Shown: positions 1 through 64,000 of the stretch, piece after piece
Position numbering within the stretch: the first letter of the stretch is position 1
Layout of the letters: each line of letters opens with the position of its first letter
Source: a virus
DNA length: 64,000 nucleotides
Direction: 5' to 3' (one strand)
Virus record (IMG/VR): IMGVR_UViG_3300018475_000123
Notes under the pieces: model-generated
What the model was told of the DNA's origin: nothing
Seen by the model: only the letters and a program-made list of their open reading frames with translations
Databases searched by the model: none
Translations under genes and position numbers: made by a program

Positions 1-74
1 AGCACGGTACTGCCGTACCGCCTTTTGAACCACCTACTCGGAAACACCGTAGCGTATTTCCGGCGATAAATTGT

Positions 75-833
75 TTAGCTGCTTCTTCGGAACTGTTCGA
101 TGAACTCGTCAAGTTCCGGCGTGGGTTGAAGCTCAGGCTCAGGTTTTTGAACCTTTGCTTTCGGCTTCTTAAATGAGGGTCGTGCAAACCCAAGGTCATT
201 TAACCATGAGTTCATGTAGGTGGGTTCCCATCCGGCAGAACGAGCCCACCAAGTATCTGTTGTCGATGTAGCTGCACTGTACGCAGCATTTGTTGCTGTC
301 TCAGCGGTGCTATACAGCGGAGCTTCTCTGATTGCCCTAAGCACTTCCTCCGACAATCTCGCATCAATTTGAGCCGCAAGCGCATCTCTTGCTGCAGTTG
401 CGGTAGTTGCTGCGTCTACTGTATGGCGCGAAATCTCTCTTGCAACTCTCATGCCACTATCACGAATCGTCACTCCGTCTTCTGTGCGATAGAGCTCTTC
501 GCTGTTACCAAAGATCAGATACTCTCCGGGATGAATAGGGATGAGTGTGTCGTTGGTCTCGTAATGGAATGCAGGGAAACACATATTTGCTTCTGGGGCA
601 TTCTCAACGATGTAAATGTCAAACCCATGATATCTGCCATAATATCCATTACCGTCAATTCTGACATTCTCACACCATTGGTAGTCTGTTCTCCGGGCGA
701 TCTGGTAATAAATTGATGGTGTTACTACAATAGCGACATTATCGTAGTGAGCTCCACGAGCAAGAAATGCGTCCACCTTGGTCATTGCATCTGCAATGAG
801 AAAATCAAGTTCATGGTCATTCATAACATTCAC
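75..833 (-). CDS. hypothetical protein (Ala/Thr-rich C-terminal half)
   Basis: 252-aa ORF with no recognisable catalytic motif; the gene continues the minus-strand operon. Confidence 0.35.
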   Translation of the reverse strand: MNVMNDHELDFLIADAMTKVDAFLARGAHYDNVAIVVTPSIYYQIARRTDYQWCENVRIDGNGYYGRYHGFDIYIVENAPEANMCFPAFHYETNDTLIPIHPGEYLIFGNSEELYRTEDGVTIRDSGMRVAREISRHTVDAATTATAARDALAAQIDARLSEEVLRAIREAPLYSTAETATNAAYSAATSTTDTWWARSAGWEPTYMNSWLNDLGFARPSFKKPKAKVQKPEPELQPTPELDEFIEQFRRSS

Positions 834-1086
834 CTGCCAATCTTACCTCGCCGACAACAGGAGAGATTTTACAGTTGTCTGCGAGTTTGTCGAAACAGTC
901 ACAGCAAAGCTGCAGATGTACTTCGCTGAGATCATACTTGCTTCCGTACCCAACGGATTTATGTATGGTAAAGTCTTCCTGCAAATCCCACTCATCGAGT
1001 GGTTTACCGCAGAGGTTACAGCATTTTGCTTCTGGCAAGTCAAAGCCCCCCTTTATTTCAATATGAAAGCGTAGTTTTATACACAA
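817..1086 (-). CDS. small Cys-rich (CxxC...CxxC) zinc-ribbon-like protein
   Basis: 89 aa with CCNLCGK and CCDCFDK cysteine pairs. Confidence 0.3.
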   Translation of the reverse strand: MCIKLRFHIEIKGGFDLPEAKCCNLCGKPLDEWDLQEDFTIHKSVGYGSKYDLSEVHLQLCCDCFDKLADNCKISPVVGEVRLAGECYE

Positions 1087-1112
1087 GCACCATGGCCTGG
1101 TTATGGGACTTG

Positions 1113-4100
1113 TTAAAAAACTCTTTGGTAGTCGGTCATCTTAAAGTAGCTGCCGTCACGCTCAAATCCCTTACAGAAAATGATATCGCCATCTTTGATA
1201 GGCTCTCTGTTGTAGACACTGTTGAACACCGTAAAGCGGCTTTCAACTCCACTGCCGATGGACTTTGTGAATACACTGTAGCCGAACTGCTTACCATCAC
1301 TTTTTCGGTGGAGCGGGATCAGCTTTGTGACATACAACTTTCTGCGGTCTGTTTCCTTTCCAGAGACATAACCGATGTAACCCATGACATCGTAGAAGTT
1401 CTTCACCTTAATAAGGTCGCTGAGGTCTTCCATGTTCATGCTTTTCACATAGGTTTCTGCGTCTCTCAGAATGGACATGACATCCAGCAGTGTGTAGCTT
1501 TTAGCTTCGCCGCCTGACTTGGTCACGCCGACTGCATACTTCTGAACGATGGGTTCCAACGGAGTTCCATCTACGACCGATTTCTTGATCTGCTTGGCGT
1601 CTCCCTTTTTGAAAGTGGAAAACAGGTCGACTAACCGCAGTAACTCTCGCTGGTTGCCAAAGTCGGAGAAGAAATCAAGCTGGATCAGAATCTCAAGCTG
1701 TCTTGAGTTGATAGATGTCTTCTTGTCGAGGTCATGGAGCAAATCCATGAAGTAGGTGTACTGCCGCTCCTTTGAGAGTTGGTACAATTCATCAGCCAGT
1801 GCTGCGCTCATGTACTTCACAGAAGACAAGCCTTTGGCGATGATGTTCCGCTCACGGTCGAAGAAGTAAACACCCCTTGATAGCCCCCACTTTGGCATGG
1901 TCACCTTGATACCGACTTTTGTGGCGTACTTGGTGATAGCCGCTGTCTTCTCCTGGTTGTCACCAAAGATGTTCAGCGCCGAAGTCAAAAACTCCAGAGG
2001 ATGGTAGTATCGCAGATAACCGCAGATATAACCGATGGAAGAATAAGCGTCTGAGTGGTTCCATGAAAAACCGTAGGCAGATGCGTCCAGAATGATTTGC
2101 AGGAACGGCTTGATAACCTCTTCGCACCGTTCTCGTGTGATGTCGTAGTGCTGAGAGGAGTAGTCAATGAACCGCTGCTCAATTTCCGGCAGAAGCGTTT
2201 CGGTTCCTTTCTTCTTGGCGATTGCACGGCGGACATTGTCCGACTCTGCATTGGAATAGCCACAGAATGTAACGAGGAACCGCATGATGGTTTCTTGCAT
2301 GGCAATTCGACCTGCTTCCATAGCGAGCATATCGTTTAATTCCTTGAAACCATTGTCGTAAAACTCACCATTTGCGACGCTGTTTCGGAAGCTGGCACAC
2401 GCCGGACGAATCAAACCATTGCCAAAGGACAGCCACTTAATCATGGAGAAGTTCGGAACAAGTTCCTTTGCAATCTGGATTGTCTGGTCAGACATGAACT
2501 TTTTCAGATAGGCTTGTGCCGAGTCACTTTCCCATTGGAAGATCAGTGTGGTGTCGTCTCGGATACTTTTCCAAACTGCCTCGTCTTCCATATCCGTATT
2601 ATCCGGTGTAAGGCGTTCAATGCCGAGTTTCTTACAGGTATCGTTGATAACGCCGATGTTGTCCAGACCGAGGATGTCCAACTTGACATACATCAAGTCA
2701 TCCAGTTCCTTCATGTTAATCATGGACACCGGATAATCAGAGGTTGAAATACTGCACAGACCGACGGTCTGGCTGATGGGCAGGTCGCTGATAAGGACGC
2801 CACTTGGATGGGTGCCGATAGACACGATGGTGCCACGAACAATATCTACATAACTGAAAAGCTCTTTGTATTTTGCACGAATGGCAGCCTTTTCGCTTTC
2901 GTTCTTGCTGTCTGCCGCTTTGGTGATGCTGGGAACCTCTGAAAGAGGAATGCCCAGTGCTCTGGCAACATCTCGAATGGCGCCCTTTTCTTCAATCGTA
3001 TTGAATGTGATGATCTCTGCCGACTGAATGTTGGGAAGCCCCATCTTTTCTTTTAAGAGGAACTCCTTGACGCGATCTCTGTCTTTGCCGCTGTAGTCTG
3101 TATCAATATCTGCGTTGGTAACACGGGACGGGTTCATGAAACGGAAGAAGTTCAAATCGAACTGGAGACTGTCCATTTCCGTAATGCCAAGCAGATAAGC
3201 GACCATGCTGCCGGACACAGAACCACGACCATATCCGCACTGGATGCCATTGGCTCGTTCCCATTCACGCAGATACCGTTGCAGAAGCATGAAGTCGATG
3301 GACTTTGTCGCCTTGTAAACTTCAATCTCCTCAGCAACCACTTTACCTAACCGCTCGCCACCGTGACGCTTGACTGCATACGGGTGAGTTTTGATTGCAT
3401 CGCTGATTTTCTCAACGAATGTCCGCTCCGGGTCTTCGTAGATGTGTGGGTATTTGGTTCCTCTATCGAGCTCAAACTCTTCTACCATATCCGCCATAAT
3501 GTTTGTCATTTCGATGGCCTGCATATAGACTTCATGCGGCAAGGAGTTTTGTTGTCTATAGGAACTGACGAGCTCGTCGTAGGTTTTGAATTTCAAATCC
3601 CACTTATCTTCCTCGTCAAATCGAATGTTTTTTGACCGCTGCAAGATTGCACGACCTCGTTCGTGCTCAGCGTTCAACACATGGGTATCAGTTCCTGCGA
3701 TCAACGGAATACCCGTTTCCTGGCTCAACTGATAGAGACGCTGGTTGTAAACAAGCTGTTTGTCATCCAGATGATGGCCAACTTCAAGGAAACAGCGGTG
3801 CTTGTTCTTCTTCATAAACGATAAGAACCGCTCCTGAATGAAGCCGTCTCCTTTTGCAAGAACACCGCCGATACAAGCTGTGGTAACGAGGATGTTGTCC
3901 GATGTTTGGAACAACTCGTCAAAGGAAATTCGGGGGACATAGTAGAAATGGTTGTCCTTTCTGTTGAAACTGCCGGTAACCAACTGGTTCAACTCAAGGA
4001 AACCATCATAGTTCTTTGCGATCAGTACACAGTGGTAATTGTCTCTGATCTTTTCAGTCAGATCGGAGGTGAGATACGCTTCAACGGCATGGATGTATTT

Positions 4101-4346
4101 CATGCCAGCCGCTTCAATAGCGGTCTTCTTATGCCACCACTCAAAAACGGAGCCATGCTCCGAAAAAGCCATTGCTTTCATACCGCACTCTTTAGCACGG
4201 GTTATGTATTCACCGAACTTGGTGACGGAGTCAATGTTGGTAACACCGTTACTCAAGTCTGAGTGAAGGTGATATACAACATAATTGTCGCTACCGATAG
4301 TAAAGCCTCCTCTCGTACAGTTTTTCCCACACTTCTTGCCCAGCAT
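1113..4346 (-). CDS. dnaE: DNA polymerase III alpha subunit (DnaE-type), N-terminal PHP domain
   Basis: 1077 aa. PHP motif VYHLHSDLSNG. Classic Pol III alpha palm signature GRGSVSGSMVAYLLGITEMDSL...FFRFMNPSRVTNADIDTDYS. Confidence 0.85.
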   Translation of the reverse strand: MLGKKCGKNCTRGGFTIGSDNYVVYHLHSDLSNGVTNIDSVTKFGEYITRAKECGMKAMAFSEHGSVFEWWHKKTAIEAAGMKYIHAVEAYLTSDLTEKIRDNYHCVLIAKNYDGFLELNQLVTGSFNRKDNHFYYVPRISFDELFQTSDNILVTTACIGGVLAKGDGFIQERFLSFMKKNKHRCFLEVGHHLDDKQLVYNQRLYQLSQETGIPLIAGTDTHVLNAEHERGRAILQRSKNIRFDEEDKWDLKFKTYDELVSSYRQQNSLPHEVYMQAIEMTNIMADMVEEFELDRGTKYPHIYEDPERTFVEKISDAIKTHPYAVKRHGGERLGKVVAEEIEVYKATKSIDFMLLQRYLREWERANGIQCGYGRGSVSGSMVAYLLGITEMDSLQFDLNFFRFMNPSRVTNADIDTDYSGKDRDRVKEFLLKEKMGLPNIQSAEIITFNTIEEKGAIRDVARALGIPLSEVPSITKAADSKNESEKAAIRAKYKELFSYVDIVRGTIVSIGTHPSGVLISDLPISQTVGLCSISTSDYPVSMINMKELDDLMYVKLDILGLDNIGVINDTCKKLGIERLTPDNTDMEDEAVWKSIRDDTTLIFQWESDSAQAYLKKFMSDQTIQIAKELVPNFSMIKWLSFGNGLIRPACASFRNSVANGEFYDNGFKELNDMLAMEAGRIAMQETIMRFLVTFCGYSNAESDNVRRAIAKKKGTETLLPEIEQRFIDYSSQHYDITRERCEEVIKPFLQIILDASAYGFSWNHSDAYSSIGYICGYLRYYHPLEFLTSALNIFGDNQEKTAAITKYATKVGIKVTMPKWGLSRGVYFFDRERNIIAKGLSSVKYMSAALADELYQLSKERQYTYFMDLLHDLDKKTSINSRQLEILIQLDFFSDFGNQRELLRLVDLFSTFKKGDAKQIKKSVVDGTPLEPIVQKYAVGVTKSGGEAKSYTLLDVMSILRDAETYVKSMNMEDLSDLIKVKNFYDVMGYIGYVSGKETDRRKLYVTKLIPLHRKSDGKQFGYSVFTKSIGSGVESRFTVFNSVYNREPIKDGDIIFCKGFERDGSYFKMTDYQRVF

Positions 4347-5271
4347 CGACCGGACTCATCTTGTCTTCCAGCAGATCATCCTTATCCCAGATGTACTCAA
4401 CTCGGACATAGCGTTTCAAACGCTTGATGTTTTCGTCCTCTCGGATATTCACGCCTTTGTCGAGGGCAAAAACTACTCGACAGCCGAGTTTGGCAAGTAT
4501 CTTTAACTGGTAAGGGTTCACATGAGAGGTAAGCAGAGCCGCTGTGTTGCGTATCCCCCAGGAGTCGGCAAGCATAACTGACTTTGCGCCCTCAAACAGG
4601 ATGATTTCGTTCTTGAGCAGGATGAAATCTCTGTTCTCGGCCAGCCCGTAGAGCGTGTCCAGGATGCCAAGTGGCTTGAAGTATGTGTATTTCCGCAACT
4701 TTTTCTCTTTCCATTGCTCGTCCACCGTTCTGCCGGACACATTGATGATCTGCCCGTCCACGCTTCGTATCGGATACACGATGCGGTCTGAAAAATCATC
4801 GTATGAGACCTGGAAACGCCGCAAAGACAGGTCTGAGATGCCTTCGTTTCGCCAAATCTCCAGCTTATCGTCTCTCGGAGTGTATCTGGACATATAGTCA
4901 TCAGGTAAAACCACTGATTTTGAGATTTTGACCTGCTTTTTCTTCGGCGCAAACTTCTTGGCGACCTTTGACGCCTCCATTTTTTGCCTTGGTGACGAGC
5001 AACCTTTTTCACCAGCATATTTTCGGAGAATATCTGCCGCTTTTGAGTCACCACACTGGTAGTAGCTCTTGATGAACGACAGAACATTGCCACCTTTGCC
5101 GGAAGAGAAGTCGTAAAACCGATTCATTTCGGTATTAACGGAGAATGATGGCGTCTCTTCCTCTTTAAGTGGAGACAATGCCCAATATTCACCGTTTTTT
5201 TCTTCAAACTCTGTGAACTGCGAGATATATTCGAGAATATCCACTGAATCAATAAGCTCCGAGAGCGTCAC
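4291..5271 (-). CDS. DnaG-like primase with TOPRIM core; the N-terminal zinc-finger region has lost its cysteines
   Basis: TPSFSVN...FYDFSSGKGGNVLSFI resembles the DnaG CHC2 zinc-binding region, but the Cys/His ligands are replaced. Downstream ILFEGAKSVMLADSWG is TOPRIM-like (E...D). The gene lies between polymerase and helicase. Confidence 0.5.
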   Translation of the reverse strand: MTLSELIDSVDILEYISQFTEFEEKNGEYWALSPLKEEETPSFSVNTEMNRFYDFSSGKGGNVLSFIKSYYQCGDSKAADILRKYAGEKGCSSPRQKMEASKVAKKFAPKKKQVKISKSVVLPDDYMSRYTPRDDKLEIWRNEGISDLSLRRFQVSYDDFSDRIVYPIRSVDGQIINVSGRTVDEQWKEKKLRKYTYFKPLGILDTLYGLAENRDFILLKNEIILFEGAKSVMLADSWGIRNTAALLTSHVNPYQLKILAKLGCRVVFALDKGVNIREDENIKRLKRYVRVEYIWDKDDLLEDKMSPVDAGQEVWEKLYERRLYYR

Positions 5272-5310
5272 ACCATCACCTCCGTCGAGTTATTTTATTA
5301 TGTTGGCAGA

Positions 5311-6675
5311 TTAAAAGGGTGTCTGCGGAATGTGCTGTCTGGCCTGTTCATACAGGATAATATTTCCGTTGAACTGCAAGTCGATGTATTCTCCTTGTGC
5401 CATCTGCATACCGTTTCGGTTCAAAATAACAGACAACTTTTTGTTGCCGCACTCAACACCGTCTGCCTCGATCTCATCAGGTGTCTTATCCCGGATGACT
5501 GCAATCGTTGATGCGTTTCTGCCGATTTTGGCACTGTCTGCGACCTTGCCGGTCGCTGTAGCCTGTGCAGCACCAAGACCTGCAATGTTCATCTCACCGC
5601 AAATCTGGTTCTTGACCATGTCAACAAACCTGCCGAGTTCCTGATAACTGTCAAACGCATCACCCTCGCCTTTACCCTTAAAGTAATCAACGATCAAGAC
5701 ATCCAACCCCTGCGTATGCTTGACTTTTTTGACCGCAGTATAGATACTTTGCTGGTCAAACATAGGGATATAGATGTGGGTGAACTTTCTGGTCTTCAAC
5801 CACTCTTTGGCGTTCATGATTCGACGCTCTTCCTCGTCTGTGTAGTTACCTGCGGTCAGTCGCTTAAACTCAATGCCCGTCAGGTGAGACAGAATTCTCG
5901 CTGTGAACAGTCTTGAGTTCAACTCACTATCCAGATAGAGAATGGCAAGGTCTTGCTTTAACATATCCACAGCACAATTCAGAAGCATCATACTTTTGCC
6001 TTGCTTGGCTTCGGCTGCAAAGATGAAAAGCTCACCACGCTCAAGGGTGGCATATTCGTTCAGAGCTGGGAACTTGAACGGAATGCCTGCATAACCGTTG
6101 CCTTGGCGTTCTTTGATTTTTGCCCAGCAATCATCTACGATTTCTGCATATGGCGGTACATCATTCGTTGTGGAATACTCCATCATGATGTCGTCAAGGG
6201 ATGCGTAGATTTTCTGCTCCAGGTCTTTCTCAGTATCATCGAGACAAAGAGCTTCGCACTCTCGCAGCTTCTTAAAGGTATCTCTTCGCAAAGCCGCATT
6301 GAGAACATTGCTGACCAGCATCTTATATTCCTCGACAGAGCGTCTTGCCAGAGTGTCACTCATGTCGATGAAATCTTGCAGTTCATCGATTTGCAATTCC
6401 GCAGCATAGCGTCTTGTGTTTTCGTTGGACTCCAGAGCGTTGATGATGTTGTATGCGTCAACCGTCCCGATGTTTTGCTGGGTCAGAATGGTGATTGCCA
6501 GGTACATATAGGCGTTTTGCCTGTCACAGAAGTGATTCGGCAAGAGATTCTCTGAATAGAAAATCAACTCCGGGTTATGTATCAAAGAAGCAATTATGCC
6601 AGACTCGCTTGTGATGTTATTGATGTCTTCGATTTTGATATTTCTCACCTCTTTGTCAACTCGAAGTAGTCGCAA
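5311..6675 (-). CDS. dnaB: DnaB-family replicative helicase
   Basis: 454 aa. Walker A FIFAAEAKQGKSMMLLN. DnaB-like C-terminal RecA fold (LYLDSE, arginine finger region). Confidence 0.75.
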   Translation of the reverse strand: MRLLRVDKEVRNIKIEDINNITSESGIIASLIHNPELIFYSENLLPNHFCDRQNAYMYLAITILTQQNIGTVDAYNIINALESNENTRRYAAELQIDELQDFIDMSDTLARRSVEEYKMLVSNVLNAALRRDTFKKLRECEALCLDDTEKDLEQKIYASLDDIMMEYSTTNDVPPYAEIVDDCWAKIKERQGNGYAGIPFKFPALNEYATLERGELFIFAAEAKQGKSMMLLNCAVDMLKQDLAILYLDSELNSRLFTARILSHLTGIEFKRLTAGNYTDEEERRIMNAKEWLKTRKFTHIYIPMFDQQSIYTAVKKVKHTQGLDVLIVDYFKGKGEGDAFDSYQELGRFVDMVKNQICGEMNIAGLGAAQATATGKVADSAKIGRNASTIAVIRDKTPDEIEADGVECGNKKLSVILNRNGMQMAQGEYIDLQFNGNIILYEQARQHIPQTPF

Positions 6676-7436
6676 TAGTCCTGCATTTCACACAGGTATC
6701 GGCACTTGAAATACTCAATATTTGGGCGGAACTCTGTTTCAGTTGCGATCTCGTCAACCTTATCTTTAACCCACAGCTTTGCGTTATCACAGGCATCTTC
6801 AAGAAACGGTTCTTCGATACGCAGTTGACTACGGAAGCAATTAAAGCAAAGTGTACTCGGCGGCTTACCGTAATGGTCATTGACGAAAATTGAGTACAGA
6901 TACAACTGTTTCAGATATTGGTCAAGCTCCAGATCGGACTTTGTTGGTTTGCTTCGATGGCTCCGAGGTTTCAATGTTCTCGACTTGTTGTCTACAACAA
7001 TGATCTCGCCATTCTTATCTTCTTCCAACAAATCGATATAGCCAATGAATGGTATATCTCCGATTTGGAACTCTACTTTATTCTCAACGGAAAGAATCTT
7101 GTTTGGAGGAGTAGTCAGCCCTCTCAAATAATTCAGACCGTCAAGGAAGTAGTTTTTGAATATGGTCTTATTGGGTGCATAAGCATTGACCTGTTCACGA
7201 AAGTTCTGCAGATATTCTGCTTCAACTTGCGCCGCAGTTTTCTCACCAGAATAGAAGCTGGCAAGCAACTCATGAACGAACTTGCCGTAGTTTGCAAAGA
7301 ACATATCCTTACCCTTGACCCTTGGGTAACGAATGTATTTCAAGTACCAGCGGTATGGGCAGTCATCAAAGGCTTTGATCCTGGAATAACTCCAGGTCAT
7401 GTCCCGAATCAATGGTTCGTAGCTGATTTCTCCCAT
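6645..7436 (-). CDS. PD-(D/E)XK nuclease, Cas4/RecB-like with C-terminal Cys cluster
   Basis: N-terminal SYSRIKAFDDCPYRWYLKY. GYIDLLEED...VVDNKS (D..E.K core). C-terminal CRYLCEMQDYCDYF Fe-S-type cysteines. Confidence 0.65.
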   Translation of the reverse strand: MGEISYEPLIRDMTWSYSRIKAFDDCPYRWYLKYIRYPRVKGKDMFFANYGKFVHELLASFYSGEKTAAQVEAEYLQNFREQVNAYAPNKTIFKNYFLDGLNYLRGLTTPPNKILSVENKVEFQIGDIPFIGYIDLLEEDKNGEIIVVDNKSRTLKPRSHRSKPTKSDLELDQYLKQLYLYSIFVNDHYGKPPSTLCFNCFRSQLRIEEPFLEDACDNAKLWVKDKVDEIATETEFRPNIEYFKCRYLCEMQDYCDYFELTKR

Positions 7437-7452
7437 AGGCCGCCCGCCTTAA

Positions 7453-7821
7453 TCAGAACGGCAGACGGCTGTCGTCGACTTCTCCGTCGTCAACAGAGTG
7501 CTCAGGTTCAGTGCTGTTTGCGCCATCACCATCGGCATCCTCGAAAGAGAAAATCTTGTAGTTGGTGTATGTAGTTTTCTTGGCGGCGTCGTACTTGGTG
7601 GTCACATCGCAATCGCCGATCTTGATGCGAGAACCCTCGTGCAGCAGCGTTGCTTTCTTGGCGGCTGCTGTGCCGATACACAGAACGAAACCGGAGAAGT
7701 CCTGCTCGTACTCGCCAGTCTGTTTGTTCTTACGGCTGACCGAGATACGAATCTTGGTATTCGTGTCACTCATGGGGGACACTTCCCAAACCTTTGCATA
7801 GGCGCCTGTACGGAAACCCAT
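7453..7821 (-). CDS. ssb: single-stranded DNA-binding protein
   Basis: 122 aa with an OB-fold-like core and an acidic C-terminal tail ending DDSRLPF (SSB DDDIPF-type tip). Confidence 0.65.
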   Translation of the reverse strand: MGFRTGAYAKVWEVSPMSDTNTKIRISVSRKNKQTGEYEQDFSGFVLCIGTAAAKKATLLHEGSRIKIGDCDVTTKYDAAKKTTYTNYKIFSFEDADGDGANSTEPEHSVDDGEVDDSRLPF

Positions 7822-7842
7822 TTTGAATTCCTCCTTTGTATG

Positions 7843-8532
7843 TTACGCACCGACGGCGGTCTGCAGCTCCTGCAGCAGCTTACCAGCCAGCGTGGATTCC
7901 TTGATTGCGAAGTAGTCGCCGTTCTTCACATACTTGGTGACCAGCTTCTTCACATCGTCTTTCTTGTCGGGGTGTGCAGCCAGGTAGTCCTTGATCGTCT
8001 TGTCGATGCTTTCGATGATCTGATTGGTGATGACCCGGTCTTCCTCTGCCTCAGCTTCTTTCTGCTTGCTACGGAACTTATCGGGGTCATCGTTGGAGGT
8101 GGAAATGTTGAAGAACTTCAACAGGAAATAACGGGAAGAGTAGGTAAGGCCGGAGCCAAAACTCTGAGATGCGTCGCTCTGCTGGCCAACCATAGACCAG
8201 GTCTTTACGATTCGCTCCTCGGGATTGCTATTGTTTACCCATGTCCAGGTCATATCGGCGCTAACAAGCACCTCGTTGACATTCTCCTCGTAGATTTCGC
8301 CCTTTGGCGTAGTCTTGGTCTTCTTATAAGGATAGGGGATGACCTTGGTAGTTCCGGGGACGATGTCAGGGAATAGAGAGAGATCGTACTTCTCCATGAA
8401 GACTGTGATCTTGGCCAGGATGCTCTCTTCTTTGGTGTAGTTGTATCCATAAGCCTTGGTATCTTTCTTCATGATCTCAACCTGCTTACGGATTTTGGCG
8501 AGCTTCTGGTAGATGTTCATCTGTTCAGCCAT
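7843..8532 (-). CDS. ERF-family single-strand annealing protein (putative)
   Basis: N-terminal IYQKLAKIRKQV...KKDTKAYGYNYTKEESILAKI resembles the ERF/Sak N-terminal region. It sits next to SSB and a nuclease, the classic recombination trio. Confidence 0.45.
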   Translation of the reverse strand: MAEQMNIYQKLAKIRKQVEIMKKDTKAYGYNYTKEESILAKITVFMEKYDLSLFPDIVPGTTKVIPYPYKKTKTTPKGEIYEENVNEVLVSADMTWTWVNNSNPEERIVKTWSMVGQQSDASQSFGSGLTYSSRYFLLKFFNISTSNDDPDKFRSKQKEAEAEEDRVITNQIIESIDKTIKDYLAAHPDKKDDVKKLVTKYVKNGDYFAIKESTLAGKLLQELQTAVGA

Positions 8533-8544
8533 GAATACCTCCCA

Positions 8545-8814
8545 TTATTCGTCGCCCAGAAGAGCACGGAAGTTGTCAATGACTTTGTCGTTCTTTGCCT
8601 TTGCTTCAGTCAGACCGGCTCTTGTAGCATCAAGTCCCTTCTGGTAATCATCGATCTCGCGGATGGTATCCTCGATGCCACGGCTGATCTCTCCAAGGTT
8701 GTCGATGGTGTTCGTGACCAGAGAAACTGCGCTGTCGTACTGAGCCATATACTGGCTCAACTGTGCCTGCTTCTTCAGCATGATGTCGGGGTTTTTGTTT
8801 TTTCTGAACGCCAT
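8545..8814 (-). CDS. hypothetical coiled-coil protein
   Basis: 89-aa ORF in the operon. Confidence 0.3.
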   Translation of the reverse strand: MAFRKNKNPDIMLKKQAQLSQYMAQYDSAVSLVTNTIDNLGEISRGIEDTIREIDDYQKGLDATRAGLTEAKAKNDKVIDNFRALLGDE

Positions 8815-9434
8815 TATGTATTCTCCTTTTCTTCGATTAAATATGTGGCTTCCATATCTGCCAGATGTGTGAGCAGTGCAAGTTTGCTTCGCTCAAAGAT
8901 TTTGCCAATGAAATACTCACCGCCTTTGACCGAAGTATCAAAACCACCCATATGGGCACGGATGGCGCAGATTTCTTCCGGTGTCAAACGGATAAAGTTC
9001 TGGAGGATAATCACAGATTTTTCGCCGTGACCACATGGGAATTTCTCGTCAACCTCATATACTTCCTTTTGAACCCATACGCCATTTTCCTTGACATTAC
9101 GGGTTCCTTTTTTGTAGTAGTTGACTTTGCAGGCATCGTGCAGCAGCGAAATAATAGCAATCGTTTCATCGCTGTACTGTTCTTTCAGACCGGCGTGTTC
9201 AAGCAGCCCAACAAGGCAGTGGTAAACATTGAGTGAATGTTCAAGCAAACCACCTTCATGATTTCCATGGAATCGTGTTGATGCGGGTGCGGTGAAAAAG
9301 TCTGACTGCGTCAGCCAGTCGAGCAGGTCTTCCTTGCCGTCTCTTGTGATAAGTGTGTGATACAACTCCAAAAACTCAGCTTTCTTTTCTTCCATAGTCT
9401 CACCTCCGATCTGAAATAGATTGATATATATCAA
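8814..9434 (-). CDS. HD-domain phosphohydrolase
   Basis: H...HD motif: FHGNHEGGLLEHSLNV ... IISLLHDACK. Confidence 0.65.
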   Translation of the reverse strand: MIYINLFQIGGETMEEKKAEFLELYHTLITRDGKEDLLDWLTQSDFFTAPASTRFHGNHEGGLLEHSLNVYHCLVGLLEHAGLKEQYSDETIAIISLLHDACKVNYYKKGTRNVKENGVWVQKEVYEVDEKFPCGHGEKSVIILQNFIRLTPEEICAIRAHMGGFDTSVKGGEYFIGKIFERSKLALLTHLADMEATYLIEEKENT

Positions 9435-9477
9435 CCACGATTGTGGATTGCTTGCGATTTATTTTATTATGTTGATG

Positions 9478-9512
9478 GCGTATGTAAAAGCACCCGCCGG
9501 AACGGGTGCTTG
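9478..9512 (-). terminator. rho-independent terminator after gene 9516-10466
   Basis: Hairpin gcacccg-ccggaa-cgggtgc followed by a T-run on the minus strand. Confidence 0.45.
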
Positions 9513-9515
9513 AAC

Positions 9516-10466
9516 TCAAATCGAAAAAGCCAGCTTCCATCTCTGGTAATCGTCCATGTAGTCCTTGGCCTTTCTATTTTGTTTTTGCCGGAGCGTCGCT
9601 CTACCCTCTAAGGAATAAGTCTTACCAGACATTTCCTGGATAGCTGCTTCTGAGAAGTCGGCGGGGATACCGGCTCGCTCCATCTCATACATCCGATAGA
9701 ACAGACCAGATAACCAAATGCGATAGAAACTAAGTTGCTGTTGGGTCTTGCCGTTCTTAAACGCCTCCGTCAGTCTTTTGGAGAGAGTAGAGCGTAAGGT
9801 AAGCAACTGCGTATTAGCCTTTATCCCACGCATCAAAGTTGTTCCTGCGATTCTGTCCCGAATTACGAGCTTTGAGTAGTTCGGATGCTTATAGGAGAAT
9901 TGCGTGAGTTGGATTGCATTACGAAAAGCCGGAAGAGCCTCTCTGTAAATTGGACGCTCCTGACCATTATGGTCGATGGTCATATTTGCCATGTCAACAT
10001 CCTTTGTTTCGATCTGCAGGGTATCTTCTTCTGGAATACCGGCATACCCCATCCAGAAAAAGCAGCGGTAGATGTTGTCGATTGTCTCTTCGTCCTCTGT
10101 GTCAAAAACCTCGTTCAGGTATTTCTGCAGATGAAGAGGGCTCGAAACCATCTGCGCTCTTACTTTGTCAAGGCCGAGAAGGTCGACATGCATGATGCTG
10201 TCACAGGCACCAGGATACTTGTTTGCAATACACCAGCGCACATACTCACGCATGATAATGATGCCCATCCATTTACTTGCGGCTCTCAAACCCAAAACAT
10301 TATTGATTGCAGGCTGCAGCTCGTCAACGGTAAAGGCACACATATCTTTTTCATAGGTCTCTTCGTATGCCGAAAGCGCTTCAAACATATTGCAGGCTAC
10401 ATTCGATGTATGAATACTCTTTGTGTAACCGGCTATGAACTTCCGTTTCTGTTCCTCGTTATACAT
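9516..10466 (-). CDS. hypothetical protein
   Basis: 316-aa ORF with no confident motif; see the rejected integrase idea. Confidence 0.35.
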   Translation of the reverse strand: MYNEEQKRKFIAGYTKSIHTSNVACNMFEALSAYEETYEKDMCAFTVDELQPAINNVLGLRAASKWMGIIIMREYVRWCIANKYPGACDSIMHVDLLGLDKVRAQMVSSPLHLQKYLNEVFDTEDEETIDNIYRCFFWMGYAGIPEEDTLQIETKDVDMANMTIDHNGQERPIYREALPAFRNAIQLTQFSYKHPNYSKLVIRDRIAGTTLMRGIKANTQLLTLRSTLSKRLTEAFKNGKTQQQLSFYRIWLSGLFYRMYEMERAGIPADFSEAAIQEMSGKTYSLEGRATLRQKQNRKAKDYMDDYQRWKLAFSI

Positions 10467-10483
10467 AATTAAACCTCCTTGAA

Positions 10484-10969
10484 TTATGTAGAGACCTTGT
10501 TTGCGTTAAGTTCAACGGCTGCATACCATACACGCAGTAAAGACTCTATATCGAGGAAAGAAATTGCAGAAGTTGCAAGGAGGTTTGCCTCCGTTACACG
10601 CTTCATATCCGCATCGGATAGCTTGGTGATAAATCTGCCGATTCGCTCTTTTGACATACGCTCCGGGTTTTCGCACAGAACTACGCTGTCCATACGAAGT
10701 CCGGTTTCTTCGGCTCGAAGCAGAACATGAGTGGGCTGACCCATTTTCTTGACAGAGCCGCTGATGGGCAACGCAATGATGTTTGGGCTGTGAGCGTTGC
10801 CAACATTATTCTGGAATACAAGCCCCGGTCTTAGTCCGGTCTGTTCACTTCCACACCCATCAAATCGCATCAAGTAAATCTCGCCGATCTGGGGAACTCT
10901 ACTTACATTCTGCTGACTCAAGCGCATCCTCCTCTCAATATAAATATGTTGATATTGGGAGTATAACAC
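10484..10969 (-). CDS. MazF/PemK/Kid-family endoribonuclease toxin
   Basis: GEIYLMRFDG.GSEQTGLRPGLVFQNNVGNAHSPNIIALPISGSVKK..PTHVLL...DSVVLCENPERMSKERI is collinear with the MazF/PemK consensus (GEIw.vdfdP..GsEq.g.RPalVvs.d.fN.....vivaPiTs....P..V.l......DSvvl.dQirtvdk.Rl). Confidence 0.7.
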   Translation of the reverse strand: MLYSQYQHIYIERRMRLSQQNVSRVPQIGEIYLMRFDGCGSEQTGLRPGLVFQNNVGNAHSPNIIALPISGSVKKMGQPTHVLLRAEETGLRMDSVVLCENPERMSKERIGRFITKLSDADMKRVTEANLLATSAISFLDIESLLRVWYAAVELNANKVST

Positions 10970-11004
10970 ACTTAGTTCAGTATGTCAACATAATTAAATA
11001 GAGA

Positions 11005-11331
11005 TTATGATGCAATGAGGGTGTAGGTGGAAACGCCGGAGCGGCTACCGGGGCGACCGCAAACGATCTTGATTAAAACCCCAATCGGTGTGGGTTTTTC
11101 GCTGAACTGGACATACTTAACTCTGTCTATACGCATAGAACTCGCACCTCCTGTAAGATAAATAACATTGGGATTCTCGTGAATCAACATATTTGTAAAC
11201 GATAGTTGCAGTACGCATGGGTCTGCAACATCGAACTCATCCTGGTTCTCCGAGAGAAACGAGATGGTTTTGGGTTTGCATCTTGCAATAAACTCCTGAA
11301 ATTCCTTGATCTGACTCATCTTCTGTAGCAA
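11005..11331 (-). CDS. hypothetical protein immediately upstream of the MazF-like gene (candidate antitoxin or partner)
   Basis: 108 aa in the same operon, 35-bp gap, classic antitoxin-then-toxin gene order. It has no recognisable MazE/RHH/AbrB signature. Confidence 0.3.
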   Translation of the reverse strand: MLQKMSQIKEFQEFIARCKPKTISFLSENQDEFDVADPCVLQLSFTNMLIHENPNVIYLTGGASSMRIDRVKYVQFSEKPTPIGVLIKIVCGRPGSRSGVSTYTLIAS

Positions 11332-11514
11332 ACCTCCATTGCTTTACGGGATTTCGTGTGTTATACTACAGGTGCATTGTAGTGGCGAGTATAATGCGCC
11401 TGTAATTCTGCGGGCTTATGATGGTATTGTCGCTTTGTGGTGAAGCGTCCTTTCTGGATATCTGGCCAGTACCGTCGATCGCTGAGCAGTCCAAGTGGTG
11501 TTGGACTGCTCTTT

Positions 11515-11560
11515 TTAATTCCTTGACAGAAACCAAAGTTTGTGATAACATAATCACACA
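11515..11560 (+). promoter_or_regulatory. sigma70-like promoter (TTGACA-17-TAACAT) overlapping a palindromic operator TGTGATaacatATCACA
   Basis: ccTTGACAgaaaccaaagtttgtgaTAACATaatcacaca. A second related half-site, aaagtttgtattcgtatggtaacacaa, lies 10 bp downstream. It is located in the divergent region between the repressor and the minus-strand operon. Confidence 0.4.
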
Positions 11561-11641
11561 AAAGAAAGTTTGTATTCGTATGGTAACACAAACCACGGGC
11601 TGTGTCAATAATCAGCTCGCATAGAATTTGGAGGAGACGCC

Positions 11642-12442
11642 ATGGAGTTTGGCAAGCGATTAAAGTCATATCGGCTGAATAAGGGATATACGCAAAAAGA
11701 ACTCAGCGCTATCATTGGCGTTTCTGAGGTTACGATAGGCAACTGGGAAAGGGAGGTAAAAGCCCCTAACCTTGGTGCGCTCTTTTCGCTTGCATCAGCT
11801 TTGCAGGTTTCACTGGATACACTTACCGGGTTTCCAATGCCAGAAACTTCAAAACAGTTTACACTTGAAAATACTGAGCGTTCTTTGATCGAGAGATACC
11901 GTGAGCTTGATCGATACGGCAAGCAAGCCGTAGAAACGATTTGTAGTATCGAGTTTTCCAGAGTGTCTGCGAAAACCGACAGGAACCTTGTGTCTGGTAA
12001 TGTGATTGCATTCCCTTCGCCAAAAGAGCGCGAGCGATACATTCCTGCTTACACAAGTCCATCTGCCGCTGGCTTTGCCGTACCACTGGAAGGCGATGAG
12101 TTTGAAATGCTCCTGGCAGACGACTCTGTGCCAGCAGATGCAGATTTTGCAGTTCGTATTCAAGGCGACAGTATGGCTCCATATATCGAAGATGGTTCTA
12201 TGGTGTTTGTCAACAAGGATGCGGAAATCTCTAACGGAGATGTCGGTATTTTCTGTGTTGATGGCGCCATGTACTGTAAACAGTTCTTCAAAGACAACGA
12301 AGGGAATGTGCATCTCTTGTCTGCAAACCCGGACAGGGTCAACGCCAATGTTTACCTGAGTGCAGATTGCGGCTCAGAACTGCGGGCAAGTGGCAAGGTA
12401 ATCATCGAAAGCATTCCGCTACCGGATTATTTTGACATTTGA
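11642..12442 (+). CDS. CI/LexA-like repressor: HTH_XRE N-terminus plus S24 peptidase C-terminus
   Basis: YTQKELSAIIGVSEVTIGNWE (helix-turn-helix). C-terminal RIQGDSMAPYIEDGSMVFV...CKQF (Ser/Lys dyad of the LexA/CI autopeptidase). Confidence 0.8.
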   Translation: MEFGKRLKSYRLNKGYTQKELSAIIGVSEVTIGNWEREVKAPNLGALFSLASALQVSLDTLTGFPMPETSKQFTLENTERSLIERYRELDRYGKQAVETICSIEFSRVSAKTDRNLVSGNVIAFPSPKERERYIPAYTSPSAAGFAVPLEGDEFEMLLADDSVPADADFAVRIQGDSMAPYIEDGSMVFVNKDAEISNGDVGIFCVDGAMYCKQFFKDNEGNVHLLSANPDRVNANVYLSADCGSELRASGKVIIESIPLPDYFDI

Positions 12443-12471
12443 AAACGACGGGGTTTAGCACCCCGTCGTTC

Positions 12472-13530
12472 TTACTTTATCGCATGGATAATACTGATGA
12501 TTGCAATGATTGTAAGCAGAAACATCAGAAGTCCAGAAAACGAACCGTCAAAATAAGTTCCAACCGCTAACTCTTTCGCCTGCTTGGCACTATCTTTTAG
12601 TGTTGGGTTTGGAGACTTAATGACTGCATCTGCCCAAAGAATGTCATTCATTACTTTGGCTAAGTCCCCTCCACTTGGAATATAGATGGTATTAAACGGA
12701 GGTGCTTTGCTTTTGGCCTCAATCTCTCGTTGCTCTCTGTCGTAAATGCTTCCCGCTATATACTCGTTGCTTTCGCCGCCTGCTGCAAGATAAGCAGCAT
12801 ACTGCTCGCTTGAAGTAAACCGAAATACTCCGTTTGGAATCACATCACCGATTGTTACTGCAAGATTCAACATCTTTTTGAGACAATCAGTAATATACAA
12901 CACCGCCTCTTCCTTCGATGGATCAAACTCCATACCCACCATGTAAACAATCGCATCGTGCTGCTCTCCAGATGCCTCTCTGACAAGCTGTGGCAACTTA
13001 TCAATGTTTTGAACTCTCAAAGAAGCAAAGGTCTCCTTCAAAGACCGTACCTTGGACACAGATTGACTCCACACCGGGTAGATTTCATCATTCGGAAGTG
13101 CAGACCAACAAAGATAGAAACTGTTATGCATGGAAACTTCTCCTGCTTGAATGGAACTCAGTTTTCCATGCGTCCGACACAAAAGAGAAACGACCTTACT
13201 GCGATTATCAGCAATGATGTTATCCATTTTCATGGTTTTTCTGCCGGTGTTTTCGATAATCAATCGATTGTTACCAACAAAATCCCAGTTACTTCTCCCA
13301 ACGCATAGGTGCGGATTATCTCGTTTGAAAGTTTCGATTCTTTCCCACACCAATTCATGCTTGGATGGATCGCACACAAGATTCCACATCTCTCGTTCAA
13401 ACGCATCATCGCAACGGAGCACTCTCGCAATTCCAGAACGAGTGTTATTCAACTGTTTGACATGATTATCTTGGCTGTGTCGACCCATTTCACTAATTAA
13501 GCCAATTCCGCCAAATATCATCCAGTCCAT
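12472..13530 (-). CDS. hypothetical protein with C-terminal transmembrane anchor
   Basis: 352 aa ending GLLMFLLTIIAIISIIHAIK. It lies convergent to the repressor gene, a typical slot for prophage accessory or exclusion genes. Confidence 0.35.
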   Translation of the reverse strand: MDWMIFGGIGLISEMGRHSQDNHVKQLNNTRSGIARVLRCDDAFEREMWNLVCDPSKHELVWERIETFKRDNPHLCVGRSNWDFVGNNRLIIENTGRKTMKMDNIIADNRSKVVSLLCRTHGKLSSIQAGEVSMHNSFYLCWSALPNDEIYPVWSQSVSKVRSLKETFASLRVQNIDKLPQLVREASGEQHDAIVYMVGMEFDPSKEEAVLYITDCLKKMLNLAVTIGDVIPNGVFRFTSSEQYAAYLAAGGESNEYIAGSIYDREQREIEAKSKAPPFNTIYIPSGGDLAKVMNDILWADAVIKSPNPTLKDSAKQAKELAVGTYFDGSFSGLLMFLLTIIAIISIIHAIK

Positions 13531-13545
13531 AAACGCATCTTCCTT

Positions 13546-13788
13546 TTATCGTATTGCAGCTTCGATGTTGCTCTTTGCGTCTTCCAGCTTTTCTACCGCA
13601 TCGTTCAAGTTTTCGACTGCATTTTCCATTGCCTCGAAGCGATCTGTGCCTTGCAGGTTTTCTGGGCAGTTGTCCATTGCATCCTGTTCTTTATCACAGA
13701 CATTCTCGGTAATAATAATGGCTCTGCTGATTAAACTAAGCGCCTCTCGTAATGACCTTCTCTTGGTTTCATTCACGCTCTCACCCAC
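13546..13788 (-). CDS. hypothetical protein
   Basis: 80-aa acidic helical ORF. Confidence 0.3.
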   Translation of the reverse strand: MGESVNETKRRSLREALSLISRAIIITENVCDKEQDAMDNCPENLQGTDRFEAMENAVENLNDAVEKLEDAKSNIEAAIR

Positions 13789-14195
13789 AAATCCTTTACG
13801 CCGAAAGAAAATCTGAGCATACCGGATTTTGTTTTTGAGAAACTTAAGAAGTCCGCAGACTTCACATACTCAAAAAACTTATGAGAACGACCATGTTCAA
13901 ACAAAACCTCGTCAGTATCAACACAAATCACGCCATGTTTCCCGTTGGGCTCGGCATTGATTTGAATCCCGTCTGCACAGAACTCTTCGTCCAAGATGTC
14001 GGCAAGCTCACAGAGAGTCATAAATCTCTTTTGGGCATCGGCATCAACCTTATAGCCAGAGCTTGCCTTCGTGAACTTGTCAAGTATACGCTTTGCTTCG
14101 ACTTGTGTGTTCGTTGTTGGCATAACATCACTCCAATCACACTTATATTTTACCACAAATCTGCTTTCTTTCAAGTCAGCATTTACAGGGTGCAA
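13773..14195 (-). CDS. hypothetical protein
   Basis: 140-aa ORF. Confidence 0.3.
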   Translation of the reverse strand: MHPVNADLKESRFVVKYKCDWSDVMPTTNTQVEAKRILDKFTKASSGYKVDADAQKRFMTLCELADILDEEFCADGIQINAEPNGKHGVICVDTDEVLFEHGRSHKFFEYVKSADFLSFSKTKSGMLRFSFGVKDLWVRA

Positions 14196-14833
14196 ACGAT
14201 CTCCACCTTACCAGTAGCGCCCTGTCCGATAATGCTGAGGATAGAGTTTGCGATCATGCCGACATCGATCTGCCCCTGGAAGGTCAGAGAAAACTGCTTC
14301 ATGTCCATGCCCTTCATGCTGTTGATGAGCTGAGGCTGTACAGGAACGGTTGCTTCTTTGATGGAGCCAGGAACTTCCTCCACCTTTGCAGACGCCTCGT
14401 CAGAGCGCTCGGCAGTCTCGTTTGGAATCTGCGCTTCGCTGAGAAACTCCTGCCATTTTGCCTTCTGATCGGCATTCATACTGTTGCCAACCTTAAAGGT
14501 AAGGCCGAGCTGATTGGTTTCGATATGACGGCGTACCGTCAGAGGACGAACACCAAACATCATTGCCAAACTGGTAGCGTTGGCATTGTAGTTCTGAACG
14601 AGATGCGTCAGATACTCCTTTTGGATGTTCGTAGGCAGTTCTTTGAACTGCTCCCAGGACTTGGGTTCATTCATTGTATAAGTGTACACTTCTCCACACC
14701 TTTCTTCCCACTGCTTCCGTGTCATATAGTCGGTTGACATCGGACACTTCTTGCTTTTGCTTCCACCTTTACGGTACTTTGCCATTCTGGCAAGACGCTT
14801 TTTCTGCATCACATCGTAGTCGAAATCGTTCAT
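14183..14833 (-). CDS. hypothetical protein, possible DNA-binding (HTH-like segment)
   Basis: 216 aa. ATSLAMMFGVRPLTVRRHIE resembles an HTH. Confidence 0.3.
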   Translation of the reverse strand: MNDFDYDVMQKKRLARMAKYRKGGSKSKKCPMSTDYMTRKQWEERCGEVYTYTMNEPKSWEQFKELPTNIQKEYLTHLVQNYNANATSLAMMFGVRPLTVRRHIETNQLGLTFKVGNSMNADQKAKWQEFLSEAQIPNETAERSDEASAKVEEVPGSIKEATVPVQPQLINSMKGMDMKQFSLTFQGQIDVGMIANSILSIIGQGATGKVEIVCTL

Positions 14834-15054
14834 TCGGAACCCTCCGACAACTTTGCTGAAACCTCGAACTTATCTTCCAGTTCTTTCGGAGAACGAGCCT
14901 TCCCGAGCTTCTTAAACTCTCCATTCACAAGTTCATAGAGGAAATAGAAATCCCGGTTATTCTCCTTGCTGGTCATGATAAAGCGCAGGTTCTTTTGGGT
15001 ATCATAATATCCAACCCAGACCTTTTCTCCTTTTGGATACTTAATCTGTTCCAT
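14830..15054 (-). CDS. hypothetical protein (start trimmed to the internal Met that abuts the NifS stop)
   Basis: The track ORF 14830-15165 overlaps the NifS 3' end; the internal MEQIKYPKGEK start removes the overlap. Confidence 0.3.
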   Translation of the reverse strand: MEQIKYPKGEKVWVGYYDTQKNLRFIMTSKENNRDFYFLYELVNGEFKKLGKARSPKELEDKFEVSAKLSEGSE

Positions 15055-16237
15055 CTTGCGATACCTCCTGTTGAGAACGAAGTGCTTCAATACAGTTTGC
15101 CATGACAGCAGCCGCCTGTGCCACTTCGTCTGCGGTATTGTACTTTGAGAACGAGATACGAACACTGTTTCTCGCTTCTGTAGCGGTTAAACCATGTGCA
15201 ATCAGGACATGACTTGGTGCCGCTTCGTGTGATCTGCAGGCAGAGCCAGCAGAAATGCAGACGCCAAAAGCGTCCATCATCAGCACAAGCGTTTCGCCAA
15301 AAACTCCATCAATGCGCAGGTTCAATACCTTGCCTGGATCGAGATATGTATATCCGTTTGAGCAGATGCCAGCCTCTTTCAAGCTCTGATAGGGCAAATT
15401 CTTGGTAAGCTCCATGACAAACATCTGCTTCAAAGTGGATGTGGCAATCGCTGCATCAGACAGCGACTTGGTTGCTGCCACACAGGCAGCGCCAAGGCCA
15501 ACAATACCGGCTACATTCTCAGTGCCGCCACGGAATCCAAACTCCTGCTCGGCACCGCCGTGAATCAGCGGAGACAAACTCATGTCTCGAATATAGACCG
15601 CACCAACCCCTTTTGGGCCGTGAATTTTGTGAGCTGAAATTGTTGCAAAGTCGAGGTTGTTCTTGTCCATGTCAAGCACGAACTGACCTGCAGACTGAAC
15701 ACAGTCTGAGTGAAACAGAATTGCATGGCGCTTGCACACTTCTCCAATTCCTTCGATATCGTTGACTGCTCCGGTCTCGTTGTTTGCCATCATGATGGAT
15801 ACGAGGCCGGTGTCATTTTGAATTGCCGCAGACACTTCATTTGCCGTAATGCGGCCACTGGGGTCGGGCTTCACATAAGTAATATAAAACCCGTCTTTGG
15901 TAAGCGATTCCGCAGCCTTAATCATGGAGTCATGCTCGGTTGCGGACAAAACCAGATGTGTTTTCCCGCTTTGCAGGAGCTTGTGGCGAAGACCCTTGAC
16001 GATCATGTTGTTGCCCTCACTGCCGCCGGAAGTGAACACAATGTGTTCCGGCGTACACCCAAACAGCATAGCGGTCTGTGCTCTTGCTGTTTGAATGGCT
16101 TCGGCAGCCTGCCTGCCAAAACTGTAGAGCGTTCCGGCATTACCATATTGCTCCTGTAAGTACGGCATCATTGCGTCCAGAACTTCCGGCGCAATCTTTG
16201 TGGTTGCCGCATTGTCCAGATAAATCATTGGAACCAC
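15041..16237 (-). CDS. cysteine desulfurase (NifS/IscS-like, class V aminotransferase)
   Basis: MIYLDNAATTKIAPEVLDAM... PLP-lysine motif SAHKIHGPKGVGAVYIR. 398 aa. Confidence 0.8.
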   Translation of the reverse strand: MVPMIYLDNAATTKIAPEVLDAMMPYLQEQYGNAGTLYSFGRQAAEAIQTARAQTAMLFGCTPEHIVFTSGGSEGNNMIVKGLRHKLLQSGKTHLVLSATEHDSMIKAAESLTKDGFYITYVKPDPSGRITANEVSAAIQNDTGLVSIMMANNETGAVNDIEGIGEVCKRHAILFHSDCVQSAGQFVLDMDKNNLDFATISAHKIHGPKGVGAVYIRDMSLSPLIHGGAEQEFGFRGGTENVAGIVGLGAACVAATKSLSDAAIATSTLKQMFVMELTKNLPYQSLKEAGICSNGYTYLDPGKVLNLRIDGVFGETLVLMMDAFGVCISAGSACRSHEAAPSHVLIAHGLTATEARNSVRISFSKYNTADEVAQAAAVMANCIEALRSQQEVSQDGTD

Positions 16238-16246
16238 TCCTTGTAT

Positions 16247-16606
16247 TTAGTTTGTTTCTTCGAGTCGCTCAAGGCGGTAGGTCGTGTAGAGAGTTTCGAT
16301 CTCGACCCAAGACTCGTCCTCTGCTTTGGTGCATTTCAAAACTGCAGAGGTATGAAGACGATGGAAGCTACCGGGATCGTAGGGTGGCTCAAACTTGATC
16401 CAACCACGCTGACCGATTTCAAGGCTCATGATGAAGCACTTTCGACCAATCACTTCCTTGTGGATTTCCCGCAGCTCACCATCTTTAGGGGTGACACTTT
16501 TGATGATGTAAAATGGCATACAGAAACCCTCCTTACCAGCACTCATAGTCGGTGACATCTTCCTCAACGCCGCACTTAGGACATTTGATTTTGATGGCCG
16601 TACCAA
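16247..16606 (-). CDS. hypothetical protein
   Basis: 119-aa ORF. Confidence 0.3.
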   Translation of the reverse strand: MVRPSKSNVLSAALRKMSPTMSAGKEGFCMPFYIIKSVTPKDGELREIHKEVIGRKCFIMSLEIGQRGWIKFEPPYDPGSFHRLHTSAVLKCTKAEDESWVEIETLYTTYRLERLEETN

Positions 16607-16913
16607 TGCCGGTTCCTGTCAGCTCATACTGATAACAACCGCCATTCTTACAGGATTGGTAGTGCCGACTGCGGAACTCAGCCATTCGCTCGATTTCCTT
16701 TTCGGAACACTGGCAAAGACTCAGTCTTCGATACTCCTCGGCCTGCTTGCGAGCAGCTTGGATTTCATCGTCCTTATTCCAAGTGCGAAGCTGCTCCCGA
16801 AAACTGTCTCTGGAATCGCAGACGGACTTATATTCTTTCTTGATGGTCTCAAGGCACTCGTCAAATGCCTTGCTTCCAAGCAGGTTAAAGATACCTGCAT
16901 CGTTAGTGCTCAT
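16533..16913 (-). CDS. hypothetical protein with C-terminal Zn-ribbon
   Basis: KIKCPKCGVEEDVTDYEC. Confidence 0.3.
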   Translation of the reverse strand: MSTNDAGIFNLLGSKAFDECLETIKKEYKSVCDSRDSFREQLRTWNKDDEIQAARKQAEEYRRLSLCQCSEKEIERMAEFRSRHYQSCKNGGCYQYELTGTGIGTAIKIKCPKCGVEEDVTDYECW

Positions 16914-17505
16914 TGAAAATCACCTGCTCTCCGTTTTTCAAAATCCAGCAACCCTCACCAGTCAGAGCGCATTCTGCGCAGTTTCCACCGCACTCCACTG
17001 CATCATCTCTTGCGGTCGTGGTATTGTCACGATAGCGCACATGAGCTTCGGGTAAAGAAAAAGGGTTGACCATATCCAGGCCAACCCATGCACTGAAAAT
17101 GATATGTAAGTTCTGAGGCAATTTAATGCCAGCAGAAAGCACATCATTAACCAAGTCGTATTTCTTTGTGAAGCACAGGATTTGGCAGTGCGGTTGTCTT
17201 GCTGCAATCAGCAGCATTTGGCCGAAGTAATCTGCGTTGGGAATGTCGCCGGAAACATGAAAGCGGAAGAACCGAGACATCATGATAGATGCCTCGACCT
17301 CCCGCCAATAAGTTTCTGGATCAGATTGTAAAACCTCAAGGTTACGCTGGTATGCCTTTGCCACAGAGGGACGCAGACGCTCCAGCTTTCTTGCGTAGCA
17401 TTTCTTCTGGCAGTCGCAGGATCGGCAGGTCACAACAGAGGGAAGAGAAATGCTTTGAATGCTGCCCATCTTGGAGTTGCCCTTACTGATACTCAGCACA
17501 CTCAT
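16903..17505 (-). CDS. Cys-rich conserved phage protein (possibly Gp37/Gp68-like)
   Basis: SLPSVVTCRSCDCQKKCYA and C-terminal ECGGNCAECALTGEGCW. The family assignment is from memory only. Confidence 0.3.
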   Translation of the reverse strand: MSVLSISKGNSKMGSIQSISLPSVVTCRSCDCQKKCYARKLERLRPSVAKAYQRNLEVLQSDPETYWREVEASIMMSRFFRFHVSGDIPNADYFGQMLLIAARQPHCQILCFTKKYDLVNDVLSAGIKLPQNLHIIFSAWVGLDMVNPFSLPEAHVRYRDNTTTARDDAVECGGNCAECALTGEGCWILKNGEQVIFNEH

Positions 17506-18377
17506 ACGCCGCCCATCCTTTCATAAAACTCGACTGTGTTTTCCATCAGCATAGCCACAGTCATTGGCCCGATGCCACCGGGAACAGGGGTGTAGGCATT
17601 ACAGTATTCGTAAATCAGCGGATCAATATCGCCACAGAGTTTCCCGTTCTCGTCACGATTCATACCCACATCCACAAAAACTTGTCTACCCAAATGAGCA
17701 AACTCACCGTAGTGTTCCATGGCATTAAAGGTCAATGTGTCTCTGCAACCAGTTGCAGAAACGATAATATCGGAGGAGCCGACATATCTGTACAACTCAT
17801 GCTGAGGAGTTTTGCTGTGGCACAGGGTCACGGTGGCACCAGCCTGTTCCATCATTCTGGCAATCGGTCTGCCTACGATGTTGCTTCTGCCAATGATACA
17901 AACAGCCTTACCAAGCAGAGTGACGCCATTTGCTTCGAGCAAGCGGATAATTCCCTTTGGCGTACACGGGTAGTGATACGGCGTTTCGCCGTTAGCCAAA
18001 GCAGCAACATTGACCTTGGATGCAAAACCATCCACATCACACATAGGGTCGATGTATCGGGTGAGATCACGCAGTTCTACCTCACCGTTCATCGGCATCT
18101 GGAAGATGATTGGTTTGTTTTCTGCGCAATTCTCAGCCACATCCTGGTCTGTGAGTTCATGCAGATGCTTCACGATTGGGCAAATACCAATCTCTTTGCA
18201 TCGCTTGATTTTGTTTCTCACATAAACCAAACCGGCATCGTTATCGCCGCTCGTGATAATCATTAACTCTGGCTGAACGCCGGACTCCTTGAGCTTATCC
18301 ACTCGCAGCTTGAGGTTGCTACAAATGCTGTCAGCTAACAGCTTTCCGTTCAGGATTGTCATTGCCTGCACCTCCAA
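17502..18377 (-). CDS. folD: bifunctional methylene-THF dehydrogenase/methenyl-THF cyclohydrolase FolD
   Basis: Collinear with FolD. N-terminal LVYVRNKIKRCKE region; central LLGKAVCIIGRSNIVGRPIARMM Rossmann; C-terminal YTPVPGGIGPMTVAMLMENT. Confidence 0.8.
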   Translation of the reverse strand: MEVQAMTILNGKLLADSICSNLKLRVDKLKESGVQPELMIITSGDNDAGLVYVRNKIKRCKEIGICPIVKHLHELTDQDVAENCAENKPIIFQMPMNGEVELRDLTRYIDPMCDVDGFASKVNVAALANGETPYHYPCTPKGIIRLLEANGVTLLGKAVCIIGRSNIVGRPIARMMEQAGATVTLCHSKTPQHELYRYVGSSDIIVSATGCRDTLTFNAMEHYGEFAHLGRQVFVDVGMNRDENGKLCGDIDPLIYEYCNAYTPVPGGIGPMTVAMLMENTVEFYERMGGV

Positions 18378-18915
18378 TAATCTGATCGAGTGTCCTTGGT
18401 GTGTAGTCCATCCAAGGCATCATGGCGCCAACATTGAACATCAGACACTTATGCCCGTACAACTCCTGCATGAGGTACTTGGTATGCTCCATCATGTTGG
18501 CTTCAAAAGAATTATGTACATGACCATACAGGTGATACCACCCGTAGAAATGGTTCTTGAAGCAGGGAATTGGATAGTGGCACAGGACAACTTTGCGTCC
18601 GTTGTCCTCGACCTCAAGATACTCGGTAACCTTGACAAACTGCTTCGTAAATCTTCCGTCATTGCAGCGGTCGTGGTTTCCTTTAATCAGGAACTTCTGA
18701 CCATTCAGCTTCTGCAAAATCGGAATTGCAAGATTTGAATTACACCAGAACATATCTCCAAGAACATAGACAATGTCTCCTGGCTCCACGACGCTGTTCC
18801 AACGCTTAACAAGCGTCTCATTCATCTGCTCAACAGACCGGAAAGGGCGGTTGTCAAAGGCAATGATGTTGCCATGCCCATAGTGCCAGTCTGAAATATA
18901 AAATTTCCTTGACAC
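18331..18915 (-). CDS. calcineurin-like metallophosphoesterase
   Basis: DWHYGH, GDMF and GNHD motifs. Confidence 0.65.
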   Translation of the reverse strand: MSRKFYISDWHYGHGNIIAFDNRPFRSVEQMNETLVKRWNSVVEPGDIVYVLGDMFWCNSNLAIPILQKLNGQKFLIKGNHDRCNDGRFTKQFVKVTEYLEVEDNGRKVVLCHYPIPCFKNHFYGWYHLYGHVHNSFEANMMEHTKYLMQELYGHKCLMFNVGAMMPWMDYTPRTLDQIIGGAGNDNPERKAVS

Positions 18916-18927
18916 GAAACCCCCTCC

Positions 18928-19239
18928 TTATCCGAACAGCAGCGTCTGCAAATCTTTGTAAAACTCTTCATCGCTGACGGGGTCTTGAACCGTATCGAAG
19001 TAATCACGGAAGCGACGAGCAATCTCCTCCAGAAGGTCTCTGGTGATCTGCTCTCGCAGTGTGTTGATTTGCAATTCACAGGCGTTCAGGCGGTCTGTAA
19101 TTGTATCAACATGGCATTGCACATCATCCGTTGACGCAACTCTTCCAACCCTTTCATAGAGGTCATAGACAGAACCTTGCAAGGTATACACATCTGACCG
19201 AACACCGGCAATATCTGCAATTACTGCGTCATAGCCCAC
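18928..19239 (-). CDS. hypothetical protein
   Basis: 103-aa ORF. Confidence 0.3.
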   Translation of the reverse strand: MGYDAVIADIAGVRSDVYTLQGSVYDLYERVGRVASTDDVQCHVDTITDRLNACELQINTLREQITRDLLEEIARRFRDYFDTVQDPVSDEEFYKDLQTLLFG

Positions 19240-19993
19240 TTGTCAAACACGCCCTTTCTTTTTCAAATCGCTCCTCTAACTCAAAGATTCCTTGCGGTTT
19301 ATCTTTGTAGAACCCCTTGAAAGGACGGTTGATTTTCGACTGCAAGTCCTTAAGCCTGTCCCAATATTGCGGTAGATAGAGGTAAATATTTCTGAGCTCC
19401 TTTAGGTTTTTGTTTGCACAGCACCAGCAGGAGACACGATCCAGAATGGAATACAGTTCGATTTGGCCAGCCGATGAGTTTTCGTACCAATACCAGCCAC
19501 GAGAGTGGCAGTATTCAAGGCAATCCACTTCGCTCATACCCCAATCGACCAATGGCAACTGTTTTCCATCCGACTTTTCTTTTTCAAAACGCTTGGGTTC
19601 ATCGGCGGCAATACCGACATAATCAATCACCGTATCGCCCAAAGACTTCTTGTATTTCTGAATGGCTCTTGTTTTGGATTTTGTCCCCCAACGACAGGGG
19701 CCGCCACACCAACCGTAGCCATAATGGAAACCGTCTTTATTGCGGTACTTGATTTCACGCTCAAGCATGGAGTACAGGAATGGCTCTTCTGGATAAAGTA
19801 CGATAAACTCAATTCCACGAACTTTCAACATTTCCTTAACCCTGTCACGGATAAGGTAGATGGCTGCAAACTCCATTCCCGTATCATAAAAAACAACGGC
19901 ATCCAGAGGACAACCTTCCTCCAGAAGCCGAAGCAGCATGGCAAGACTATCCTTGCCAAAACTTACACTTGCTATGTATTTCACACCGACCAC
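19229..19993 (-). CDS. PAPS-reductase-family PP-loop ATP pyrophosphatase
   Basis: PP-loop SVSFGKDSLAMLL. C-terminal CWCCANK cysteine motif typical of phage PAPS-reductase-like proteins. Confidence 0.6.
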   Translation of the reverse strand: MVGVKYIASVSFGKDSLAMLLRLLEEGCPLDAVVFYDTGMEFAAIYLIRDRVKEMLKVRGIEFIVLYPEEPFLYSMLEREIKYRNKDGFHYGYGWCGGPCRWGTKSKTRAIQKYKKSLGDTVIDYVGIAADEPKRFEKEKSDGKQLPLVDWGMSEVDCLEYCHSRGWYWYENSSAGQIELYSILDRVSCWCCANKNLKELRNIYLYLPQYWDRLKDLQSKINRPFKGFYKDKPQGIFELEERFEKERACLTSGL

Positions 19994-20126
19994 AGACCAA
20001 TTCCGGTCTCATGGTCAACGCCTTAATCCTCCCGTGCTACTCACACATCTGTGCTTTCACGCTGTAACAAGAAGTTTTACACCAGACTTATCAATCCTCT
20101 GGAAACCCAGTTTACCGGGATTGGTG

Positions 20127-20345
20127 TTACTCCTTTTCTGTAAGATTAAAAGTTCTTTTGAAGTGCTCCATCATTTCCTCGTCCTCTACATAGAACGGGA
20201 TGGACACACCGTTTGCCCGGTAAACATTCTCGACCAACTGGCCGAATCGCCAGTCCGGGCACTGGCTTTCCCAGATATCTGCAAGCTGATTGCAGAATTT
20301 GCGAATGCGCTTAGGGTCTCTCACGGCTGCCTCCTTAATCCTCAA
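20127..20345 (-). CDS. hypothetical protein
   Basis: 72-aa ORF. Confidence 0.3.
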   Translation of the reverse strand: MRIKEAAVRDPKRIRKFCNQLADIWESQCPDWRFGQLVENVYRANGVSIPFYVEDEEMMEHFKRTFNLTEKE

Positions 20346-20601
20346 TCACGATTTTCTCAAGCAAAAGCTCAAGAAGCAGTTTGACGAACCGTTTATCTTC
20401 GCCCTTATCCATGTGCTCGGAATCGGCATGAAGCATACCGTCCTCGCCGAGATACATAACATACTGACCGAAGCCACAGTTGGGCGCTGACCACTCAATT
20501 CCGATTACACCGTTGGGACAATGCTCATGGCGGTTGATCCAGATTTCATCGATTGTAAGATCAGCCGTCAGTTCTTCAAAAGTCTTACGAGCCACAGACA
20601 T
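20335..20601 (-). CDS. hypothetical protein (start trimmed to an internal Met)
   Basis: The track ORF 20335-20730 overlaps ORF 20585-20770; the internal MSVARKTFEEL start resolves this. Confidence 0.25.
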   Translation of the reverse strand: MSVARKTFEELTADLTIDEIWINRHEHCPNGVIGIEWSAPNCGFGQYVMYLGEDGMLHADSEHMDKGEDKRFVKLLLELLLEKIVIED

Positions 20602-20770
20602 CCTCCTTTGACAAAGCTCTGAACTTGTATTCAGTAATGCCAAACCCTGGGAAATTTTCTTCGGCGTATTCATCCGCCTTTTCCAGCAGTTCGGTTTCGG
20701 AGTCTGCACCCAGAATGACTTCGCCCACATTAACTGCAGCTAAGTCCCAGAAACTCACCAGATACTTCAT
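20585..20770 (-). CDS. hypothetical protein
   Basis: 61-aa acidic ORF. Confidence 0.25.
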   Translation of the reverse strand: MKYLVSFWDLAAVNVGEVILGADSETELLEKADEYAEENFPGFGITEYKFRALSKEDVCGS

Positions 20771-21009
20771 TCCTCAATCACCTCAAACAGTTTGTTGAAA
20801 ATGCGTTCTGACAGGCGCACCTGAAAACAGCCACGCCGGGTTAAATAACAATAGCCTTGGCATCTGCTCAGCTTCCACTTCTGATTTGGGCGGAAGTTGA
20901 CCAAGACGCTAAGGCCATCAAAGTCACTGATATATCTTGCAAAATCCGATGTTGGCTTTGCGTATTTCATTTTGTCACCTCCGGTAGGGTGACATACTTC
21001 TGACCCCAT
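20767..21009 (-). CDS. hypothetical protein
   Basis: 80-aa ORF. Confidence 0.25.
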   Translation of the reverse strand: MGSEVCHPTGGDKMKYAKPTSDFARYISDFDGLSVLVNFRPNQKWKLSRCQGYCYLTRRGCFQVRLSERIFNKLFEVIEE

Positions 21010-21467
21010 CTGTCATCGAGCCAGAAAGTCGGGAGTGTTCGTGTTGCCGGATCAAGCTCTGCTTTGGCGAGATCGGTATATTCGCTGCGGCCTGCTTTAC
21101 TGCCAGGGCGCATGGGAACCCATTGAAACCACTGGTCAATATCACCGATGCCAATTTTTCCGCAGATGGGACAGTAATAACCGAGACCTACATCCGGCTT
21201 TGGGATAAAACCTTTTGCACGGTCAAGTTGAACTCCGTTAAACTCAAACACACAAGGCACGAAATTGTGTTTGTGTTTTGCTTTTGGAGCAACCTTGCGC
21301 TTGGATTTCTTGCGGTATCGGGTCTGCTCGTCATGCTCAAAATAGGCTCTCATATGCTTACCCCGCTTAACAAAAACTCCACGATATTTTGATCGGTCTC
21401 GACGGGCAAGTCGATGCCGCTTTCTTCCGGCACATCTCGCCGCCGTCCACAAAGGTAGTCGACCCAC
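20967..21467 (-). CDS. hypothetical basic protein with a CPICG Zn-ribbon
   Basis: Lys/Arg-rich N-terminus (SKYRGVF segment is weakly AP2-like). The real start is probably an internal Met. Confidence 0.25.
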   Translation of the reverse strand: MGRLPLWTAARCAGRKRHRLARRDRSKYRGVFVKRGKHMRAYFEHDEQTRYRKKSKRKVAPKAKHKHNFVPCVFEFNGVQLDRAKGFIPKPDVGLGYYCPICGKIGIGDIDQWFQWVPMRPGSKAGRSEYTDLAKAELDPATRTLPTFWLDDRWGQKYVTLPEVTK

Positions 21468-21610
21468 TCTTGGGGTGCCGTGACAATGAGGATACCATCG
21501 TCTCCCCAGTAAACCTCGGCATTGGGTATGTTTGTAAACTTGCTCATATCGAACTGATGGTGCAAGTTTTGGGGAGTGCCAGTTCTGACACTGCGAATCA
21601 TGCGCCCCAT
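21350..21610 (-). CDS. hypothetical protein
   Basis: 86-aa ORF. Confidence 0.25.
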   Translation of the reverse strand: MGRMIRSVRTGTPQNLHHQFDMSKFTNIPNAEVYWGDDGILIVTAPQEWVDYLCGRRRDVPEESGIDLPVETDQNIVEFLLSGVSI

Positions 21611-21624
21611 GTAATCACCACCCG

Positions 21625-22272
21625 TTATTTATCTGTTGCTGCAAGTTCTCGGTAGCGAGCGATTGCATCCCGAGCCCAATCGTTGTCGGAACCACGATTC
21701 AAATGATCTTCGATTTCGTCGATACACGCTTCTGTGATACCCAACTTATCTGTGAGCGATTTAATGATATTAAGCAAGACAAGTTTGTCCTGCTCGTAGG
21801 CAGTAGTCGCTTTCGCCATAGACAAAGTGATCTCTTCAAGAGCGTCACTACGAATTTTGCGTACTGTCTGCTCCGGCAGAGAGATAAACATCCAATCCCA
21901 GTCGAAATCATCCTCGTCAGCCTCAAGGGTTTCACGGAGGCTTTTGCTTACCTCTTTCTCGACCGGGCACTCATCTGTGCTGATCGCTTCAAAGGCATGG
22001 AAGATGCTGCCATCTTCGTTCTGCTCATAGCCATAGCATAGCTTGACCTGGTAATTCTTACTCGTTGGGTGTTTGGCTCTGCGCTTATTCCATGCATTGT
22101 GTAGATCAATCAGATTATCCTTCTCGAAGAAATCGATTGTGTGCTGATTGTCTGCAAGGGTAAAGTAACAATCGTCTGCGTGATCGCCATAAATGAAATA
22201 CCCGTCTTTTTCGGACATCTTACATCCGCAAAACGGGCAATCAAGCAACTGGATATTAGTTTGTACCATCAA
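21625..22272 (-). CDS. hypothetical protein with N-terminal CPFCGC zinc motif
   Basis: LDCPFCGCKMSE at the N-terminus; acidic middle region. Confidence 0.3.
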   Translation of the reverse strand: MMVQTNIQLLDCPFCGCKMSEKDGYFIYGDHADDCYFTLADNQHTIDFFEKDNLIDLHNAWNKRRAKHPTSKNYQVKLCYGYEQNEDGSIFHAFEAISTDECPVEKEVSKSLRETLEADEDDFDWDWMFISLPEQTVRKIRSDALEEITLSMAKATTAYEQDKLVLLNIIKSLTDKLGITEACIDEIEDHLNRGSDNDWARDAIARYRELAATDK

Positions 22273-22450
22273 AACTCCTCCTACTTTGCAGGAACAGTAA
22301 GCACCTCTATTTGCAAGAGGTCTGTTGTTTTAATAACCACAGGAACCCATTCGCAATCCGCATATCGTTCAGCATCCTGCTTATCCAGATGCTTTTTGAC
22401 GAACTTGTCAAATTCCTGTGGGGAAATTACGATCTTAATTGCGTGCATTT

Positions 22451-22900
22451 TCAAGCCTCCGACCAGTCAAGTCTTTGCCCACAGAAAGGACATCTGTCCA
22501 AATTGGTTGCTCTGTTATAGTAACCATCAAAACAGGGTTCAAAGTCAGAGAAACTCTCTTTGCAACGAGGGCATATGGACGGATTCCAATTCTTTGCAAT
22601 GACTGCCATTGGTTTGCCGATGTCCACCAAAGCCTGCTGATATCCTTTGTCAAAGTCGCTTTTCTCTGGATGTGGCATACACTTATCCAGACCTTCGTGC
22701 TTTTTGTAGTAAGCGAGGGCTGCAAGAATGGTCTGCTTGGTTTCTTCAGACCAGCTTCGGATGCGAAATTGCTTTCGCACTTCTTCTTTGTCAACTGTGG
22801 ACAAATCCATATGGTCGATACCGCTCTCAAAAAGCCGAACAAATTCTTTGGCCCGTTCGATTTTTGGCAGGAAGTCACGATTGTATTCCTGAACCGTCAT
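22451..22900 (-). CDS. hypothetical protein with C-terminal Zn-ribbon
   Basis: CPRCKES...CPFCGQ. Confidence 0.3.
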   Translation of the reverse strand: MTVQEYNRDFLPKIERAKEFVRLFESGIDHMDLSTVDKEEVRKQFRIRSWSEETKQTILAALAYYKKHEGLDKCMPHPEKSDFDKGYQQALVDIGKPMAVIAKNWNPSICPRCKESFSDFEPCFDGYYNRATNLDRCPFCGQRLDWSEA

Positions 22901-22912
22901 ACACCCACTCCT

Positions 22913-23113
22913 TTACACACGCTTTCTGGTTTTCTTACCACACTGCCTGCACTGATAGACGCACACCATGTCGCTTCCGGCAGGCATATCATCCCACTCT
23001 GTTCCAACTTTAACATAGTCGTGTTGGTTACAGGGGCAGAGCCTTTCTTCAAGCTCTTCAACACGGTAGGTGAGGCGAACAACCTCTGCTCTGAGCTTTC
23101 TTTTTGTAATCAT
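22913..23113 (-). CDS. small Zn-ribbon protein
   Basis: CPCNQH...CRQCGK. Confidence 0.3.
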   Translation of the reverse strand: MITKRKLRAEVVRLTYRVEELEERLCPCNQHDYVKVGTEWDDMPAGSDMVCVYQCRQCGKKTRKRV

Positions 23114-23328
23114 AGGATTAGCCTCCTCATTCGTGCATCAAAACCGCCAGCATTTCTTCAAAGAACGCATCTGTCGATAGCCTCTCCGACAACAAAGTCA
23201 AGCATCTCAAGCAATCGACTGCTATTTTTGATGTATCGGACAACCTCATCAATAACAGATGGGTCGAGTTTTTTATGGCGAATCTCATCCTCCACCATAT
23301 CTCTTAGGTCAAAAGACTCCATATCAAA

Positions 23329-23709
23329 TTAACCTTTCATCCACTCGGTACATGGAAACCCGTTGGCACAGAACCATTGGGCAACCAAATGCCTATGGCA
23401 GAAATCATCTGGCTTCTCGTAGCAGACCAGACAGATATCGCTTTCTCCGACATTAAAGCTGTATATCATTCTCGACAGATCCAGAATGACATCGTTCGCG
23501 CTTAGGGTTCCCAACACCTGCTCATTGAAACACTTGATGTAATAATCGTTATCATGGTTCTTTTTCCACTCCATGAAAAAGTCATATTTGGGAGCAAGTT
23601 TCTTATACTGCAACCCCTTATACCAGCTTGGTGCTTTTCCACAAATACTTACAGGGATGATGTTCTCTGGCAGATTGCGGAGCTGTGCAAAATAAGTGGT
23701 GTATATCAT
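23329..23709 (-). CDS. DUF488-like protein
   Basis: C-terminal DICLVCYEKPDDFCHRHLVAQWF matches the DUF488 LLCaEkdPe.CHR.liAd signature. Confidence 0.45.
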   Translation of the reverse strand: MIYTTYFAQLRNLPENIIPVSICGKAPSWYKGLQYKKLAPKYDFFMEWKKNHDNDYYIKCFNEQVLGTLSANDVILDLSRMIYSFNVGESDICLVCYEKPDDFCHRHLVAQWFCANGFPCTEWMKG

Positions 23710-23712
23710 ACA

Positions 23713-24045
23713 TTAACCTTTCATATTCTGCTCACGAAGTGTTTTGAAGGCAACATCCTTGAGCATCGTGTATAATTCCTTATCATCAGATGGCGTAATG
23801 ACATCATAGTTGAATGGGAATAATCTTTTAATTCCCCACTGCCCGTCTTGGATAGAGAATACCGCTTCGGTTACCTCAACCATTGATTGCTCCATATATC
23901 GGTCGGTAAGTTCTTTCTTCGTCTCTCCAATTACTCGAAACCAATAGTCACAATATTTGCCGCCCTCGATGCGGTCAAGGATAAAATCAGATTCTTTCAT
24001 ATGTGCCACCTCATCAGTACAGATATTCTGCAATCGTATCGCCAA
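23713..24045 (-). CDS. hypothetical protein
   Basis: 110-aa ORF. Confidence 0.25.
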   Translation of the reverse strand: MAIRLQNICTDEVAHMKESDFILDRIEGGKYCDYWFRVIGETKKELTDRYMEQSMVEVTEAVFSIQDGQWGIKRLFPFNYDVITPSDDKELYTMLKDVAFKTLREQNMKG

Positions 24046-24283
24046 GTTTAATAAGGTTGCTCACCTCTGCTTCGCTCATTGCTTCGATTTCTTCTCGTGA
24101 AAAGGTGTGCGATATGGCATAGTATGAGTTATACCAGTTCTCGTCACAACCCATTCTGTTTCTCGCATTGACTACGACCGGTTTATCTATATATTCCAGT
24201 AACTTTGCTTTGCTCATAAAATCAGCCTTTCGAGTTGAGCACATAGTTATCCATGTACTCACACAGTTCTTGGTCGCCTTCAT
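24014..24283 (-). CDS. hypothetical protein
   Basis: 89-aa ORF. Confidence 0.25.
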   Translation of the reverse strand: MKATKNCVSTWITMCSTRKADFMSKAKLLEYIDKPVVVNARNRMGCDENWYNSYYAISHTFSREEIEAMSEAEVSNLIKLGDTIAEYLY

Positions 24284-24563
24284 CGGTGAGTGTCATAAGA
24301 ACGATTTCGCCGCCGAGTAATTTCTGCAACAAAACTCCGCCCTCATCTACCAGATACCTTCCTGCCTTTTCGCAGGCTTCTGGTGAGGCAACAAAAGGCT
24401 TTGGAATGGTGGTATGCAGAACTTCATCGGCTAACCACTGCAAATGGTCTGCATGACTTTGCGAATATGCGGCAATAGGCAAGCCGCTCGAATGGGATTG
24501 CAAAACAAGACCACTTGATTTGCCTGTGCCACGCCGCTGGTAAAATGTGACCATTAAAATCAT
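24222..24563 (-). CDS. hypothetical protein
   Basis: 113-aa ORF. Confidence 0.25.
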   Translation of the reverse strand: MILMVTFYQRRGTGKSSGLVLQSHSSGLPIAAYSQSHADHLQWLADEVLHTTIPKPFVASPEACEKAGRYLVDEGGVLLQKLLGGEIVLMTLTDEGDQELCEYMDNYVLNSKG

Positions 24564-24708
24564 CTCCTATCTACTATCTTCATCGATACAAACAACGATG
24601 GAAAAGCACAAAAACTCAATCCTAAAAGTCCACGGTCTGTGCCTGTTACCGACTGTTGAGTACCGAAAAGAAAGTGGGAAAACCCACTCGTCAATATCGC
24701 AGTAGAAT

Positions 24709-25158
24709 TTAACCATCAACGACAACTCCCGTCCCGACCATTTGCATCGGTCTAATAACAGTATCAAACCAAATGGAATCACGAATATCTTTTGTGGTGA
24801 ACACAAAGTTTACTCGTTTTCCTTTGAAGTTGATGAACGGCTTGATCCAATCGAAACGCAGAATTGAAGTTTCGTAGACAAACTGGAGCTGAGAATCTAT
24901 TCTTACAATGCCATAAGGCGCATTCTCAGCCACAAAATTTTTTGCCATACTCTTATCCTCAAATATCAGGGCAACTTTTATTTTATTCATTGTAGAATTG
25001 CTTGGAACACCCTTGTAATGAGCCATCACGAGTTTGTGCAAATCAACTTGAGTTTCTTTCAAATCCGCCATAAGATCAACCTCTCGCAAGCTGAACTTCC
25101 TTGTCGCAAATTGGGCAGTAACCCGTATTGTCTGCACCGAAATTGACATGGTGCCCAC
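24709..25158 (-). CDS. hypothetical protein
   Basis: 149-aa ORF. Confidence 0.3.
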   Translation of the reverse strand: MGTMSISVQTIRVTAQFATRKFSLREVDLMADLKETQVDLHKLVMAHYKGVPSNSTMNKIKVALIFEDKSMAKNFVAENAPYGIVRIDSQLQFVYETSILRFDWIKPFINFKGKRVNFVFTTKDIRDSIWFDTVIRPMQMVGTGVVVDG

Positions 25159-25441
25159 AATCGTGGCAATGGTCGTTAGCAGTATGCTTTATTCCTCGAA
25201 TGTTTTGGTACAACTTGATTACACTCTGGAAGTAGCGTTCTTGTTCTTCTTTAGGAAGCTCGCTCATCTTGCCAAGACTATACCGCATGAAGCCTGCGTC
25301 CAGATTATGGCAATTTGCACACTCATAATGGTGTATCGGTGTGCCATAACCATCCCTAATATTTCCAACGGTTCCTTTGGGGAGGCTGTCTGCAGTATCT
25401 TCTCGTCCACAATTTGGACAATAGAAGTAAAACCTATTCAT
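25076..25441 (-). CDS. multi-Zn-finger protein (start trimmed to MNRFYFYCPNCG)
   Basis: CPNCG, CANC, CHDCGH and CPIC motifs. Confidence 0.3.
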   Translation of the reverse strand: MNRFYFYCPNCGREDTADSLPKGTVGNIRDGYGTPIHHYECANCHNLDAGFMRYSLGKMSELPKEEQERYFQSVIKLYQNIRGIKHTANDHCHDCGHHVNFGADNTGYCPICDKEVQLARG

Positions 25442-25446
25442 GCGCT

Positions 25447-25992
25447 TTACACCACCAATCCTTGCTCTTTCAATGACTCCCACAGTTTTCTCTGTGGGGC
25501 AAACTCTTTGAAAAGTTCAATCTCTTTTCTGAGGCGGGCTACGATAGCATCATCTTTAGAAACAAACCGACCCAGATTGATTTTCTTGCTGTTGTATGTA
25601 ATGTTGGCGACCCATTTGCTACGCTTTTTATCGAAGAAAACTCCAGCAACACCGGAGGTATTTGTGGAGTACAGGCCACGATTTCTGTCATTCTCAGACC
25701 GGTTGCAGCGCCGTAGATTTTGTTTACGGTTATCTGCCCGGTTCTTATTGATGTGGTCAACGAACTCTTGGGCTTGTGCGTTCATTACGATTCTGTGAAA
25801 TCGGACGAAGCGGCGAGACCCCGCATAGTAGTAGCAACTCACCAGATATCCGTCTTTGTCCACATACCAACTGCGGTTCTCAATCAGCGGCAAGTCTTCG
25901 AGGTCGAACAGAAACTTGGCACGACCGATGTAGAGCACACCGTAGGTGTCAAACAGTTCAACCTTGTTCTGGTTGATCGTGGTAATTATCAC
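25447..25992 (-). CDS. HNH homing endonuclease with AP2 DNA-binding domain
   Basis: HNH core FHRIVMNAQ..VDHINKNRADNRKQNLRRCNRSENDRN, followed by an AP2-like SGVAGVFFDKKRSKWVANITYNSKKINLGRF. Confidence 0.7.
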   Translation of the reverse strand: MIITTINQNKVELFDTYGVLYIGRAKFLFDLEDLPLIENRSWYVDKDGYLVSCYYYAGSRRFVRFHRIVMNAQAQEFVDHINKNRADNRKQNLRRCNRSENDRNRGLYSTNTSGVAGVFFDKKRSKWVANITYNSKKINLGRFVSKDDAIVARLRKEIELFKEFAPQRKLWESLKEQGLVV

Positions 25993-26240
25993 TCAGCGGG
26001 CTCCTCATACATGGGGATAGTGAAGGAATGGGTATAACTCTCGTCAAGTGAGTCATTCCACACGAGGCAGCGAACCTTCTTACCGACCTCTCGCTCGTCG
26101 CACTGTGTCACCAGAGTGATATCCTGGATGACGGTTCCATCTCTATCCTCAAGACAGATGCTAATACCGTTGCTGTCGGGCTCTTTTTCTGCTGTCAGCA
26201 AGGCAAAGCCAAGATCGACCACGATTTTTTCTTTCTGCAT
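25989..26240 (-). CDS. hypothetical protein
   Basis: 83-aa ORF. Confidence 0.25.
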   Translation of the reverse strand: MQKEKIVVDLGFALLTAEKEPDSNGISICLEDRDGTVIQDITLVTQCDEREVGKKVRCLVWNDSLDESYTHSFTIPMYEEPAE

Positions 26241-26249
26241 ATGCTCACC

Positions 26250-27086
26250 TCAAAATCCATTCCAGATTTGCCTGCCGCAATACTCAAAGCATTCGGCATC
26301 GTTGCAGTCTTCCGGTGTAAGATCGGCAAGTCTCTTACGACTGCGCGAAATAAATAAATCCGAATCCATAGGCGGTTTCGGATTTTTGTCTCGTAATAAA
26401 TTGTCCATCTCAAGGAGGGAACTATATGTCTCCTGTTCGTTCTCCTTGAGGTACTGGAAGAAATAGTTTCGATGGAAAGGGCAGAATGCACAGGCGCTTG
26501 CCTTGGTGTCCAAACCCCAAACTTCCAGTATGTATTTATAGCTGTCGGCTCTGGCCATTCCCATATCAACGAGCGGGAACTTGTTGATAAAGAGCCGATG
26601 CGGATTTTCATGGCAGCGGCGGGACTCTTCTACGCTGAAACCCATGTGCATCTCGTGAGCTTTCACATCTTCCGGTTTCAGCCGCTGTCCCTTTTTATAA
26701 CCGAGAAGTTCCCAACGAACATACTTGGTAATCTCATTTACCTTGTAGTCAATAGTACAATTTCTCGGCATTTTTGATTTGTGTCCGTCGTCTTTCAGCG
26801 TCCACCACGGGATGCTGACTGTACGGCGCTCACCGAAGTTCTTCATGAAGTCTTGATACAGCGGTGTGTCCAAGACCTCAAAGAAAATCCCGGCGTTCTC
26901 GCAAGCACGCCGGGTAAATTCCAACTGTTCCATAACCCAAGGCGGCTCCAAGCCAAGGTCGCAGAAGATCACGGCGTCGTAGATCGGAACTAATGGGTAC
27001 GGACTCGTTTTCTGTATTGCATTTTCACAGCTCATAAGAGCCAATGCGGTGGACTGCATACCAGCCCCGAAAGAAAGTATCTTCAT
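26250..27086 (-). CDS. PAPS-reductase (CysH)-family protein
   Basis: ILSFGAGMQSTALALM is collinear with CysH SSSFGIQAAVSLHLV. 278 aa. Confidence 0.55.
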   Translation of the reverse strand: MKILSFGAGMQSTALALMSCENAIQKTSPYPLVPIYDAVIFCDLGLEPPWVMEQLEFTRRACENAGIFFEVLDTPLYQDFMKNFGERRTVSIPWWTLKDDGHKSKMPRNCTIDYKVNEITKYVRWELLGYKKGQRLKPEDVKAHEMHMGFSVEESRRCHENPHRLFINKFPLVDMGMARADSYKYILEVWGLDTKASACAFCPFHRNYFFQYLKENEQETYSSLLEMDNLLRDKNPKPPMDSDLFISRSRKRLADLTPEDCNDAECFEYCGRQIWNGF

Positions 27087-27306
27087 TGGCTCCTCCTATA
27101 ATATTGAAATGCGGGTTGGGATTTGCACCCAACATGAAAGAGAATACTCGGTCTGAGTTTTGGCGGGTTTATCTGCCCCCATGGTGCAGCTCTTTCCACC
27201 CGCATGGCGTCTACCATTGTGTGGGCGTCGATTGCGACACAACACACTTTACCACGATTCCGGTGTTCCCACCGGGCGTGTCTATTCCGCCACCGCATCA
27301 CACAGC

Positions 27307-27798
27307 TTAGTCGATTTCCCACCAGTAGTCAAAGCAACGCTTGTAGCCGCTCTTACCACTTCCAGCTTCCACACCTCTGCGGACAGCCCTGTTTGAATAG
27401 CGTTTCCAGAACCGCTGGCGATTGGAATTTTTGTGGTGTTTCACATACTTGCCAACAGGTTTCCAGACACCATCCACAAAGTCCCAATCCGTATATCCGG
27501 CAAAGGGTGCGTGTGTTTCATTGATGATATGGAACAGGTCGTTGCGTTTCTTTACCGCCATCGCACGGCGATACGCTGAGCCGGTTCTGCGTTTGCCACG
27601 CTTCTTCTTGGAGGGCTCTTCTGCAAAAGCATCTTCGCAGAATCCGCCAAGGAAAAACTCGAACTCAACTTTATCACAGCCACAGTATTCAAGCTGCGGC
27701 TCATAACCACCCTCTTCGGCGATCCTCAGCCGATGCTCAACCCCAACACAAATGGGGCACTCGTCGCAGGTGAAGTTTCTGTCCCAAACTCTAATCAT
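27307..27798 (-). CDS. hypothetical Zn-finger protein
   Basis: CDECPIC...CGC near the N-terminus; basic C-terminal region. Confidence 0.3.
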   Translation of the reverse strand: MIRVWDRNFTCDECPICVGVEHRLRIAEEGGYEPQLEYCGCDKVEFEFFLGGFCEDAFAEEPSKKKRGKRRTGSAYRRAMAVKKRNDLFHIINETHAPFAGYTDWDFVDGVWKPVGKYVKHHKNSNRQRFWKRYSNRAVRRGVEAGSGKSGYKRCFDYWWEID

Positions 27799-27825
27799 AG
27801 AAGCACCTCCGCTTTTGTTTGCAGA

Positions 27826-28689
27826 TTACAACCAGCGCTCTACAAACTCTCTGTCTTGTGTGAAGATGGGGATTTCTCTGTCGATGACCCAACGACGCCG
27901 GGTAACATTGACAATCTCGTCATTATTTCTGGGATTCGGCTTTGGTGCCGTCTCCGTAACACGATAGCAACAGGAGCCACGCTTGCAGTCTGTGGGGTAG
28001 TCGTTCCAGTTGACACCCTTTTCAGACCACAGCATTTCCTGGATCATGTTGCAAGTCTTTTCGTGGAGCTGTTTGGCGCTGAAATACGCTTGTCCAGCAG
28101 CTTCGATGCTGTTGCGGGTCGCATCTTGCTGACGCCAAATCAGGCAGTTGCAAACTTCATCTTTGGGGATGGAGAAAACCCGTGCATCAAACATGGCCGA
28201 CCAGAACTTGCGCTTGAGCTTGTCGTGGTAAACCATCCTCGCTGCACAAACACGAGCCATATCTTCTTGGGCGACACCCATAAGCTCGGTTACATCATTG
28301 AGATAACCATCGACCTCTTCCGTAAAGAAGCGGTTAAACGCAACCGTCGCCATGGATGCCGCAACGCTGGTCATTTTCTGAACATTGTAGCCGAACCAAG
28401 CATCGGTGGTGATGGTCGCATAGTCGGTGAGAACCAGTGTGATTTCATCGGACTGGGTATAGCCAAACACACAGCCCTGGATGTTCTTACACAGGAACTG
28501 CATGGTACGCTGCATGGTTGTCATCATGACCTTGTCAAAGGGTTTCTTCATGCCCTTTGTGAATGTATGAAACGCTTTGCCGTCAAGGCGAATGATGACA
28601 GGGACTCGACGGGTCAGATAAGTACGAGGTACATACTCGTAATTTTGCTTCATGCGGTCGCCGAGGGAGTCAGCTTTCTTTTTACCCAT
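27826..28689 (-). CDS. tRNA(His) guanylyltransferase Thg1-like protein
   Basis: YEYVPRTYLTRRVPVIIRLDGKAFHTFTKGMKKPFD...GCVFGYTQSDEITLVL is collinear with the Thg1 N-terminal catalytic region (RiDG..FH.Fs...kP.D...........GeSDE). Confidence 0.7.
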   Translation of the reverse strand: MGKKKADSLGDRMKQNYEYVPRTYLTRRVPVIIRLDGKAFHTFTKGMKKPFDKVMMTTMQRTMQFLCKNIQGCVFGYTQSDEITLVLTDYATITTDAWFGYNVQKMTSVAASMATVAFNRFFTEEVDGYLNDVTELMGVAQEDMARVCAARMVYHDKLKRKFWSAMFDARVFSIPKDEVCNCLIWRQQDATRNSIEAAGQAYFSAKQLHEKTCNMIQEMLWSEKGVNWNDYPTDCKRGSCCYRVTETAPKPNPRNNDEIVNVTRRRWVIDREIPIFTQDREFVERWL

Positions 28690-30088
28690 TGCCCATGACC
28701 TCCTGATATTTTTCTTTTACCAAATACGAAACCAGAGCCACACGCTCATTGGGAAGTTCGCCGTTAATTACTTTCTCAAGAACCTCATTCAACACAACGC
28801 CGACGGCCTTGCCTTCAGAGAGGTACAGGAGATTCATCACATCGTGACCGTCAATCGCAAGGTCTTTGAGCTTAAAGCACTGGTTGTTCTTGATGACCTC
28901 TTCCAGAATGACTCCGAGCGCTGCGCACCGTTCGATTCTGGATTCTTGTGTGTCTTTGGCGTGAGCTTGAATGTCGGCCATACGGATGTTCAGCAAGCGG
29001 ACGAACTGTTTTTCACCGATCTTGTTGAGCCATCTGCGAACCGTCTTTGGAGTAGGCTCAATAATAGCATCGTGGTGCAAAACAAGCTCCAAAATGTCCG
29101 ATTTGGATTTATTATCAAACCGGAGTTTGGTAAGCACTTTTTCGGAAATATCATGGCTAAAAACGCCATGACCGTAGAAATGGCCGCCCTTTTCATCTTC
29201 TGTGTAGCAGTGGGGCTTGCCAATATCATGCAGGAGCAGTGACATCTTAACTACGATATCGTCGCCGTCATAGTTGGAAACCGCATGGGCGATATGCTCG
29301 TAGACATTGTACTCGTGGAATCGGTTGTTCTGATCGAAACCGACACACGGCTGCATTTCCGGGATGATGGTGGTAATTACATCGTTGTACTCCAGAAGTA
29401 CATTGAGGACACCCTTGCCGCAGAGCATCTTGCACAGCTCAGACTGGATGCGCTCAGCGGCGATGTTTTTAAGAAGCTCTTTATTCCGGTGGATGGACTG
29501 AGATGTTTTCTCTTCGATAGTAAACCCATAAGTTGAAGCAAACCGCATAGCTCTTAGGATACGAAGTGCATCTTCGTTAAACCTGTCGTCCGGGTTTCCA
29601 ACACAGCGTATCACACCGTTTTTCAAGTCTTCACGACCGTGAAACGGGTCTACCAAACCGGCCTGATTAAAGGCCATTGCATTGATGGTGAAGTCCCTGC
29701 GAGACAAATCCTTATAAATGCTGTCGGTAAACTCCACACTGTCAGGATGTCGGTTGTCCGAGTAATCTCCGTCGATACGAAATGTGGTGACCTCAAACTT
29801 TCCAGACCGCTCCATGTCTACCGTAATCGTGCCGTGTTTCAGGCCGGTGTCGATGGTTCGCACACTGCAGCGAGCGAAGTATTCCTTCATTTCCTCCGGC
29901 GTTGCCGAAGTGCAGATATCCCAATCCTTGGGTTCCAAACCCAACAGGCTGTCACGAACACAACCACCGACCACATATGCTTCATGGTGTGCATACCGAA
30001 GACCCTGCACGATGACCTTAGCACCACGAGGAATTGTGATCTTACACATCGATTGCCCTCCTGTTAATTGACACGATGAACTCCTCAA
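28682..30088 (-). CDS. cca: CCA-adding tRNA nucleotidyltransferase with C-terminal HD domain
   Basis: Pol-beta head GGCVRDSLLG..KDWDI, RRDFTINAMAF and HD LLLHDIGKP. The likely true start is MCKITIPRG at about 30049. Confidence 0.8.
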   Translation of the reverse strand: MRSSSCQLTGGQSMCKITIPRGAKVIVQGLRYAHHEAYVVGGCVRDSLLGLEPKDWDICTSATPEEMKEYFARCSVRTIDTGLKHGTITVDMERSGKFEVTTFRIDGDYSDNRHPDSVEFTDSIYKDLSRRDFTINAMAFNQAGLVDPFHGREDLKNGVIRCVGNPDDRFNEDALRILRAMRFASTYGFTIEEKTSQSIHRNKELLKNIAAERIQSELCKMLCGKGVLNVLLEYNDVITTIIPEMQPCVGFDQNNRFHEYNVYEHIAHAVSNYDGDDIVVKMSLLLHDIGKPHCYTEDEKGGHFYGHGVFSHDISEKVLTKLRFDNKSKSDILELVLHHDAIIEPTPKTVRRWLNKIGEKQFVRLLNIRMADIQAHAKDTQESRIERCAALGVILEEVIKNNQCFKLKDLAIDGHDVMNLLYLSEGKAVGVVLNEVLEKVINGELPNERVALVSYLVKEKYQEVMGNG

Positions 30089-31073
30089 CCTTTTTCATGT
30101 CGGGAGCAACGGGAAGAGAGGTGTTGTTTTTGGCGTAGGCCAAGCGTTTCTCGTATTCAGAAACCATTTCAAAGAACTCCGGTTTGTAAGTTCCGTCTTC
30201 GTTCTGATACTTACCATTCCGAATTTCCAGAAGCATCTCTCTGTCGCTTTCTCTGTATGTCCTGATTTCTTCCTTTTCCAGAATATCAAGGCACATCAGA
30301 TACAGGCGGATCAGGTGCATGGCGTGCTTGTTGAGATGGTTGTCGTCTTTCTTGTGGTTCCGATGATTCAGCTTTTCATAGTTGCCAATCACATTTGACA
30401 AGGTGTTCATCATAATGCTGAACTCTCTTGCCGGATATTTGTCGAGGTGGATGTTGCAGTAAACCTCACGGTCGAGGTCATCTCGTGGACTTTCGTCCGT
30501 AAACAAAGTGATGCCGCCGTTATCGAACACAGTGTATCTGTCACCAAAAGCCTTGAGCGCACGCTCCATGGCCTTTCGGATGTGTTCTTCATTGTCTGCC
30601 TGGGACATCCTATCTCTGGCGAGAGCATTTTCCAGACGGCGAAGCTGTTGTGTTGCGTATCCACCAAATGAGTTGACTGCTTTCTGAGAAAGAAAGAGAT
30701 GCCGATTATCGATCATCTCCTGACCAGCCTCAGACACGAAGAAGTAGTGTTCGGGCTTACAGCCGAGCAGCTCAATCGTGTTAGGATTGCAGTTGAGCAG
30801 GAGACTTACCAACTTGTTGAAGCCGTAAATCGTTGTATCGGTCTGGGTGTTTACTACCTGCTCGAAATTGGAAAGGCCAAGCAGATCGCTTTTGCTGTTC
30901 ATGGCACAACCACGGACATCTACATCAGAAGTCTCAATGTTTGTACCGTATGCGTAGCTGCCACCAAGCGTCAGGAACATGATGCGCCCCGACAAATGTG
31001 GGTTTGTCCTCAGAAAATCATACGATTCTCCGCTAACCATTTCTTTGATCTGTTCGATGGTCAAGCGATCCAC
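30042..31073 (-). CDS. Pol-beta-superfamily nucleotidyltransferase of unknown specificity
   Basis: LTLGGSYAYGTNIETSDVDVRG matches the GS-x9-13-DxD NTase signature. 343 aa with a helical C-terminal half. Confidence 0.5.
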   Translation of the reverse strand: MDRLTIEQIKEMVSGESYDFLRTNPHLSGRIMFLTLGGSYAYGTNIETSDVDVRGCAMNSKSDLLGLSNFEQVVNTQTDTTIYGFNKLVSLLLNCNPNTIELLGCKPEHYFFVSEAGQEMIDNRHLFLSQKAVNSFGGYATQQLRRLENALARDRMSQADNEEHIRKAMERALKAFGDRYTVFDNGGITLFTDESPRDDLDREVYCNIHLDKYPAREFSIMMNTLSNVIGNYEKLNHRNHKKDDNHLNKHAMHLIRLYLMCLDILEKEEIRTYRESDREMLLEIRNGKYQNEDGTYKPEFFEMVSEYEKRLAYAKNNTSLPVAPDMKKVEEFIVSINRRAIDV

Positions 31074-31080
31074 CTCCTGT

Positions 31081-31588
31081 AATTCTTAAAATGTTGTATA
31101 AGTGACTCCACTCCCGGCCTCACCACACACCTTTACGCTGTGCCATATTACCACCACAGCATGACCTCTTGTGCCATGCCAGTAGTCCTTTCAGCCTTTC
31201 TATCGGGGAGCAGGGGGGTTAGTGTTTCCCGTCTTAGCTTACCAAGGTATTTCGGTGTACCGATATATACACCCGTTGCACCTCTCCCAGCCTCCGCAGA
31301 GAACTGGGCCGTTACCATCTGTGTGCGGCCATGGCCTGTGCGCAGCTTCCGCACTCCATCAGTGGTACAACGCCACCTAACCGCTCTTTTCTTTAACGCC
31401 CGGTCACATCATTTGAGTTTTGGTTTCTTGTTTACCGCCGTGTTTCCCTCACGGCATCATGCACCCGGTCAGTTTTTATTTTATGGACGAGTCAGAACCG
31501 TCACTCGTCCCGATGTGCCACCTTGGAATCCGACCGCCACTCACAGCCGTGATATGTTATCTCAATCGGGCCAAACATATAGACACGA
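31081..31588. other. about 510-bp GC-rich non-coding gap with multiple stem-loops; candidate structured RNA
   Basis: Only low-complexity, implausible ORFs are present. It contains nested inverted repeats, for example gacgagtgacggttctgactcgtc. Confidence 0.3.
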
Positions 31589-32092
31589 TTAGTGCTTGCT
31601 GATAACCCGCTTGAACTTCAGCTCGCTGTTTTCGATATACTCGTCAATCAAACGGCTCTGTTCCTTGGTTTCCGCATACGCAGTAATCGTGATTGTTTTC
31701 TTACTCCAATCCAGTGTGTAGGTATCAGCCGCCACATTGGTTACATGATGCTTTGCCAGAAAATCTCGGAGTTTCTTCATTGCCTGCAAGTCATCTGACA
31801 TAATCACATTCACATAGGTTTTCTCTTTAGAGAACTTGTTGCTTACTGCAACTGCCAGACAGCATCCAACGCCACTGGCAATCGACACAACGATCAGTGC
31901 AAAACTGTTATCGGTTGTGACAATGTTTTTCGTGATGCAAAGGTACAGGAAATTGGATAATCCCAACGCCAGTCCGGCCAGAATACAGCGATTGCGCTGA
32001 ACCAGAATCGTCTTGGCAGTACCCAACATATTGTCGATTACCTTTGCAACGAACAGGATTGTAAAGTAAATCCACCCAGTCAAAAATATCAC
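31589..32092 (-). CDS. membrane protein, DUF2179/UPF0316-like
   Basis: Two or three N-terminal TM helices plus a soluble C-terminal domain; the family call is from memory. Confidence 0.35.
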   Translation of the reverse strand: MIFLTGWIYFTILFVAKVIDNMLGTAKTILVQRNRCILAGLALGLSNFLYLCITKNIVTTDNSFALIVVSIASGVGCCLAVAVSNKFSKEKTYVNVIMSDDLQAMKKLRDFLAKHHVTNVAADTYTLDWSKKTITITAYAETKEQSRLIDEYIENSELKFKRVISKH

Positions 32093-32424
32093 TCCTAACT
32101 CTTATCTCTCACTCTTTTGACCAGGATTAGCATTGTAATGCTGGCATCAAGTGCGCTTATATCTCTTGTGTCACAATGGCTGGGAAGAAACCCAGATTTC
32201 AAACAGAAAATTTCCACGGTGGCATATCGCCTTGTTTACCCCATGGGCAACGATCTTAGCCGTCACTTGTCTGGTCACGCAGTAAGGTCGCTTCGACAGG
32301 CACCAGACTATTTTCCCCTTACCCGGATACCGATATCACCTAAGTCGGAAGGGTGTGTAATAGGTTCTTTTGTTAGAGGTGCGCCACAAGCCGTACACAC
32401 TCAGCTCCCTATGAAACATTCGTT

Positions 32425-33516
32425 TTATTCGTCGTTTGCCAGCAGGAAATCGGGGTTGATGACCTTGAAACTGATGTCGGGGTCATAACTCCGCATAACC
32501 ACGCCTTCTCGCTTCTGTCCGGCGAGCAGAGTGGAAGTACCCTTGGCATACTCCACCAGGTCAGCAATGGTCTCGGGCAGAACTTTACCCTCCTCCAGAA
32601 CGGGAACCGCCTTGATGCTAAATGGATGCAGCAGTCGTGCAATTTCTCTGGTATCGCACTTGCGGTCAGGGAAAATCAGGTTAAATGCGTAGAAATCGTA
32701 GCTATTAACCCGATATTTGTTCTTTTGGATGCCGGGGCCGATGATTTCTCCCTGCAAAACGATGCGGTCATGGTCACCAATGAGCTGCATCAGCACAGAC
32801 TTAATGTCGTACTTGGCAGCGATTGACCAGTAAGAACTGTTGTCGGGCTTACCCAAACGAATGTTTCGGGAGCATACGCCGAACTCATATTTCTTACGAC
32901 CGACTTTTTCCAGGAAGTATGTAGCGGACTGACCGTCGATCTTCTCCGTAACCATGAAACGAGTACCGTTCTTTTTCTCGTTCTCGAACATGGTAGTCTT
33001 GTTCTGGATGCGTTCCTCGTCAGTCTTGACGATCCATGCAGGGAAGCCTTTCTTCTTGGGCTTCGGGCCGAAACACTTACGGAACCAACGGAACCTCATC
33101 ATGAACTGGAACAGCTTGCCGTACTGTTTCACACGGCTGTCATCTGCACAGGCCAGAAGCTGACGCTCCTGCTCAGCCTGCGGGTCATATTTCTTGATGC
33201 CCAGGATTTCCGTTACATCCATATCCAGCGCATAGGTGCCGGGAGGAAGGATGCTCATGGGGAGAACCAGACCCTGGGAGACCTGTTTGCGGAGCTTGAT
33301 GGTACGAACACGGAACTTTCTATCCCGCAGGAACTCAAACTCTGGTCGGTCAGGCACGATGGAATCCACTTCGATGTAGACAATGTGCTGGCCAACTGCA
33401 AATTCGCCTTTCTGGACAACGCACTCCCAGCCATCAACCTGTGCAACCTCGATCCGGTCTGCACCAGGGATGGGGCGAATATCTGAGATAGTGCGGATGG
33501 TTGCTAACCTTCGCAT
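32425..33516 (-). CDS. ATP-dependent RNA ligase (DraRnl/Rnl5-like: N-terminal OB-like domain plus nucleotidyltransferase)
   Basis: KxDG motif I in TEKIDGQSATYF, with downstream motifs (GEIIGPGIQ, EGVVMR). N-terminal RIEVAQVDGWECVVQKGEFAVGQHIVYIEVDS resembles the DraRnl N-domain. Confidence 0.6.
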   Translation of the reverse strand: MRRLATIRTISDIRPIPGADRIEVAQVDGWECVVQKGEFAVGQHIVYIEVDSIVPDRPEFEFLRDRKFRVRTIKLRKQVSQGLVLPMSILPPGTYALDMDVTEILGIKKYDPQAEQERQLLACADDSRVKQYGKLFQFMMRFRWFRKCFGPKPKKKGFPAWIVKTDEERIQNKTTMFENEKKNGTRFMVTEKIDGQSATYFLEKVGRKKYEFGVCSRNIRLGKPDNSSYWSIAAKYDIKSVLMQLIGDHDRIVLQGEIIGPGIQKNKYRVNSYDFYAFNLIFPDRKCDTREIARLLHPFSIKAVPVLEEGKVLPETIADLVEYAKGTSTLLAGQKREGVVMRSYDPDISFKVINPDFLLANDE

Positions 33517-33535
33517 TGGTTATCCTCCGTTGCAT

Positions 33536-33805
33536 TTAATAATTTTCTTCTATTTCCCAGAACACATATAGGAGTACGGCAGTGAGAATAGAAAACAGGA
33601 TTACGCACGGAATCAGTTGGAGCAATACAACCGCTCCATGAACAAGAGCCCTAACGAGAATTACGAAAAACCAAAGAATACAACCAAGCTCTCCGCCAAA
33701 CACCACGATTGCAGCGAAAATCAGGAGAGCAATGTATGGGATGTCATTTAGTTTCGGCCCATCTTCAACCATGCGTTCAACCCGATCTTTTAAGGATTGG
33801 ATCAT
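33536..33805 (-). CDS. small membrane protein
   Basis: 89 aa with two predicted TM helices. Confidence 0.3.
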   Translation of the reverse strand: MIQSLKDRVERMVEDGPKLNDIPYIALLIFAAIVVFGGELGCILWFFVILVRALVHGAVVLLQLIPCVILFSILTAVLLYVFWEIEENY

Positions 33806-33819
33806 TGTGGCATTAACAC

Positions 33820-34140
33820 CTACCGTTCAAACATAATGCAATCCCGGATGAGGCGTTCTCGCAGCAAATCATCTTCCATATCCGCAAAATCAATCCAGTG
33901 GAACTGGTCTGTGATATCACCGGAAATATCGAAAACTCGATTACCGATTTTGGTGGCGAAATGGTTGGCGACTTCGTCATACACCACGGTCGGATGGTAT
34001 CGCTCAAACCTCGTGAAGAGGATAAGCGCAAACCAGTAGCAGCATCCACAGGTGAACGCTGTCACAACCTGGTCGAACTTCCCGTTCAGAGTAAAACGGC
34101 TTGTAAAACTCTGAACTTCTTTGTTAATCATTTCTTGCAT
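33820..34140 (-). CDS. hypothetical protein
   Basis: 106-aa ORF. Confidence 0.3.
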   Translation of the reverse strand: MQEMINKEVQSFTSRFTLNGKFDQVVTAFTCGCCYWFALILFTRFERYHPTVVYDEVANHFATKIGNRVFDISGDITDQFHWIDFADMEDDLLRERLIRDCIMFER

Positions 34141-34201
34141 TGAAAATCACCCGGAAAATGAAAAGCCCATGGATGCGAGACCCATGGGCTTGATCGGTTA
34201 T

Positions 34202-35095
34202 TTAGTTCACGCCGTCAATACTGACGATAGCGCCAGCACCGGAGACGGTGGGCATCTTACCATCCCACTGCTCGTACTTGATCTTCTCAATCAGTTCTGC
34301 GGTCAGGGAGGCAGCGATCTTTCTGTTTGCATCAGCCTCTGCTTCGGCGGCAATGCGGATGACCTCGGCCTCGGCATTGGCTTCGATGATTGCCTTTTCA
34401 GCCGCAATCTGTGCGACCTCTTTTTCCTTATTGGCATTCACTTTGGCAGTCTGCGCTTCAATATTGGCCAACTCCAGCTCCTGCTGTGCAGTAACTTTCT
34501 TCTGGATGGCTGCCGCTGTCTCTGCATCCACGGAGATGTCCGTGAAGTTCACGGTATCAATGATGATACCGTACTGGTCGAATTTTTCACGCAGGTATGT
34601 ATCCAGTTCAGCATTGATCTGAGTACGCTTGTCACCAAAGATGTCTGTGACAGGATAGTTTGCGGAAACTTCCTGTGTCCATGCGATAATCTTGGGCTTA
34701 ATAAATGTGTCTTTGATGCTCTCACCAGATTTACCCTTGAACATTACGAAAGTATCAGCAACTCTTGCCTCGTCAAAACGGTAGGAGAACTCCAAATTGA
34801 CACGAACCGTTTTACCATCGGAAGTGGGGATGCTGAAACTCTCATCCTTGGGAGAGTCACCCTTTTCCTCGGCAGTCAGGTAGGACTGCTCAATACCAAT
34901 GGAGTATGTAGTGACCTTTTTGGTGGGAGACACCAGATGCCAGCCCTGAGTCAGAACTTCACCATCCACGCCGCCGTTCATGTTGTACACAACGCCGACA
35001 TAACCGGCAGGCACCTTTTCCAGACAGATGACCGCACCGGCCAGACCCAGCACCAGACACAGTGCCAGAATTACTGCACCAATTTTACCCTTCAT
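34202..35095 (-). CDS. SPFH/band-7 (HflK/C-like) membrane protein
   Basis: N-terminal TM segment, SPFH core and a long Ala/Glu-rich coiled coil. Start trimmed to MKGKIGAVILAL. Confidence 0.65.
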   Translation of the reverse strand: MKGKIGAVILALCLVLGLAGAVICLEKVPAGYVGVVYNMNGGVDGEVLTQGWHLVSPTKKVTTYSIGIEQSYLTAEEKGDSPKDESFSIPTSDGKTVRVNLEFSYRFDEARVADTFVMFKGKSGESIKDTFIKPKIIAWTQEVSANYPVTDIFGDKRTQINAELDTYLREKFDQYGIIIDTVNFTDISVDAETAAAIQKKVTAQQELELANIEAQTAKVNANKEKEVAQIAAEKAIIEANAEAEVIRIAAEAEADANRKIAASLTAELIEKIKYEQWDGKMPTVSGAGAIVSIDGVN

Positions 35096-35273
35096 TCGTT
35101 GATTCCTTTCTTTCCTCGCTTGATTTTGCGGGTTCATCTCCCGCAATTTCCTTTTTTGCATCGTTGAACAGGCGCAGACCGATACCGCCGATGCCCTTAA
35201 AGGCAAAGCTCAGGCAGAACCAGATAAGTACCAGTGCAGCGATGACCAGAAACCAGAAAACTACATTCATCAC
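35085..35273 (-). CDS. small membrane protein paired with the SPFH gene (NfeD-like partner?)
   Basis: 62 aa with a TM helix, immediately upstream of the SPFH gene. Confidence 0.3.
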   Translation of the reverse strand: MMNVVFWFLVIAALVLIWFCLSFAFKGIGGIGLRLFNDAKKEIAGDEPAKSSEERKESTNEG

Positions 35274-35284
35274 ACCACCCCGAT

Positions 35285-35737
35285 TTAGATTTTATATAAG
35301 GTAAGATGATGCTCACGAAAAACATCCGTCAGCATATCCAGAACCTTTCCCCAATCGCCACCACCGAGGCCGCAACCAATTCTGTAAGGCATGGCAATCG
35401 TGTTGCCCGCCTTGACATTGGCCGCAATCTCTCTGCAACCACAGCGCAAAGCCTCGAAGTTGGTGTACTTCTTGCCATCCCGGCCAAACTGGAACTGACC
35501 AAAAATGTTGATGATGGCAGTGTTCTCATTTACACGAACGCCCTGAATCTGCCCAAGCAGAGCTTCTCGGTTGTTCGCATGGTCATCACAGACCTTTTTG
35601 TATTTGTCAAACACCTCTGGCCATTTGGCACGAATCTGCTTGGCAACACCACTGCCCATGACTCCCTGGCAGTTGACCTGGTGGCATATGTATTGTGCAG
35701 AAGACTCCATCAAGTCCCCGTTAATAATCCGAATCAT
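35285..35737 (-). CDS. macro-domain protein (ADP-ribose binding/processing)
   Basis: IINGDLMESSAQYICHQVNCQGVMGSGVAKQI matches the macro-domain N-terminal signature (GDIt...ai.n.aN..g.mG.GvA). Confidence 0.7.
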   Translation of the reverse strand: MIRIINGDLMESSAQYICHQVNCQGVMGSGVAKQIRAKWPEVFDKYKKVCDDHANNREALLGQIQGVRVNENTAIINIFGQFQFGRDGKKYTNFEALRCGCREIAANVKAGNTIAMPYRIGCGLGGGDWGKVLDMLTDVFREHHLTLYKI

Positions 35738-35957
35738 CAGTGATTCCCTCCTCCGATAAGAGCCACTCTTTTTGGTGATCTACGGCATCTTCATAACCGT
35801 AATAAGTGTGGCCGTCAGTCGTGCGGTAGTATGTTGTCTCTCCACACTCGCACCATTCGCCGTCATACCCCTCGTCGTATTCGCGCTCAGCATACTCACT
35901 GACGAGAAGTTCAGCGAGGCGTTCAATGTCCTGCAACAGCCGTTCAAGGTTTGTCAT
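35721..35957 (-). CDS. hypothetical acidic protein
   Basis: 78 aa. Confidence 0.25.
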   Translation of the reverse strand: MTNLERLLQDIERLAELLVSEYAEREYDEGYDGEWCECGETTYYRTTDGHTYYGYEDAVDHQKEWLLSEEGITDDSDY

Positions 35958-36370
35958 GACGCATCCTCCGTTAAAACTCTCGGGTGATAAACTCTGTTCT
36001 CCATGCGTTCCTCAGCTTTTCTTGTTCTGCCGAGGGCTTCACGCAGAAGGTTCATCATGTTCTTGCCCTTATCGCTGTCCAGGAACTGAACGAGTGGCTC
36101 CAAAATTTCGGCGGTGTCTTTGTGCTCTCGGCGGAGTTGTCTGCACTGCATTAGCTTCGTGGCGACCTTGGCACGCTCTGCATAGTCGAGTTCGTCCAGT
36201 TCCAGCTTGTGCAGGTAATCCTGTGTGAGCCGATCCATTCGGTTGACTTCCTCACGACTCCAGGTGTAATCCTTGACCGCATCTTCCATCATCCTGCAGA
36301 CGCCGCTGATGTACGGAGAGAACTGGGGCGTTTCCTTCTTTTTCTTCTTAGCGATAAGGAACACCTCCAA
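35954..36370 (-). CDS. hypothetical protein
   Basis: 138 aa. Confidence 0.3.
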   Translation of the reverse strand: MEVFLIAKKKKKETPQFSPYISGVCRMMEDAVKDYTWSREEVNRMDRLTQDYLHKLELDELDYAERAKVATKLMQCRQLRREHKDTAEILEPLVQFLDSDKGKNMMNLLREALGRTRKAEERMENRVYHPRVLTEDAS

Positions 36371-36605
36371 GTAAGAGCAACTCGATTATTTCATCCGTGT
36401 CTGCCACATCGAAATCAGGAGCCTCGTCAAGCTCTATCCACTCAGCAGCACTTGGCTTGATGAGCAGGGCTTTGTTTGCCAATTCCACGAAGTAGATCAC
36501 ATTTCCAACGATTTCTCTAATCGTAAAAATCCCTGTCTCGCCGAACCCCTCGAAGCGGATCATCTCTCCGGGCGCCATTTCAAGTATTCTTCTGAAAGAC
36601 ATGAC
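36348..36605 (-). CDS. hypothetical protein (start trimmed to avoid overlap with the ligase)
   Basis: Internal MSFRRILEMAPGE start. Confidence 0.25.
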   Translation of the reverse strand, partial: VMSFRRILEMAPGEMIRFEGFGETGIFTIREIVGNVIYFVELANKALLIKPSAAEWIELDEAPDFDVADTDEIIELLLLGGVPYR

Positions 36606-36612
36606 GCCTCCT

Positions 36613-37908
36613 TTATCCGTAGCTAATATCATCTTTGTCGGTTCGCAGGGAAACAAAAACAGGAAACTGCAAACTGCGGTTCCCTGTGGACTTATCAAAC
36701 GATATTTCCTTGTATTTCACTTCGGCAAGAACGCCGGTGACCTCTTCCTGGTGCGACCAGAACCACGCTCTCTGTTCATCCGTAAACCCGGAGCCAACTC
36801 CTACTTCAACGCCGTCGTAATCGACTACGATAGCGCCGAGAGTATTGGACAACTTACCCGTTCCGGCCTCACATCGAATGATGGGCAAGTCCATGGTGTA
36901 AAACCGCTTCACTTTTAGGATACCGCCGTGCCGTTTGCACTGGTAAGGAACATCAAGATTGACCATCAATCCCTCTTTGTCTTCGTTTACCATGCGTTCC
37001 AAAAGTGGAGCGATTACAGATTGATCTGTTCCGCAATACAATGCAGGAAGCACACGAACATGGTCGTTTCCTTGCAGTTCAGAAGCAAGGCGATCCAACT
37101 GCTCTCGCCGTTCACTGTATGTTGCGGAGCTTACGCCACGATCAAACTCATAAACGGGTAAAACATCAAAAACCGTGAAGCAAACCTGTGTTTTATCATC
37201 GTTTTCAGAGTTGACAATTCCCGTGGTTATGCGGAATGCTTCATTATCGGAGTGGCCACCTTTGTGCTTTAAGGTCAGCTCTCCATCAAAAACCAACTCT
37301 GAGTAAGGTTCAAGCACATTTACAATGTGATCGAGGCCATTCAGCACAGTTCCACTGCGACCACGCAATTCTCCACGGTAAAGTGTAGCCCGAACTCCAT
37401 TCAGCTTCTCAGAAACCGAGAACCATACCCCATCTTTCAGCGGATGCTTTTCAATAGGATATGCCTGCTGAACCTCCCACTCAGGGATAAGACCAGGAAT
37501 GGCTTTGTTTACGCTCTTAGCAGTGACACCAAGCCGCAGGGTCTTGGCGAGAAGTTTCTTGAACATCTCACGATACCCCTCGTCTTGTGTCTCCAGAAAA
37601 GCAAGGACTTGATACACAGTCGCATCGTCCAGAGCTTTTCTTTTGCTGAGCGTTTCACACACCTCAAAGATTGAAGTAAATGTGAGAGTGATTGCTGGAT
37701 TATACACGCATCTTTGGAACAGTGTTGCTTCCGACACCTTATAGGAAAGCAGCGGATGACAGGCGTAGTAAAGCAACTGCCTAAAAATACTGTCATCCTT
37801 GTTCTGAGCCATGATTGACAGCTTTTCCTTTGATCCGCGTGCTTCTTGCAGTCTCTTCATTTCAGCTACTGCATTATGCAAATCGCCCATTGTTGCTCCC
37901 GCCTCCAT
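36613..37908 (-). CDS. ATP-dependent DNA ligase (T7-like) with variant motif I KLNG
   Basis: Motif I SEKLNGVRAT (Asn in place of the usual Asp). Motif III LVFDGELTL, motif IV KEGLMVNLD, motif V GILKVKRF. C-terminal OB-fold region. Confidence 0.6.
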   Translation of the reverse strand: MEAGATMGDLHNAVAEMKRLQEARGSKEKLSIMAQNKDDSIFRQLLYYACHPLLSYKVSEATLFQRCVYNPAITLTFTSIFEVCETLSKRKALDDATVYQVLAFLETQDEGYREMFKKLLAKTLRLGVTAKSVNKAIPGLIPEWEVQQAYPIEKHPLKDGVWFSVSEKLNGVRATLYRGELRGRSGTVLNGLDHIVNVLEPYSELVFDGELTLKHKGGHSDNEAFRITTGIVNSENDDKTQVCFTVFDVLPVYEFDRGVSSATYSERREQLDRLASELQGNDHVRVLPALYCGTDQSVIAPLLERMVNEDKEGLMVNLDVPYQCKRHGGILKVKRFYTMDLPIIRCEAGTGKLSNTLGAIVVDYDGVEVGVGSGFTDEQRAWFWSHQEEVTGVLAEVKYKEISFDKSTGNRSLQFPVFVSLRTDKDDISYG

Positions 37909-37992
37909 TTCCGTCAGAGTAATAGAAATAGAACAAGAGCAACACAGCAGCGACCACAGGGATTACTACTGAATTGCTCATGTTTCACCGCC

Positions 37993-38733
37993 TTAAGGCT
38001 GGCTGCCGTATGCGGGCATAGGTTTCAGTTTGTGCAGATTCTTTCTGTGAAGACCCTCGATCAAACGCTCGTGTCTCTCAATGGCACAACATCCATCCAT
38101 GATGTATCTGTCGATTTCCTGATAGCTGACGCCGAGATTGTCCTCGTCTGTCTTGCCGCACAGGCCATCGGAAGGAACCTTATCAACCAGGTCTCTGGGA
38201 ATGGGAAGCTCATGGCCGATTTCCAAAACCTCATGAACCATCAGATTGGAAAGTGGGCTGAAGTCACCAACACTGTCACCAAACTTTGTGGAATACCCTA
38301 CAAAGTCTTCGGAGCGGTTACAAGTATTGGCAACACGACCGCCCTCCGGCAGGGACTGAGCCACTGCATACAGAGTGGTCATGCGGATGCGGGGAGGAAT
38401 GTTGACAACCGTCTGCTCGCTTACCTGCATAATACCGCTCAGCTCTTCCATCAGAGCAAAGACGGTGCTTTCAATGTTGACCACTTTGTAGTTGATACCG
38501 AGAGCTTCAACGAGGCGATGGCTATCATGAATATCAGACTGTTCACCGTTCGGCATCAGAACACCCACAACACGATCCTTGCCAAGCGCTTCGACACACA
38601 GAGCAGCCACAACACTTGAGTCTTTGCCGCCGGAGATACCGACAACAGCAGAGCAGTTCGGCCCGTTTTCGGCAAAGTAGTCTCTGATCCACTGAACGAT
38701 TTCATCTTTCGTTCTCTTAGGGTTTGCAAGCAT
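37993..38733 (-). CDS. nadE: NH3-dependent NAD+ synthetase NadE
   Basis: PP-loop VVGISGGKDSSVVAAL; NadE-like length and layout. Confidence 0.8.
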   Translation of the reverse strand: MLANPKRTKDEIVQWIRDYFAENGPNCSAVVGISGGKDSSVVAALCVEALGKDRVVGVLMPNGEQSDIHDSHRLVEALGINYKVVNIESTVFALMEELSGIMQVSEQTVVNIPPRIRMTTLYAVAQSLPEGGRVANTCNRSEDFVGYSTKFGDSVGDFSPLSNLMVHEVLEIGHELPIPRDLVDKVPSDGLCGKTDEDNLGVSYQEIDRYIMDGCCAIERHERLIEGLHRKNLHKLKPMPAYGSQP

Positions 38734-38744
38734 AGCGACCCTCC

Positions 38745-40232
38745 TTAGAAATTGCCGTTGTGCAGATTATTTCTCACATCTGCCAGAGTGTACTTGGTAA
38801 CAAACTCGCCATCTTCAAAGACGGGGACAAGTTCATTGTTATCCTGTGCCTGTGCCCATGTCAGACCGTCTTCATAAGCATAGCCGTCAGCGGTCTTATA
38901 CACACGGCAGCAACCACGCTGAGATTTCTTGAAATGACCGGAATCGGTCTTGGGGTTCTTGAAAATCATAATGGGAGCGCCGTTTGCATCCTCAGCATAG
39001 GTGGCCTTGACGGCGATGCCGAATGTGTCACGGGTATAGGGGTTGTACTCTGTTCGGAAGTCTGCAATGGTTTCCAGACACTGCATAGAGAACGAACCAA
39101 CGCCCAAAGAAACATTGTTAATTGCAAACCCATTCCGCTCCAGGCGCTTATAGATTTCTTCGCATCTCTGTGGCGTAATGCTGTCGCCGTAGATGGCTTT
39201 CACATGAGGATTCAGCACCTTAAATCCCTTGCTGTTGACAGTGCCACCGAAGATGTCCCACAGCTTAAACACGGTCTGTGTTACAACCTCAACAGGGTTG
39301 CCACTGTCGCCACGGATGGAGATAAATCCATCGTGCGCAAGGATTTCGTCCTTGAGCTGAGGAAGAATGTTATCCACCAGATTCCAGTAGTCGTAACTGT
39401 CGCTCACCATTGAGAAACTTTGGTGAGGATAGACCTCAGTCAGCAGGCGACGAACATGGGTGATTTCGTCTCCGTCGATGGCAAAGTTGGAACACATAAC
39501 GCTGTGCTCAGTGGACAGGGCGCCAAAAGCAACCGGCTCTGTGGAACTGTCACACAGGTAGTTGTCCTCCAACCAAAGGATGGCGGGAACAGTTGCCGTA
39601 TTCAGAAAACTGAGGCAGAAAGCGGCAGAACTCTTGGTTGCACTCTCAACACTCTCCTGGCCACGCATAGAAAAATCGCCAAGGAGTCTTGCACGGGGCA
39701 CGCTGTCATCACAGGTGCGATCAGCAAACTCATTGACGATCTGACGATAACGATAACCGACTTCTGCGGAAACCTGCGTGTGCCACATGGTACAGGACAG
39801 CATGGTTTCAATGGAATTAACCAACCACACAAAGTCGGGATGTGTGTTGGAGATTTCGATCTGTGGAACCTTAATATCAGAGCGGGTTCCTTCGGGGAGT
39901 GCTCTGATTTTCAGAGGCAGATAACCGAGATTGTAGAGTTTCTCGATGCGCTCCTCGCCAACACCGTTCGTGCCGATAGTGGCGTTGAGCACACGCTTGT
40001 ACTCTTCCAGAACCTTGGGATAGGGCTTGTCAAAGAAGTTCTCATTGAACGCATCGATGAGATACTCCTGAATGAACGCCTGCAGACCAAAGAGAGTGAT
40101 CTTCCCAGTGTCCTGGAGTCTGGACATTCTGGGCGTATAGTAGGAGACCATTTTGGTCAGTCCCTTGGGGTACTGATCTGCGTGGGCGGTCTTGTAAAAA
40201 TCCAGACACAGCAGAGGATTGTAATGTATCAT
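38745..40232 (-). CDS. nicotinamide phosphoribosyltransferase family (NadV/NAMPT or its NARP1 paralog Namat)
   Basis: 495 aa. N-terminal LLCLDFYKTAHADQYP matches the NAMPT family start (LL.tDsYK..H..qYP). The length fits NAMPT rather than PncB. Confidence 0.7.
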   Translation of the reverse strand: MIHYNPLLCLDFYKTAHADQYPKGLTKMVSYYTPRMSRLQDTGKITLFGLQAFIQEYLIDAFNENFFDKPYPKVLEEYKRVLNATIGTNGVGEERIEKLYNLGYLPLKIRALPEGTRSDIKVPQIEISNTHPDFVWLVNSIETMLSCTMWHTQVSAEVGYRYRQIVNEFADRTCDDSVPRARLLGDFSMRGQESVESATKSSAAFCLSFLNTATVPAILWLEDNYLCDSSTEPVAFGALSTEHSVMCSNFAIDGDEITHVRRLLTEVYPHQSFSMVSDSYDYWNLVDNILPQLKDEILAHDGFISIRGDSGNPVEVVTQTVFKLWDIFGGTVNSKGFKVLNPHVKAIYGDSITPQRCEEIYKRLERNGFAINNVSLGVGSFSMQCLETIADFRTEYNPYTRDTFGIAVKATYAEDANGAPIMIFKNPKTDSGHFKKSQRGCCRVYKTADGYAYEDGLTWAQAQDNNELVPVFEDGEFVTKYTLADVRNNLHNGNF

Positions 40233-40459
40233 TTCTTCTTACCCTCTTTCAAATTTTTAGGAATGCCATATTTTGCAAAGTACAGGGCAAAGGCAAATGG
40301 TGCGGCAACAGGCCATAAAACTCCCATAACCACGCAATATCCAGCCTTGTCATGCCAACCTCTGCCATAGTCGCTGTCAGCGAAAATATACAGATAGTAC
40401 AATGCAAATGTAACAAATGCACCAACGCAAATGTATAAAAGCATCAGCAGAAAAATCAC
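40229..40459 (-). CDS. small membrane protein
   Basis: 76 aa, two TM helices. Confidence 0.3.
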   Translation of the reverse strand: MIFLLMLLYICVGAFVTFALYYLYIFADSDYGRGWHDKAGYCVVMGVLWPVAAPFAFALYFAKYGIPKNLKEGKKK

Positions 40460-41661
40460 TCTTCGTCACCTGCCTTAAAGTTGTAGATAGGCTTGATGAC
40501 TGCTTCGATTGTGACTGTAGGCTCGATGTTGTCAACAATATCGGACATATTCTTATATGCCATCGGACACTCGTCAAGCGTGCTCCTACCAACAGAAGTG
40601 GTGTAGATACCGTCCATCTGTTTCTTGAACTCGGACACAGTAAAGGTCTGCTTTGCCGCACTGCGGCTCATCAGACGACCAGCACCATGAGGAGCTGAAC
40701 AGTTCCAGTCTTCGTTGCCCTTACCAACGCAAATCAGACTGCCATCTCTCATGTTAATGGGGATCAACAGCTTTTCACCTGCCTGCGCAGAAACTGCACC
40801 CTTGCGGAGGATCATGTTATCCACATCGATGTAGTTGTGAATGGTGGTGAACTGCTCAACAACATGGAAGCCCATCTCTTTTACGATGGTGTCCATCATA
40901 GCCTGACGATTGAGGTTTGCAAACCGTTGAGCAATACGCATATCATGCAGATACTGCTCAAAAAGCTCGCCCTCCACATATGCAAGAGGCTTCGGAATAG
41001 GCGAATGCTTGGACTTCAACTGCTTGAGAACGCTCTGAATCTCTTTCTGACGGCCAGCAGCTTTCAACTCCTCGACCTTTGCATCAATTTCCTCTTTGCT
41101 GTACGAGGTTAATGCTTTGTATGCTGCTTCCTGATAGAAGTTAGCAATTTCAAGGCCGAGATGACGGCTGCCGGAGTGAACTACGATGTATATGTTTCCA
41201 GCATCGTCTTGGTTTGCCTCAATGAAATGGTTACCACCGCCGAGCGTGCCAATGCTGCTGTATGCACGGTCGATGTTTACCTTTTTGGCGCAGCAAAGCT
41301 CTGACAGGTCGATATCCTTGGCAAATCGGTGTTCCTTTTTACGAATCTCAAACCCGGATGGAATACCAGCACGAATTACCTTGTCCAACTTCTGCGGCTC
41401 GATATGCGCTTCCTTGATGCGGATCGTTTCCATTCCGCATCCGATGTCCACGCCAACGAGGTTGGGGCAAATCTTATCCTTGATTGTCATAGTGGTGCCA
41501 ATGGTGCATCCTGCTCCGGCGTGAATGTCCGGCATCATACGAACTCGGCTGCCCTCAATATAGGGCTGGTTCAAAAGGTTAATTACCTGCGAAATCGACT
41601 CGTTGTCAACCACATCGGTAAACACCTTGGCAGTTGCGTATTTGCCCTGCAACTCAATCAT
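40456..41661 (-). CDS. rtcB: RtcB RNA 3'-phosphate/5'-OH ligase
   Basis: MPDIHAGAGCTIGTT, GGGNHFIE, HSGSRHLG and C-terminal HGAGR motifs. Confidence 0.85.
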   Translation of the reverse strand: MIELQGKYATAKVFTDVVDNESISQVINLLNQPYIEGSRVRMMPDIHAGAGCTIGTTMTIKDKICPNLVGVDIGCGMETIRIKEAHIEPQKLDKVIRAGIPSGFEIRKKEHRFAKDIDLSELCCAKKVNIDRAYSSIGTLGGGNHFIEANQDDAGNIYIVVHSGSRHLGLEIANFYQEAAYKALTSYSKEEIDAKVEELKAAGRQKEIQSVLKQLKSKHSPIPKPLAYVEGELFEQYLHDMRIAQRFANLNRQAMMDTIVKEMGFHVVEQFTTIHNYIDVDNMILRKGAVSAQAGEKLLIPINMRDGSLICVGKGNEDWNCSAPHGAGRLMSRSAAKQTFTVSEFKKQMDGIYTTSVGRSTLDECPMAYKNMSDIVDNIEPTVTIEAVIKPIYNFKAGDEE

Positions 41662-41681
41662 AGGCTTGCCCTCCTTGAGAC

Positions 41682-42485
41682 TTACTGAATGACGGACACC
41701 TTCTCGTGCTCGCCACGGAAAATGCTTTCGGATGTGAACACATGGGTAATCAACCCATCTGTCAGAACTGAACCATCACGAATGGTATTTTCGCAATGGG
41801 TAACATAGAGGAAAATGTTTTCCGCACCAGCCTCTTTCAAAGCCTTTGCGGTGTGGGTAAATGTGCCACCACGGGAACAGATATCATCAACGATAAGGAC
41901 GGTTCTGCCCTCGACTTTATCCGCACCAACCAGTTCGAGCTTCTGGATTTTGCCAGTACGCCAATCTCTGTGCTTGATGCCGAACACATAGTCGCCCTGG
42001 ATTTGGGAAGAGTACCGCTTCGATGCACCCTCATCGGGATAACAAAGCAGAATGTCCTGCTTACCAAAGGTTTCCCGGATATTCTTCATTACAAACTCTT
42101 CCACGCATCTGGTTACACCAATCGACTGGAAGCGGTTAATCAGAGCTTCAGACACACTGGAGTGAGGGTCATACGCCGTAACCGAGTCAAACCCCAGTGC
42201 GTTGATGAAGTCGGCAAACCACTTGAGCGTAAACACTTCGTCGCCACTTTTCACCCTATCCATTCTGGCATTGGGGATATAGGGCATAATGAGGTTGATT
42301 TCCACGGAACGGTCTCTGTTTGAACGAATGTGGTTGGTAAGGTGCCAGACGAGAATACATTCGTGGTCACCATCATACAACCACTTAATATCATAGGTCA
42401 TTGCCTTACCAGTGTCAAACCGGAATGAGGTTGTACCGTCGGGAAAAGAGGTAAAACTGACTTCCTTTCCGTTCACGAAAATCAT
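41682..42485 (-). CDS. ribose-phosphate pyrophosphokinase homolog (Prs-like or Adps-like)
   Basis: PRPP-binding loop RTVLIVDDICSRGGTFTHTAKALKEAGA. N-terminal Prs-like domain. Confidence 0.7.
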   Translation of the reverse strand: MIFVNGKEVSFTSFPDGTTSFRFDTGKAMTYDIKWLYDGDHECILVWHLTNHIRSNRDRSVEINLIMPYIPNARMDRVKSGDEVFTLKWFADFINALGFDSVTAYDPHSSVSEALINRFQSIGVTRCVEEFVMKNIRETFGKQDILLCYPDEGASKRYSSQIQGDYVFGIKHRDWRTGKIQKLELVGADKVEGRTVLIVDDICSRGGTFTHTAKALKEAGAENIFLYVTHCENTIRDGSVLTDGLITHVFTSESIFRGEHEKVSVIQ

Positions 42486-42486
42486 A

Positions 42487-43041
42487 TTACGCCTCCCAGT
42501 TCTCGATGTTGATCTGGCACATCTTCATGGCAGCCAGCGCATTTGCATGGCTCTCAGGAGTGACTCCAGCACAGCAGGCCGCATCAACAGACAGCTTGAC
42601 TTCGGGCAGGAACGCCTTGATGAGCATGGCGTTGGAAATGACGCAGATGTCAGTACACAGACCGACGAGCGTGATCTCTTCGATTGGATTTTTCTTGTTC
42701 ATCTGAGCCAGCCAATCGGCAAGCTCGATGGAGCCAAAAGTGCCTTTCAGGAACACCTCGGCATCTTTGCCCTCCTTGGTGACCTTGGCATCGATAGCCT
42801 CATACACATCCTTGTGCAGTTCCCAGCCATCACTCAGATGACTGCAGTGGACAACGGGAAGCAGGCGACCTTCCTGAGTGTTGAGGTAATCCTCATAATG
42901 CGTATCATGCGTTACCGCATAAACGCCATCGAAGTTGTTGATTTTCTGGACAACATTGGGAACGATCTCCTGCGCTTCCTTAGAACCAAGAGCGCCAGAG
43001 ATGAAGTCACCCTGCATATCCACGACTACGAGAACCTTCAT
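42487..43041 (-). CDS. isochorismatase-family cysteine hydrolase (nicotinamidase PncA-like)
   Basis: KVLVVVDMQGDF and catalytic GLCTDICV motifs. ATG at 43041; the track start is a GTG. Confidence 0.7.
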   Translation of the reverse strand: MKVLVVVDMQGDFISGALGSKEAQEIVPNVVQKINNFDGVYAVTHDTHYEDYLNTQEGRLLPVVHCSHLSDGWELHKDVYEAIDAKVTKEGKDAEVFLKGTFGSIELADWLAQMNKKNPIEEITLVGLCTDICVISNAMLIKAFLPEVKLSVDAACCAGVTPESHANALAAMKMCQINIENWEA

Positions 43042-43190
43042 TCTTCGCACCTTCCTTTATTGATGTCGTCTTTATTTCGTTTGCGATTATACGCTTTCTT
43101 ATTCGGAACAATCTGAGTAACGGGGCGAGCGCACGACCAGAAATTCCTGGACTTTTTCGCTTTCTGCTTTTTCTCATTCTTTTCTGTCAT
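43038..43190 (-). CDS. 50-aa Lys/Arg-rich small protein, translationally coupled to the PncA-like gene (ATGA overlap)
   Basis: Strong RBS ggaggtg 6 nt upstream of the ATG at 43190. Below the 60-aa cut-off of the ORF track. Confidence 0.35.
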   Translation of the reverse strand: MTEKNEKKQKAKKSRNFWSCARPVTQIVPNKKAYNRKRNKDDINKGRCEE

Positions 43191-43462
43191 GTACTACACC
43201 TCCGTTATCAGACCCCTAATACCGTCCGCACGCCGCGCCTGTTGCATCTGTAGCGGCGTGTGCATAAAGTGACACTCGCTTTTGCGAGTATTGTTCTTTT
43301 AGGGGCTAAAAGAACAATACGAAGCAAAAAGAGTGAAGTGACCAAGGTCGTCCTTCTGCAATCTGCGAGAAGAAATTGTGTTTTTTGCTGAGGTTATATG
43401 TAAGACACAATCGATATCCACGGTATCAGAGTAATCTTAACTGCAGCCACGCAGTATCGATA

Positions 43463-44017
43463 TCAAAACAATGGAAGCAACTCTGCCAAAGCCCGGTCGA
43501 TTTCGGCCTGTTCATTAGCCTTTTTCTTTGCGTACTCGCTCTGCTGGATGGTCACATCAAGGATACACATAGACACCAGCTCCGTGACAGAAAACTCTTC
43601 CTCCGGTTCCTGATAGTCGCCTTCATCATTCGACTCGTCGGCAGGCTCCTCAAAGGGAAGCATATCGTCTTCATCGAAGTCACCATCTTCATCATCTTCG
43701 TCCCATCCGCCATAACGATCCATCCAGTCAAGGACATCACTCTTATAGCGTTCAAAGTCATCATCATTGAGACCCGCATAAACCATGTATCCTTCGGATA
43801 CATAGTAGTCATAGGAGCGATCAATGTCACAAAGACGGTCACGAACTTCACGCCATCCCATACCGTCGGTGACAGCATTACAAATATCCTCATCGATCAT
43901 ATTGTCAAGATCGTCATCGTGGTAAATATCTTCGCAAACACTACAGTCTTCGTCGCTGCAAAACTCTAACAGATGCCACCATTCGATGATATTCTCAATG
44001 AAATCGTTCCTTGTCAT
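43463..44017 (-). CDS. highly acidic protein (Asp/Glu-rich), candidate DNA mimic
   Basis: 184 aa with long D/E runs (WDEDDEDGDFDEDDML..EEPADESNDEGDYQEPEEE). Confidence 0.45.
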   Translation of the reverse strand: MTRNDFIENIIEWWHLLEFCSDEDCSVCEDIYHDDDLDNMIDEDICNAVTDGMGWREVRDRLCDIDRSYDYYVSEGYMVYAGLNDDDFERYKSDVLDWMDRYGGWDEDDEDGDFDEDDMLPFEEPADESNDEGDYQEPEEEFSVTELVSMCILDVTIQQSEYAKKKANEQAEIDRALAELLPLF

Positions 44018-44041
44018 CTGGACACCTCCTCGATTTATTTT

Positions 44042-44132
44042 TGGCTGGGGTAGCAGGACTTGAACCTGCGGTCGAGGGTAAACCTCTTGTCGGAGTCAAA
44101 GTCCGATGCCTTACCAACTTGGCGATACCCCA
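44042..44132 (-). tRNA. class II tRNA (long variable arm) with encoded CCA; the hand-folded anticodon reads UUG
   Basis: Acceptor TGGGGTA/TACCCCA, D-arm GCC-AAGTTGGTAA-GGC, anticodon arm TCGGA-CTTTGAC-TCCGA, stem-loop variable arm, T-arm GCAGG-TTCAAGT-CCTGC, 3' GCCA. Confidence 0.6.
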
Positions 44133-44290
44133 ATATTGATGTTCGGTTCCTGTCATTACACACGCACGACTCGCACCGGAGTCGAACCAGTTTCACCGAA
44201 AGCATCACCTATCAATGCTTACCAGCCGTGCAAATAATGGCAGATCAGAAAGGGATTGAAATCACCGCAGCCCAACACCAACTGCGGCAG

Positions 44291-44366
44291 TGGAGCTGGT
44301 GACAGGGATCGAACCCGCGACCCTCGGAGTACAAAACCGATACTCTACCAACTGAGCTACACCAGC
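44291..44366 (-). tRNA. tRNA-Thr (UGU)
   Basis: GCTGGTG..GCTCAGTTGGTAGAGT..TCGGT-TTTGTAC-TCCGA..GCGGG-TTCGATC-CCTGT..CACCAGC-T-CCA. Confidence 0.7.
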
Positions 44367-44680
44367 AGAAGAAAAGGGAGCCTAAACAGCGTGGTCGTTG
44401 CCTTACGCAATCACTGTTGCCCTCCAAACGGAGGTCTCAGGGGTACTGGTTTGCTCCCTGCTCTACTATTACCCCTTGTTCGATGTGCTCACTGGCACCC
44501 CAGTGCAGGCACTGAGTTTGTTTGAAGCCATTTCCTTGGCAGGTCGAAGCTAACCTCGCCGGTCTTCACGCACCCGGTCTGCGCCCTGCTGACGGGACTG
44601 ATCCCACATCTCGGGAGGAAGTGCGCACTTCAAGAGATGTCTGATACCGTCGCCCCTGTACGCTGCCAGCTTTGGGAGCT

Positions 44681-44756
44681 GGAGCTGGAAATCGGAATTG
44701 AACCGATGGCCTGCACAGTACGAAGGTGCCGCTCTACCAACTGAGCTATTCCAGCA
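44681..44756 (-). tRNA. tRNA-Thr (CGU)
   Basis: GCTGGAA..GCTCAGTTGGTAGAGC..GCACC-TTCGTAC-TGTGC..ATCGG-TTCAATT-CCGAT..TTCCAGC-T-CCA. Confidence 0.7.
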
Positions 44757-44768
44757 AATAAGTGGTGC

Positions 44769-45443
44769 TCAAATCGGCACCACTTTATTAAAGAGAGCAA
44801 CGAACTGCTCATTTACCTGCTTGTCAACATGGTAATGGCCGAAATACCACCTCTTGAACTTAAGCTCTGAATAGATACGCTCAAGAAAGCTCACGACCGG
44901 ATCGTTTTCATACCATGGTGAGAGAAGCATTTGAACACTTCGAGGCGCACAGTGAGTGATGGCATAGTCAACCTTCCAATTTACCGCATCGAGACTGGAT
45001 ATGGCATACTCCATCTCTTCTCTGGATGGGATTTCTTCTTTCCACCAGGAAATATGCTCAATGCGATGCTCTTTGTCGATTGACCTTGCACCACCCATGA
45101 CAAATATCTTCTTTCTGTCGATTGTCAAAACCTGACCTCTTTCCAGATGATAAATGTCCGGTGCAATCTCTCGCACATAGCCGCCGAACTTCTTTTTCAG
45201 TGGCATACAACGGAGGATATCGAAGTTTTCATGGTTGCCATCAACGAAAAGCGTTACGAAATTCTTGTTTGATAGCCAATCTTGCCAGTATATCTCTCTG
45301 GCAGAGCCGTCCCACACAAGGCCAAAGTCACCACAAATAATGAGGTAGTCTTTTTTCGTTAGCTCTTTTTGTTGTGGAAAGTTCGTAGTGTTCAGTTTAC
45401 TTATGTCGATATTGGCATGGGTATCGCCAGTGACATAAATCAT
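44769..45443 (-). CDS. metallophosphoesterase (lambda-PP-like Ser/Thr phosphatase fold)
   Basis: GDTHAN, ICGDFG and GNHENF motifs. Confidence 0.65.
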   Translation of the reverse strand: MIYVTGDTHANIDISKLNTTNFPQQKELTKKDYLIICGDFGLVWDGSAREIYWQDWLSNKNFVTLFVDGNHENFDILRCMPLKKKFGGYVREIAPDIYHLERGQVLTIDRKKIFVMGGARSIDKEHRIEHISWWKEEIPSREEMEYAISSLDAVNWKVDYAITHCAPRSVQMLLSPWYENDPVVSFLERIYSELKFKRWYFGHYHVDKQVNEQFVALFNKVVPI

Positions 45444-45842
45444 TCTGTCACCTCCGTATGGTTTGGAATACCTGTGATCTCATAGGATATAGGATCATGG
45501 CCATCTGGAGACACTGGGACTCAAGAGCTGAGGCTGATGAGATGCCTCTTGATTTTTTGTCGCCAAATGAGGGATTTGGATTGAGACTTTTGGCTGGGAA
45601 TCAGGCGAAACCAGATTTCTGGGGGTCGGCGGGTGACCGAGGATCACCGGCGAGCCGATCGGCCACCTGGCGGAAGCGTTCGACGGCGCATCCTGCTGCC
45701 GTCCGGCTGCCGCAGCACGCCTGCTGCAGGTGCCCTTCAGGCGCCTTCTCTTCAGGCTGTATCCTGCTTCTCAGCTATTTGTTACTCACACCATCGGCGA
45801 TGAGCACCACATATTTGCGGTTATTCATCACAGGTATTTCAG

Positions 45843-46979
45843 TTATCGCAAATCTTCTCGGATATCCCGCAGAACATCTGCGCCCATTTTTTCGTTGATA
45901 TGTTTGATGATGCCGTCGATGGCATCCTTTTCTACCATGCGGTAGTAGTTGTAGTAGCCGTCCAGAACCTGAACATCATGCTTATCCCAAGAGACGCCAT
46001 TTCTGCGATCCAGAATGTAGCTGTGCAGCATACTCTGGAACTGGCGCTTTCTCTTGTGGCCGACAGTGATTTCGTTGTCCTTGTTCAGCATCACTCCGAG
46101 ATTCCAATTCCGTCCTGCGGAGGAACCATATCTCGTCTTGGCACTGTTAATAGTGAATGGCGCATTGAACTCGGCCAAAACATCCACAACGGCCTTTTCA
46201 ATCGCCCTCACATCAAAGGTGTACTTTGAGGAGATGATAAAATCGTCGGCATATCTTGTGTATGTATAGCTCTGCTTTTCAAAATCCCTAAACTTATTTG
46301 CCAACTTATAATCAATAGGAATCATCATAACATTGGTGATAAGCGGAGAAATCGGGGTTCCCTGCGGGAGACCACCATTCAGAAAAGCCAGTTCAAGAGC
46401 AGTTCTCAGTTCGCTTTTACCGATCTCGTACTTGACGATTTCACTGAACGGAAAAATCATACTGAACTGTTGCATGACAAAGTCAATGGTTGTACTTCCA
46501 AAGAAGTTGGACAGGTCATACTTACCAAACCACTTGCTGTCATTTTTCTGGTGACGCTTTACTGCATCGATTGTGCTTCTACCTTTCACATATGCAAACG
46601 CAGAAGTGTGATAAAGCGTGTGGAAATACTCTTCAAAGATGGTTTTCAGCCTTCGGAGTGCATCCATCAGTTCCGGCTGTGGGGCATCAATTCGGCGCAA
46701 GCCACCGCTTTTCTTAGGAATATAGAAAGTGGTGTAAATATCTTCACGCTTTTTCTCACGAAGCGTAGCTGTGCTCTCATTGAAACGAACCAGATGCTGA
46801 ATCAGCTCGGTTACATCAATGCTGTCCTTAAAACGATTGCTGATATGATCGAACTCATAGGTTCTTGTGTTGCCAATATTACGATTGACGACCGGACTGT
46901 CTTCATAAGACTTAAACAAAAATTCCTCCAGTGTCATCTGGTGATACATGGGGGATTGCATGACTGTGATGTAAACCAA
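45843..46979 (-). CDS. reverse transcriptase, stand-alone (retron-, DGR- or defence-RT-like; no maturase, endonuclease or other fused domain)
   Basis: RT motifs FAYVKGRSTIDAV (motif 2), GLPQGTPISPLITNVMM (motif 4) and YTRYADDFIIS (motif 5, YADD). Thumb-like INSAKT...ITVGHKRKR is similar to the retron Ec86 thumb. Confidence 0.75.
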   Translation of the reverse strand: MVYITVMQSPMYHQMTLEEFLFKSYEDSPVVNRNIGNTRTYEFDHISNRFKDSIDVTELIQHLVRFNESTATLREKKREDIYTTFYIPKKSGGLRRIDAPQPELMDALRRLKTIFEEYFHTLYHTSAFAYVKGRSTIDAVKRHQKNDSKWFGKYDLSNFFGSTTIDFVMQQFSMIFPFSEIVKYEIGKSELRTALELAFLNGGLPQGTPISPLITNVMMIPIDYKLANKFRDFEKQSYTYTRYADDFIISSKYTFDVRAIEKAVVDVLAEFNAPFTINSAKTRYGSSAGRNWNLGVMLNKDNEITVGHKRKRQFQSMLHSYILDRRNGVSWDKHDVQVLDGYYNYYRMVEKDAIDGIIKHINEKMGADVLRDIREDLR

Positions 46980-47374
46980 CTTTTACACCTCTTTTCATAT
47001 TAGGATTTATCTGTAACCAACACAGGTATTGGATGTCGGCGATGATCTTAAGAAGGATCGTATTTACCTGGATTACGAGAGTTCAGAGGCAGAAAGTCAA
47101 GAGGCTTTACCAGCGAAATTAAATAATTTTGCTGGAAAACCGCCAGCGGATGGCGGGCGGGTGACGAATCCGACGCGTCTTCGGCCCGTCGACCTTCCAA
47201 CGGAGGTGGTTCGAGTCCTGATGACGACTCAACCCTGCTGCATCGAGCTGCAGTCCCGGGCTCTCATCTGGGGCTTCTCCTCCTCATTCTCCACAAGTTG
47301 TTACTTCAGCTATCGGCGTGAAGCTCCTCTTACACGAAGAAGAAAATGCGTTACAGATATTGGTGTGTTTAGGG
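46980..47374. other. about 395-bp structured non-coding region immediately 5' of the RT gene (candidate RT template or ncRNA)
   Basis: No credible ORF. Nested inverted repeats, including ccagcaaaattatttaatttcgctgg and gacgcgtc, plus a tRNA T-loop-like ggttcgagtcc element. Confidence 0.3.
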
Positions 47375-48214
47375 TCACACCAAACCCAAAAGTGCAAGGA
47401 TTTCTTCGGTTGTTCCTACAGCCATAGGCTGTACATCAAACGGGATCAGTTCATAAATTCCGTCTGCAATTTCCTCGACCTTGGCATCAAGACGAATTTT
47501 GCAGGTCGGTCGAATACCATGTGCTCTTGCCGGGGTGCTATAACTGACATACCCCATTCGGTCAAGAATGCTTACCGAACTGGCGAAACGATCATGTTTA
47601 TCAGCAAGGAAGTACGGCATGAACTGAACCTCGCCCTCGTAGCCAGTCATCCGACCTTTTCTATCGATCAGGTCTACGGATGGATGGGCACGAACACCCT
47701 TTTTCTTGAACAAGTTGAACTTGCTGTCCCCGAACACATCCGCCAGTTTGGGGAGACGGATTTTAGAAGTGATCTGGTCTTCACCAACTGTGAATGTCTG
47801 CGGAAGAATACAATTCAGCTCAAATTCCTCGAAGTGATAGAGGAAGCCACAGTGATCTGCGTATGTACCGATATGACCCTCAATGTCACTATACTGTCTG
47901 CTCGGGGCGTTATCGTTTGTATGCTGAGGGATATACCAGGAAGTTTCGGTGCTGTTCAGGAAACAGTGGATGTTGGAGAGCAGGTAATTCGGATTACCGG
48001 GCCCCATGTATGTAGAGCCGTTGTCTCTTACGGCCTGTTCTTTTGCGTCAAAACACAGGAAATCCAGCGTGTTTGTAGCGATAAAATCGCCGTTTGGAGT
48101 TGCTTTCGTCCACGAGATAGGCACCGGCTCGGCCAGATTATCAACGCTATACTTGCCAATGAGCACTTTGCTGCCCTGACGCAGACTCTTTACTGTCGGT
48201 TGCACGATGGCCAC
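47375..48214 (-). CDS. hypothetical protein
   Basis: 279 aa, located between the E1-like gene and the RT-associated non-coding region. Confidence 0.35.
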   Translation of the reverse strand: MAIVQPTVKSLRQGSKVLIGKYSVDNLAEPVPISWTKATPNGDFIATNTLDFLCFDAKEQAVRDNGSTYMGPGNPNYLLSNIHCFLNSTETSWYIPQHTNDNAPSRQYSDIEGHIGTYADHCGFLYHFEEFELNCILPQTFTVGEDQITSKIRLPKLADVFGDSKFNLFKKKGVRAHPSVDLIDRKGRMTGYEGEVQFMPYFLADKHDRFASSVSILDRMGYVSYSTPARAHGIRPTCKIRLDAKVEEIADGIYELIPFDVQPMAVGTTEEILALLGLV

Positions 48215-48238
48215 CTCCTATTGCTTATTTCTTACCGA

Positions 48239-48910
48239 TTAAAACGCATCCAGCATGAACTTGAAGGAGTCGGCAAGGATCAGCTTCTTGATGCCTTTGC
48301 CGTTCCAGAAGTTCATGAAGTTTGCAACACCCAGAGCACAGATAACCCACACAGTGGGGGCAACAGACAGGGTGACATTGCAGGCAGAGACAGGAGTTTC
48401 CTCCTTTGCCTCGTCATGAGTGAAGTTCATGGAGGCCAGGAAGTCCTTCTTCATCTTGTAGTCAGTCCAGTCCGCAGCATAATGCTGGGCGTCTTCCAGA
48501 CGGGTTCTGAAGTCAAACATCGCTTTGACATAAGGATTGTCGATATGCTTCTCGACGATCTGCTTGCGCAGTTCGATGTTGTCTACGCAGAGGAAGACAT
48601 AGCCGGAAAGCTGCTGACCAGTCCAGCCCTTTTCCTGGAACTTCAGGTCGTCGGTAATATCGGGATTGATCTCCGACAGGATATCGGCCAGAGCATTGAT
48701 TTTGCTCACACCAACATCTTTCTGTCGGAACATCTGATTGGCCAGATTCTTAGGCTCGACCACATCAAAGTCCCACAGGGTCATCTTGGTCACGCCAGCT
48801 CTGGCGAGAAGGACAGCCACGGTGGAGCCAACGGAACCGCATCCGATGATGTGGATGCGGTCGTCGTTCTTTTCGGGCTGGAAAAAGTCATAGCATTTGG
48901 ACAAATCCAT
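48239..48910 (-). CDS. E1-like adenylyltransferase (ThiF/MoeB/HesA family, minimal, no CxxC)
   Basis: Rossmann IHIIGCGSVGSTVAVLLARAGV...LWDFDVVEPKNLANQ. 223 aa. Confidence 0.65.
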   Translation of the reverse strand: MDLSKCYDFFQPEKNDDRIHIIGCGSVGSTVAVLLARAGVTKMTLWDFDVVEPKNLANQMFRQKDVGVSKINALADILSEINPDITDDLKFQEKGWTGQQLSGYVFLCVDNIELRKQIVEKHIDNPYVKAMFDFRTRLEDAQHYAADWTDYKMKKDFLASMNFTHDEAKEETPVSACNVTLSVAPTVWVICALGVANFMNFWNGKGIKKLILADSFKFMLDAF

Positions 48911-48926
48911 CTTTTACTCTCCTCTC

Positions 48927-49877
48927 TTATCGGTAGCCGAAGGCACTGTAAGGGTTCTCATAGTCGTCATCCTCGTAGTCGAAGATGGACTGCTGGTCGC
49001 AGGCATTAGCTGCAGCGGCACCCTTCCAACCCGCGCCGATCTGCGTCTTAGGCTTTTCCTTCTTATTGTCTTTTTTGCCCTTATCATCCTTTTTGCCGCT
49101 GGCGGGAGTGACAGGGGGCGCTCCGTTTGCAGGAGCGGGAGTGCTGGACAGCGGATTGTATGGCTTGCCGTACTGCTGACCACCATACTGCTGACCGTAC
49201 TGGCTTCCGGTGGTGGGAGCCTGATAACGGTAAACCTTATCCTTTACCATTTCCTTGGCATCCTTAATGAACGCATCGAAACCAACGGCAGCATCATAGA
49301 TTTTGACATCGATGTCACCATCCTCAAACAGAATGTTCTTCTGGAGGTCATAAATCTTGATGTTGCGCTTGAAGGATTTGTTGTAGATCATGAAGATGTA
49401 GAAATCTTCATTGTTGAGCTGAGCCAGAATTTCCTCCTGATGACTCAGGTCAACACCGGAGGGATTGGGAGCCATATTCACATGGGAATGACCTTGCATA
49501 TGAATGTTGTAGAACCGCTCGTCCTCGTCATTTTCCATCAGCCAGATGGCATACTTTTCAGTATCCATCTCGACCGTAGAACCGGTGACTTCCTGCGGAT
49601 AAACGAGAATATCCTGAATGAGATACTCGTGAGCACCCTCGGTATCCAGACGATGGGCTACACCGTGCCACGCCACTTCCTTGCTGAACTCCTGCAGAAG
49701 CATGAGCATCTTCGTCCATGCCTCGGCAGTGAAATAGATAGTTGCTTTCTGCTTGTCGATGCTGAAAGTCTTGGTGAAAGAAATCTTGCCATCGGCCAGC
49801 TTTGCATTCTCCAATGCTTTCTCAAAATCGATGCGACACTGGTCTTTATACTCCTGTGTCATACGAATGATCTTACT
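48927..49877 (-). CDS. JAB/MPN (JAMM) metalloprotease with Gln/Tyr/Gly-rich low-complexity C-terminal tail
   Basis: EVAWHGVAH (conserved Glu) and JAMM HMQGHSHVNMAPNPSGVDLSHQ (HxHx7Sx2D). Tail QYGQQYGGQQYGKPYN. Start trimmed to MSKIIRMTQEYK; the track start is 50003. Confidence 0.65.
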   Translation of the reverse strand, partial: SKIIRMTQEYKDQCRIDFEKALENAKLADGKISFTKTFSIDKQKATIYFTAEAWTKMLMLLQEFSKEVAWHGVAHRLDTEGAHEYLIQDILVYPQEVTGSTVEMDTEKYAIWLMENDEDERFYNIHMQGHSHVNMAPNPSGVDLSHQEEILAQLNNEDFYIFMIYNKSFKRNIKIYDLQKNILFEDGDIDVKIYDAAVGFDAFIKDAKEMVKDKVYRYQAPTTGSQYGQQYGGQQYGKPYNPLSSTPAPANGAPPVTPASGKKDDKGKKDNKKEKPKTQIGAGWKGAAAANACDQQSIFDYEDDDYENPYSAFGYR

Positions 49878-51339
49878 CATGCGCTGCTTCCTCCTGTTCT
49901 TCCGTCCCATTAGCCGCCTCCTGTTCCTCAAGCCACTTGATTGCGGCAGCGGGCTTAACATAGCTGCCGTCCGGCAGTTCGATAATGCTCTTTCCGTTGC
50001 CATAGAGGCTGTTCATGAACCTGCTCATGACGGTAGAGTCGCCCCAGTTCAGGCTCTTGCAGGATGCGATACACTGCTCAAGGGCGCCGATGTAGTTGTT
50101 GTCTTTCAGCAACTGATTGATGGTGCGCTCATAACCACCCATACAGTGGAAACTGTTGATGTGGGTATTGGGCATACAGTTGCCGAACTCTGCCGGAAAT
50201 TCATGGTCAGTCAGTGCGGCAACATTACCGTTCAGGTTAAACCGATAGGCTGCGCAGAACTTGATGCGCAGAGTTTCATCGATGAAGATAGCCTTAATCA
50301 ACTTTGCCATCTTTTCGGGAGCAATGGAGCCTCGTGCGCTGTTGTACACGAAACTTCTGTTGTTGCCGAGGATGCGCTCGACCATGTCCTTGTCGAAGTA
50401 GGAGAGGTAGTCCGCAACGCAGAAGTACATCTCCGTATTGGTGACATGCTCCAGATAGAGCTTGTTGTTGCACAGGAAGTAGTCCATGATCTCGGAGTCT
50501 TCGCCACCCTGTGCAATCTTCTGCTCAAGGCCGAGCAGACGGATGCAGTAGTCACGGCGAACATTGTACTGAGAACCAATAGCCTCATTCAAACGCTGGA
50601 TTTCATTGTCCGTCTGGGTGATCTTGTTGCGAACCTTGTCACACTCGATTTGTTCGTAGCGATGCTCAAACCCGGCAAGCATCTGACGGATTCTCGCCGT
50701 TCTGAAGTCGTACTTCTCGGCAATCTGCCGGATACAGGCTTCATACTTTTCGGATGTGCGCTCCTTGAGAGACTGGATCAGCTCCATCTCAAGCTCGGAG
50801 ATACCCGCCTCGGGGTTGAAATACCAAGGCATAGCAGGTAGGATGGCCATCTGCAGGTAGTGCATTTTCTTGATGTCCATGCTCTCCGTGAACAGAACCA
50901 CATTCTTCTTCGTGGGGTTCACATAGCAGATAACCGGGAAAGACTTCTTAAAAAAGGCCGTCATCTTATCGAGTCGGTAGTAGCCCTCATACCGGTCGGT
51001 AAAGCCCTTTTCGATAATCTTCATGTTGGCAAGATTGCTTTCCTGCGAAGCCTTGAAGTTATGTACGACGAACACGCCGTTGGAGCTGAGGTACATCGAA
51101 CTGGTGATGGCTTTCACGCAGTCACTCACCGGAATGCCGTTGATTTGGCTCGTCTGGTAATTGCTGCTGGTGAACTGCAGGGTGATGCTGTCCTCTGCAC
51201 CGATGCGAGGCGCCAACAAAGCTCTCAGCGTTGCGAGGAACGAAATATCTGACAGGTATGCGTCGCCGTTGATGTTCTGGAAAAACGAGTTGGCAACATC
51301 AGAAGTGAGCGGCGTTTGAGAAATCGTCGTCTTGAACAT
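49873..51339 (-). CDS. hypothetical protein
   Basis: 488 aa, no recognised motif. Confidence 0.35.
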   Translation of the reverse strand: MFKTTISQTPLTSDVANSFFQNINGDAYLSDISFLATLRALLAPRIGAEDSITLQFTSSNYQTSQINGIPVSDCVKAITSSMYLSSNGVFVVHNFKASQESNLANMKIIEKGFTDRYEGYYRLDKMTAFFKKSFPVICYVNPTKKNVVLFTESMDIKKMHYLQMAILPAMPWYFNPEAGISELEMELIQSLKERTSEKYEACIRQIAEKYDFRTARIRQMLAGFEHRYEQIECDKVRNKITQTDNEIQRLNEAIGSQYNVRRDYCIRLLGLEQKIAQGGEDSEIMDYFLCNNKLYLEHVTNTEMYFCVADYLSYFDKDMVERILGNNRSFVYNSARGSIAPEKMAKLIKAIFIDETLRIKFCAAYRFNLNGNVAALTDHEFPAEFGNCMPNTHINSFHCMGGYERTINQLLKDNNYIGALEQCIASCKSLNWGDSTVMSRFMNSLYGNGKSIIELPDGSYVKPAAAIKWLEEQEAANGTEEQEEAAHE

Positions 51340-51364
51340 ATAGACACCTCACTTAATAATCGCT

Positions 51365-51450
51365 TGGTGGGGGATATCGGGGTCGAACCGATACGGTGAA
51401 ACACCAGCGGAACTTAAGTCCGCTGCGTCTGCCAATTCCGCCAATCCCCC
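51365..51450 (-). tRNA. tRNA-Leu (UAA)
   Basis: GGGGGAT..anticodon arm GCGGA-CTTAAGT-TCCGC, long variable arm, TCGG-TTCGACC-CCGA, ATCCCCC-A-CCA. Confidence 0.7.
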
Positions 51451-51502
51451 ATGAAAAAGGCCGCCCCGAAGGGCGGCCATGGGGTTATGTACGCCGGGTG
51501 GC

Positions 51503-51733
51503 TTAGGCGGCGTTGTCCGCCTTAACCACATTCAGCAAGAAGCACTTCTCGGTGATGCCGAAGGAAGCGAAGGTCTTGTCCAGATCGCCGGGGTTCAGGG
51601 AAGAACCATCCAGGTGCATCACGCCACGGGTGTAGTCGATGCCGTTGGCCTCCAGGGCGGCACGCAGGGTGGTGTTCTCGTCGATGATAACGGACTCGCG
51701 CTTGACATTGTTGCCGACAGTAACCTTAATCAT
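51503..51733 (-). CDS. 76-aa protein with ubiquitin-like (beta-grasp) secondary-structure pattern; no terminal Gly-Gly
   Basis: MIKVTVGNNVKRESVIIDENTTLRAALEANGID...; the length and alternation resemble a beta-grasp fold. Weak. Confidence 0.25.
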   Translation of the reverse strand: MIKVTVGNNVKRESVIIDENTTLRAALEANGIDYTRGVMHLDGSSLNPGDLDKTFASFGITEKCFLLNVVKADNAA

Positions 51734-51818
51734 AGTAGTAGTCTCCTTTATTTCATGAAATTTTTTGGATTGATTGATGATTTAGGGGTGGGCAATTACG
51801 CCCACCCCGAGGGGGTCA

Positions 51819-52223
51819 TCACTGAGCGACGGAGATGTTCTCCATCACAGCGTCCTTCTCAGCCTTGACCTCGGCCAGGGCAGCCTCGAACTGAGCCTCA
51901 ACCTTGTTCAGGTTCAGGATGGCGACACCGACAGCGTCAGCCACATACTGCTTGGCATCTGCCACATTGCGGGGCAGAGTCATAGTGATGGTGGCCAGCT
52001 TGGCCTCGTCGTGGGTCACGCTGCCGAAGCTCGCACCGTACTGGGTGATACCGCCCTCACCGGTAGTGGAACCGACCTTGAAGACTTCCTCTTTCTTGCC
52101 GTTCTCACCGGTCTCGTACAGGCACAGAGCCTTGGGACGATACTTCTCCAGCAGCTTGATGTCCTCCAGCTTCTGAGTGGAAGTGATGACGACAGCGTCG
52201 CCTGCGATAGTGATCTTTGCCAT
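51819..52223 (-). CDS. hypothetical protein
   Basis: 134 aa. Confidence 0.3.
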   Translation of the reverse strand: MAKITIAGDAVVITSTQKLEDIKLLEKYRPKALCLYETGENGKKEEVFKVGSTTGEGGITQYGASFGSVTHDEAKLATITMTLPRNVADAKQYVADAVGVAILNLNKVEAQFEAALAEVKAEKDAVMENISVAQ

Positions 52224-52421
52224 GGTTATGTACTCCTTTTATACAAAATGTACTCCATTCAGCCATTCCTTTCGGAAGCCCACCCATACCACGAGGAGGC
52301 GGAGCCGTTATGGGCATAAGAAAGGCCACCCCTTACAGGGTGGCCGAGAAACTTGGTAGGCAATCGGCGTTTTGCCCTCCTGTACGGAGTTGCGAAAACG
52401 CCTCGCTATTAGGTTTTTTGG

Positions 52422-53081
52422 TTAGAAGCTGAAGCCGAAAGACACGCCAATACTGTAGCTGGCGGCGTAGTAGTAGGCGTTGCCGTTGGTGTAGACAAAA
52501 CAGAAACTAGTGCTGTTGCTCGAACGAGGAGAACGCAAGAACCTACCGGTTCTTTGTCCGTTGCAGAGCTTGTACCAAGGCACATCCTCCATACGGTAGT
52601 ATTCATACCATTTACCCTCGCCAGGAGCAGAGTAGATGTTTCTGCCGAACACCTCTTTTTCAGAGGTGACGAAGAACTTGTTCACAGAGCGGGTCAGAGT
52701 GTTGGTGCCGTCGTAAGTTTCTGCTGTCCACTTGACCACAGGTTCCGCAACAGCAATGATGTCATCAGGGATAAGTCTGAAAATATCACCATCAGCATCA
52801 TTCATCTGATGGCACAGGTGGGAGGCACCCCAGTTGCCCTGGTTGGTATCCCGTCTGTTCATATAGTAATACTGCGGCAGACAATCCACCAATTCCCACG
52901 ACAGAGGCAGGATCGAACCATCCTCTGCTTCGTCATGGTTGCGACCAATGATGTGGAACTGAGCAGGGGTTCCGTCCTTGAGTACGACATTCTTATAGTC
53001 ACCAGCTTCAAAAACGAGGGGCGCCATGCTGCCGTATCCCTTGAGCGAGTGCCATGAATAATCGTCTAAGCATCTTGCCAT
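52422..53081 (-). CDS. hypothetical protein with Asn/Tyr/Ser-rich C-terminus ending in alternating aromatics
   Basis: ...RSPRSSNSTSFCFVYTNGNAYYYAASYSIGVSFGFSF. Confidence 0.3.
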   Translation of the reverse strand: MARCLDDYSWHSLKGYGSMAPLVFEAGDYKNVVLKDGTPAQFHIIGRNHDEAEDGSILPLSWELVDCLPQYYYMNRRDTNQGNWGASHLCHQMNDADGDIFRLIPDDIIAVAEPVVKWTAETYDGTNTLTRSVNKFFVTSEKEVFGRNIYSAPGEGKWYEYYRMEDVPWYKLCNGQRTGRFLRSPRSSNSTSFCFVYTNGNAYYYAASYSIGVSFGFSF

Positions 53082-53090
53082 GATTTATCC

Positions 53091-53729
53091 TCACTTTCTG
53101 GTGACTTCCATTGCTCCGGTCGTACCTTCATCATCCACATCGAGATACGGGTACTCCACATATGATTCCTCACCGGTTTCTTCGTCAGTGACAAATGTAG
53201 GGCGATAAACGGAGATCAGATGTTCCTCGGCCAGAAGCATACAGAACGAATCGAGCAGTTCTTCGATGATGTCTTTCCCGTACAGTTCAGTGATTTGGCT
53301 GGGGCTGTTGCAGTTGAGAACGACTTCAAGGAAGTCCTGCATAGCAAATGTGAGGGCATCCTCTCTTTCGTAAATCTCATCTTCCATCATCTGCATTTCC
53401 ATCTCTGCAGTGATTTCTTCTTCGTCCTCTTCGAGATCGGACTGGAAGCTGTACTTGGTATCATGCACAACAACCGGGAACAGATACTTCAGGTAAATCT
53501 GTTTGGTTGTCAGTTCACTGTCAGCCGCAGAGACAGCGCCCTCCTCGTATAGCTTGGTATCTTCCTTATAGACAGACAGGAGGGGGCATCCGTTTTCTTC
53601 GGTCAGATAAACTGAATGACAGGTTTCCTCATTTTCGGCAATCGCCACCATTTCATTTTCCAAGCGTGCCTTGTTCTCTGAGAAGAACGGCCATACTTCT
53701 GTGGGTTTCAGATGGATATTCACGCCCAT
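53091..53729 (-). CDS. hypothetical acidic protein
   Basis: 212 aa, Glu/Asp-rich. Confidence 0.3.
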   Translation of the reverse strand: MGVNIHLKPTEVWPFFSENKARLENEMVAIAENEETCHSVYLTEENGCPLLSVYKEDTKLYEEGAVSAADSELTTKQIYLKYLFPVVVHDTKYSFQSDLEEDEEEITAEMEMQMMEDEIYEREDALTFAMQDFLEVVLNCNSPSQITELYGKDIIEELLDSFCMLLAEEHLISVYRPTFVTDEETGEESYVEYPYLDVDDEGTTGAMEVTRK

Positions 53730-53755
53730 ACTGGCTACCTCCTTAATATTTCAAA

Positions 53756-53831
53756 TGGTCTGAGTGGTGGGACTCGAACCCACGACCTCATGGGCCCAGG
53801 CCATGCGCTCTACCAACTGAGCTACACCCAG
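53756..53831 (-). tRNA. tRNA-Pro (UGG)
   Basis: CTGGGTG..GCTCAGTTGGTAGAGC..CATGG-CCTGGGC-CCATG..GTGGG-TTCGAGT-CCCAC..CACTCAG-A-CCA (C33 unusual, G37). Confidence 0.6.
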
Positions 53832-53965
53832 ATAAAAGTGACCAGCTTTTCGATCCAACCCAATGGGAAAAGGAGTAGTTGTGAGGGGACACAAAGGAGA
53901 GGGGTTTGGGTACTGGTCATGAGGATTCTATGAGTAAAGAGAGAAAAGAGGTTCCCCTTTCGGGG

Positions 53966-54056
53966 TGGCGGAGCAGACTGGACTCGAACCAGCACGCCCT
54001 TTCGGGCTACTCACGGTTTAGCAAACCGCTGCCTTACCAGTTAGGCTTACTGCTCC
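53966..54056 (-). tRNA. tRNA-Ser (GCU)
   Basis: GGAGCAG..anticodon arm GCGGT-TTGCTAA-ACCGT, long variable arm, TTCGAGT T-loop, CTGCTCC-G-CCA. Confidence 0.65.
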
Positions 54057-54294
54057 ATATGTGCGCTTGCCGCTTAGATTGTCATATCGTCTACTTGAGA
54101 GTAAAGGTCTCGTTCGTAAGCAACCGTGTATACCCAGTTGCTCCGCAGTTTTCAGCGACCATTGTTATTCTTCGTGAGGTGATGCGCTACGCTCACATCA
54201 GACGGGAGCTACCCGTCAACCGGGAAATCCCACCTTTCGGACGCATCCTCCAGGCAGTTGCAAGCCCCACAAGCATCTGCAACTTTTAAGGGTC

Positions 54295-54385
54295 TGGCGG
54301 AGGTGGTAGGATTTGAACCCACGGACGGCTCGCACCGTCAACGGTTTTCAAGACCGCCGCCATAAGCCAGACTCGGCCACACCTC
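54295..54385 (-). tRNA. tRNA-Ser (UGA)
   Basis: GGAGGTG..GCCGAGTCTGGC..CGGT-CTTGAAA-ACCG, long variable arm, GTGGG-TTCAAAT-CCTAC, CACCTCC-G-CCA. Confidence 0.65.
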
Positions 54386-54389
54386 CATA

Positions 54390-54668
54390 TTAAACGCCAA
54401 GAAATGCCGCAATATCGGCACTTTCAGCCGTATCGAAATCCGGCATTTCTTTTTCAACAAAACAGTTTCCACACCAAGTGTGGTTCCCGTCGTCAATGTC
54501 GATGCTGTACCCATAAGTACCGAAAGTATCATCCATGTACTTGTGCGTGATTTCTGCTTGTCTGGACACATATTCGTCCATGGTTTCCACCCAACTAAAT
54601 GGGCAGTCTTCGTATGGGGTATCTACGACAGTTACAATGTCGCCAACTTCAAACTCGTTGTAGTTCAT
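54390..54668 (-). CDS. hypothetical protein
   Basis: 92 aa. Confidence 0.3.
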   Translation of the reverse strand: MNYNEFEVGDIVTVVDTPYEDCPFSWVETMDEYVSRQAEITHKYMDDTFGTYGYSIDIDDGNHTWCGNCFVEKEMPDFDTAESADIAAFLGV

Positions 54669-54686
54669 AAGACCACCTCTCAGTTG

Positions 54687-55079
54687 CTATGAAAATAGGA
54701 ACGAACTCAACTCCGCTTCATTAGCGGCTTCAAATTCAGGTGCAGACTCTACGCCATTGCACATGGCAATGAACTCGTCCACCGAGCATAGAAACCACTT
54801 ATCATCATCCGGCATCAGCTCGGGATAATCGTTCTCGAACTCTTCTTCGTAATATGTACGACTGCAATGACAAACCACTTTGTTTGTGGACTCGATATCG
54901 AAACAAGTGCTTTCACGATAATCGCTCCATCTGGGTTCAAGGCCGCTGTCCAGTGGATCATGGGTGTCCCATTGATACCCATTGTCTTTTAGAAACTCGA
55001 TCAGCATCTCCGCTGCTGCTCTGCTGCCTGTTGCGATGACAGCAGTACGGGGAAATACACATCCCTCCAAGTCAATCAC
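54687..55079 (-). CDS. hypothetical protein
   Basis: 130 aa. Confidence 0.3.
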   Translation of the reverse strand: MIDLEGCVFPRTAVIATGSRAAAEMLIEFLKDNGYQWDTHDPLDSGLEPRWSDYRESTCFDIESTNKVVCHCSRTYYEEEFENDYPELMPDDDKWFLCSVDEFIAMCNGVESAPEFEAANEAELSSFLFS

Positions 55080-55113
55080 TCCCCATATCGTTTCTTCTTA
55101 CCAAAGTGTTGTT

Positions 55114-55440
55114 TTATCGGATTCCATCTATCCACACCTCTAAAGTGTGGCGATTGGCAAATTGCTTACAAAGCTCTTCGATAGACACGCCATATGCTTT
55201 TGCATCTTCTTTCATTGATACAAACTGGTCTTTGTACTTCTTAACCAGTTTCTCGACAGCAAGGAAGTGTGCCTTGTCTTTTGGATAGTAGGAGATATCC
55301 TCAAAGCGGACTTCGCTTATATCTCCTGTGTGAAAGATTGCTTTCCAACAATCTTTACAGGGTTCGTCTTCCGGCGATACCATATGATTAACGCAGTTAC
55401 CACAATGAACAACCACGCCGTTTACTTTAATTGGCTTCAT
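55114..55440 (-). CDS. hypothetical Zn-finger protein
   Basis: VHCGNCVNH..PCKDC. Confidence 0.3.
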   Translation of the reverse strand: MKPIKVNGVVVHCGNCVNHMVSPEDEPCKDCWKAIFHTGDISEVRFEDISYYPKDKAHFLAVEKLVKKYKDQFVSMKEDAKAYGVSIEELCKQFANRHTLEVWIDGIR

Positions 55441-55455
55441 TGGCGGTTTTCCTCC

Positions 55456-56268
55456 TTACCTCCAATTTGTTGCAATCTTACCGTCTGGATGGATGATGAT
55501 GTTGGAGTAACCATCCCGATAATCGTTGTGCTGTTGCTGCCACATATCCCCGAGTGTTACTCTGGCGTGTTTACCAGCATAGTCAAATGTCGCATAGACA
55601 AAGAAATCTCCTATGCGGAATGTGCGAACATCGATTTCAGCATCGTTCTGCAGATCATTCCAGATATCTATCGGATAGTCTTTCTGTTCAAGTCCGCTGA
55701 GAAACCGGAACGAAAAAGCATTTGCGTCCATCTTCATATAATCTTTGATGAACACCAGCGTTGGGTTCTCAACTACAGTTTGAACTGTACACCCAGGGAA
55801 GTTTCTGGGATTCGGATGTACAAATTCATTGCAAGACAGGTTTATATGTGCCAATCCATTCAGTTCTGTGCTAAAGCCAGAAGTGTTGATGGAACAAAAG
55901 ACAACATTGCTATGACTTCGGTATGTATCAACGATTTCCGCAATGTGTTCAGGATACAGCCCAGGTTCTCCGCCAGTAATCGTGAGTCTGGCATTGGGGT
56001 GCTCTTCCAAAACACGCTTTAGTGATTCGATTTGTGCAGGAAAATCATTATTCCCGGTCATTGGATGCTGCCGCTCCAAACAGAACGGGCAATGGAATGG
56101 GCACTCTTGCGTTGTGATTAGCTGCACATTGATACGGTAGTACAGAGGGCGACCAAGAGAGGTCTTTTCTTGTCTACTCTCAAGGCGATACTGCAAGTCT
56201 GCATTCATTTCAAACCTTATATCGTCATAAGAGCGAATGAATGGGATGAAGTTCATTTTGCTACTCAC
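55456..56268 (-). CDS. radical SAM enzyme
   Basis: CxxxCxxC cluster QECPFHCPFCLER and SAM-binding TITGGEP. 270 aa. Confidence 0.65.
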   Translation of the reverse strand: MSSKMNFIPFIRSYDDIRFEMNADLQYRLESRQEKTSLGRPLYYRINVQLITTQECPFHCPFCLERQHPMTGNNDFPAQIESLKRVLEEHPNARLTITGGEPGLYPEHIAEIVDTYRSHSNVVFCSINTSGFSTELNGLAHINLSCNEFVHPNPRNFPGCTVQTVVENPTLVFIKDYMKMDANAFSFRFLSGLEQKDYPIDIWNDLQNDAEIDVRTFRIGDFFVYATFDYAGKHARVTLGDMWQQQHNDYRDGYSNIIIHPDGKIATNWR

Positions 56269-56292
56269 TCGTCACTCCTCCTTTACTCTGTT

Positions 56293-56402
56293 TGGTGGGA
56301 AGGGATGGATTTGAACCACCGAAGTATTACTGACCACACGGCGCCCCAAGTCGAAATACAGAGATTTACAGTCCCTTGCTTTGGCCGCTTGCATACCTTC
56401 CC
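56293..56402 (-). tRNA. tRNA-Tyr (GUA)-like gene of 110 nt with an about 39-nt structured variable arm
   Basis: GGGAAGG..anticodon arm AGGGA-CTGTAAA-TCTCT, variable region GTATT...AATAC with an internal stem, GGTGG-TTCAAAT-CCATC, CCTTCCC-A-CCA. Confidence 0.55.
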
Positions 56403-56637
56403 ATATGGTTTACGGGGGTGACGGTTTACCAAACTCCACCGACAGGATGCACTTCGGAAGCGGCGGCCATGTTCTTTCGTGGATATCCCGAAAATGGCGG
56501 CGGCAAAACCCCGCGCCTGGTAGCATTCCCAGACTTGTCCGCACCACTTCGGTTTACCGGCGAACCAACGGTTTTGAGCAGCATTTCCCCGTGATCGTCG
56601 AGGTGCTTTTCTCATCCTCCATGGCTTCCCATGGAGC

Positions 56638-56713
56638 TGGTGGAGATAGTCGGGATCGAACCGGCGACCTCCTGCTTGCAAGGCAGGCGCTCTCCCATCT
56701 GAGCTATATCCCC
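56638..56713 (-). tRNA. tRNA-Ala (UGC)
   Basis: GGGGATA..GCTCAGATGGGAGAGC..CCTGC-CTTGCAA-GCAGG..GCCGG-TTCGATC-CCGAC..TATCTCC-A-CCA; G3-U70 Ala identity pair present. Confidence 0.75.
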
Positions 56714-56978
56714 ATAGATCAGCAGTTTTTGTTCGTCGATGCGCACTAACACGAGGAACTGCCAAACTCGTACAGACACTCGGACTCGAACCAAGGTGAT
56801 GGCCATTCACGCACCTGCTGCCTGCATATCAAGTTGCGACCTAAAACCCATAGGCTACTCAGCCGCTTGATGTCTCCCAAACACTGCTTTCTTGCCTTGG
56901 GCAATTTCGGATGATTGCCCTCCGCAAGAACAAGTCCCGTGTCTCCGATCACACAGGATTCAGACATCGTTCCCTTTC

Positions 56979-57059
56979 TGGTGGGAGAAGTTGGACTCGA
57001 ACCAACATGGCTTTTAACCGGGGTGCGACCCTGCGTCTAACCAATTCCGCCATTCTCCC
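56979..57059 (-). tRNA. tRNA gene; the anticodon arm could not be resolved by hand
   Basis: Acceptor GGGAGAA/TTCTCCC, D-arm GCGG-AATTGGTTAGA-CGC, T-arm GTTGG-TTCGAGT-CCAAC, 3' ACCA. The central 26 nt do not form a canonical 5-bp stem with a 7-nt loop. Confidence 0.5.
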
Positions 57060-57532
57060 ATAGGTGGGTTGGCCGAAGCCAACCCTATATGAAACCAACA
57101 CGCTGCCATCCAGCCAAGTGGAACTCCCTGCGGCCACATATTCACCCGACAAACCAAACCCTTGGGTTTTGTAAATCATTATTCTTTAGCTGCTACATTC
57201 GCAGTCGTCTTTAGAGCCTGAGCTTTGTTCAAGTGAAAAACTTTGAACTGTGAACCTTGCTATTTGAACTTTAACCTTTGAGCCTTACAGCAAAAGACGG
57301 TTTTTCTGACCGTTGGGCGTTGCGCCCTCTTACAATTTCTGTATAGAGCCTGTCTGCCTTTTGTGGCGGCAGGCGTTGTTACAGAAAACACATTTGCAAC
57401 CCAAAGCAAAGGTTTTCATAATAGCTAATCAGGCTATTTTACATCTTCTTTTTATCTTTACTTATCTGTAGATGTTGAAACAGAGAAGGAATATGATTTA
57501 GGGTTTTCGGATGACAGCGAGGTGATTAACGA

Positions 57533-58174
57533 TTAGTAGGAGACCTCAATCTCCGTCACAGAATTGGACACGGACAGAGCCGCATCCACATCGACCGTGA
57601 AGTCATTGATGACCTGCTCCAGACGCTCGATCTCAACCTTGACCTTGATAGGGTCAACCAGCTCGAAGGTTTGAGCCGCAACGAAGTCGGCACGGACTTT
57701 CTTGACTTCCTCGGTTGCGTTCTTCATATCCGTATTGCCATACAGGCTGCGGATGTACTCGTCCGCTCTGCTCTCCAGAGCATCGCCGTTGTTGACATTG
57801 GCTTCACGCTGGGCACGGACATAGTCGGTATTGATCTTGGACAGGAGAGCCTGCAGATAGCCAATGCCATGGTTCTTCATCTCGATAGCCTCGGCCACAG
57901 TGTACTCCACGCCGGAGACCACGACCTTGGTGGTGGCATTGGACAGAACGACAGCACGCTTGATGGCGTTGCGGCGTGCGATCAAATCCTGGGCTTTCTG
58001 ATAGCCGGATTTCATCTGCTCACAGTAGTCAGACACCGTGATGCCGTTGATCTTATTGTTGGCGTGCTTATTTGCCACCACGAAAGGAATGGCGTTGGTG
58101 GCCTTGTTGATACGGCTTTCCATGGTCTTGAGTTCGACCAAAGCCTTATGGACGGTCATTTTCTCAGTTGTCAT
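57533..58174 (-). CDS. hypothetical protein
   Basis: 213 aa. Confidence 0.35.
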   Translation of the reverse strand: MTTEKMTVHKALVELKTMESRINKATNAIPFVVANKHANNKINGITVSDYCEQMKSGYQKAQDLIARRNAIKRAVVLSNATTKVVVSGVEYTVAEAIEMKNHGIGYLQALLSKINTDYVRAQREANVNNGDALESRADEYIRSLYGNTDMKNATEEVKKVRADFVAAQTFELVDPIKVKVEIERLEQVINDFTVDVDAALSVSNSVTEIEVSY

Positions 58175-58307
58175 AAACCTTGCTCCTTAAACTTTAGTAA
58201 TATGCGGACTTAAACCCTCTGCAAAACAGTCCGCTCGGCGTCCCAATACACTACAGATTGCTATTGGAGGGGGAACAATCACGCCGTTTCCCTATGCGGT
58301 GGCCGGA

Positions 58308-58586
58308 TTACTCCCCGGCCACACAGTCTTTCAAATTCTTGCCAGCTTTGAAGCTGGGAGAACGCTTGGGTTTAATCATAACCACCTCGTTGGTTTTGGG
58401 GTTACGACCAGTGCGTCCGGCACGCTCTTTGACCTCGAAAGTTCCGAACCCAACGAGCTGCACCTTATCACCGGAAGCCATAGCATCGGTGATGGTTTTG
58501 AGCGTTGCATCCAATACTTTCTCAGCGATCCGCTTGGACACTTCTGCATTGGCGGCGATGCCGTCAATCAATTCTGCCTTGTTCAT
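58308..58586 (-). CDS. hup: HU/IHF-family DNA-binding protein
   Basis: MNKAELIDGIA...GDKVQLVGFGTFEVKERAGRTGRNPKTNEVVMIKPKRSPSFKAGKNLKD is collinear with HU. Confidence 0.8.
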   Translation of the reverse strand: MNKAELIDGIAANAEVSKRIAEKVLDATLKTITDAMASGDKVQLVGFGTFEVKERAGRTGRNPKTNEVVMIKPKRSPSFKAGKNLKDCVAGE

Positions 58587-58932
58587 ACCGGGCAAACTCC
58601 TCTCTGACTTCTTCGGGCGTTGCTCTGCGAGCCAACCCCATCGAAATCAGTTGGTCGGCAAAGCCGGGAGGGAAAATGCAGTCGGGAACAAGCATAGTTT
58701 CCGGTTCGCTCGGCGTCGCATGATCGAAAATCTTCCTAATAGCGCTGGCAAAGGCATCGAAAACATCTTCGCCAACATCATAGCAGTCGATATCGCCATC
58801 GCACTCAGTGAGGTAGTGGCTGAGCGCATCGACTTCCTGTTGGGTAAACTCAATAGACACCCTGTTGTCGGCAGAGTGCTCTGCTCTCAGCGGTTTCAGG
58901 CCGGAGCCGTTAATGTTCTGCATATCCACCAT
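58564..58932 (-). CDS. hypothetical acidic protein
   Basis: 122 aa. Confidence 0.3.
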   Translation of the reverse strand: MVDMQNINGSGLKPLRAEHSADNRVSIEFTQQEVDALSHYLTECDGDIDCYDVGEDVFDAFASAIRKIFDHATPSEPETMLVPDCIFPPGFADQLISMGLARRATPEEVREEFARYEQGRID

Positions 58933-59226
58933 CCTTTTTCAGTTGAATATCGTTATCGCAGTATTCGCAGGGATACACTTCCGAATTACCGTCGGCATCG
59001 AACTCAAAATTCCCGTGGAATAACACGATTGAACCGCACTTAGCACATATGCCGAAGACATCAGCCTTGCTCATGCTGCACTACCCTCGGCATCAGCCAA
59101 TTCCTGGCGAGCTTCCTGAATAGAGTCGGCAGAGAACTGAAAAACTCCATTGAGAAATACTTCGATATGCTCTCCACGAACCCATCTGAACTCATAGTCT
59201 CCCATGGTCTGCCTCCTCCGTTTGAT

Positions 59227-59505
59227 TTACTTAATCGTGATAAGGATCAGCGCACGGACGAACTTCATGACCCATGCCGGTGCATAGAACAGGTTGGCAA
59301 AAATCCTTCCGACCAAGCACTGCCCATCGACAAAATCTCGCTTCATCTCTCGTGCGCTCCAAAGGTGAGCGGTAATCAGATTGACCACCACATAAAGAAC
59401 GATGATGATTATTGTTACAGCCGTCACAGCATTACCTCCAAAACTCTTTACTTGATGCACAAGGTCTTGTTCAGAATCCTGCCGCTTCCGGTGTACTGGT
59501 AGCAT
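59227..59505 (-). CDS. small membrane protein
   Basis: TM helix AVTAVTIIIIVLYVVVNLI. Confidence 0.3.
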   Translation of the reverse strand: MLPVHRKRQDSEQDLVHQVKSFGGNAVTAVTIIIIVLYVVVNLITAHLWSAREMKRDFVDGQCLVGRIFANLFYAPAWVMKFVRALILITIK

Positions 59506-60143
59506 TGGAAGAACAACAGATTGCCGTACTTCAAATACTCCAACTCATCGTCAATGTAGAACCTTGGACGCTCGATAAACTTATCGGCTATGACCTTGAG
59601 TTGTACGATTTTCTTTCTCTTGCCTTTGTTGGCGTAGATTCGCTGGGGTTTCGGCAAACTCCACTTTTCCAGATAATCAAGAATGACGCTCTCCATCGGA
59701 TTTGCGCTATTGATGAAAATGGAAAACCCCTCTTCGCAAAGCCAGCGATAGAGGGGATGGAATTTCTTATTCGTGATGGTACGATCGAAGTCCAGAACCA
59801 CGATGGGAGACGATGCCTTATACACTCTGAGCAAATCGATCACGCTGTCTTTGTCGGCCTTGACGATCTCGTCGGCATCATCAAAGCTGAACTCACGAGT
59901 TACTTTATAGATACCTCGAAGCTGATTGGTCAGAAAGGTTATGTACGACATGAGCCCTCTGAACTGCATCATATCGAGATATCCGGCCAGCTCCTCCTCA
60001 GAGAAAATCTGATACACAAACAGGCTCTTCATCAGATGCTTGAGCCGGATGGTTTCCCGGCGGGTCAGCAGCGTTTTAGAAATACCATGTTTGTTGCACA
60101 GTTCTGTCGGCATCCCGGTCAGATAGTGCTCGGCGATGTTCAC
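59448..60143 (-). CDS. HAD-superfamily phosphatase-like protein
   Basis: Motif I VVLDFDRTITNK (DxDxT). No P-loop kinase motif. Confidence 0.4.
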   Translation of the reverse strand: MNIAEHYLTGMPTELCNKHGISKTLLTRRETIRLKHLMKSLFVYQIFSEEELAGYLDMMQFRGLMSYITFLTNQLRGIYKVTREFSFDDADEIVKADKDSVIDLLRVYKASSPIVVLDFDRTITNKKFHPLYRWLCEEGFSIFINSANPMESVILDYLEKWSLPKPQRIYANKGKRKKIVQLKVIADKFIERPRFYIDDELEYLKYGNLLFFQCYQYTGSGRILNKTLCIK

Positions 60144-60334
60144 ACGATCACAACCTTTCGGGTAAACAATGCGTAAAGACCGAGCGGGAGTATCAAGAGA
60201 ACTGCGGTGCAGTCACGGTCTTCGATACTGGTTCCGGTGCTTGCAACCCAAAGGGCGATGGCACAGATCAGGATGATGCCAATTCCATAAAGGCGCTGCT
60301 CGAAAATCTTCCGCTTATACTGCGATTTCGACAT
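60140..60334 (-). CDS. small membrane protein (track ORF trimmed; its N-terminal part runs through a tRNA gene)
   Basis: MSKSQYKRK...GIGIILICAIALWVASTG. Confidence 0.3.
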   Translation of the reverse strand: MSKSQYKRKIFEQRLYGIGIILICAIALWVASTGTSIEDRDCTAVLLILPLGLYALFTRKVVIV

Positions 60335-60359
60335 GAGCAAACCCTCCGTTTCTTTTGAT

Positions 60360-60442
60360 GGTGCAGGATAAGAGACTTGAACTCTTACGCTAAGAGCAGC
60401 GGTACTTGAAGCCGCCGTGTCTACCAATTCCACCAATCCTGC
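60360..60442 (-). tRNA. tRNA-Leu (CAA)
   Basis: GCAGGAT..GCGGC-TTCAAGT-ACCGC, long variable arm, AAGAG-TTCAAGT-CTCTT, ATCCTGC-A-CCA. Confidence 0.65.
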
Positions 60443-60443
60443 A

Positions 60444-60519
60444 TGGTGCGCCAAGTGGGACTCGAACCCACGACCACCGCCTTAAAAGGGCGGTGCTCTA
60501 CCAACTGAGCTATTGGCGC
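60444..60519 (-). tRNA. tRNA-Lys (UUU)
   Basis: GCGCCAA..GCTCAGTTGGTAGAGC..CCGCC-CTTTTAA-GGCGG..GTGGG-TTCGAGT-CCCAC..TTGGCGC-A-CCA. Confidence 0.75.
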
Positions 60520-60725
60520 ATGACTTACCGATAGTTACGCTGGCGAATAATCAGACCGTGAAAGTTCTTCATCTCACGAATCTGGTTATCGGTGAAAGTT
60601 CCGCAGGTGTAATACCCGTCCTCAAACCAAAGTCCCTTAAACATCAGTAAAACCTCCCGGAGAAAGAAAAAGCCACCAGTGAGCGAAAACTCCTGGTGGC
60701 TTAGTCGATCTGATATGCTGTTGTA

Positions 60726-61157
60726 TTAGATAGGAGTAAGCAAACCATGGAAAGTGAATGTCAACCTGACCTTGTTCGCTTTCAGCGGATAGATTTCCGT
60801 GTTGCTTGCAAACTCCGACGCTCTGGAAAACCCTTCGATATCAACAATGTCCAGAGATACGCCCTCAACTCGGACAACTCCGACATTGGCATCAAACTCA
60901 TGCTGCTTGCACTCGACCTTGGCTTCGCTGTTGGTTTCCCGCAAAACCTTTTTAATCATGGCGCAAGAGAACCGCATTTGCTGAACTCGTGGGTAATTCA
61001 GAATAGATACTTCGTTTCTGGGGAGTGTTTTGAGATACTCGATTAACGCATCGATCTCGGCAAAATCCGTATCATTAAACTCCTCGGACTCAAAGCACTT
61101 TTCAAAATCCTCCAACATTCCACCTCCCTTGATTGTAGGAAAAACCTGGCACAGCAT
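60726..61157 (-). CDS. hypothetical protein
   Basis: 143 aa. Confidence 0.3.
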   Translation of the reverse strand: MLCQVFPTIKGGGMLEDFEKCFESEEFNDTDFAEIDALIEYLKTLPRNEVSILNYPRVQQMRFSCAMIKKVLRETNSEAKVECKQHEFDANVGVVRVEGVSLDIVDIEGFSRASEFASNTEIYPLKANKVRLTFTFHGLLTPI

Positions 61158-61242
61158 GACTGTGATAAACCTCTTATTATAGTATAATCGGACTTCGTCC
61201 TTGTGTCAATTTGCAGATTATACAGTTCCTTGCGTGCCAAGA

Positions 61243-61312
61243 TATCCACTCTGCGTTTACACAGGCTTGTGACTGTTTATCGAAAACTCGATAAGCCGCA
61301 TTAGACAGAGTT
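61243..61312. repeat. intergenic repeat copy A (gcgtttacacRggctKg ... aagccgcattagaSa)
   Basis: About 65-bp element shared with 62107-62175. Contains the sub-motif cgaaaactcgataagcc, which recurs at 62300-62325 and 62381-62400. Confidence 0.5.
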
Positions 61313-61432
61313 GGCTTCCACCTCATTTAACGCTGCTACCTCGGAATACAGCGCACCAATCCCCATTGATAAAAGCCCGTTCGGGTATAATTTGGATCAA
61401 AAACCCGACGGTACACCCGTTAGGGTATAGTT

Positions 61433-61507
61433 TGGTAGCCCGTAGGAGAGTCGAACTCCTGTCTCTGGATTGAAAATCCAGCGTCTTGACCGCTTGACTA
61501 ACGGGCC
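61433..61507 (-). tRNA. tRNA-Glu (UUC)
   Basis: GGCCCGT..GTCAAGCGGTCAAGAC..CTGGA-TTTTCAA-TCCAG..AGGAG-TTCGACT-CTCCT..ACGGGCT-A-CCA. Confidence 0.65.
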
Positions 61508-61516
61508 ATAAGCCGG

Positions 61517-61684
61517 TTACACCAGACCGGCTACGAAACAGGCCATCGAGAAAAACCCGATGGAGAACGGAACGGTGAACCGGACGATACTCTGAATACG
61601 AGCATTCCGGCGCTCAGACTTGCGGCGACGGCGGCGGGCGCACTTTGCGCTATACGCCATAGCTCTCGCTTCTCTCTCAGACAT
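61517..61684 (-). CDS. 55-aa basic small protein with C-terminal TM helix (an alternative frame to the track ORF 61531-61716)
   Basis: MSEREARAMAYSAKCARRRRRKSERRNARIQSIVRFTVPFSIGFFSMACFVAGLV, with a ggagggg RBS 9 nt upstream. Confidence 0.35.
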   Translation of the reverse strand: MSEREARAMAYSAKCARRRRRKSERRNARIQSIVRFTVPFSIGFFSMACFVAGLV

Positions 61685-61699
61685 AAATAACCCCTCCGA

Positions 61700-61924
61700 T
61701 TAGAAAAAATTATCAAGGATAATCAGGTGGAACCACTTGGTTTCCTTCTCATAGCCAGCATACTCTGTTATGATTTCCACCATCTCGGTATCATCCGGCA
61801 TAATCTTGTTAATGCCAATGTAGGGAAATCTGACCTTTCTTGCAATTACCAGATACGGCTTACGCTCACAGGCCATCGCTTTACCTCTCTTTCGCAGTAT
61901 CAAGGGCAGCGACCGTGATAGCAT
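61700..61924 (-). CDS. hypothetical protein
   Basis: 74 aa. Confidence 0.3.
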   Translation of the reverse strand: MLSRSLPLILRKRGKAMACERKPYLVIARKVRFPYIGINKIMPDDTEMVEIITEYAGYEKETKWFHLIILDNFF

Positions 61925-62150
61925 GAGTTACAGCGATTGCGCATCTGTCACACTCGATACGCATACCACGCTCACAGCAGACCCGACAGGAATACTTAAA
62001 ACTCCGATTGGCTTCATGCTTGTTGGACGCTTCATACTGCAATTCCACGCCAACCTGCTCAAACTTAGTCACGGTAGCACCTCCAATATTCAGTTCTCTC
62101 TGCTCTGCGTTTACACGGGCTGGCAACCGTTTGGAGAACCCAAGCCGCAT
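61881..62150 (-). CDS. hypothetical Cys-rich protein
   Basis: CRVCCERGMRIECDRC. Confidence 0.25.
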   Translation of the reverse strand: MRLGFSKRLPARVNAEQRELNIGGATVTKFEQVGVELQYEASNKHEANRSFKYSCRVCCERGMRIECDRCAIAVTHAITVAALDTAKER

Positions 62151-62175
62151 TAGAGATGGCGCCCGCTATAATTTC
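62107..62175. repeat. intergenic repeat copy B
   Basis: gcgtttacacgggctgg...caagccgcattagagatgg matches copy A at both ends. Confidence 0.5.
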
Positions 62176-62534
62176 AATATCCGCTGATACAGAAAACTCC
62201 TGCAAGGGCGCCGATTACAGGAAACTCTGCACCGGCTTTAGGCAGCTTGTTGCTGCCGTCACCGCCTGATACTCGCTCAGGCAGAAGCCATCCATGGGCA
62301 AGGTTGCCGAAAACTCGGATTAGCCCTCTGGAAAGAAAACCGCCGACAGAAACTCCATCGGCGGCTTATCTGCGATAGATCAAAAACTCGGACTTTCGAT
62401 AACATTGGTCACAACTGTGCGACCGCTCAGCGCTTCTCGCGCTAAAACCCACGCCTCGTCAATACCCGAAGCATTGACGAAGCAAGTGGGCAGGTTAGGG
62501 TTATACCCATAACCAAAAACCGCATACCGCCTCA

Positions 62535-63287
62535 TTAGGCGTCTTTCTTGGTCTTGAAGTCCACCTCATAGGTGGCGCCGGGAGTGACAATGCGATGGCA
62601 GACCTCAGCCAAATAGTTACGGAAGTACCGGTGGTTGGCACAGGTCACGGTCAGAGCCTTGCGGTTCTTCTTGGAATAGACAGACATCAGATAATTGACA
62701 TCGTGAGAGGTGGCCTTATAGTCGCCGCCCAACATAGCGGTGACAACGGTCTGCAGGGTCTTGAGCAGGTTGGTCTTGCTGGTGGGGTTCTTGCCCATGT
62801 CAAACTCACGGGCGATCTCGCTCATAGCGTAACTGTCATTGACAGCCTTGGGGTCGATGCCGAGGTCGACGCACTTCTGCGCAGTCAGCAGGAAGTTCAT
62901 CTTCATGGCGATATGGCTCCAATTCTCATTGGCGCCGATAGAGCCACAATACTTGTGGAGCTTGAGCAGGTCGATCTGGCGTTCCTTGTCGATGATGGAA
63001 CGGACGGGAACCTTGTCATCACCCTTTTTCTCGTCCTTGACGCCGATAGTCACAAAGGACAGGGTCTTGACGGCGGTGAGCATGGGGTCATCGGAGTTCT
63101 TGCAGTCCTCGAAACACATATCACGGACTACGGCGGTGTACTCGTTGATCTTCTCGGTGATAGCAGCATCGGCCTTGGTGGCCTCCTCATACTTGCCGCC
63201 CTGGATAGCCTCGTTGTAGTCCTTGACAAGGGCTTCGGCTTCAGACCGCAACTGCGCCAATTTGGCAATGTTTTCTTCTCTGGTCAT
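62535..63287 (-). CDS. hypothetical protein
   Basis: 250 aa. Confidence 0.35.
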   Translation of the reverse strand: MTREENIAKLAQLRSEAEALVKDYNEAIQGGKYEEATKADAAITEKINEYTAVVRDMCFEDCKNSDDPMLTAVKTLSFVTIGVKDEKKGDDKVPVRSIIDKERQIDLLKLHKYCGSIGANENWSHIAMKMNFLLTAQKCVDLGIDPKAVNDSYAMSEIAREFDMGKNPTSKTNLLKTLQTVVTAMLGGDYKATSHDVNYLMSVYSKKNRKALTVTCANHRYFRNYLAEVCHRIVTPGATYEVDFKTKKDA

Positions 63288-63877
63288 TTTGAAATGCCCC
63301 TTTCATAGATTTTGGGTGATGGTTTATCACTCAAGAAAGCCGCCGAAAATCCAGCCTTAGCGGGAAAGTCGGCGGCTCTATCAATGATAAACTCAACACT
63401 CGTGGGTGACACCGGCTCTGCACTTAGCCCGATGGGAACATATCTGCCCCATTCAGCCGTTGCAGTATCTAACGGTGTGCGTATCATTCCTAATACTCAC
63501 CCGTGTTGAGGAATTTGCTTTTATTCGCAATACTCAATCAAATCCGACTTTTATATCTTAATGCCCTCATTACCGGCTCCTCGGAGCACTTCACCCTTGG
63601 GTGGATAACTCGGACAATACTACTTGCCCTCATTGACCTTTCTCGTATAGTCATCAGTTCCGCAAGCCGCGTTTAGGCTCATAGACACAAACCTCCGGGG
63701 ATTTTCACTATCTCGTACCTATGGCCTAACTCCATAGCACCGGCGACGGCGGCCTTTAGCCGCAAAACTGTGATTTATAGTCCCTCAGTCGGACATTCTG
63801 TGCGGCCCGTCCGCACTCCATGGCTAAACCATGGCCGCTCACCTTTTGCGTTGGTGAGTTACGGCAAGGGGTTTTCA

Positions 63878-64000
63878 CCCTTGCACCCCTAACCGCAAAG
63901 GGGGGTCACCCTTGCCCGAAGTGGGGCGGCGGTGTTCCCTTGTCGGTGGGAGCGGTGCGGGGCGGCTTGCCCTTGCACCCCTAACCGCAAAGGGGGGTCA
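63878..64000. repeat. 31-bp direct repeat cccttgcacccctaaccgcaaaggggggtca, two copies (63878-63908 and 63970-64000) separated by a 61-bp GC-rich spacer, truncated by the window end
   Basis: Exact duplication visible in the sequence. Each copy has an internal cccc...gggg hairpin. Confidence 0.5.

Follow-up and report, generated by a model that had tools for sequence, protein, structure and literature searches.

What does a large gut phage gain from a set of linked enzymes that act on RNA ends? The question was addressed in a stretch of viral DNA of 64,000 nucleotides (the window), and the most likely answer is that these enzymes, all of known RNA-repair families, restore the ends of tRNAs that bacterial defences have cleaved. 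The four minus-strand genes named in a preliminary description of the locus were all present in the list of open reading frames (Table 1). They had been described as consecutive, which is incorrect, as the nucleotidyltransferase (NTase) and ligase genes are split by a membrane-protein ORF and two non-coding gaps (31074–31588, 515 nt, and 32093–32424, 332 nt). RtcB, placed at a distance of about 7 kb, lies 6.9 kb from the ligase.

Table 1. Features of the RNA-repair locus and their positions in the window
Feature	Coordinates	Strand	Remarks
Thg1-like protein (bacterial TLP type)	27826..28689	-	287 aa
Class II CCA-adding enzyme, internal HD domain	28682..30049	-	455 aa from ATG 30049
Long RlaP-like Pol-beta nucleotidyltransferase	30042..31073	-	343 aa; homologues 339-340 aa
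Candidate structured non-coding RNA	31091..31571	-	within cluster
Membrane-protein ORF	31589..32092	-	167 aa; between NTase and ligase
Rnl5-type (DraRnl/NgrRnl) ATP-dependent RNA ligase, N-terminal OB domain	32425..33516	-	363 aa
RtcB 3'-phosphate/5'-OH RNA ligase	40456..41661	-	401 aa
Dispersed array, 13 tRNA genes	44042..61507	-	3' CCA encoded in all

Overlaps of 8 nt, each with the pattern ATGnnTAA, join RlaP to CCA and CCA to Thg1, the second being shared by the CCA stop codon and the Thg1-like start ATG. The three genes, in the order RlaP-like, CCA, Thg1-like, form a translationally coupled operon. Owing to these overlaps, and to a linkage seen again in dozens of phage contigs that have diverged, the gene arrangement is not due to chance. 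Motif inspection found the catalytic motifs intact in all five enzymes (Thg1-like, CCA, RlaP-like, Rnl5 and RtcB), and HMM searches upheld the proposed assignments to the Thg1, CCA, Rnl and RtcB families with matches above curated cut-offs.

The Thg1-like protein matched Pfam Thg1 (PF04446) with 98.3 bits (cut-off 29.2) over profile positions 3–130 of 130, gave a weak Thg1C match as well, and matched PHROG 4717 (E 1.5e-88). Its best solved relative was the Bacillus thuringiensis Thg1-like protein (TLP) 4KGK (E 1.7e-56), while human, yeast and Candida Thg1 gave E-values of only 1e-5 to 1e-6; by sequence it is classed as a bacterial TLP rather than the eukaryotic Thg1 subtype. The metal-binding carboxylates of the palm domain (RLDG at residue 34, SDE at 80) aligned with the motifs of 4KGK. 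TLPs perform template-dependent nucleotide addition to 5'-truncated tRNAs (PMC4820378, PMC3701042). The catalytic carboxylate motifs are common to the phage protein, the B. thuringiensis TLP (PMC3701042) and the archaeal TLPs (PMC4820378). The same activity is expected, and the phage protein is predicted from these characterised homologues to be a 3'-5' template-dependent nucleotidyltransferase. It differs from them in being encoded by a phage, in an insertion of ∼40 aa (residues 126–164, relative to 4KGK) and in the location of its gene in an operon with CCA and RlaP.

The CCA ORF as mechanically called (28682–30088, 468 aa) contained a PolyA_pol head (PF01743, 134.8 bits) and also matched PolyA_pol_RNAbd, HD and tRNA_NucTran2_2 in Pfam. 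It exceeded the cut-off of the NCBIfam CCA tRNA nucleotidyltransferase equivalog NF009814 by a narrow margin (297.1 bits against 290). Identity as a poly(A) polymerase or A-adding enzyme was rejected, the PcnB and A-adding models scoring far under their cut-offs. The motifs GGCVRD, DWD, RRD, EDALR and ERI were located at residues 41, 55, 130, 172 and 212 of the 468-aa ORF. The HD domain match was weak (PF01966, 28.6 bits, cut-off 22, residues 260–344); the H...HD...H...D residues were recognisable, marking a putative phosphoesterase. The gene most likely starts at ATG 30049 and not at TTG 30088, given the AGGAGG site that precedes the ATG; this start, ATGTGTAA, overlaps the RlaP stop codon. 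In E. coli the tRNA genes encode CCA and the CCA enzyme serves repair. The phage protein has the class II head and neck, motifs A–E and an HD domain in common with the E. coli-type multifunctional enzyme for CCA addition and repair, but is closest to the Firmicutes type (6IBP, E 8e-60; 1MIV, E 2e-54), and differs further in its weak HD match and a C-terminus of the tRNA_NucTran2_2 type.

The Rnl5-type ligase matched the PHA02142 OB domain (PF21189, 109.8 bits) and RNA_ligase (PF09414, 78 bits) in Pfam, and exceeded the cut-off of the equivalog TIGR02306 RNA_lig_DRB0094 (173.7 bits, cut-off 151). It was related to the Naegleria gruberi RNA ligase 5COT (E 1.1e-47), with whose motifs its own were aligned (KIDG at residue 192, GEIIG at 256, EGVV at 337 and FKVI at 350). 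An N-terminal OB domain, an adenylyltransferase domain and the KxDG lysine motif are common to this protein and to the Rnl5 ligases of N. gruberi and Deinococcus radiodurans, from which it differs in being phage-encoded. RtcB matched PF01139 (225.8 bits, profile positions 1–425 of 426) and PHROG 1075 (E 5.8e-145), and carries the metal-binding and guanylylation motifs DIGCG, GNHF, HSGSR, HN and HGAGR. Pfam scans of the larger ORFs of the 64-kb window found no polynucleotide 5'-kinase, which counts against the repair reading: to seal the 5'-OH ends that metal-independent RNases produce, Rnl5 would need a helper encoded elsewhere.

The NTase had been considered an orphan with no assigned substrate, possibly a novel terminal transferase. 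This view did not hold, as the protein scored 57.8 bits against RlaP (PF10127, cut-off 23), with a match confined to profile positions 18–141 of 249, and matched PHROG 388 over its full length (E 8e-52); a precomputed PF10127 match was present in 120 of 120 listed close homologues. On these matches it is placed in the RlaP family, as a member that is both long and divergent. The Pol-beta signature (GGS, DVDVRG, TDT) was conserved in 77 homologues, with G38, S39, D50, D52 and D79 invariant or nearly so, and the AF2 model (pLDDT 94.5) had an NTase domain and a helical domain. The structure libraries, in which no RlaP structure is included, yielded no close solved structure. An identity as an antibiotic NTase (ANT or LinB, acting on aminoglycosides or lincosamides), which the preliminary description had weighed against its own reading, was rejected, there being no specific sequence match and no close structural match.

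It was predicted in 2016 that RlaP enzymes replace the nucleotides that broken RNA ends have lost. In a preprint of December 2025, two Pseudomonas members, PfRlaP and PaRlaP, added 1–2 NMP to RNA 3'-OH ends, an activity shown only for these two proteins; the addition restored aminoacylation of a tRNA short of one nucleotide, and T4 NrdC.11 was placed in PF10127 (10.64898/2025.12.29.696909). The phage NTase has PF10127, the GS...DxD...D residues and, to judge from its AF2 model, probably the build of NTase and helical domains in common with these enzymes; nucleotide addition to the 3'-OH ends of broken RNA is predicted for it too. However, it is ∼80 aa longer, resembles the phage NTases of PHROG 388 more closely, and has a CCA-adding enzyme as its partner in place of the RtcB and RtcA of the Pseudomonas rtcB-rlaP-rtcA operons. 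Its activity may also differ from theirs, as only the N-terminal ∼110 residues are common to canonical RlaP (residues 35–143 in an hhalign profile comparison, 91% probability).

The linkage of these genes was assessed in 78 distinct viral loci, among which identity fell to 55% for RlaP and to ∼40% for CCA. The CCA gene directly followed RlaP in 57 loci and lay within 1.6 kb in 11 more (68/78 in total); in one sampled case the gap was an inserted HNH endonuclease gene. A Thg1-like gene was present in 40/78. Rnl5 (7/78) and RtcB (3/78, both counted within ±6–10 kb) are only loosely linked to the core operon. Exceptions to the pairing kept RlaP beside an RNA-end enzyme, with RtcB directly downstream in one locus (L133) and Thg1 directly upstream in another (L159). 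The combination had been described as unusual, which is accurate for the Thg1-like gene, found in 155 of 50,697 phage records, and not for the RlaP-CCA(-Thg1) module, which is common in the present gut-phage clade.

The RlaP family owes its name to a gene neighbourhood with an RNA ligase, and Rnl5 lies 1.35 kb upstream of the RlaP-like gene in the window, in the same orientation, and just upstream in the closest relative, L001. The RlaP-like enzyme might accordingly do only what the literature proposes for RlaP (PMC7824862; 10.64898/2025.12.29.696909) and serve a ligase, refilling the nucleotide lost at an anticodon-loop break (RloC-type damage) before sealing; its 3'-OH product would suit a 5'-P ligase such as Rnl5, and the adjacency of CCA would be mechanistically meaningless. 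This explanation is possible but doubtful, given the rarity of either ligase beside RlaP compared with the frequency of CCA, and the overlap of the RlaP and CCA reading frames. Ligases of the Rnl5 type (NgrRnl/DraRnl) moreover favour nicks in duplex RNA over loop breaks.

At least 13 phage tRNA genes had been claimed, and 13 were found, 12 by ARAGORN and one at 56296–56402 as a match in Rfam only. An unlikely explanation is that the enzymes process these tRNAs in routine maturation and have no part in the repair of damage, the Thg1-like protein adding G-1 to phage tRNA-His and the CCA enzyme maintaining tRNA tails. The many phage tRNAs, some oddly structured, would be consistent with this, as would the only tRNA-His gene identified in a related phage (L059, 7893–7970), which has T at -1 and C73 and does not encode G-1, so that G-1 must be added opposite C73; this is a known TLP reaction. 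Two further contigs, L255 and L274, have comparable genes for tRNA-His, likewise with T at -1. However, in another phage contig, L252, a Thg1-like gene occurs together with a tRNA-His gene whose -1 position is G, hence no simple correlation exists, and tRNA-His was not found in the window. In all 13 tRNA genes of the window the CCA is encoded and the acceptor stem is fully paired; these tRNAs can thus be made without CCA addition or 5' editing, which argues for repair rather than maturation. Maturation would also leave RlaP, Rnl5 and RtcB unexplained.

The 515-nt gap holds a candidate for an unclassified structured RNA, without an Rfam match and with no conserved ORF in its region. Its homologues, 310–400 nt long and found in 24 viral loci, share a conserved core, whereas the hairpins around it are optional; 13 of 87 predicted pairs showed compensatory changes, compared with 4.1±1.5 in shuffles. 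In relatives this RNA is located within tRNA arrays, 2–7 nt from the flanking tRNAs, and it is absent from L001. The membrane-protein ORF, among relatives conserved in L001 only, matched a YscD BON-like domain only weakly (25 bits) and NCBIfam PRK04164 far under its cut-off, and probably stands outside the repair pathway. That independent auxiliary genes merely share a variable early region by happenstance is highly improbable: the positions of Rnl5, RtcB and Thg1 do vary among relatives, and the unrelated ORF, the non-coding RNA and, in a relative, the HNH gene are interspersed, but two junctions overlap by 8 nt and the RlaP-to-CCA order is maintained though the proteins have diverged to 40–55% identity.

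The repair set encoded by the phage probably keeps tRNAs usable under host nuclease attack during infection. This reading, already offered in the preliminary description with PrrC/RloC, VapC-like and HEPN RNases as possible attackers, fits the coupled operon, the conserved linkage, tRNA genes that already encode CCA, and the neighbouring genes. RtcB is flanked by Adps/Namat-like NAD reconstitution genes (NARP1-like), and its vicinity also contains NadE, a Macro domain and a gene resembling nicotinamidase; the NARP1-like genes, the Macro domain and the many tRNAs look like counter-defence genes.

With activities taken from characterised homologues, and with tRNA as the presumed substrate, the acceptor end would be rebuilt part by part, with one part falling to each enzyme of the core operon. 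Where the 5' strand is truncated, the Thg1-like protein would refill it on the template of the 3' strand. The CCA enzyme would remove 2',3'-cyclic or 3'-phosphate ends through its HD domain and afterwards restore C74-C75-A76. Internal breaks would be resealed by two ligases of opposite end chemistry, Rnl5 acting on 3'-OH/5'-P and RtcB on 3'-P or cyclic-P/5'-OH, and the 13 phage tRNAs may act as spare substrates. Cas12a3 is an example of a nuclease that cuts tRNA 3' tails beyond the CCA.

Phage T4 likewise reverses tRNA cleavage by its host with enzymes of its own, repairing PrrC-cleaved tRNA-Lys with Pnkp and Rnl1 so that translation continues. Neither Pnkp nor Rnl1 was found in the window; rebuilding of the acceptor end (CCA, TLP and RlaP) appears to be stressed, with RtcB and Rnl5 sealing. 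Toolkits of RtcB, ATP-dependent RNA ligases, RlaP, CCA, sporadic Thg1 and many tRNAs, accompanied by NAD-related counter-defence genes, are already known from jumbo phages, in which they were read as counter-defence (Iyer, Anantharaman, Krishnan, Burroughs & Aravind 2021, PMC7824862), the purpose proposed here. The present phage is not a jumbo phage, as related contigs are ∼60–145 kb. Its ATP-dependent ligase is of the Rnl5 type where Rnl1 and Rnl2 are typical of jumbo phages, and its RlaP, CCA and Thg1 genes make up a single overlapping operon in which RlaP tracks CCA and not the ligases.

In bacterial genomes the gene most commonly found after a member of the long NTase subfamily is a canonical RlaP paralogue; no recognisable repair genes lay in these neighbourhoods, and the primary role of the subfamily may therefore not be phage counter-defence. 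The new clue from the phage loci is that the RlaP-like gene is almost always paired with that of a CCA enzyme, which hints at what the RlaP-like enzyme repairs; this near-constant pairing suggests the rebuilding of tRNA 3' tails that have been cut beyond the CCA.

The enzymes of the repair cluster were compared with Pfam, PHROG, NCBI equivalog and PDB entries, and the Thg1-like, CCA-adding and RNA ligase assignments made in the preliminary description were upheld. The Thg1-like protein scored 98.3 bits against Pfam Thg1, above the cut-off, and matched PHROG 4717; its nearest match was a bacterial protein of the same type, from B. thuringiensis (4KGK, E 1.7e-56), with eukaryotic Thg1 far more distant. 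The CCA-adding enzyme comprises a class II head, an RNA-binding neck, an HD domain and a tRNA_NucTran2_2 tail, is similar to the Firmicutes CCA enzymes 6IBP and 1MIV, and lay narrowly above the NCBI equivalog cut-off for CCA tRNA nucleotidyltransferase (297.1 versus 290). The ligase was classed as Rnl5-type, since it combines a PHA02142 OB domain with an RNA_ligase domain, exceeded the DraRnl equivalog cut-off and matched the Naegleria RNA ligase (E 1.1e-47). A motif check found the catalytic signatures intact in every enzyme. RtcB was present at full length as described, and the 13 tRNA genes counted agree with the earlier figure of at least 13. The four cluster genes had also been called consecutive; this requires correction, as a membrane-protein ORF and two non-coding gaps separate the ligase from the nucleotidyltransferase (NTase).

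The region 27826-33516 is transcribed from the minus strand, as is nearly the whole window, and a promoter and terminator scan of the cluster yielded nothing exceeding chance. The gap upstream of the membrane-protein ORF (32093-32424) gave no Rfam match at permissive thresholds, and just ~112 nt of it are kept in L001, the closest relative. The window is of phage origin: among its products are a polymerase of the Pol III alpha type, a primase, a helicase of the DnaB type and a PD-(D/E)XK nuclease. Its relatives in IMG/VR are viral contigs of ~60-145 kb, and homologues occur in named gut Clostridia or in bins assigned to them, for example Flavonifractor and Oscillospiraceae.

Features of the cluster, its surroundings and selected related loci (window coordinates unless a locus is named)
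Feature	Coordinates	Strand	Remarks
Rnl5-type RNA ligase	33516-32425	minus	first in transcription order
Non-coding gap	32093-32424		332 nt; between RNA ligase and membrane-protein ORF
Membrane-protein ORF	32092-31589	minus	167 aa
Non-coding gap			515 nt; between membrane-protein ORF and NTase
Candidate structured RNA	31091-31571	minus	within the 515-nt gap
Pol-beta NTase (long RlaP-like)	31073-30042	minus
CCA-adding enzyme	30049-28682	minus
Thg1-like protein	28689-27826	minus	last in transcription order
RtcB	40456-41661		full length
tRNA genes	44042-61507		n = 13
NAD synthase	37993-38733	minus	NAD block, 37993-43050
NAMPT/Namat-like	38745-40232	minus	NAD block
PRPP-synthetase/Adps-like	41682-42485	minus	NAD block
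Isochorismatase/nicotinamidase-like	42487-43050	minus	NAD block
SPFH/prohibitin-family protein, Macro-domain protein, ATP-dependent DNA ligase	34202-37908	minus	between RNA ligase and NAD genes
Calcineurin-like metallophosphoesterase	44769-45443	minus	PHROG 1649; amid tRNA genes
Calcineurin-like metallophosphoesterase	18331-18915	minus	PHROG 547
tRNA-Gln(UUG)	44042-44132	minus	91 nt; U1-A72/G73, yet long variable arm
Leu-like tRNA, called Ala(CGC)	56979-57059	minus	81 nt; short anticodon arm
Tyr(GUA)-like tRNA	56296-56402	minus	107 nt; ~40-nt variable arm; detected by Rfam only
Reverse transcriptase	45843-46979	minus	RVT_1, 74.7 bits; adjoins tRNA genes
Cysteine-desulfurase-like class V aminotransferase, FolD	15041-20000	minus
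PAPS-reductase-like protein	19229-19993	minus
PAPS-reductase-like protein	26250-27086	minus	PHROG 424
RAGATH-4	63381-63518	minus	104.8 bits, barely over its cut-off; close to window end
RAGATH-16	63693-63763	minus	83.1 bits; close to window end
L240, HNH_3 endonuclease	11075-11563		between RlaP and CCA genes
L201, long RlaP-like	6010-7032		Lachnoanaerobaculum orale tandem
L201, canonical RlaP	7019-7816		Lachnoanaerobaculum orale tandem
L059, tRNA-His	7893-7970		T at -1, C73, encoded CCA
L059, structured RNA homologue	8051-8404
L062, structured RNA homologue	128-465
L043, structured RNA homologue	1707-2016

The NTase, previously regarded as an orphan, was found to belong to the RlaP family: all 120 of the closest database proteins listed for it match PF10127, and judged by its sequence it forms a long and divergent branch within that family. 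A search of the whole representative library gave 5,435 matching proteins at E ≤ 0.001. The N-terminal NTase core alone was alignable with Pfam PF10127 (profile positions 18-141 of 249), and in hhalign comparison with a canonical 265-aa RlaP residues 35-143 alone aligned, at a probability of 91%. No RlaP structure was matched when the PDB was searched by sequence, whether with the NTase by itself or with a profile of 77 sequences. Two Pseudomonas RlaP enzymes add 1 or 2 nucleotides to RNA 3'-OH ends, favour a cleaved-tRNA mimic and allow a tRNA short of one nucleotide to regain aminoacylation, and NrdC.11 of T4 is a member of the same family (preprint of December 2025, 10.64898/2025.12.29.696909).

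The gene set is best read, by analogy with characterised enzymes, as RNA-end repair aimed at tRNAs. In all 13 tRNA genes of the window CCA is encoded and the acceptor stem is paired throughout, which favours repair over maturation; where tRNA genes encode CCA, as in E. coli, the CCA enzyme is a repair enzyme. The Thg1-like enzyme would refill 5'-truncated acceptor stems using the 3' strand as template, the HD domain would clear cyclic or 3'-phosphate ends, as that of the E. coli CCA enzyme does, the CCA enzyme would complete the tRNA tail, and Rnl5 and RtcB would between them seal breaks of both end chemistries. The 5'-refilling activity is known from Thg1-like homologues (PMC4820378, PMC3701042). 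A weak point of this reading is that a polynucleotide kinase was not found among the window ORFs scanned with Pfam. Of the two calcineurin-like metallophosphoesterases, the one amid the tRNA genes was likened to the Pnkp phosphatase domain of Clostridium thermocellum and could be a candidate RNA 3'-end healing enzyme.

The Thg1-like enzyme may alternatively serve maturation, through addition of G-1 to a phage tRNA-His. The sole tRNA-His found in a relative, that of contig L059, has T at -1 together with C73, so that its G-1 would have to be added post-transcriptionally, and similar tRNA-His genes with T at -1 are carried by two further contigs, L255 and L274; however, no tRNA-His was found in the window, and another phage carries both a Thg1-like gene and a tRNA-His with an encoded G at -1. 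Other phage tRNA-His genes recovered in the same search encode G at -1.

The surroundings of the cluster agree with its lying in a region of counter-defence. RtcB is flanked by an Adps-like and a Namat-like gene (NARP1), and close by are genes for NadE, a nicotinamidase-like protein, a Macro-domain protein and an ATP-dependent DNA ligase. The NAD block, into which RtcB is inserted, resembles NARP1, a counter-defence pathway of NAD+ reconstitution, and in Bacillus phage FADO an Adps/Namat-like pair is also found near the Thg1 gene. Prohibitin and FolD neighbours are common to the window and to Fusobacterium phage Fnu1, where they lie around the Thg1 gene.

Related loci were recovered by a search seeded with a 14-sequence NTase alignment, and gene linkage was assessed over 78 viral loci that differ in their RlaP sequence, this being 55-86% identical to that of the window. 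In the window the stop codon of RlaP and the start codon of CCA overlap in ATGTGTAA, preceded by an AGGAGG site, and the same holds for the stop of CCA and the start of Thg1 in ATGGGTAA. The CCA gene was directly downstream of RlaP in 57 of the 78 loci, within 1.6 kb in 11 and absent in 10. Within the fetched flanks a Thg1-like gene was present in 40/78, its position being directly past CCA or else upstream of RlaP by 2.5-3 kb. Rnl5 occurred in only 7/78 and RtcB in 3/78; both ligases show only a loose linkage to the RlaP-CCA-Thg1 core, a further weak point of the repair reading. In L240, a relative whose RlaP is 94% identical to that of the window, an HNH_3 endonuclease gene separates RlaP from CCA, and insertions of this type probably account for RlaP-CCA gaps of 0.4-0.5 kb in some other relatives. 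The clustering of the core is considered meaningful because of the overlapping reading frames and the RlaP-CCA linkage across the 78 viral loci; that these genes lie together by pure coincidence is unlikely, being contradicted by the overlaps and the conserved gene order. The RlaP-CCA-Thg1 arrangement was not found in the cultured Thg1 phages Fnu1 and FADO, nor in AR1086-1, a C. difficile phage that is the nearest cultured carrier of an RlaP-like gene. The firm part of the case is that the proteins belong to their families, that their motifs are intact, and that the frames overlap and the linkage is conserved; the activities are all inferred.

The same long NTase subfamily was surveyed in 80 bacterial genome and MAG loci, 72 of which had a same-strand ORF downstream. 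The gene directly downstream was a canonical RlaP paralogue in 43 of these 72 and a CCA enzyme in 14, so that a second Pol-beta nucleotidyltransferase nearly always follows the long RlaP-like gene in phage and bacterial settings. The Clostridia tandem consists of the long RlaP-like gene and then a canonical 265-aa RlaP (288 bits to PF10127), often in overlapping frames, as in Lachnoanaerobaculum orale. No recognisable ligase or repair gene was found in the neighbourhood of this tandem among the bacterial loci L160-L239.

A candidate structured RNA, a lead in its own right, lies in the 515-nt gap that separates the membrane-protein ORF from the RlaP-like gene. Homologues of 310-400 nt were found in 24 viral loci, the overall length range being about 310-480 nt, with a conserved core and two or three optional hairpin insertions. 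The consensus fold has 87 pairs, with standard pairs in 98.7% of pair cells and 13 pairs changed on both sides, compared with 4.1±1.5 after shuffling and 2-3 when slid controls were used, figures that are somewhat inflated as the fold was derived from the same alignment. Single-sequence folding energies of both non-coding gaps were ordinary (z -1.8 and +1.07); the case for a structured RNA is an entirely comparative one. Neither the 515-nt gap nor the shortest homologue gave an Rfam match at permissive thresholds. In several relatives the element lies within same-strand tRNA arrays, with spacers of 2-7 nt to the tRNAs on its sides, which suggests that it is co-transcribed with the tRNAs and freed by tRNA-processing enzymes; elsewhere its neighbours vary, and it is missing from L001.

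Among the remaining features, a search of 43-52 kb around the reverse transcriptase gene revealed no template/variable repeat pair, and the gene is thus not obviously part of a diversity-generating retroelement (DGR). The aminotransferase, FolD and the PAPS-reductase-like proteins may represent a candidate nucleic-acid modification pathway.

The preliminary description was correct in substance as an observation and largely so in its interpretation as a counter-measure to tRNA-cleaving defences; the locus is, however, no new kind of system. Toolkits of this type, with RtcB, ATP-dependent ligases, RlaP, a CCA-adding enzyme, sporadic Thg1 and many tRNAs, were described in jumbo phages and read as a counter to tRNA-cleaving defences (Iyer et al. 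2021, PMC7824862). The present locus differs from these in details only: its ligase is Rnl5-type, the carrier is a non-jumbo gut phage, RlaP, CCA and Thg1 form one overlapping operon, and RlaP tracks CCA rather than the ligases. The RlaP-CCA linkage is a new clue relative to PMC7824862 and 10.64898/2025.12.29.696909, and may already stand in the 2016 paper that defined RlaP (Burroughs & Aravind).

In the published model RlaP, encoded beside ligases, refills the nucleotide lost at an anticodon-loop break (PMC7824862; 10.64898/2025.12.29.696909). In this phage clade the partner of RlaP is the CCA enzyme, not a ligase. The substrate of the CCA enzyme is a tRNA ending at the discriminator base, and a nuclease taking N73 along with CCA would therefore defeat it. 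A RuvC-type cut, as in Cas12a3, should yield a 3'-OH. Cas12a3 removes the four-nucleotide tRNA tail 5'-NCCA-3', i.e. N73-CCA (PMC12851939), and the characterised RlaP enzymes require a 3'-OH end (10.64898/2025.12.29.696909). We tentatively propose, from gene linkage and chemistry by analogy, that the long RlaP-like enzyme might restore N73 (perhaps N72) on tail-cut tRNAs and the coupled CCA enzyme then finish them, which with the Thg1-like enzyme on the 5' strand would make a complete acceptor-end rebuilding kit against Cas12a3-like nucleases. Untemplated addition would give the correct discriminator part of the time only, and this weighs on the proposal.

If it holds, an RlaP-then-CCA relay would mend exactly the Cas12a3 lesion, and the same first-step-partner logic would explain the tandem of long RlaP-like and canonical RlaP genes widespread in Clostridia genomes. 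The tie between RlaP and CCA across a large and diverged set of gut phages provides a clean natural experiment, and the in vivo repair target of RlaP becomes open to a simple test, with a tRNA lacking N73-CCA and both enzymes. tRNA cleavage is an emerging major theme of bacterial immunity, seen in PrrC, PARIS, retron effectors, Cas12a3 and CRISPR-associated Schlafen. To our knowledge, phages have so far been found to answer it with spare tRNAs and with the ligase pathway of T4, and this locus puts forward a candidate counter-measure to tail-trimming nucleases.

Follow-up and report, generated by a model that had tools for sequence, protein, structure and literature searches.

Organisation of the locus

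The analysed stretch of viral DNA (IMG/VR record IMGVR_UViG_3300018475_000123; 64,000 nucleotides, hereafter the window) carries a conserved block in the order orf134, ubiquitin-like protein (Ubl), 488-aa protein (a possible E2), JAMM protease, E1, ncRNA and reverse transcriptase (RT). Unless stated otherwise, all features described here lie on the minus strand. The block was found again in approximately 290 phage and MAG loci, across which identity falls to about 31–40% for the RT and to 20–25% for the 488-aa protein. Its carriers constitute one family of large Clostridia-associated gut phages, which is widespread and deeply diverged.

The gene orf134 (51819..52223, 134 aa) has no assigned function. 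Its position is conserved and it is always paired with the Ubl gene; in some relatives, a second copy of the pair is present downstream of the RT. The encoded protein is unrelated to the Ubl, has no conserved Cys and gave no PDB match. A 279-aa ORF (orf279, 47375..48214) between the E1 gene and the first ncRNA unit is an optional insert outside the conserved core: about half of the relatives have it, and others carry a replacement or lack it. The sole match of orf279, a weak one in PHROG, covers the N-terminus of a protein similar to the head decoration protein Hoc. The second ncRNA unit precedes the gene of a calcineurin-like metallophosphoesterase (44769..45443, 224 aa; Pfam Metallophos, 1.3e-11), for which a PDB sequence search gave no match. 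In many relatives this neighbour, which is frequent though not universal, comes after the last of the ncRNA units; in the far groups, none was detected close to the RT.

Reverse transcriptase

The RT gene (45843..46979, 378 aa) features a TTG start codon and the ribosome-binding site GAGGTG. Judged from its sequence, the enzyme is catalytically intact and belongs to the retron clade. It matches Pfam RVT_1 (1e-20) and the PADLOC model RT_II-A (3.5e-49), the best 25 matches are all retron RTs, and the best PDB matches are the RTs of retrons Ec83, Ec78, Ec67 and St85. As originally predicted, it is a YADD enzyme in which neither a maturase nor an endonuclease domain was found; these four residues and the other polymerase motifs do not vary among 21 divergent homologues. 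The score against NCBIfam retron_St85_RT is 183 bits, which is under the cut-off of 235. The retrons St85/Sen2 (type II-A) and Ec78/Ec83 (type I-A) belong to the same RT clade and are the closest known systems. Unlike these, the RT reads AVKRH and NLG at the retron signature motifs NAxxH and VTG and carries an N-terminal extension of about 60 aa.

Non-coding RNA units

The existence of a structured non-coding leader of about 400 bp in front of the RT was confirmed. The region 46980-47374 contains no plausible minus-strand ORF and folds better than 100 of 100 shuffles (z = -2.69). Within this 395-nt gap lies ncRNA unit 1 (47008..47359, 352 nt), which resembles a retron msr-msd. Arm a1 (47359-47350) is directly followed by a G (47349), then by hairpin 1 (47343-47325), hairpin 2 (47324-47303), a conserved tail (AACAACTTG, 47302-47294), a variable template (about 47293-47018) and arm a2 (47017-47008), which ends 28 nt before the RT start. 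The two arms form a perfect 10-nt inverted repeat (47350-47359/47008-47017). The original prediction had suggested looking for a1/a2 repeats and a branching G; the arms are present, and the G after the 5' arm is the candidate by its position. The tRNA T-loop-like ggttcgagtcc noted in the leader sits in the non-conserved template and no tRNA is predicted there, so this resemblance is attributed to chance.

The architecture of unit 1 is the same in relatives, with compensatory changes. In the covariation analysis, 90.6% of cells were paired compared with 27–41% after sliding, a value reached by 0 of 500 shuffles, and 17 of 19 pairs had changes on both sides. RNAalifold and single-sequence folds support the structure, and the covariance model matches unit 1 with 61.6 bits (E = 5e-10). 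In some relatives (L029 group), a terminator-like hairpin is located just 5' of unit 1, so that separate transcription of the unit is possible.

The covariance model found exactly two units in the window. The leader that had been predicted is thus one of two: unit 2 (45467..45838, 372 nt) follows directly after the RT stop codon, downstream of the part considered at first. Its arm a1 (AATACCTGTGAT, 45838-45827) is followed by a G (45826), the msr-like part spans 45836-45773, and arm a2 (ATCACAGGTATT, 45478-45467) is preceded by AG and ends 24 nt before the next gene. The match to the model has 32.7 bits (E = 2.5e-4 for the whole window, 2e-6 locally). The a1/a2 arms comprise 12 bp and the closing stem is kept in the MFE fold (z = -3.97).

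Relatives carry one to four units, of which one or two are located downstream of the RT. All are on the RT strand, as are all covariance-model matches (184 in 76 loci and 57 in 70 independent MAG loci) and 318 of 318 nhmmer matches. Units are 214–374 nt in length and share one layout: their own a1/a2 stem of 6–14 bp, the conserved G, two conserved hairpins, an 11-nt tail and a fast-evolving stretch of 190–280 nt. In 130 of 191 distinct units, the G is directly adjoined by an arm with perfect Watson-Crick pairing over 8 bp or more, compared to 7 of 573 random controls, and AG was observed before a2 in 140 of the 191. Hairpin 2 was 97.3% paired in 55 independent units (31–51% after sliding). The template region showed no conserved long hairpin, with fold z-scores from -4.1 to +1.7. 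Its identity was 94.2% between RT pairs that are 99–100% identical and 88.5% between those that are 97–99% identical, compared to 98.9% and 95.4% at four-fold sites, which corresponds to an evolution 2.5–5 times faster than that of four-fold sites.

The system resembles characterised retrons in the same-strand ncRNA directly 5' of the RT, the a1/a2 arms, the G after a1, the msr stem-loops and the position of a2 near the RT start. It differs from them in the number of ncRNA units per RT (two to four instead of one), in the length of the units and in a very fast-evolving template without conserved hairpin. Multiple templates per RT were not found in the retron literature searched. We are confident that the locus encodes a retron-type RT together with multiple template RNAs.

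Other RT-associated elements

Among the options named originally for the leader, the retron msr/msd is borne out by the RT matches, the a1/a2 arms, the G and the covarying msr hairpins, whereas the diversity-generating retroelement (DGR) is not. A DGR, a group II intron remnant and a DRT2-like element with protein-coding cDNA are all highly improbable. The fast evolution of the template would fit such elements, and a 132-codon ORF (47029-47427) is present on the strand complementary to unit 1; this antisense frame is not conserved, its longest version measuring between 37 and 114 codons in the different relatives. A search for an adenine-mutated copy, proposed as a check for a DGR, showed that no part of the leader occurs a second time within the 64-kb window. 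The RT is not of the DGR type and the substitution spectrum has no adenine-specific bias. The original prediction had named a group II intron as the result that would overturn it. The group II model gives the RT 95 bits, compared with 183 bits for the retron St85 model, and Rfam found neither an intron RNA nor any other family. DRT2 and other defence-associated RTs are likewise stand-alone enzymes beside a structured template RNA. Here, however, the RT scores far lower (40 and 30 bits against the Drt2 and Drt3 models), no cDNA-sense frame is conserved and the layout with a1/a2 and G is that of a retron.

The units could also act mainly as cis-regulatory leaders, with the downstream gene (RT, metallophosphoesterase, E2-like protein or others) translationally silent until the RT copies the leader and the DNA having no further role. 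The type VI retron Retron-Vpa2 provides a precedent, since its template and the downstream coding sequence are part of one hybrid RNA (10.1101/2025.10.22.683967). Units are co-oriented with the genes, and 15–30 nt separate the end of each from a ribosome-binding site or from the following unit; in the window, the distance to the following start codon is 24–28 nt. A template free of sequence constraint would fit a role set by structure and position. In comparison to type VI retrons, however, the RT belongs to another subfamily, an HTH partner is missing, several units precede several genes, and repression is hypothetical here. Furthermore, tandem units, e.g. 7157 and 7435 in L008, are not separated by a gene, and evolution of the template faster than four-fold sites suggests more than lost constraint. 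We consider a mainly regulatory role rather unlikely.

Ubiquitin-like cassette

The original prediction had reported no Ubl or ThiS ORF with a terminal Gly-Gly, and had noted a 76-aa ORF as beta-grasp-like but ending in ADNAA. This ORF (51503..51733), the most conserved gene of the block, was identified here as a beta-grasp Ubl by predicted fold, structural search and profile. Its AF2 model (pLDDT 68) has the topology beta-beta-alpha-beta-beta-(3-10)-beta with a flexible tail. The best 50 Foldseek matches are all SUMO, ubiquitin, NEDD8, TtuB or ISG15 (probability 1.00, TM about 0.6), and the profile gave weak matches to ubiquitin, ThiS and TtuB. The C-terminus follows the pattern K-x-D-[N/G]-[A/G] with 0–2 additional residues (DNA, DNAA, DNATR, DGGRQ, DGGI). 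D-N-A becomes D-G-G in some relatives, and most Ubls end in Ala, not Gly.

The minimal E1-like adenylyltransferase of the ThiF family (48239..48910, 223 aa; Pfam ThiF, 4.9e-23) matches UBA5, MoeB, Uba1, MccB, ThiF and Cap2 in the PDB. GxGxxG, D110, R115 and Cys177 in TPVSAC are invariant. The E1 had been recognised together with the JAMM gene and placed two genes upstream of the RT; the assignment holds, and only orf279 lies between its gene and the leader.

The JAMM/MPN metalloprotease is more likely encoded at 48927..49841 (304 aa) than by the longer ORF 48927-50003, since homologues start at MSKIIRM. The motif E..HSH-x7-S-xx-D is invariant (E109, H172-S-H174, S182 and D185 in long-ORF numbering) and the family profile matches Rpn11 (E = 1.4e-3), while matches to PADLOC JAB models are weak. 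The Q/Y/G/K-rich low-complexity tail noticed earlier is real but variable, and ends in an acidic C-terminus with a conserved ..DDDDxPY.. motif. The 488-aa protein (49873..51339) consists of two alpha/beta domains with a long helix between them. Its C-terminal domain has an invariant PN-x-H...C399 motif and is possibly E2/RWD-like.

The proposal of Ubl conjugation and deconjugation or of a sulfur-carrier system is thereby supported and extended by the Ubl, the invariant E1 Cys and the possible E2-like protein. Ubl, E1 and JAMM protease probably form a genuine set. Compared to bacterial operons for Ubl conjugation such as Bil (BilABCD), Bub and CBASS Cap2/Cap3, whose PADLOC and NCBIfam models miss this Ubl and the 488-aa protein, the cassette differs in the Ubl ending mostly in D-N-A, in an E2 candidate with extra domains, in the 134-aa partner and in being phage-encoded and RT-linked. 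A sulfur-carrier pathway of the ThiS/MoaD/CysO/TtuB type, with orf134 or the 488-aa protein as partner synthase and perhaps a role in nucleoside or cofactor modification, is unlikely. With CysO/MoeZ/Mec+, QbsE/QbsC/QbsD and TtuB/TtuC, the cassette shares a minimal E1 of the ThiF/MoeB type, a small carrier with beta-grasp fold, sometimes extended by one or two C-terminal residues, and a JAMM protease that could trim this carrier. In contrast to them, it has no sulfurtransferase domain or recognisable sulfur acceptor and possesses a Cys-bearing UBC/RWD-like domain.

Linkage of RT and cassette

In 72 RT-seeded loci, the complete block was present 5' of the RT wherever the locus reaches that far. 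Conversely, the RT was found in 79 of 80, 77 of 79 and 61 of 70 loci in three JAB-seeded sets, each miss being a contig end. No locus with enough sequence among the approximately 290 lacks either the RT or the Ubl cassette. The question of one system or two is narrowed by this universal linkage, which survives rearrangement within a single phage lineage.

Since all loci come from one phage lineage, the universal linkage could be inherited gene order. Two independent systems are accordingly the most serious alternative, although we regard them as less probable: the retron would work alone, e.g. by producing decoy or regulatory DNA, and the cassette would modify phage or host proteins. Unrelated genes can be inserted between E1 and RT (orf279, an acidic protein, 6–7 kb in L244, L250 and L155), the terminator-like hairpin before unit 1 is in line with separate systems, and none of the retron types in the classification of Mestre 2020 is described with a Ubl or an E1 as partner. 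On the other hand, the block is conserved in far groups, whereas the flanking genes there are not, and the RT remains in or near the block despite rearrangements and the mentioned inserts. In L246 (order JAB-ncRNA-RT-E1), the RT has moved into the cassette, and in two lineages (L047, L048) an ncRNA unit is located directly before the E2-like gene. That RT and cassette are one functional system is plausible, and we hold it tentatively.

Proposed function

Taken together, we cautiously favour a phage-borne, multi-template retron variant linked to a Ubl cassette. If it works like characterised retrons, the RT would bind the conserved hairpins of the units, prime from the 2'-OH of the G after a1, whose role is placed by its position, and, beginning beside a2, make single-stranded DNA from the variable stretch. 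If each of several units per RT is copied, a phage would produce two or more different RT-DNAs. The location of units in 5' leaders of genes means that reverse transcription may also turn on downstream translation, as in type VI retrons.

In the cassette, the Cys177-bearing E1 would adenylate the Ubl at its C-terminal Ala or Gly; the Ubl may then be transferred to Cys399 in the 488-aa protein and from there to a target. Trimming of the one or two extra C-terminal residues present in some Ubls, removal of conjugates, or both, could be the task of the JAMM protease. No known retron effector was detected at the locus (PADLOC; Mestre 2020 classification), where the Ubl, E1 and JAMM cassette is the neighbour instead, and no pairing with Ubl machinery was found in the retron literature searched. 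Based on the linkage, the Ubl machinery may act as effector of the retron or as its partner arm, or may be under its control.

Its closest known retrons are bacterial defence islands, whereas this one belongs to a conserved block of a phage family. Because the block is present in every examined member of this deeply diverged family, it is likelier to serve a core step of infection than to be an optional defence island. This step could consist in taking over the host, in counter-defence or in competing with other phages.

Classification of the reverse transcriptase

The reverse transcriptase (RT; 45843-46979, minus strand, 378 aa) yielded a match to Pfam RVT_1. Its closest relatives in the PDB are the RTs of retrons Ec83, Ec78, Ec67 and of the St85 family. 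The best 25 PADLOC matches are retron RTs throughout, with RT_II-A at 3.5e-49. Comparison with NCBIfam models resulted in 183 bits for retron St85, 95 bits for group II, 40 bits for Drt2 and 30 bits for Drt3a; the value of 183 bits is below the curated 235-bit cut-off of the retron St85 family RT model (NF038233). The best matches in PADLOC, PDB and NCBIfam thus agree on a retron-type enzyme and not on group II.

The YADD core read from the sequence beforehand was found to be invariant in 21 RT homologues with identities down to 41%, as were IPK..GG.R, D155, LPQG.P.SP and K281. The invariance of these polymerase motifs across homologues indicates that the RT is under selection as a polymerase. 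As expected beforehand, the protein has no maturase or endonuclease domain, and no other extra domain was found. The N-terminus is extended by approximately 60 residues. The retron hallmarks NAxxH and VTG are absent from the RT. In an alignment to Ec83, AVKRH takes the place of NAKIH and NLG that of VTG, with H143 and G295 as the only retained residues. Based on these comparisons, the RT is assigned to the retron clade, of which it is a divergent new branch. It presumably produces RT-DNA. None of the neighbours of the RT was recognised by PADLOC as a retron effector.

Two other kinds of RT element were considered and rejected. A group II intron, which had been named as the finding that would overturn the initial reading, is not supported: there was no Rfam intron match beyond chance level (E up to 10), the group II score is 95 bits compared to 183 bits for the retron model, and the RT lacks an extra domain. 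A template repeat of a diversity-generating retroelement (DGR) had also been offered as an explanation of the leader. This option was discarded, as the leader matched only itself in the 64-kb window (blastn, word size 7), substitutions show no adenine bias and the RT is of retron type.

Structure of the upstream ncRNA

The leader of the RT gene (46980-47374, minus strand) contains unit 1, an ncRNA at 47359-47008. On the minus strand, this region folds better than its shuffles and harbours a perfect 10-nt inverted repeat, the copies of which are 332 nt apart. Relatives possess a long-range repeat at the same position with differing sequences (TATCTGTAAC, GAATTGTAAC, GTCTGTATT, TTAGTTCAAA, GTTTCTGTAAT, ATCGTGAT). 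In these relatives, a G is always located directly 3' of the 5' arm (a1). The 3' arm (a2) terminates 20-50 nt ahead of the RT start, in most cases with AG immediately before the arm. The G is invariant in the alignment and abuts the 5' arm in every unit for which an a1/a2 pair was found; this conserved residue is a candidate for the branching or priming residue.

The msr part following the G begins with 5-6 unpaired bases. A hairpin of 3-11 bp comes next and is abutted by a second one, made up of 6 bp, a bulge and 3 bp, before the tail AACAAnTTG. Each of 25 divergent sequences reached this layout when folded singly. In a 25-sequence alignment with arms placed by hand, which favours helix 1, the a1/a2 helix and hairpin 2 were 90.6% paired, compared to 27-41% with the partner slid. 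Changes on both sides were observed in 17 of 19 pairs, and no shuffle of this alignment reached the observed values. RNAalifold recovered hairpin 2 without hand-placed arms, and both msr hairpins carry compensatory changes. Judged from the sequences, the arrangement of unit 1 is the msr layout of retrons. Of the options in the original prediction, the msr/msd-like leader is therefore supported by the arms, the G and the two hairpins, and the a1/a2 repeat proposed as a check is present. Rfam yielded no match for unit 1 at the gathering threshold, the retron msr family included, and only chance-level matches at E up to 10. Sigma-70-type promoters were not detected upstream of unit 1 or unit 2 on the minus strand.

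An 8-bp hairpin (GGTGTG..CACACC; 47360-47383, minus strand) spans the stop codon of orf279, the ORF preceding unit 1, and lies directly before a1. In the L029 group of related loci, a GC-rich hairpin and a T-run occupy the same spot ahead of a1. The hairpin before unit 1 could be a terminator or a processing site.

Number and position of ncRNA units

A covariance model built on the msr part gave two matches in the 64-kb window, even with filters off. Both are on the minus strand: unit 1 scored 61.6 bits, and a second match at 45836-45773 (32.7 bits, E = 2.5e-4) begins 5 nt past the RT stop codon. This second match belongs to unit 2 (45838-45467, minus strand), which is 372 nt long and has arms of 12 bp (AATACCTGTGAT followed by G, and ATCACAGGTATT preceded by AG). 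The start of a metallophosphoesterase gene follows 24 nt after the end of this unit. Dbr1 is a member of the metallophosphoesterase superfamily, and it is speculation that the protein encoded here acts as a Dbr1-like debranching enzyme; it has no PDB sequence match at all, and its gene is not universal among the relatives.

In 76 related loci, the model found 184 matches, and a further 57 in 70 MAG loci outside the model-building set; all are on the RT strand, as are 318 of 318 matches of the sequence-only nhmmer search. In most close relatives, the RT is preceded by a single unit and followed by two tandem ones, and in other relatives units are located kilobases away. The L047 and L048 lineages possess a unit immediately ahead of the gene for a 488-aa, E2-like protein. 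In the window, the same gap, between this gene and that of the ubiquitin-like protein, holds a tRNA-Leu(UAA) gene (51365-51450, minus strand).

A perfect Watson-Crick arm of at least 8 bp with an abutting G and a partner 120-480 nt downstream is present in 130 of 191 distinct units, compared to 7 of 573 random control positions, and AG precedes the 3' arm in 140 of the 191. Hairpin 2 was also compared among 55 units of loci that do not belong to the seed set; it is 97.3% paired in an alignment fitted to the model, compared to 31-51% when slid. Among 203 distinct loci, an upstream unit was detected by nhmmer in at least 94 and a downstream one in at least 66, both being lower bounds. Those representatives of the most diverged groups that nhmmer missed show the same unit layout on inspection. 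A scripted census of the pattern 'inverted repeat + G + two hairpins' (190 of 203) was dropped because shuffled and shifted controls passed at 67-84%; the unit counts rest on the covariance-model and nhmmer searches and on the strict arm test with its controls.

Template region

The template (msd), located between the tail and a2, is 190-280 nt long, A-rich and T-poor and has no conserved sequence or fold. No stable conserved msd hairpin was found across the relatives, with fold z-scores of -4.1 to +1.7. The template changes faster than the silent sites of the neighbouring RT gene. For RT pairs with 99-100% identity, four-fold degenerate sites are 98.9% and templates 94.2% identical, and for pairs with 97-99% identity the values are 95.4% and 88.5%; the compared pairs lack independence, and saturation of the measure sets in near 74%. 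Unlike the template, the msr part is 97-100% identical. Transversions are relatively commoner in the template than in the RT gene. The fast change could result from diversifying selection, from recombination or from RT errors fed back into the genome.

The motif resembling a tRNA T-loop, listed earlier as a feature of the leader, has to be given up: it is located inside the non-conserved template and coincides with no predicted tRNA. A Neo-like protein made from cDNA was rejected as well, as the 132-codon antisense ORF of the window is not kept open in relatives.

The ubiquitin-like cassette

Upstream of the RT, the genes orf134, Ubl, the 488-aa protein, a JAMM protease (JAB) and E1 form a cassette. 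The Ubl, a 76-aa protein (51503-51733), is encoded by the best-conserved gene of the block, with 92-97% identity where the RT has 70%. Its predicted model has ubiquitin topology, and the top 50 Foldseek matches are SUMO, ubiquitin, NEDD8, TtuB or ISG15 throughout. The C-terminus is K-x-D-N-A in most members and K-x-D-G-G (or D-G) in some, followed by 0-2 residues, and N-A aligns with G75-G76 of ubiquitin in a weak profile alignment. Of the beta-grasp protein with a Gly-Gly end originally sought near 48-52 kb, the fold is thus present in this ORF, and the Gly-Gly end is restricted to some relatives.

The E1-like and JAB/MPN pair from which the original prediction started was confirmed by domain and motif matches. 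E1 has a ThiF domain in which the nucleotide-binding residues and Cys177 are invariant. In the JAMM protease, the JAMM motif is complete and invariant, and the protein matched Rpn11 in a profile search. As in Bil-like Ubl conjugation systems, an E1 with an adenylation domain and a candidate catalytic Cys is present, along with a JAMM/JAB isopeptidase predicted from its motif. With regard to a possible ThiS/MoaD-type sulfur-carrier pathway, the block contains a carrier-like Ubl and an E1; no rhodanese, desulfurase or PP-loop domain was found in it.

The protease domain is followed by a C-terminal tail (48927-49400, minus strand), in which the expected Q/Y/G-rich stretch leads to a Lys-rich part and a conserved acidic end (..DDDDxPY..). 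The Lys-rich part could bind nucleic acids. The 488-aa protein contains an invariant PN-x-H-(5)-C motif resembling HPN...C of E2 enzymes. It is regarded as a possible E2, since the motif is the one feature that points in this direction. For orf134, a role as E2 or as a second Ubl was rejected: it has no conserved Cys, no PDB match and no profile similarity to the Ubl.

A second copy of the gene pair for a 131-aa protein and a 75-aa, Ubl-sized protein is located downstream of the RT in locus L073 (17269-17980) and also in L074, L075 and L026. Two further ORFs of the window showed weak matches to domains of surface or decoration type: orf279 (47375-48214, minus strand), an optional insert between E1 and the ncRNA, to the N-terminal part of a Hoc-like head decoration protein, and orf219 (52422-53081, minus strand) to DUF6273. 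They are not paralogues, as no significant similarity was detected between them.

Phage background

All credible genes of the window are on the minus strand. They include genes for a DnaE-type DNA polymerase, DnaB helicase, CCA-adding enzyme, RNA ligase, DNA ligase, RtcB, NAMPT, a Prs-like enzyme and nicotinamidase. The DNA polymerase is nearest to phages of Thomasclavelia, Clostridioides and Bacillus. Relatives of the RT occur on IMG/VR viral contigs of about 60-150 kb, and homologues were found in MAGs binned as Oscillospiraceae, Acutalibacteraceae, Ruminococcus, Lachnospiraceae and Christensenellaceae. Based on gene content, polymerase relatives and MAG binning, we conclude that the window is part of a large phage of gut Clostridia and represents its region for replication, RNA repair and NAD salvage. 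The RT is absent from all isolate phages of the August 2025 phage collection; the sole match was a 35-kb faecal contig with 40% identity.

A run of likely counter-defence genes (28682-43050, minus strand) comprises, besides the CCA-adding enzyme, RNA ligase and DNA ligase, those for NAMPT (38745-40232), RtcB (40456-41661), a Prs-like pyrophosphokinase (41682-42485) and a nicotinamidase/isochorismatase (42487-43050), all on the minus strand. It suggests tRNA repair and NAD+ replenishment during infection. ARAGORN called twelve tRNA genes (44042-61507, minus strand), among which tRNA-Gln (44042-44132) is unusually long with 91 nt. A thirteenth of 107 nt (56296-56402), obtained as an Rfam match and not called by ARAGORN, may carry an insertion. 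RAGATH-4 (63381-63518; 104.8 bits) and RAGATH-16 (63693-63763; 83.1 bits) RNAs, both on the minus strand and above the Rfam gathering threshold, lie close together. RAGATH RNAs are structured RNAs of unknown function, usually found near self-cleaving ribozymes.

Linkage of the reverse transcriptase and the cassette

In RT-seeded loci, orf134, Ubl, the 488-aa protein, JAB and E1 are found upstream wherever the contig allows. Conversely, JAB-seeded searches yielded an RT after E1 in 79 of 80, 77 of 79 and 61 of 70 loci, and in every locus without it the contig edge comes before the expected RT position. The ncRNA always accompanies the RT. Among the loci, the identity of the RT falls to about 31-40%, that of JAB to about 30% and that of the 488-aa protein to 20-25%, and the flanking orf219 and metallophosphoesterase genes are lost in the most diverged groups. 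The block tolerates rearrangement, with the order JAB-ncRNA-RT-E1 in L246 and 6-7 kb inserted in L244 and L250. This pattern argues for RT and cassette as one module. Alternatively, they could be two systems kept adjacent by inherited gene order; all loci belong to one phage lineage, so the synteny may be inherited, and we regard this explanation as plausible, though short of probable. On a 244-kb Oscillospiraceae MAG contig (L304, 8950-11139), orf134, Ubl, the 488-aa gene, JAB, E1 and RT are reduced to short fragments packed within 2 kb, which looks like a decayed block, possibly a prophage remnant.

Taken together, the observation is real and richer than first reported, and its molecular identity is well supported: the RT is of the retron clade, possesses several template RNAs of retron type and lies beside a cassette with Ubl, E1 and JAMM protease. 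The linkage suggests a possible functional coupling of RT and cassette. That the RT, several RT-DNAs and the Ubl conjugation machinery constitute one integrated phage system is a tentative and rather unlikely reading. In such a system, a complex of RT and RT-DNA/RNA would gate or direct Ubl conjugation, or the Ubl machinery would modify the RT complex or its targets.

Comparison with known retrons and significance

Retrons are known as bacterial anti-phage immunity systems consisting of one RT, one ncRNA and one toxic effector. Compared to these, the element is a constant component of a common family of large phages of gut Clostridia, has several template RNAs per RT and templates that evolve faster than silent sites, and its invariable partner is a Ubl with E1, JAMM and perhaps an E2. 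The 13 types of the retron classification include no ThiF, JAB or ubiquitin partner (Mestre et al. 2020). The hybrid RNA of type VI retrons, in which one molecule comprises both a template and a repressed coding sequence (bioRxiv 10.1101/2025.10.22.683967), is the closest precedent for the location of units in gene leaders. In literature searches with thin coverage of subscription journals, no work joining retron, ThiF, JAB and phage and nothing relevant on phage-encoded retrons was found, and retron and ubiquitin-like occurred together in two general reviews only.

On a modest reading, the approximately 290 sequenced examples represent a new retron subfamily that is phage-borne and has multiple templates. 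An RT that takes several long templates of free sequence (about 200-280 nt) would be attractive for retron-based genome editing and multiplexed DNA production. If one integrated system is present, it would be the first case in which reverse transcription is linked to ubiquitin-like modification. It would likewise be the first retron with multiple templates and the first one that serves as a viral core function instead of bacterial immunity; its fast-evolving templates would then mark the interface of an arms race with the defences of the host or with rival phages. Should the parts act together, the fields of reverse transcription and ubiquitin-like signalling would be joined, and viruses, too, would be users of retrons.

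What the first reader, a model, noticed from the sequence alone, without database searches (positions are those of the whole stretch)
56293..56402. 110-nt tRNA-Tyr(GUA)-like gene with an about 39-nt structured variable arm
Acceptor, D-arm, anticodon arm, T-arm and CCA are all canonical. Between the anticodon and T stems lies a 39-nt insert that folds into its own stem (GTATT/AATAC plus an internal GAC/GTC). That is three times the length of a normal bacterial Tyr variable arm. It could be an expanded variable arm altering synthetase or nuclease recognition, or a small intron-like insertion.
Basis: seen in the sequence. Interest (0 to 1): 0.6.

Follow-up and report, generated by a model that had tools for sequence, protein, structure and literature searches.

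The report
Phage tyrosine tRNA with giant extra arm
A phage of gut bacteria carries a tyrosine tRNA gene whose side arm (the variable arm) is three times the normal length and is conserved and base-paired across related phages, which matters because bacterial defence nucleases are now known to cut tyrosine tRNA in exactly that arm.

Summary
Window 56293-56402 (minus strand) is a 110-nt tRNA-Tyr(GUA) gene with every canonical arm, A73 and an encoded CCA, plus a 39-nt variable region. ARAGORN misses it. Rfam's tRNA model scores it 34.4 bits (threshold 29).

The identical gene occurs in 13 independent ENA/Logan contigs. Two more divergent lineages carry the same architecture (L049/50/51/L075, and L062). 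Across the six distinct sequences, 13 of 29 pairs show compensatory changes (0 of 500 shuffles reach this). Three of those pairs lie in the variable arm.

The arm is a rod of three helical segments. Its apical ~22 nt (GACUUGG...CCGUGUGGUC, with a UGU bulge) are invariant, although 5 of 7 acceptor pairs changed. Nucleotide 26 is missing in all lineages.

The host genome is an SPbeta-like phage of about 126 kb. It has a tRNA array, twister ribozymes and a tRNA-repair kit: RtcB, RNA ligase, CCA-adding enzyme, Thg1-like and RlaP.

Best reading: a functional phage tRNA-Tyr whose remodelled variable arm stays in the mature RNA and changes recognition. This would be an extreme form of the T5/SP15 tRNA-Tyr that resists the variable-loop nuclease PtuAB. 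Excision of the arm, or a role outside translation, is not excluded. I file it as a new variant of a known kind.

The parts
56293..56402 (-). Whole tRNA-Tyr(GUA) gene, 110 nt including the encoded CCA (56293-56295) and discriminator A73 (56296)
   Evidence: Rfam tRNA 34.4 bits. My covariance model R1 scores it 133.6 bits. It is identical in L031-L039 and L045-L048, with one substitution in L044.
56396..56402 (-). Acceptor stem 5' strand (GGGAAGG); pairs with 56297-56303 (CCUUCCC)
   Evidence: 5 of 7 pairs covary among lineages.
56377..56393 (-). D arm: 3-bp stem UGC/GCA and an 11-nt loop AAGCGGCCAAA. There is no nucleotide 26 between the D stem and the anticodon stem.
   Evidence: Pairs 10-26 and 11-25 covary (UA/GC, GC/AU). 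Rfam shows a deletion at position 26.
56360..56376 (-). Anticodon arm AGGGA-CUGUAAA-UCUCU; U33, anticodon GUA at 56367-56369, A37
   Evidence: Read from the sequence. Pair 27-43 covaries A-U/G-C.
56321..56359 (-). 39-nt variable region. P1 pairs 44-47 with 76-79. A 2x2 internal loop follows. P2 pairs 50-73 and 51-54 with 68-71, with A72 bulged. A UGU bulge sits at 65-67. P3 pairs 55-57 with 62-64 and closes a tetraloop. A 3' linker UUC completes the region.
   Evidence: RNAalifold predicts this arm unaided. Pairs 45-79, 46-77 and 50-73 change on both sides; the helix is 96% paired.
56330..56352 (-). Apical module GACUUGGGGCGCCGUGUGGUCA (tRNA positions 51-73). It is invariant across lineages except for four central positions (59-62) and position 73, which covaries with position 50.
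   Evidence: Alignment A2. The motif is found only inside these tRNA-Tyr genes.
56304..56320 (-). T arm GGUGG-UUCAAAU-CCAUC
   Evidence: Rfam alignment. Pairs 85-99 and 86-98 (alignment columns) covary.
55456..56268 (-). Radical SAM gene. Its Shine-Dalgarno sequence starts 10 nt after the tRNA's CCA, so it is probably co-transcribed.
   Evidence: Pfam PF04055. No terminator lies between the two genes. In L049-51 the tRNA lies 18 nt downstream of the same gene.
56638..56713 (-). tRNA-Ala(UGC) immediately upstream. The order Ala-Tyr is kept in L075.
27826..33516 (-). Context: tRNA repair and maturation genes. Thg1-like 27826-28689, CCA-adding enzyme 28682-30088, RlaP 30042-31073, RNA ligase 32425-33516.
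   Evidence: Pfam.
40456..41661 (-). Context: RtcB RNA ligase
   Evidence: Pfam PF01139, E = 1.6e-66.

Best explanation
This is a real tyrosine tRNA gene, kept by selection, in an SPbeta-like phage of about 126 kb that probably infects Bacillota. It keeps everything a bacterial TyrRS and the ribosome need: a 7-bp acceptor stem, A73, CCA, G1-C72, a GUA anticodon with U33 and A37, a class-II D arm and a T arm. Its variable arm, however, has grown from about 13 nt to a 39-nt rod of three helical segments with a conserved bulged tip. I think the arm stays in the mature tRNA. The tRNA would then decode Tyr codons during infection while being a poor substrate, or a competitor, for host factors that recognise the normal tRNA-Tyr variable arm. 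The clearest such factors are defence nucleases of the Septu/retron-Eco7 PtuAB type, which cut tRNA-Tyr in that arm. The invariant tip is most simply a recognition surface for an unknown protein partner, or a device that blocks recognition. Shown: the gene, its structure, its conservation and its genomic context. Inferred: retention of the arm, charging with tyrosine, and nuclease evasion.
For: All arms and identity elements are present. The identical gene is in 13 independent contigs. There are 0 or 1 substitutions in 110 nt where the adjacent gene has 10-25 per 110 nt. Three lineages share the architecture; 13 of 29 pairs show compensatory change, 98.9% of cells are paired, 0 of 500 shuffles reach this and slid controls give at most 3. 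RNAalifold recovers a cloverleaf plus variable arm unaided. It is the only tRNA-Tyr among the 13 tRNA genes in the window. The phage carries RtcB, an RNA ligase, a CCA-adding enzyme, a Thg1-like enzyme and RlaP, the toolkit of a phage under attack on its tRNAs. Literature: PtuAB of retron-Eco7 and Septu cut E. coli tRNA-Tyr at U47/C48-A49 in the variable loop. SP15 tRNA-Tyr has a loop 5 nt longer, is not cut, and loses its protective effect when given the E. coli loop (PMC12673091; PMC13096335). Engineered tRNAs with hairpins grafted on the variable arm remain active in translation (PMC7590224).
Against: There are no expression, size or charging data. The insert's predicted stability is no better than that of shuffled sequence. 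Loss of nucleotide 26, together with an arm this long, could impair ribosome or EF-Tu use; V-Spinach tRNAs had only marginal activity. The strong sequence conservation of the tip would also fit a processing signal. The host and its defence systems are unknown, and no bacterial genome matched the tRNA. Only three lineages were found, so the covariation rests on few independent events.
Confidence: 0.5

Rival explanations
1. The apical part of the arm is an intron-like segment. An endonuclease cuts it out after transcription and the phage's RtcB or RNA ligase rejoins the ends, leaving an ordinary class-II variable arm of about 22 nt. The invariant tip would be the cleavage signal.
For: An invariant 4-bp helix (GACU/GGUC) is flanked by an invariant 3-nt bulge (UGU) and an inner helix, which is half of a bulge-helix-bulge motif. 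A strict 2-3-4-3-2 motif can be drawn at positions 46-73 in L075 and L062. RtcB, a second RNA ligase and a MazF-like endoribonuclease are encoded in the window. The high sequence conservation of the tip suits a signal.
Against: The window's own sequence fails the strict motif because A46 and G73 do not pair. Covariation favours pair 50-73 over 46-73: 3 of 3 lineages against 2 of 3. Strict motifs of this minimal size occur by chance once or twice per sequence. No tRNA_int_endo domain was found in 64 ORFs. No Rfam intron family matched. The position is not the canonical 37/38 site. Phage RtcB is explained equally well by tRNA repair.
Confidence: 0.15
2. It is a tRNA-like RNA that does not work in translation. 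It could be a decoy or sponge for a tRNA-Tyr-targeting nuclease, a scaffold that carries the conserved hairpin to a protein partner, or an RNase P/Z punctuation mark that defines the 5' end of the radical SAM mRNA.
For: It sits 10 nt before the Shine-Dalgarno sequence of the radical SAM gene. In related phages the same slot holds tRNA-Ala, a 141-nt tRNA-like gene or a RAGATH-36 RNA. Nucleotide 26 is missing. The same phage group carries other aberrant tRNA-like genes. Overexpressed tRNA-Tyr neutralises PtuAB toxicity.
Against: The anticodon loop is fully canonical and invariant (CUGUAAA) in all lineages. A73, CCA and a class-II D loop identical to that of E. coli tRNA-Tyr are kept. Mere punctuation would not need that. 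Adjacency to the radical SAM gene is not conserved: it is absent in L062 and L075.
Confidence: 0.2
3. It is a decaying tRNA gene that picked up a neutral insertion, a mobile mini-element or a DNA-level palindrome.
For: ACUU repeats flank a 26-nt segment, and removing that segment would leave a 13-nt variable region resembling E. coli's (read from the sequence). The centre GGCGCC/GUGCAC is palindromic in two lineages.
Against: The insert is as conserved as the tRNA body, whereas about 5 changes would be expected. It shows compensatory pairs. There is no second copy of the motif in the window or outside tRNA-Tyr genes in 2.9 million viral contigs. The palindrome is broken in L049/L051 (GGGGCC), and those positions are better explained as an apical loop.
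Confidence: 0.03

Closest known systems
tRNA-Tyr of T5-like phages (T5, SP15), which counters retron-Eco7/Septu PtuAB
   Same: It is a phage-encoded tRNA-Tyr(GUA) whose variable loop is longer than the host's. That loop is the element that makes it resistant to, or inhibitory of, a nuclease that cuts tRNA-Tyr in the variable loop (PMC12673091, PMC11555353, PMC13096335).
   Different: There the loop is only about 5 nt longer. Here it is about 25 nt longer, with three helical segments, a conserved bulged tip and loss of nucleotide 26. The host is probably Bacillota, not E. coli. Resistance has not been tested here.
Ordinary bacterial class-II tRNA-Tyr (for example E. coli tyrT/tyrU)
   Same: G1-C72, A73, the GUA anticodon loop CUGUAAA, a 3-bp D stem with loop AGCGGCCAA, a UUC linker before the T stem, and an encoded CCA.
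   Different: The variable region is 39 nt instead of 13-14 nt. There is no N26 and no unpaired N44. ARAGORN does not detect it.
Pezizomycotina mitochondrial tRNA-Tyr with an 'unusually long' variable arm
   Same: It is a natural lengthening of the tRNA-Tyr variable arm, thought to co-evolve with the C-terminal domain of TyrRS. L062 also shares its A1-U72 pair (PMC4275181).
   Different: 16 nt there against 39-40 nt here.
Engineered aptamer-tagged tRNAs and V-Spinach tRNAs
   Same: A structured hairpin is placed at the tip of the variable arm of an otherwise functional tRNA to recruit or block proteins (PMC7590224).
   Different: Those are synthetic. This one is natural and conserved, and its partner is unknown.
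Archaeal tRNA introns with a bulge-helix-bulge motif at non-canonical positions
   Same: A short insert outside the anticodon loop, containing a 4-bp helix next to a 3-nt bulge, with RtcB encoded nearby.
   Different: The second bulge is not supported by covariation. No splicing endonuclease was found. The tRNA and the phage are of bacterial type.

Membership tests
tRNA (Rfam RF00005), bacterial class-II tRNA-Tyr | Score above the curated threshold of the tRNA covariance model | tested here: met
   34.4 bits against 29, full-length match to model positions 1-71.
tRNA (Rfam RF00005), bacterial class-II tRNA-Tyr | Cloverleaf helices supported by covariation | tested here: met
   Pairs with compensatory change: acceptor 5 of 7, D 2 of 3, anticodon 1 of 5, T 2 of 5. 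No broken cells.
tRNA (Rfam RF00005), bacterial class-II tRNA-Tyr | Tyr identity set: GUA anticodon, A73, G1-C72, long variable arm | tested here: met
   All are present in the window. L062 has A1-U72 instead. The identity set is taken from PMC4275181.
tRNA (Rfam RF00005), bacterial class-II tRNA-Tyr | Canonical core, including nucleotide 26 and a variable region within the usual range (about 13-21 nt); detected by standard tRNA finders | tested here: not met
   N26 is absent in all lineages. The variable region is 39-40 nt. ARAGORN finds nothing.
tRNA (Rfam RF00005), bacterial class-II tRNA-Tyr | Aminoacylated with tyrosine and used by the ribosome | not testable with these tools
   Needs biochemistry or RNA sequencing.
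Phage tRNAs that evade nucleases (T5/SP15 tRNA-Tyr type) | Phage-encoded tRNA-Tyr whose variable loop differs from, and is longer than, the cellular one | tested here: inconclusive
   It is longer than any reference bacterial tRNA-Tyr, but the host tRNA-Tyr could not be identified.
Phage tRNAs that evade nucleases (T5/SP15 tRNA-Tyr type) | Resists or neutralises a nuclease that targets the variable loop | not testable with these tools
   The only precedent comes from the literature.
Bulge-helix-bulge (archaeal-type) tRNA intron | Two 3-nt bulges on opposite strands separated by a 4-bp helix | tested here: not met
   No strict motif in the window sequence. One bulge (UGU) and the 4-bp helix are present, but the other side is a 2x2 loop plus a 1-nt bulge according to covariation.
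Bulge-helix-bulge (archaeal-type) tRNA intron | A splicing endonuclease (EndA family) is available | tested here: inconclusive
   None was found among 64 window ORFs. About half of the phage genome and the host could not be examined.
Group I / group II self-splicing intron | Catalytic core recognised by Rfam models; length above 200 nt | tested here: not met
   The insert is 39 nt. No intron family matched in Rfam scans of the window and locus.

The most novel reading that the evidence does not exclude
The conserved bulged hairpin at the tip of the variable arm is a natural 'aptamer tag' on a working tRNA. It either recruits a dedicated phage factor (a synthetase, a modification enzyme or a repair enzyme), giving the phage a private tRNA-Tyr channel, or it sterically blocks or titrates host nucleases that target the variable loop. 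Together with the other tRNA-Tyr-like genes found here that ARAGORN also misses, this would mean that phages systematically rebuild the architecture of tRNA-Tyr, not just its loops, in response to defences that target this tRNA.
Probability: 0.3. Interest if true: 0.8.

Novelty: new variant of a known kind. Interest (0 to 1): 0.64.

Why it matters
Between 2024 and 2026 it was shown that Septu and retron-Eco7 stop phages by cutting tRNA-Tyr in its variable loop, and that T5-like phages escape with a tRNA-Tyr whose loop is slightly longer. The gene described here would be the extreme end of that arms race: a natural, conserved tRNA with a variable arm of 39 nt. That is well beyond the 13-16 nt reported for other tRNA-Tyr (PMC4275181) and beyond what ARAGORN accepts.

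If the tRNA is charged and used, it sets a new upper bound on what TyrRS, EF-Tu and the ribosome tolerate. It would also offer a natural design for tagged or orthogonal tRNAs. If the arm is cut out instead, it would be a new kind of bacterial or phage tRNA intron.

Either outcome can be tested with one Northern blot or one small-RNA library. The finding also shows that phage tRNA inventories made with ARAGORN can miss such genes.

Tried and rejected
1. **Kissing-loop dimer.** The central hexamer is palindromic in two lineages (GGCGCC, GUGCAC). I dropped the idea because L049/L051 have GGGGCC and because the four variable bases fit an apical tetraloop closed by P3.
2. **Pairing of the variable-arm loop with the D loop, or of UGGU with the 3' ACCA (as in T-box RNAs).** No covariation supports either, and the bases involved sit in P2 (read from alignment A2).
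3. **Repeated or mobile element.** There is no other copy in the window with up to 3 mismatches. A relaxed motif scan of viral contigs gave 85 loci, and only L062 and L075 had a tRNA context.
4. **Functional link to the radical SAM gene.** The two are adjacent in two lineages but not in L062 or L075, and the gene is widespread without the tRNA.
5. **Host identification and prophage copies.** Two genome-contig scans found nothing.
6. **Metagenome scan for relatives.** It returned only ordinary tRNA-Tyr genes.
7. **Deposited phage genomes.** None carries a homologue with the insert.
8. **More radical SAM neighbourhoods (P0008, P0011, P0013, P0014).** No further copies.
9. **Covariance model R1 over 421 kb of loci.** Only the five known copies scored 116-137 bits; the next best hit scored 59 bits.
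10. **ARAGORN with introns allowed.** It gave mutually inconsistent calls (Ile, Pro, Tyr), so the insert is not an anticodon-loop intron.
11. **Search for a TyrRS or EndA gene.** None was found in the window's ORFs or in the 10 kb beyond its 3' end. The look-up for the other end failed.

Full report

The reverse complement of window 56293-56402 reads:

GGGAAGG-UA-UGC-AAGCGGCCAAA-GCA-AGGGA-CUGUAAA-UCUCU-[GUAUUUCGACUUGGGGCGCCGUGUGGUCAGUAAUACUUC]-GGUGG-UUCAAAU-CCAUC-CCUUCCC-A-CCA

- ARAGORN lists 12 tRNAs in the window but not this one.
- Rfam's tRNA model matches it end to end at 34.4 bits (gathering score 29). The match has one large insertion in the variable region and a deletion at position 26.
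- Energy alone does not show structure. The full RNA has z = -0.99. The insert folds at -7.9 kcal/mol, and 42% of shuffles fold as well.

**2. It is not an assembly accident, and it is under selection.**

- The radical SAM protein encoded just downstream was used to retrieve other contigs. Nine ENA/Logan contigs encoding the identical protein carry the identical 110-nt tRNA.
- Contigs whose radical SAM protein is 93% identical (L045-48) also have the identical tRNA, although the adjacent gene shows 11-25 differences per 110 nt.
- A lineage at 94% protein identity (L044) has a single change, at window position 56328. Both of its flanks are 10-20% diverged.
- About five changes would be expected in the 39-nt insert per lineage. 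The observed numbers are 0 and 1.

**3. It belongs to a family.**

- A viral-contig scan for GUA anticodon loops unusually far from a T loop found two more divergent homologues, L075 and L062.
- A motif search over the loci already fetched found the gene in L049, L050 and L051, 18 nt downstream of the radical SAM gene.
- This gives six distinct sequences in three lineages, aligned as A2.
- RNAalifold, given no structure, returns a cloverleaf plus a long variable arm.
- Pair counting on that structure:

| Measure | Observed | Control |
|---|---|---|
| Cells paired | 98.9% | about 87% in shuffles |
| Pairs with changes on both sides | 13 of 29 | 5.5 +/- 1.6 in shuffles; 0 of 500 reach 13 |
| Same, with 3' partners slid by 1-3 columns | - | at most 3 |

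- Within the variable arm, pairs 45-79 (UA/CG), 46-77 (AU/UA) and 50-73 (CG/UA/GC) change on both sides.
- The D-stem pair 10-26 also covaries. This confirms that no free nucleotide 26 exists in any lineage.

**4. Anatomy of the arm (tRNA positions, from 5' to tip)**

- P1: positions 44-47 pair with 76-79.
- A 2x2 internal loop.
- P2: pair 50-73 plus 51-54 with 68-71 (GACU/GGUC), with A72 bulged.
- A 3-nt bulge, U65-G66-U67.
- P3: positions 55-57 pair with 62-64, closing a tetraloop (58-61).
- A UUC linker identical to that of E. coli tRNA-Tyr.
- Positions 51-72 are invariant except for positions 59-62 at the tip, which span the tetraloop and the 57-62 closing pair. Meanwhile 5 of 7 acceptor pairs have changed.
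- The motif occurs nowhere else in the window, and in 2.9 million viral contigs it occurs only inside these tRNA-Tyr genes. It is therefore a module specific to this tRNA, not a repeat.

**5. Genomic context**

- All genes lie on the minus strand. The tRNA is part of an array at 44-61.5 kb. The array is interspersed with two twister-P1-like ribozymes and with RAGATH-4 and RAGATH-16 RNAs.
- The window encodes DnaE, DnaB, a primase and an ERF recombinase.
- It also encodes a striking set of tRNA enzymes: Thg1-like, CCA-adding enzyme, RlaP, RNA ligase and RtcB. There is also a MazF-like toxin, NAD-salvage genes and a reverse transcriptase.
- Just beyond the window's 3' end lie a YonO-type RNA polymerase, YonJ, YonV and an integrase. 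Together with contig sizes of 126-138 kb, this points to an SPbeta-like phage of Bacillota.
- No deposited phage is close.
- The tRNA ends 10 nt before the Shine-Dalgarno sequence of the radical SAM gene, with no terminator between them. The two are probably co-transcribed.
- In related phages the same slot holds tRNA-Ala, a 141-nt tRNA-like gene, RAGATH-36 or small ORFs.

**6. How it most likely works**

- Shown: the anticodon arm is intact without any splicing. All Tyr identity elements are kept. The arm is a selected, base-paired structure. The phage invests heavily in tRNA repair.
- From the literature:
  - PtuAB of retron-Eco7 and Septu cut E. coli tRNA-Tyr at U47/C48-A49, in the variable arm.
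  - The T5-like phage SP15 encodes a tRNA-Tyr whose variable loop is 5 nt longer. It is not cut, and it loses its protective effect when given the E. coli loop (PMC12673091; PMC13096335; PMC11555353).
  - The C-terminal domain of bacterial TyrRS binds the variable arm, and 16 nt is already described as unusually long (PMC4275181).
  - Hairpins grafted onto the tip of the variable arm are tolerated in translation, although very large ones work poorly (PMC7590224).
- Inference: the tRNA supplies Tyr decoding during infection while escaping or titrating factors that recognise the variable arm. The invariant bulged tip is a recognition or blocking surface.
- My probabilities for each step: real structured tRNA-family gene, about 0.9; arm retained and tRNA charged, about 0.6; nuclease evasion as the selective reason, about 0.3.

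**7. Rival explanations**

- *Excision of the arm.* The invariant 4-bp helix with a 3-nt bulge is half of a bulge-helix-bulge motif, and L075 and L062 satisfy a strict minimal motif at positions 46-73. Against this:
  - The window sequence does not satisfy the motif.
  - Covariation prefers pair 50-73.
  - Such minimal motifs arise by chance.
  - No EndA domain was found in 64 ORFs.
- *A role outside translation (decoy, scaffold or punctuation).* This remains possible. However, it does not explain the perfectly kept anticodon loop and identity set.
- *Neutral insertion or pseudogene.* This is refuted by the conservation and the covariation.

**8. Comparison with what is known, and novelty**

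- The gene passes the tests for a tRNA and for Tyr identity. It fails the canonical-core features (N26, arm length, detection by ARAGORN).
- Functionally the closest known thing is the tRNA-Tyr of T5-like phages.
- I found no description of a tRNA-Tyr with a variable arm of this size in six full-text searches.
- I therefore rate it a new variant of a known kind, with moderate to high interest. It is directly testable and it bears on a current question in phage defence.

**9. Limits**

- Only three lineages were found.
- The host is unknown.
- About half of the phage genome was not examined.
- There are no RNA data.
- tRNAscan-SE was not available.

Noticed in passing
L025-L030, L053-L057, L060, L061, L065-L069, L071-L074, L078 (e.g. 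L028 2431-2527 minus strand; L053 1505-1601 minus strand): A second family of 91-98-nt tRNA-Tyr(GUA)-like genes in large viral contigs, also missed by ARAGORN. They have no D arm, only an 8-nt linker (UAACNNCA). After the anticodon arm comes a 5-bp stem whose ~23-nt loop holds a segment complementary to that linker (ACACC/GGUGU, ACGGC/GUCGU, ACGUC/GGCGU; the two covary), followed by AUUGG. It looks as if the D arm is formed between the linker and the variable-arm loop.
   Followed up: partly
L024 10485-10587 (+): A tRNA-Tyr with a tandemly duplicated variable hairpin (UCCCUCCGGG twice; 29-nt variable region). This is another independent enlargement of the tRNA-Tyr variable arm in a viral contig.
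   Followed up: no
window 44042-44132 (-): A tRNA-Gln(UUG) carrying a class-II-like 16-nt variable arm (GAGG-UUUA-CCUC). Gln tRNAs normally have a 4-5-nt variable loop.
   Followed up: no
window 56979-57059 (-); homologues at L002 2919-3008, L007 3054-3143, L008 3057-3146, L166 1698-1788: An 81-nt tRNA-like gene that ARAGORN calls Ala(CGC), with the anticodon arm shrunk to GGGU-CGC-ACCC. The 90-nt homologues in related phages have A33 instead of U33. Their anticodon loop differs (GUU, GCU, GUA) between otherwise near-identical phages. Rfam does not reach its threshold on them.
   Followed up: partly
L017 3838-3978 (+): A 141-nt tRNA-like gene with normal acceptor, D and T arms and CCA, but about 70 extra nucleotides between the D and T arms. 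It occupies the same slot directly upstream of the radical SAM gene.
   Followed up: no
window 61243-61307 and 62097-62156 (-); 63381-63518; 63693-63763; 57439-57521: Two twister-P1-like ribozymes just below Rfam's threshold (62.9 and 51.4 bits against 67.2), RAGATH-4 and RAGATH-16 RNAs, and a weak RAGATH-27 hit. All are interleaved with the tRNA array. Related phages carry RAGATH-36 directly upstream of the radical SAM gene.
   Followed up: no
window 27826-33516, 40456-41661, 44769-45443 (-): A dense tRNA repair and maturation kit: Thg1-like, CCA-adding enzyme, RlaP, RNA ligase, RtcB and a metallophosphoesterase. NAD-salvage genes are also present (NAMPT 38745-40232, NadE 37993-38733, PRPP synthetase 41682-42485, isochorismatase-family 42487-43050).
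   Followed up: partly
window 45843-46979 (-); also L166 1-307: A reverse transcriptase (RVT_1) gene sits next to the tRNA array. Its type (DGR, retron-like or group II) was not determined.
   Followed up: no
window 10484-10969 (-): A MazF/PemK-like endoribonuclease toxin is encoded by the phage. Its cleavage products would be substrates for RtcB.
   Followed up: no
window 56403-56637 (-): The spacer between tRNA-Ala and tRNA-Tyr is GC-rich. In the L045-48 lineage the ~100 nt (window 56390-56499) at and just upstream of the tRNA-Tyr 5' end are nearly as conserved as the tRNA, with 1 change per 110 nt. It may be another structured RNA. The only Rfam signal is a weak RT-6 hit at 56598-56638.
   Followed up: no
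L169 1-9200 (beyond the window's 3' end): A YonO-type single-subunit RNA polymerase (PF05183), YonJ, YonV and an integrase place the phage among SPbeta-like temperate phages. Contig lengths are 126-138 kb.
   Followed up: partly
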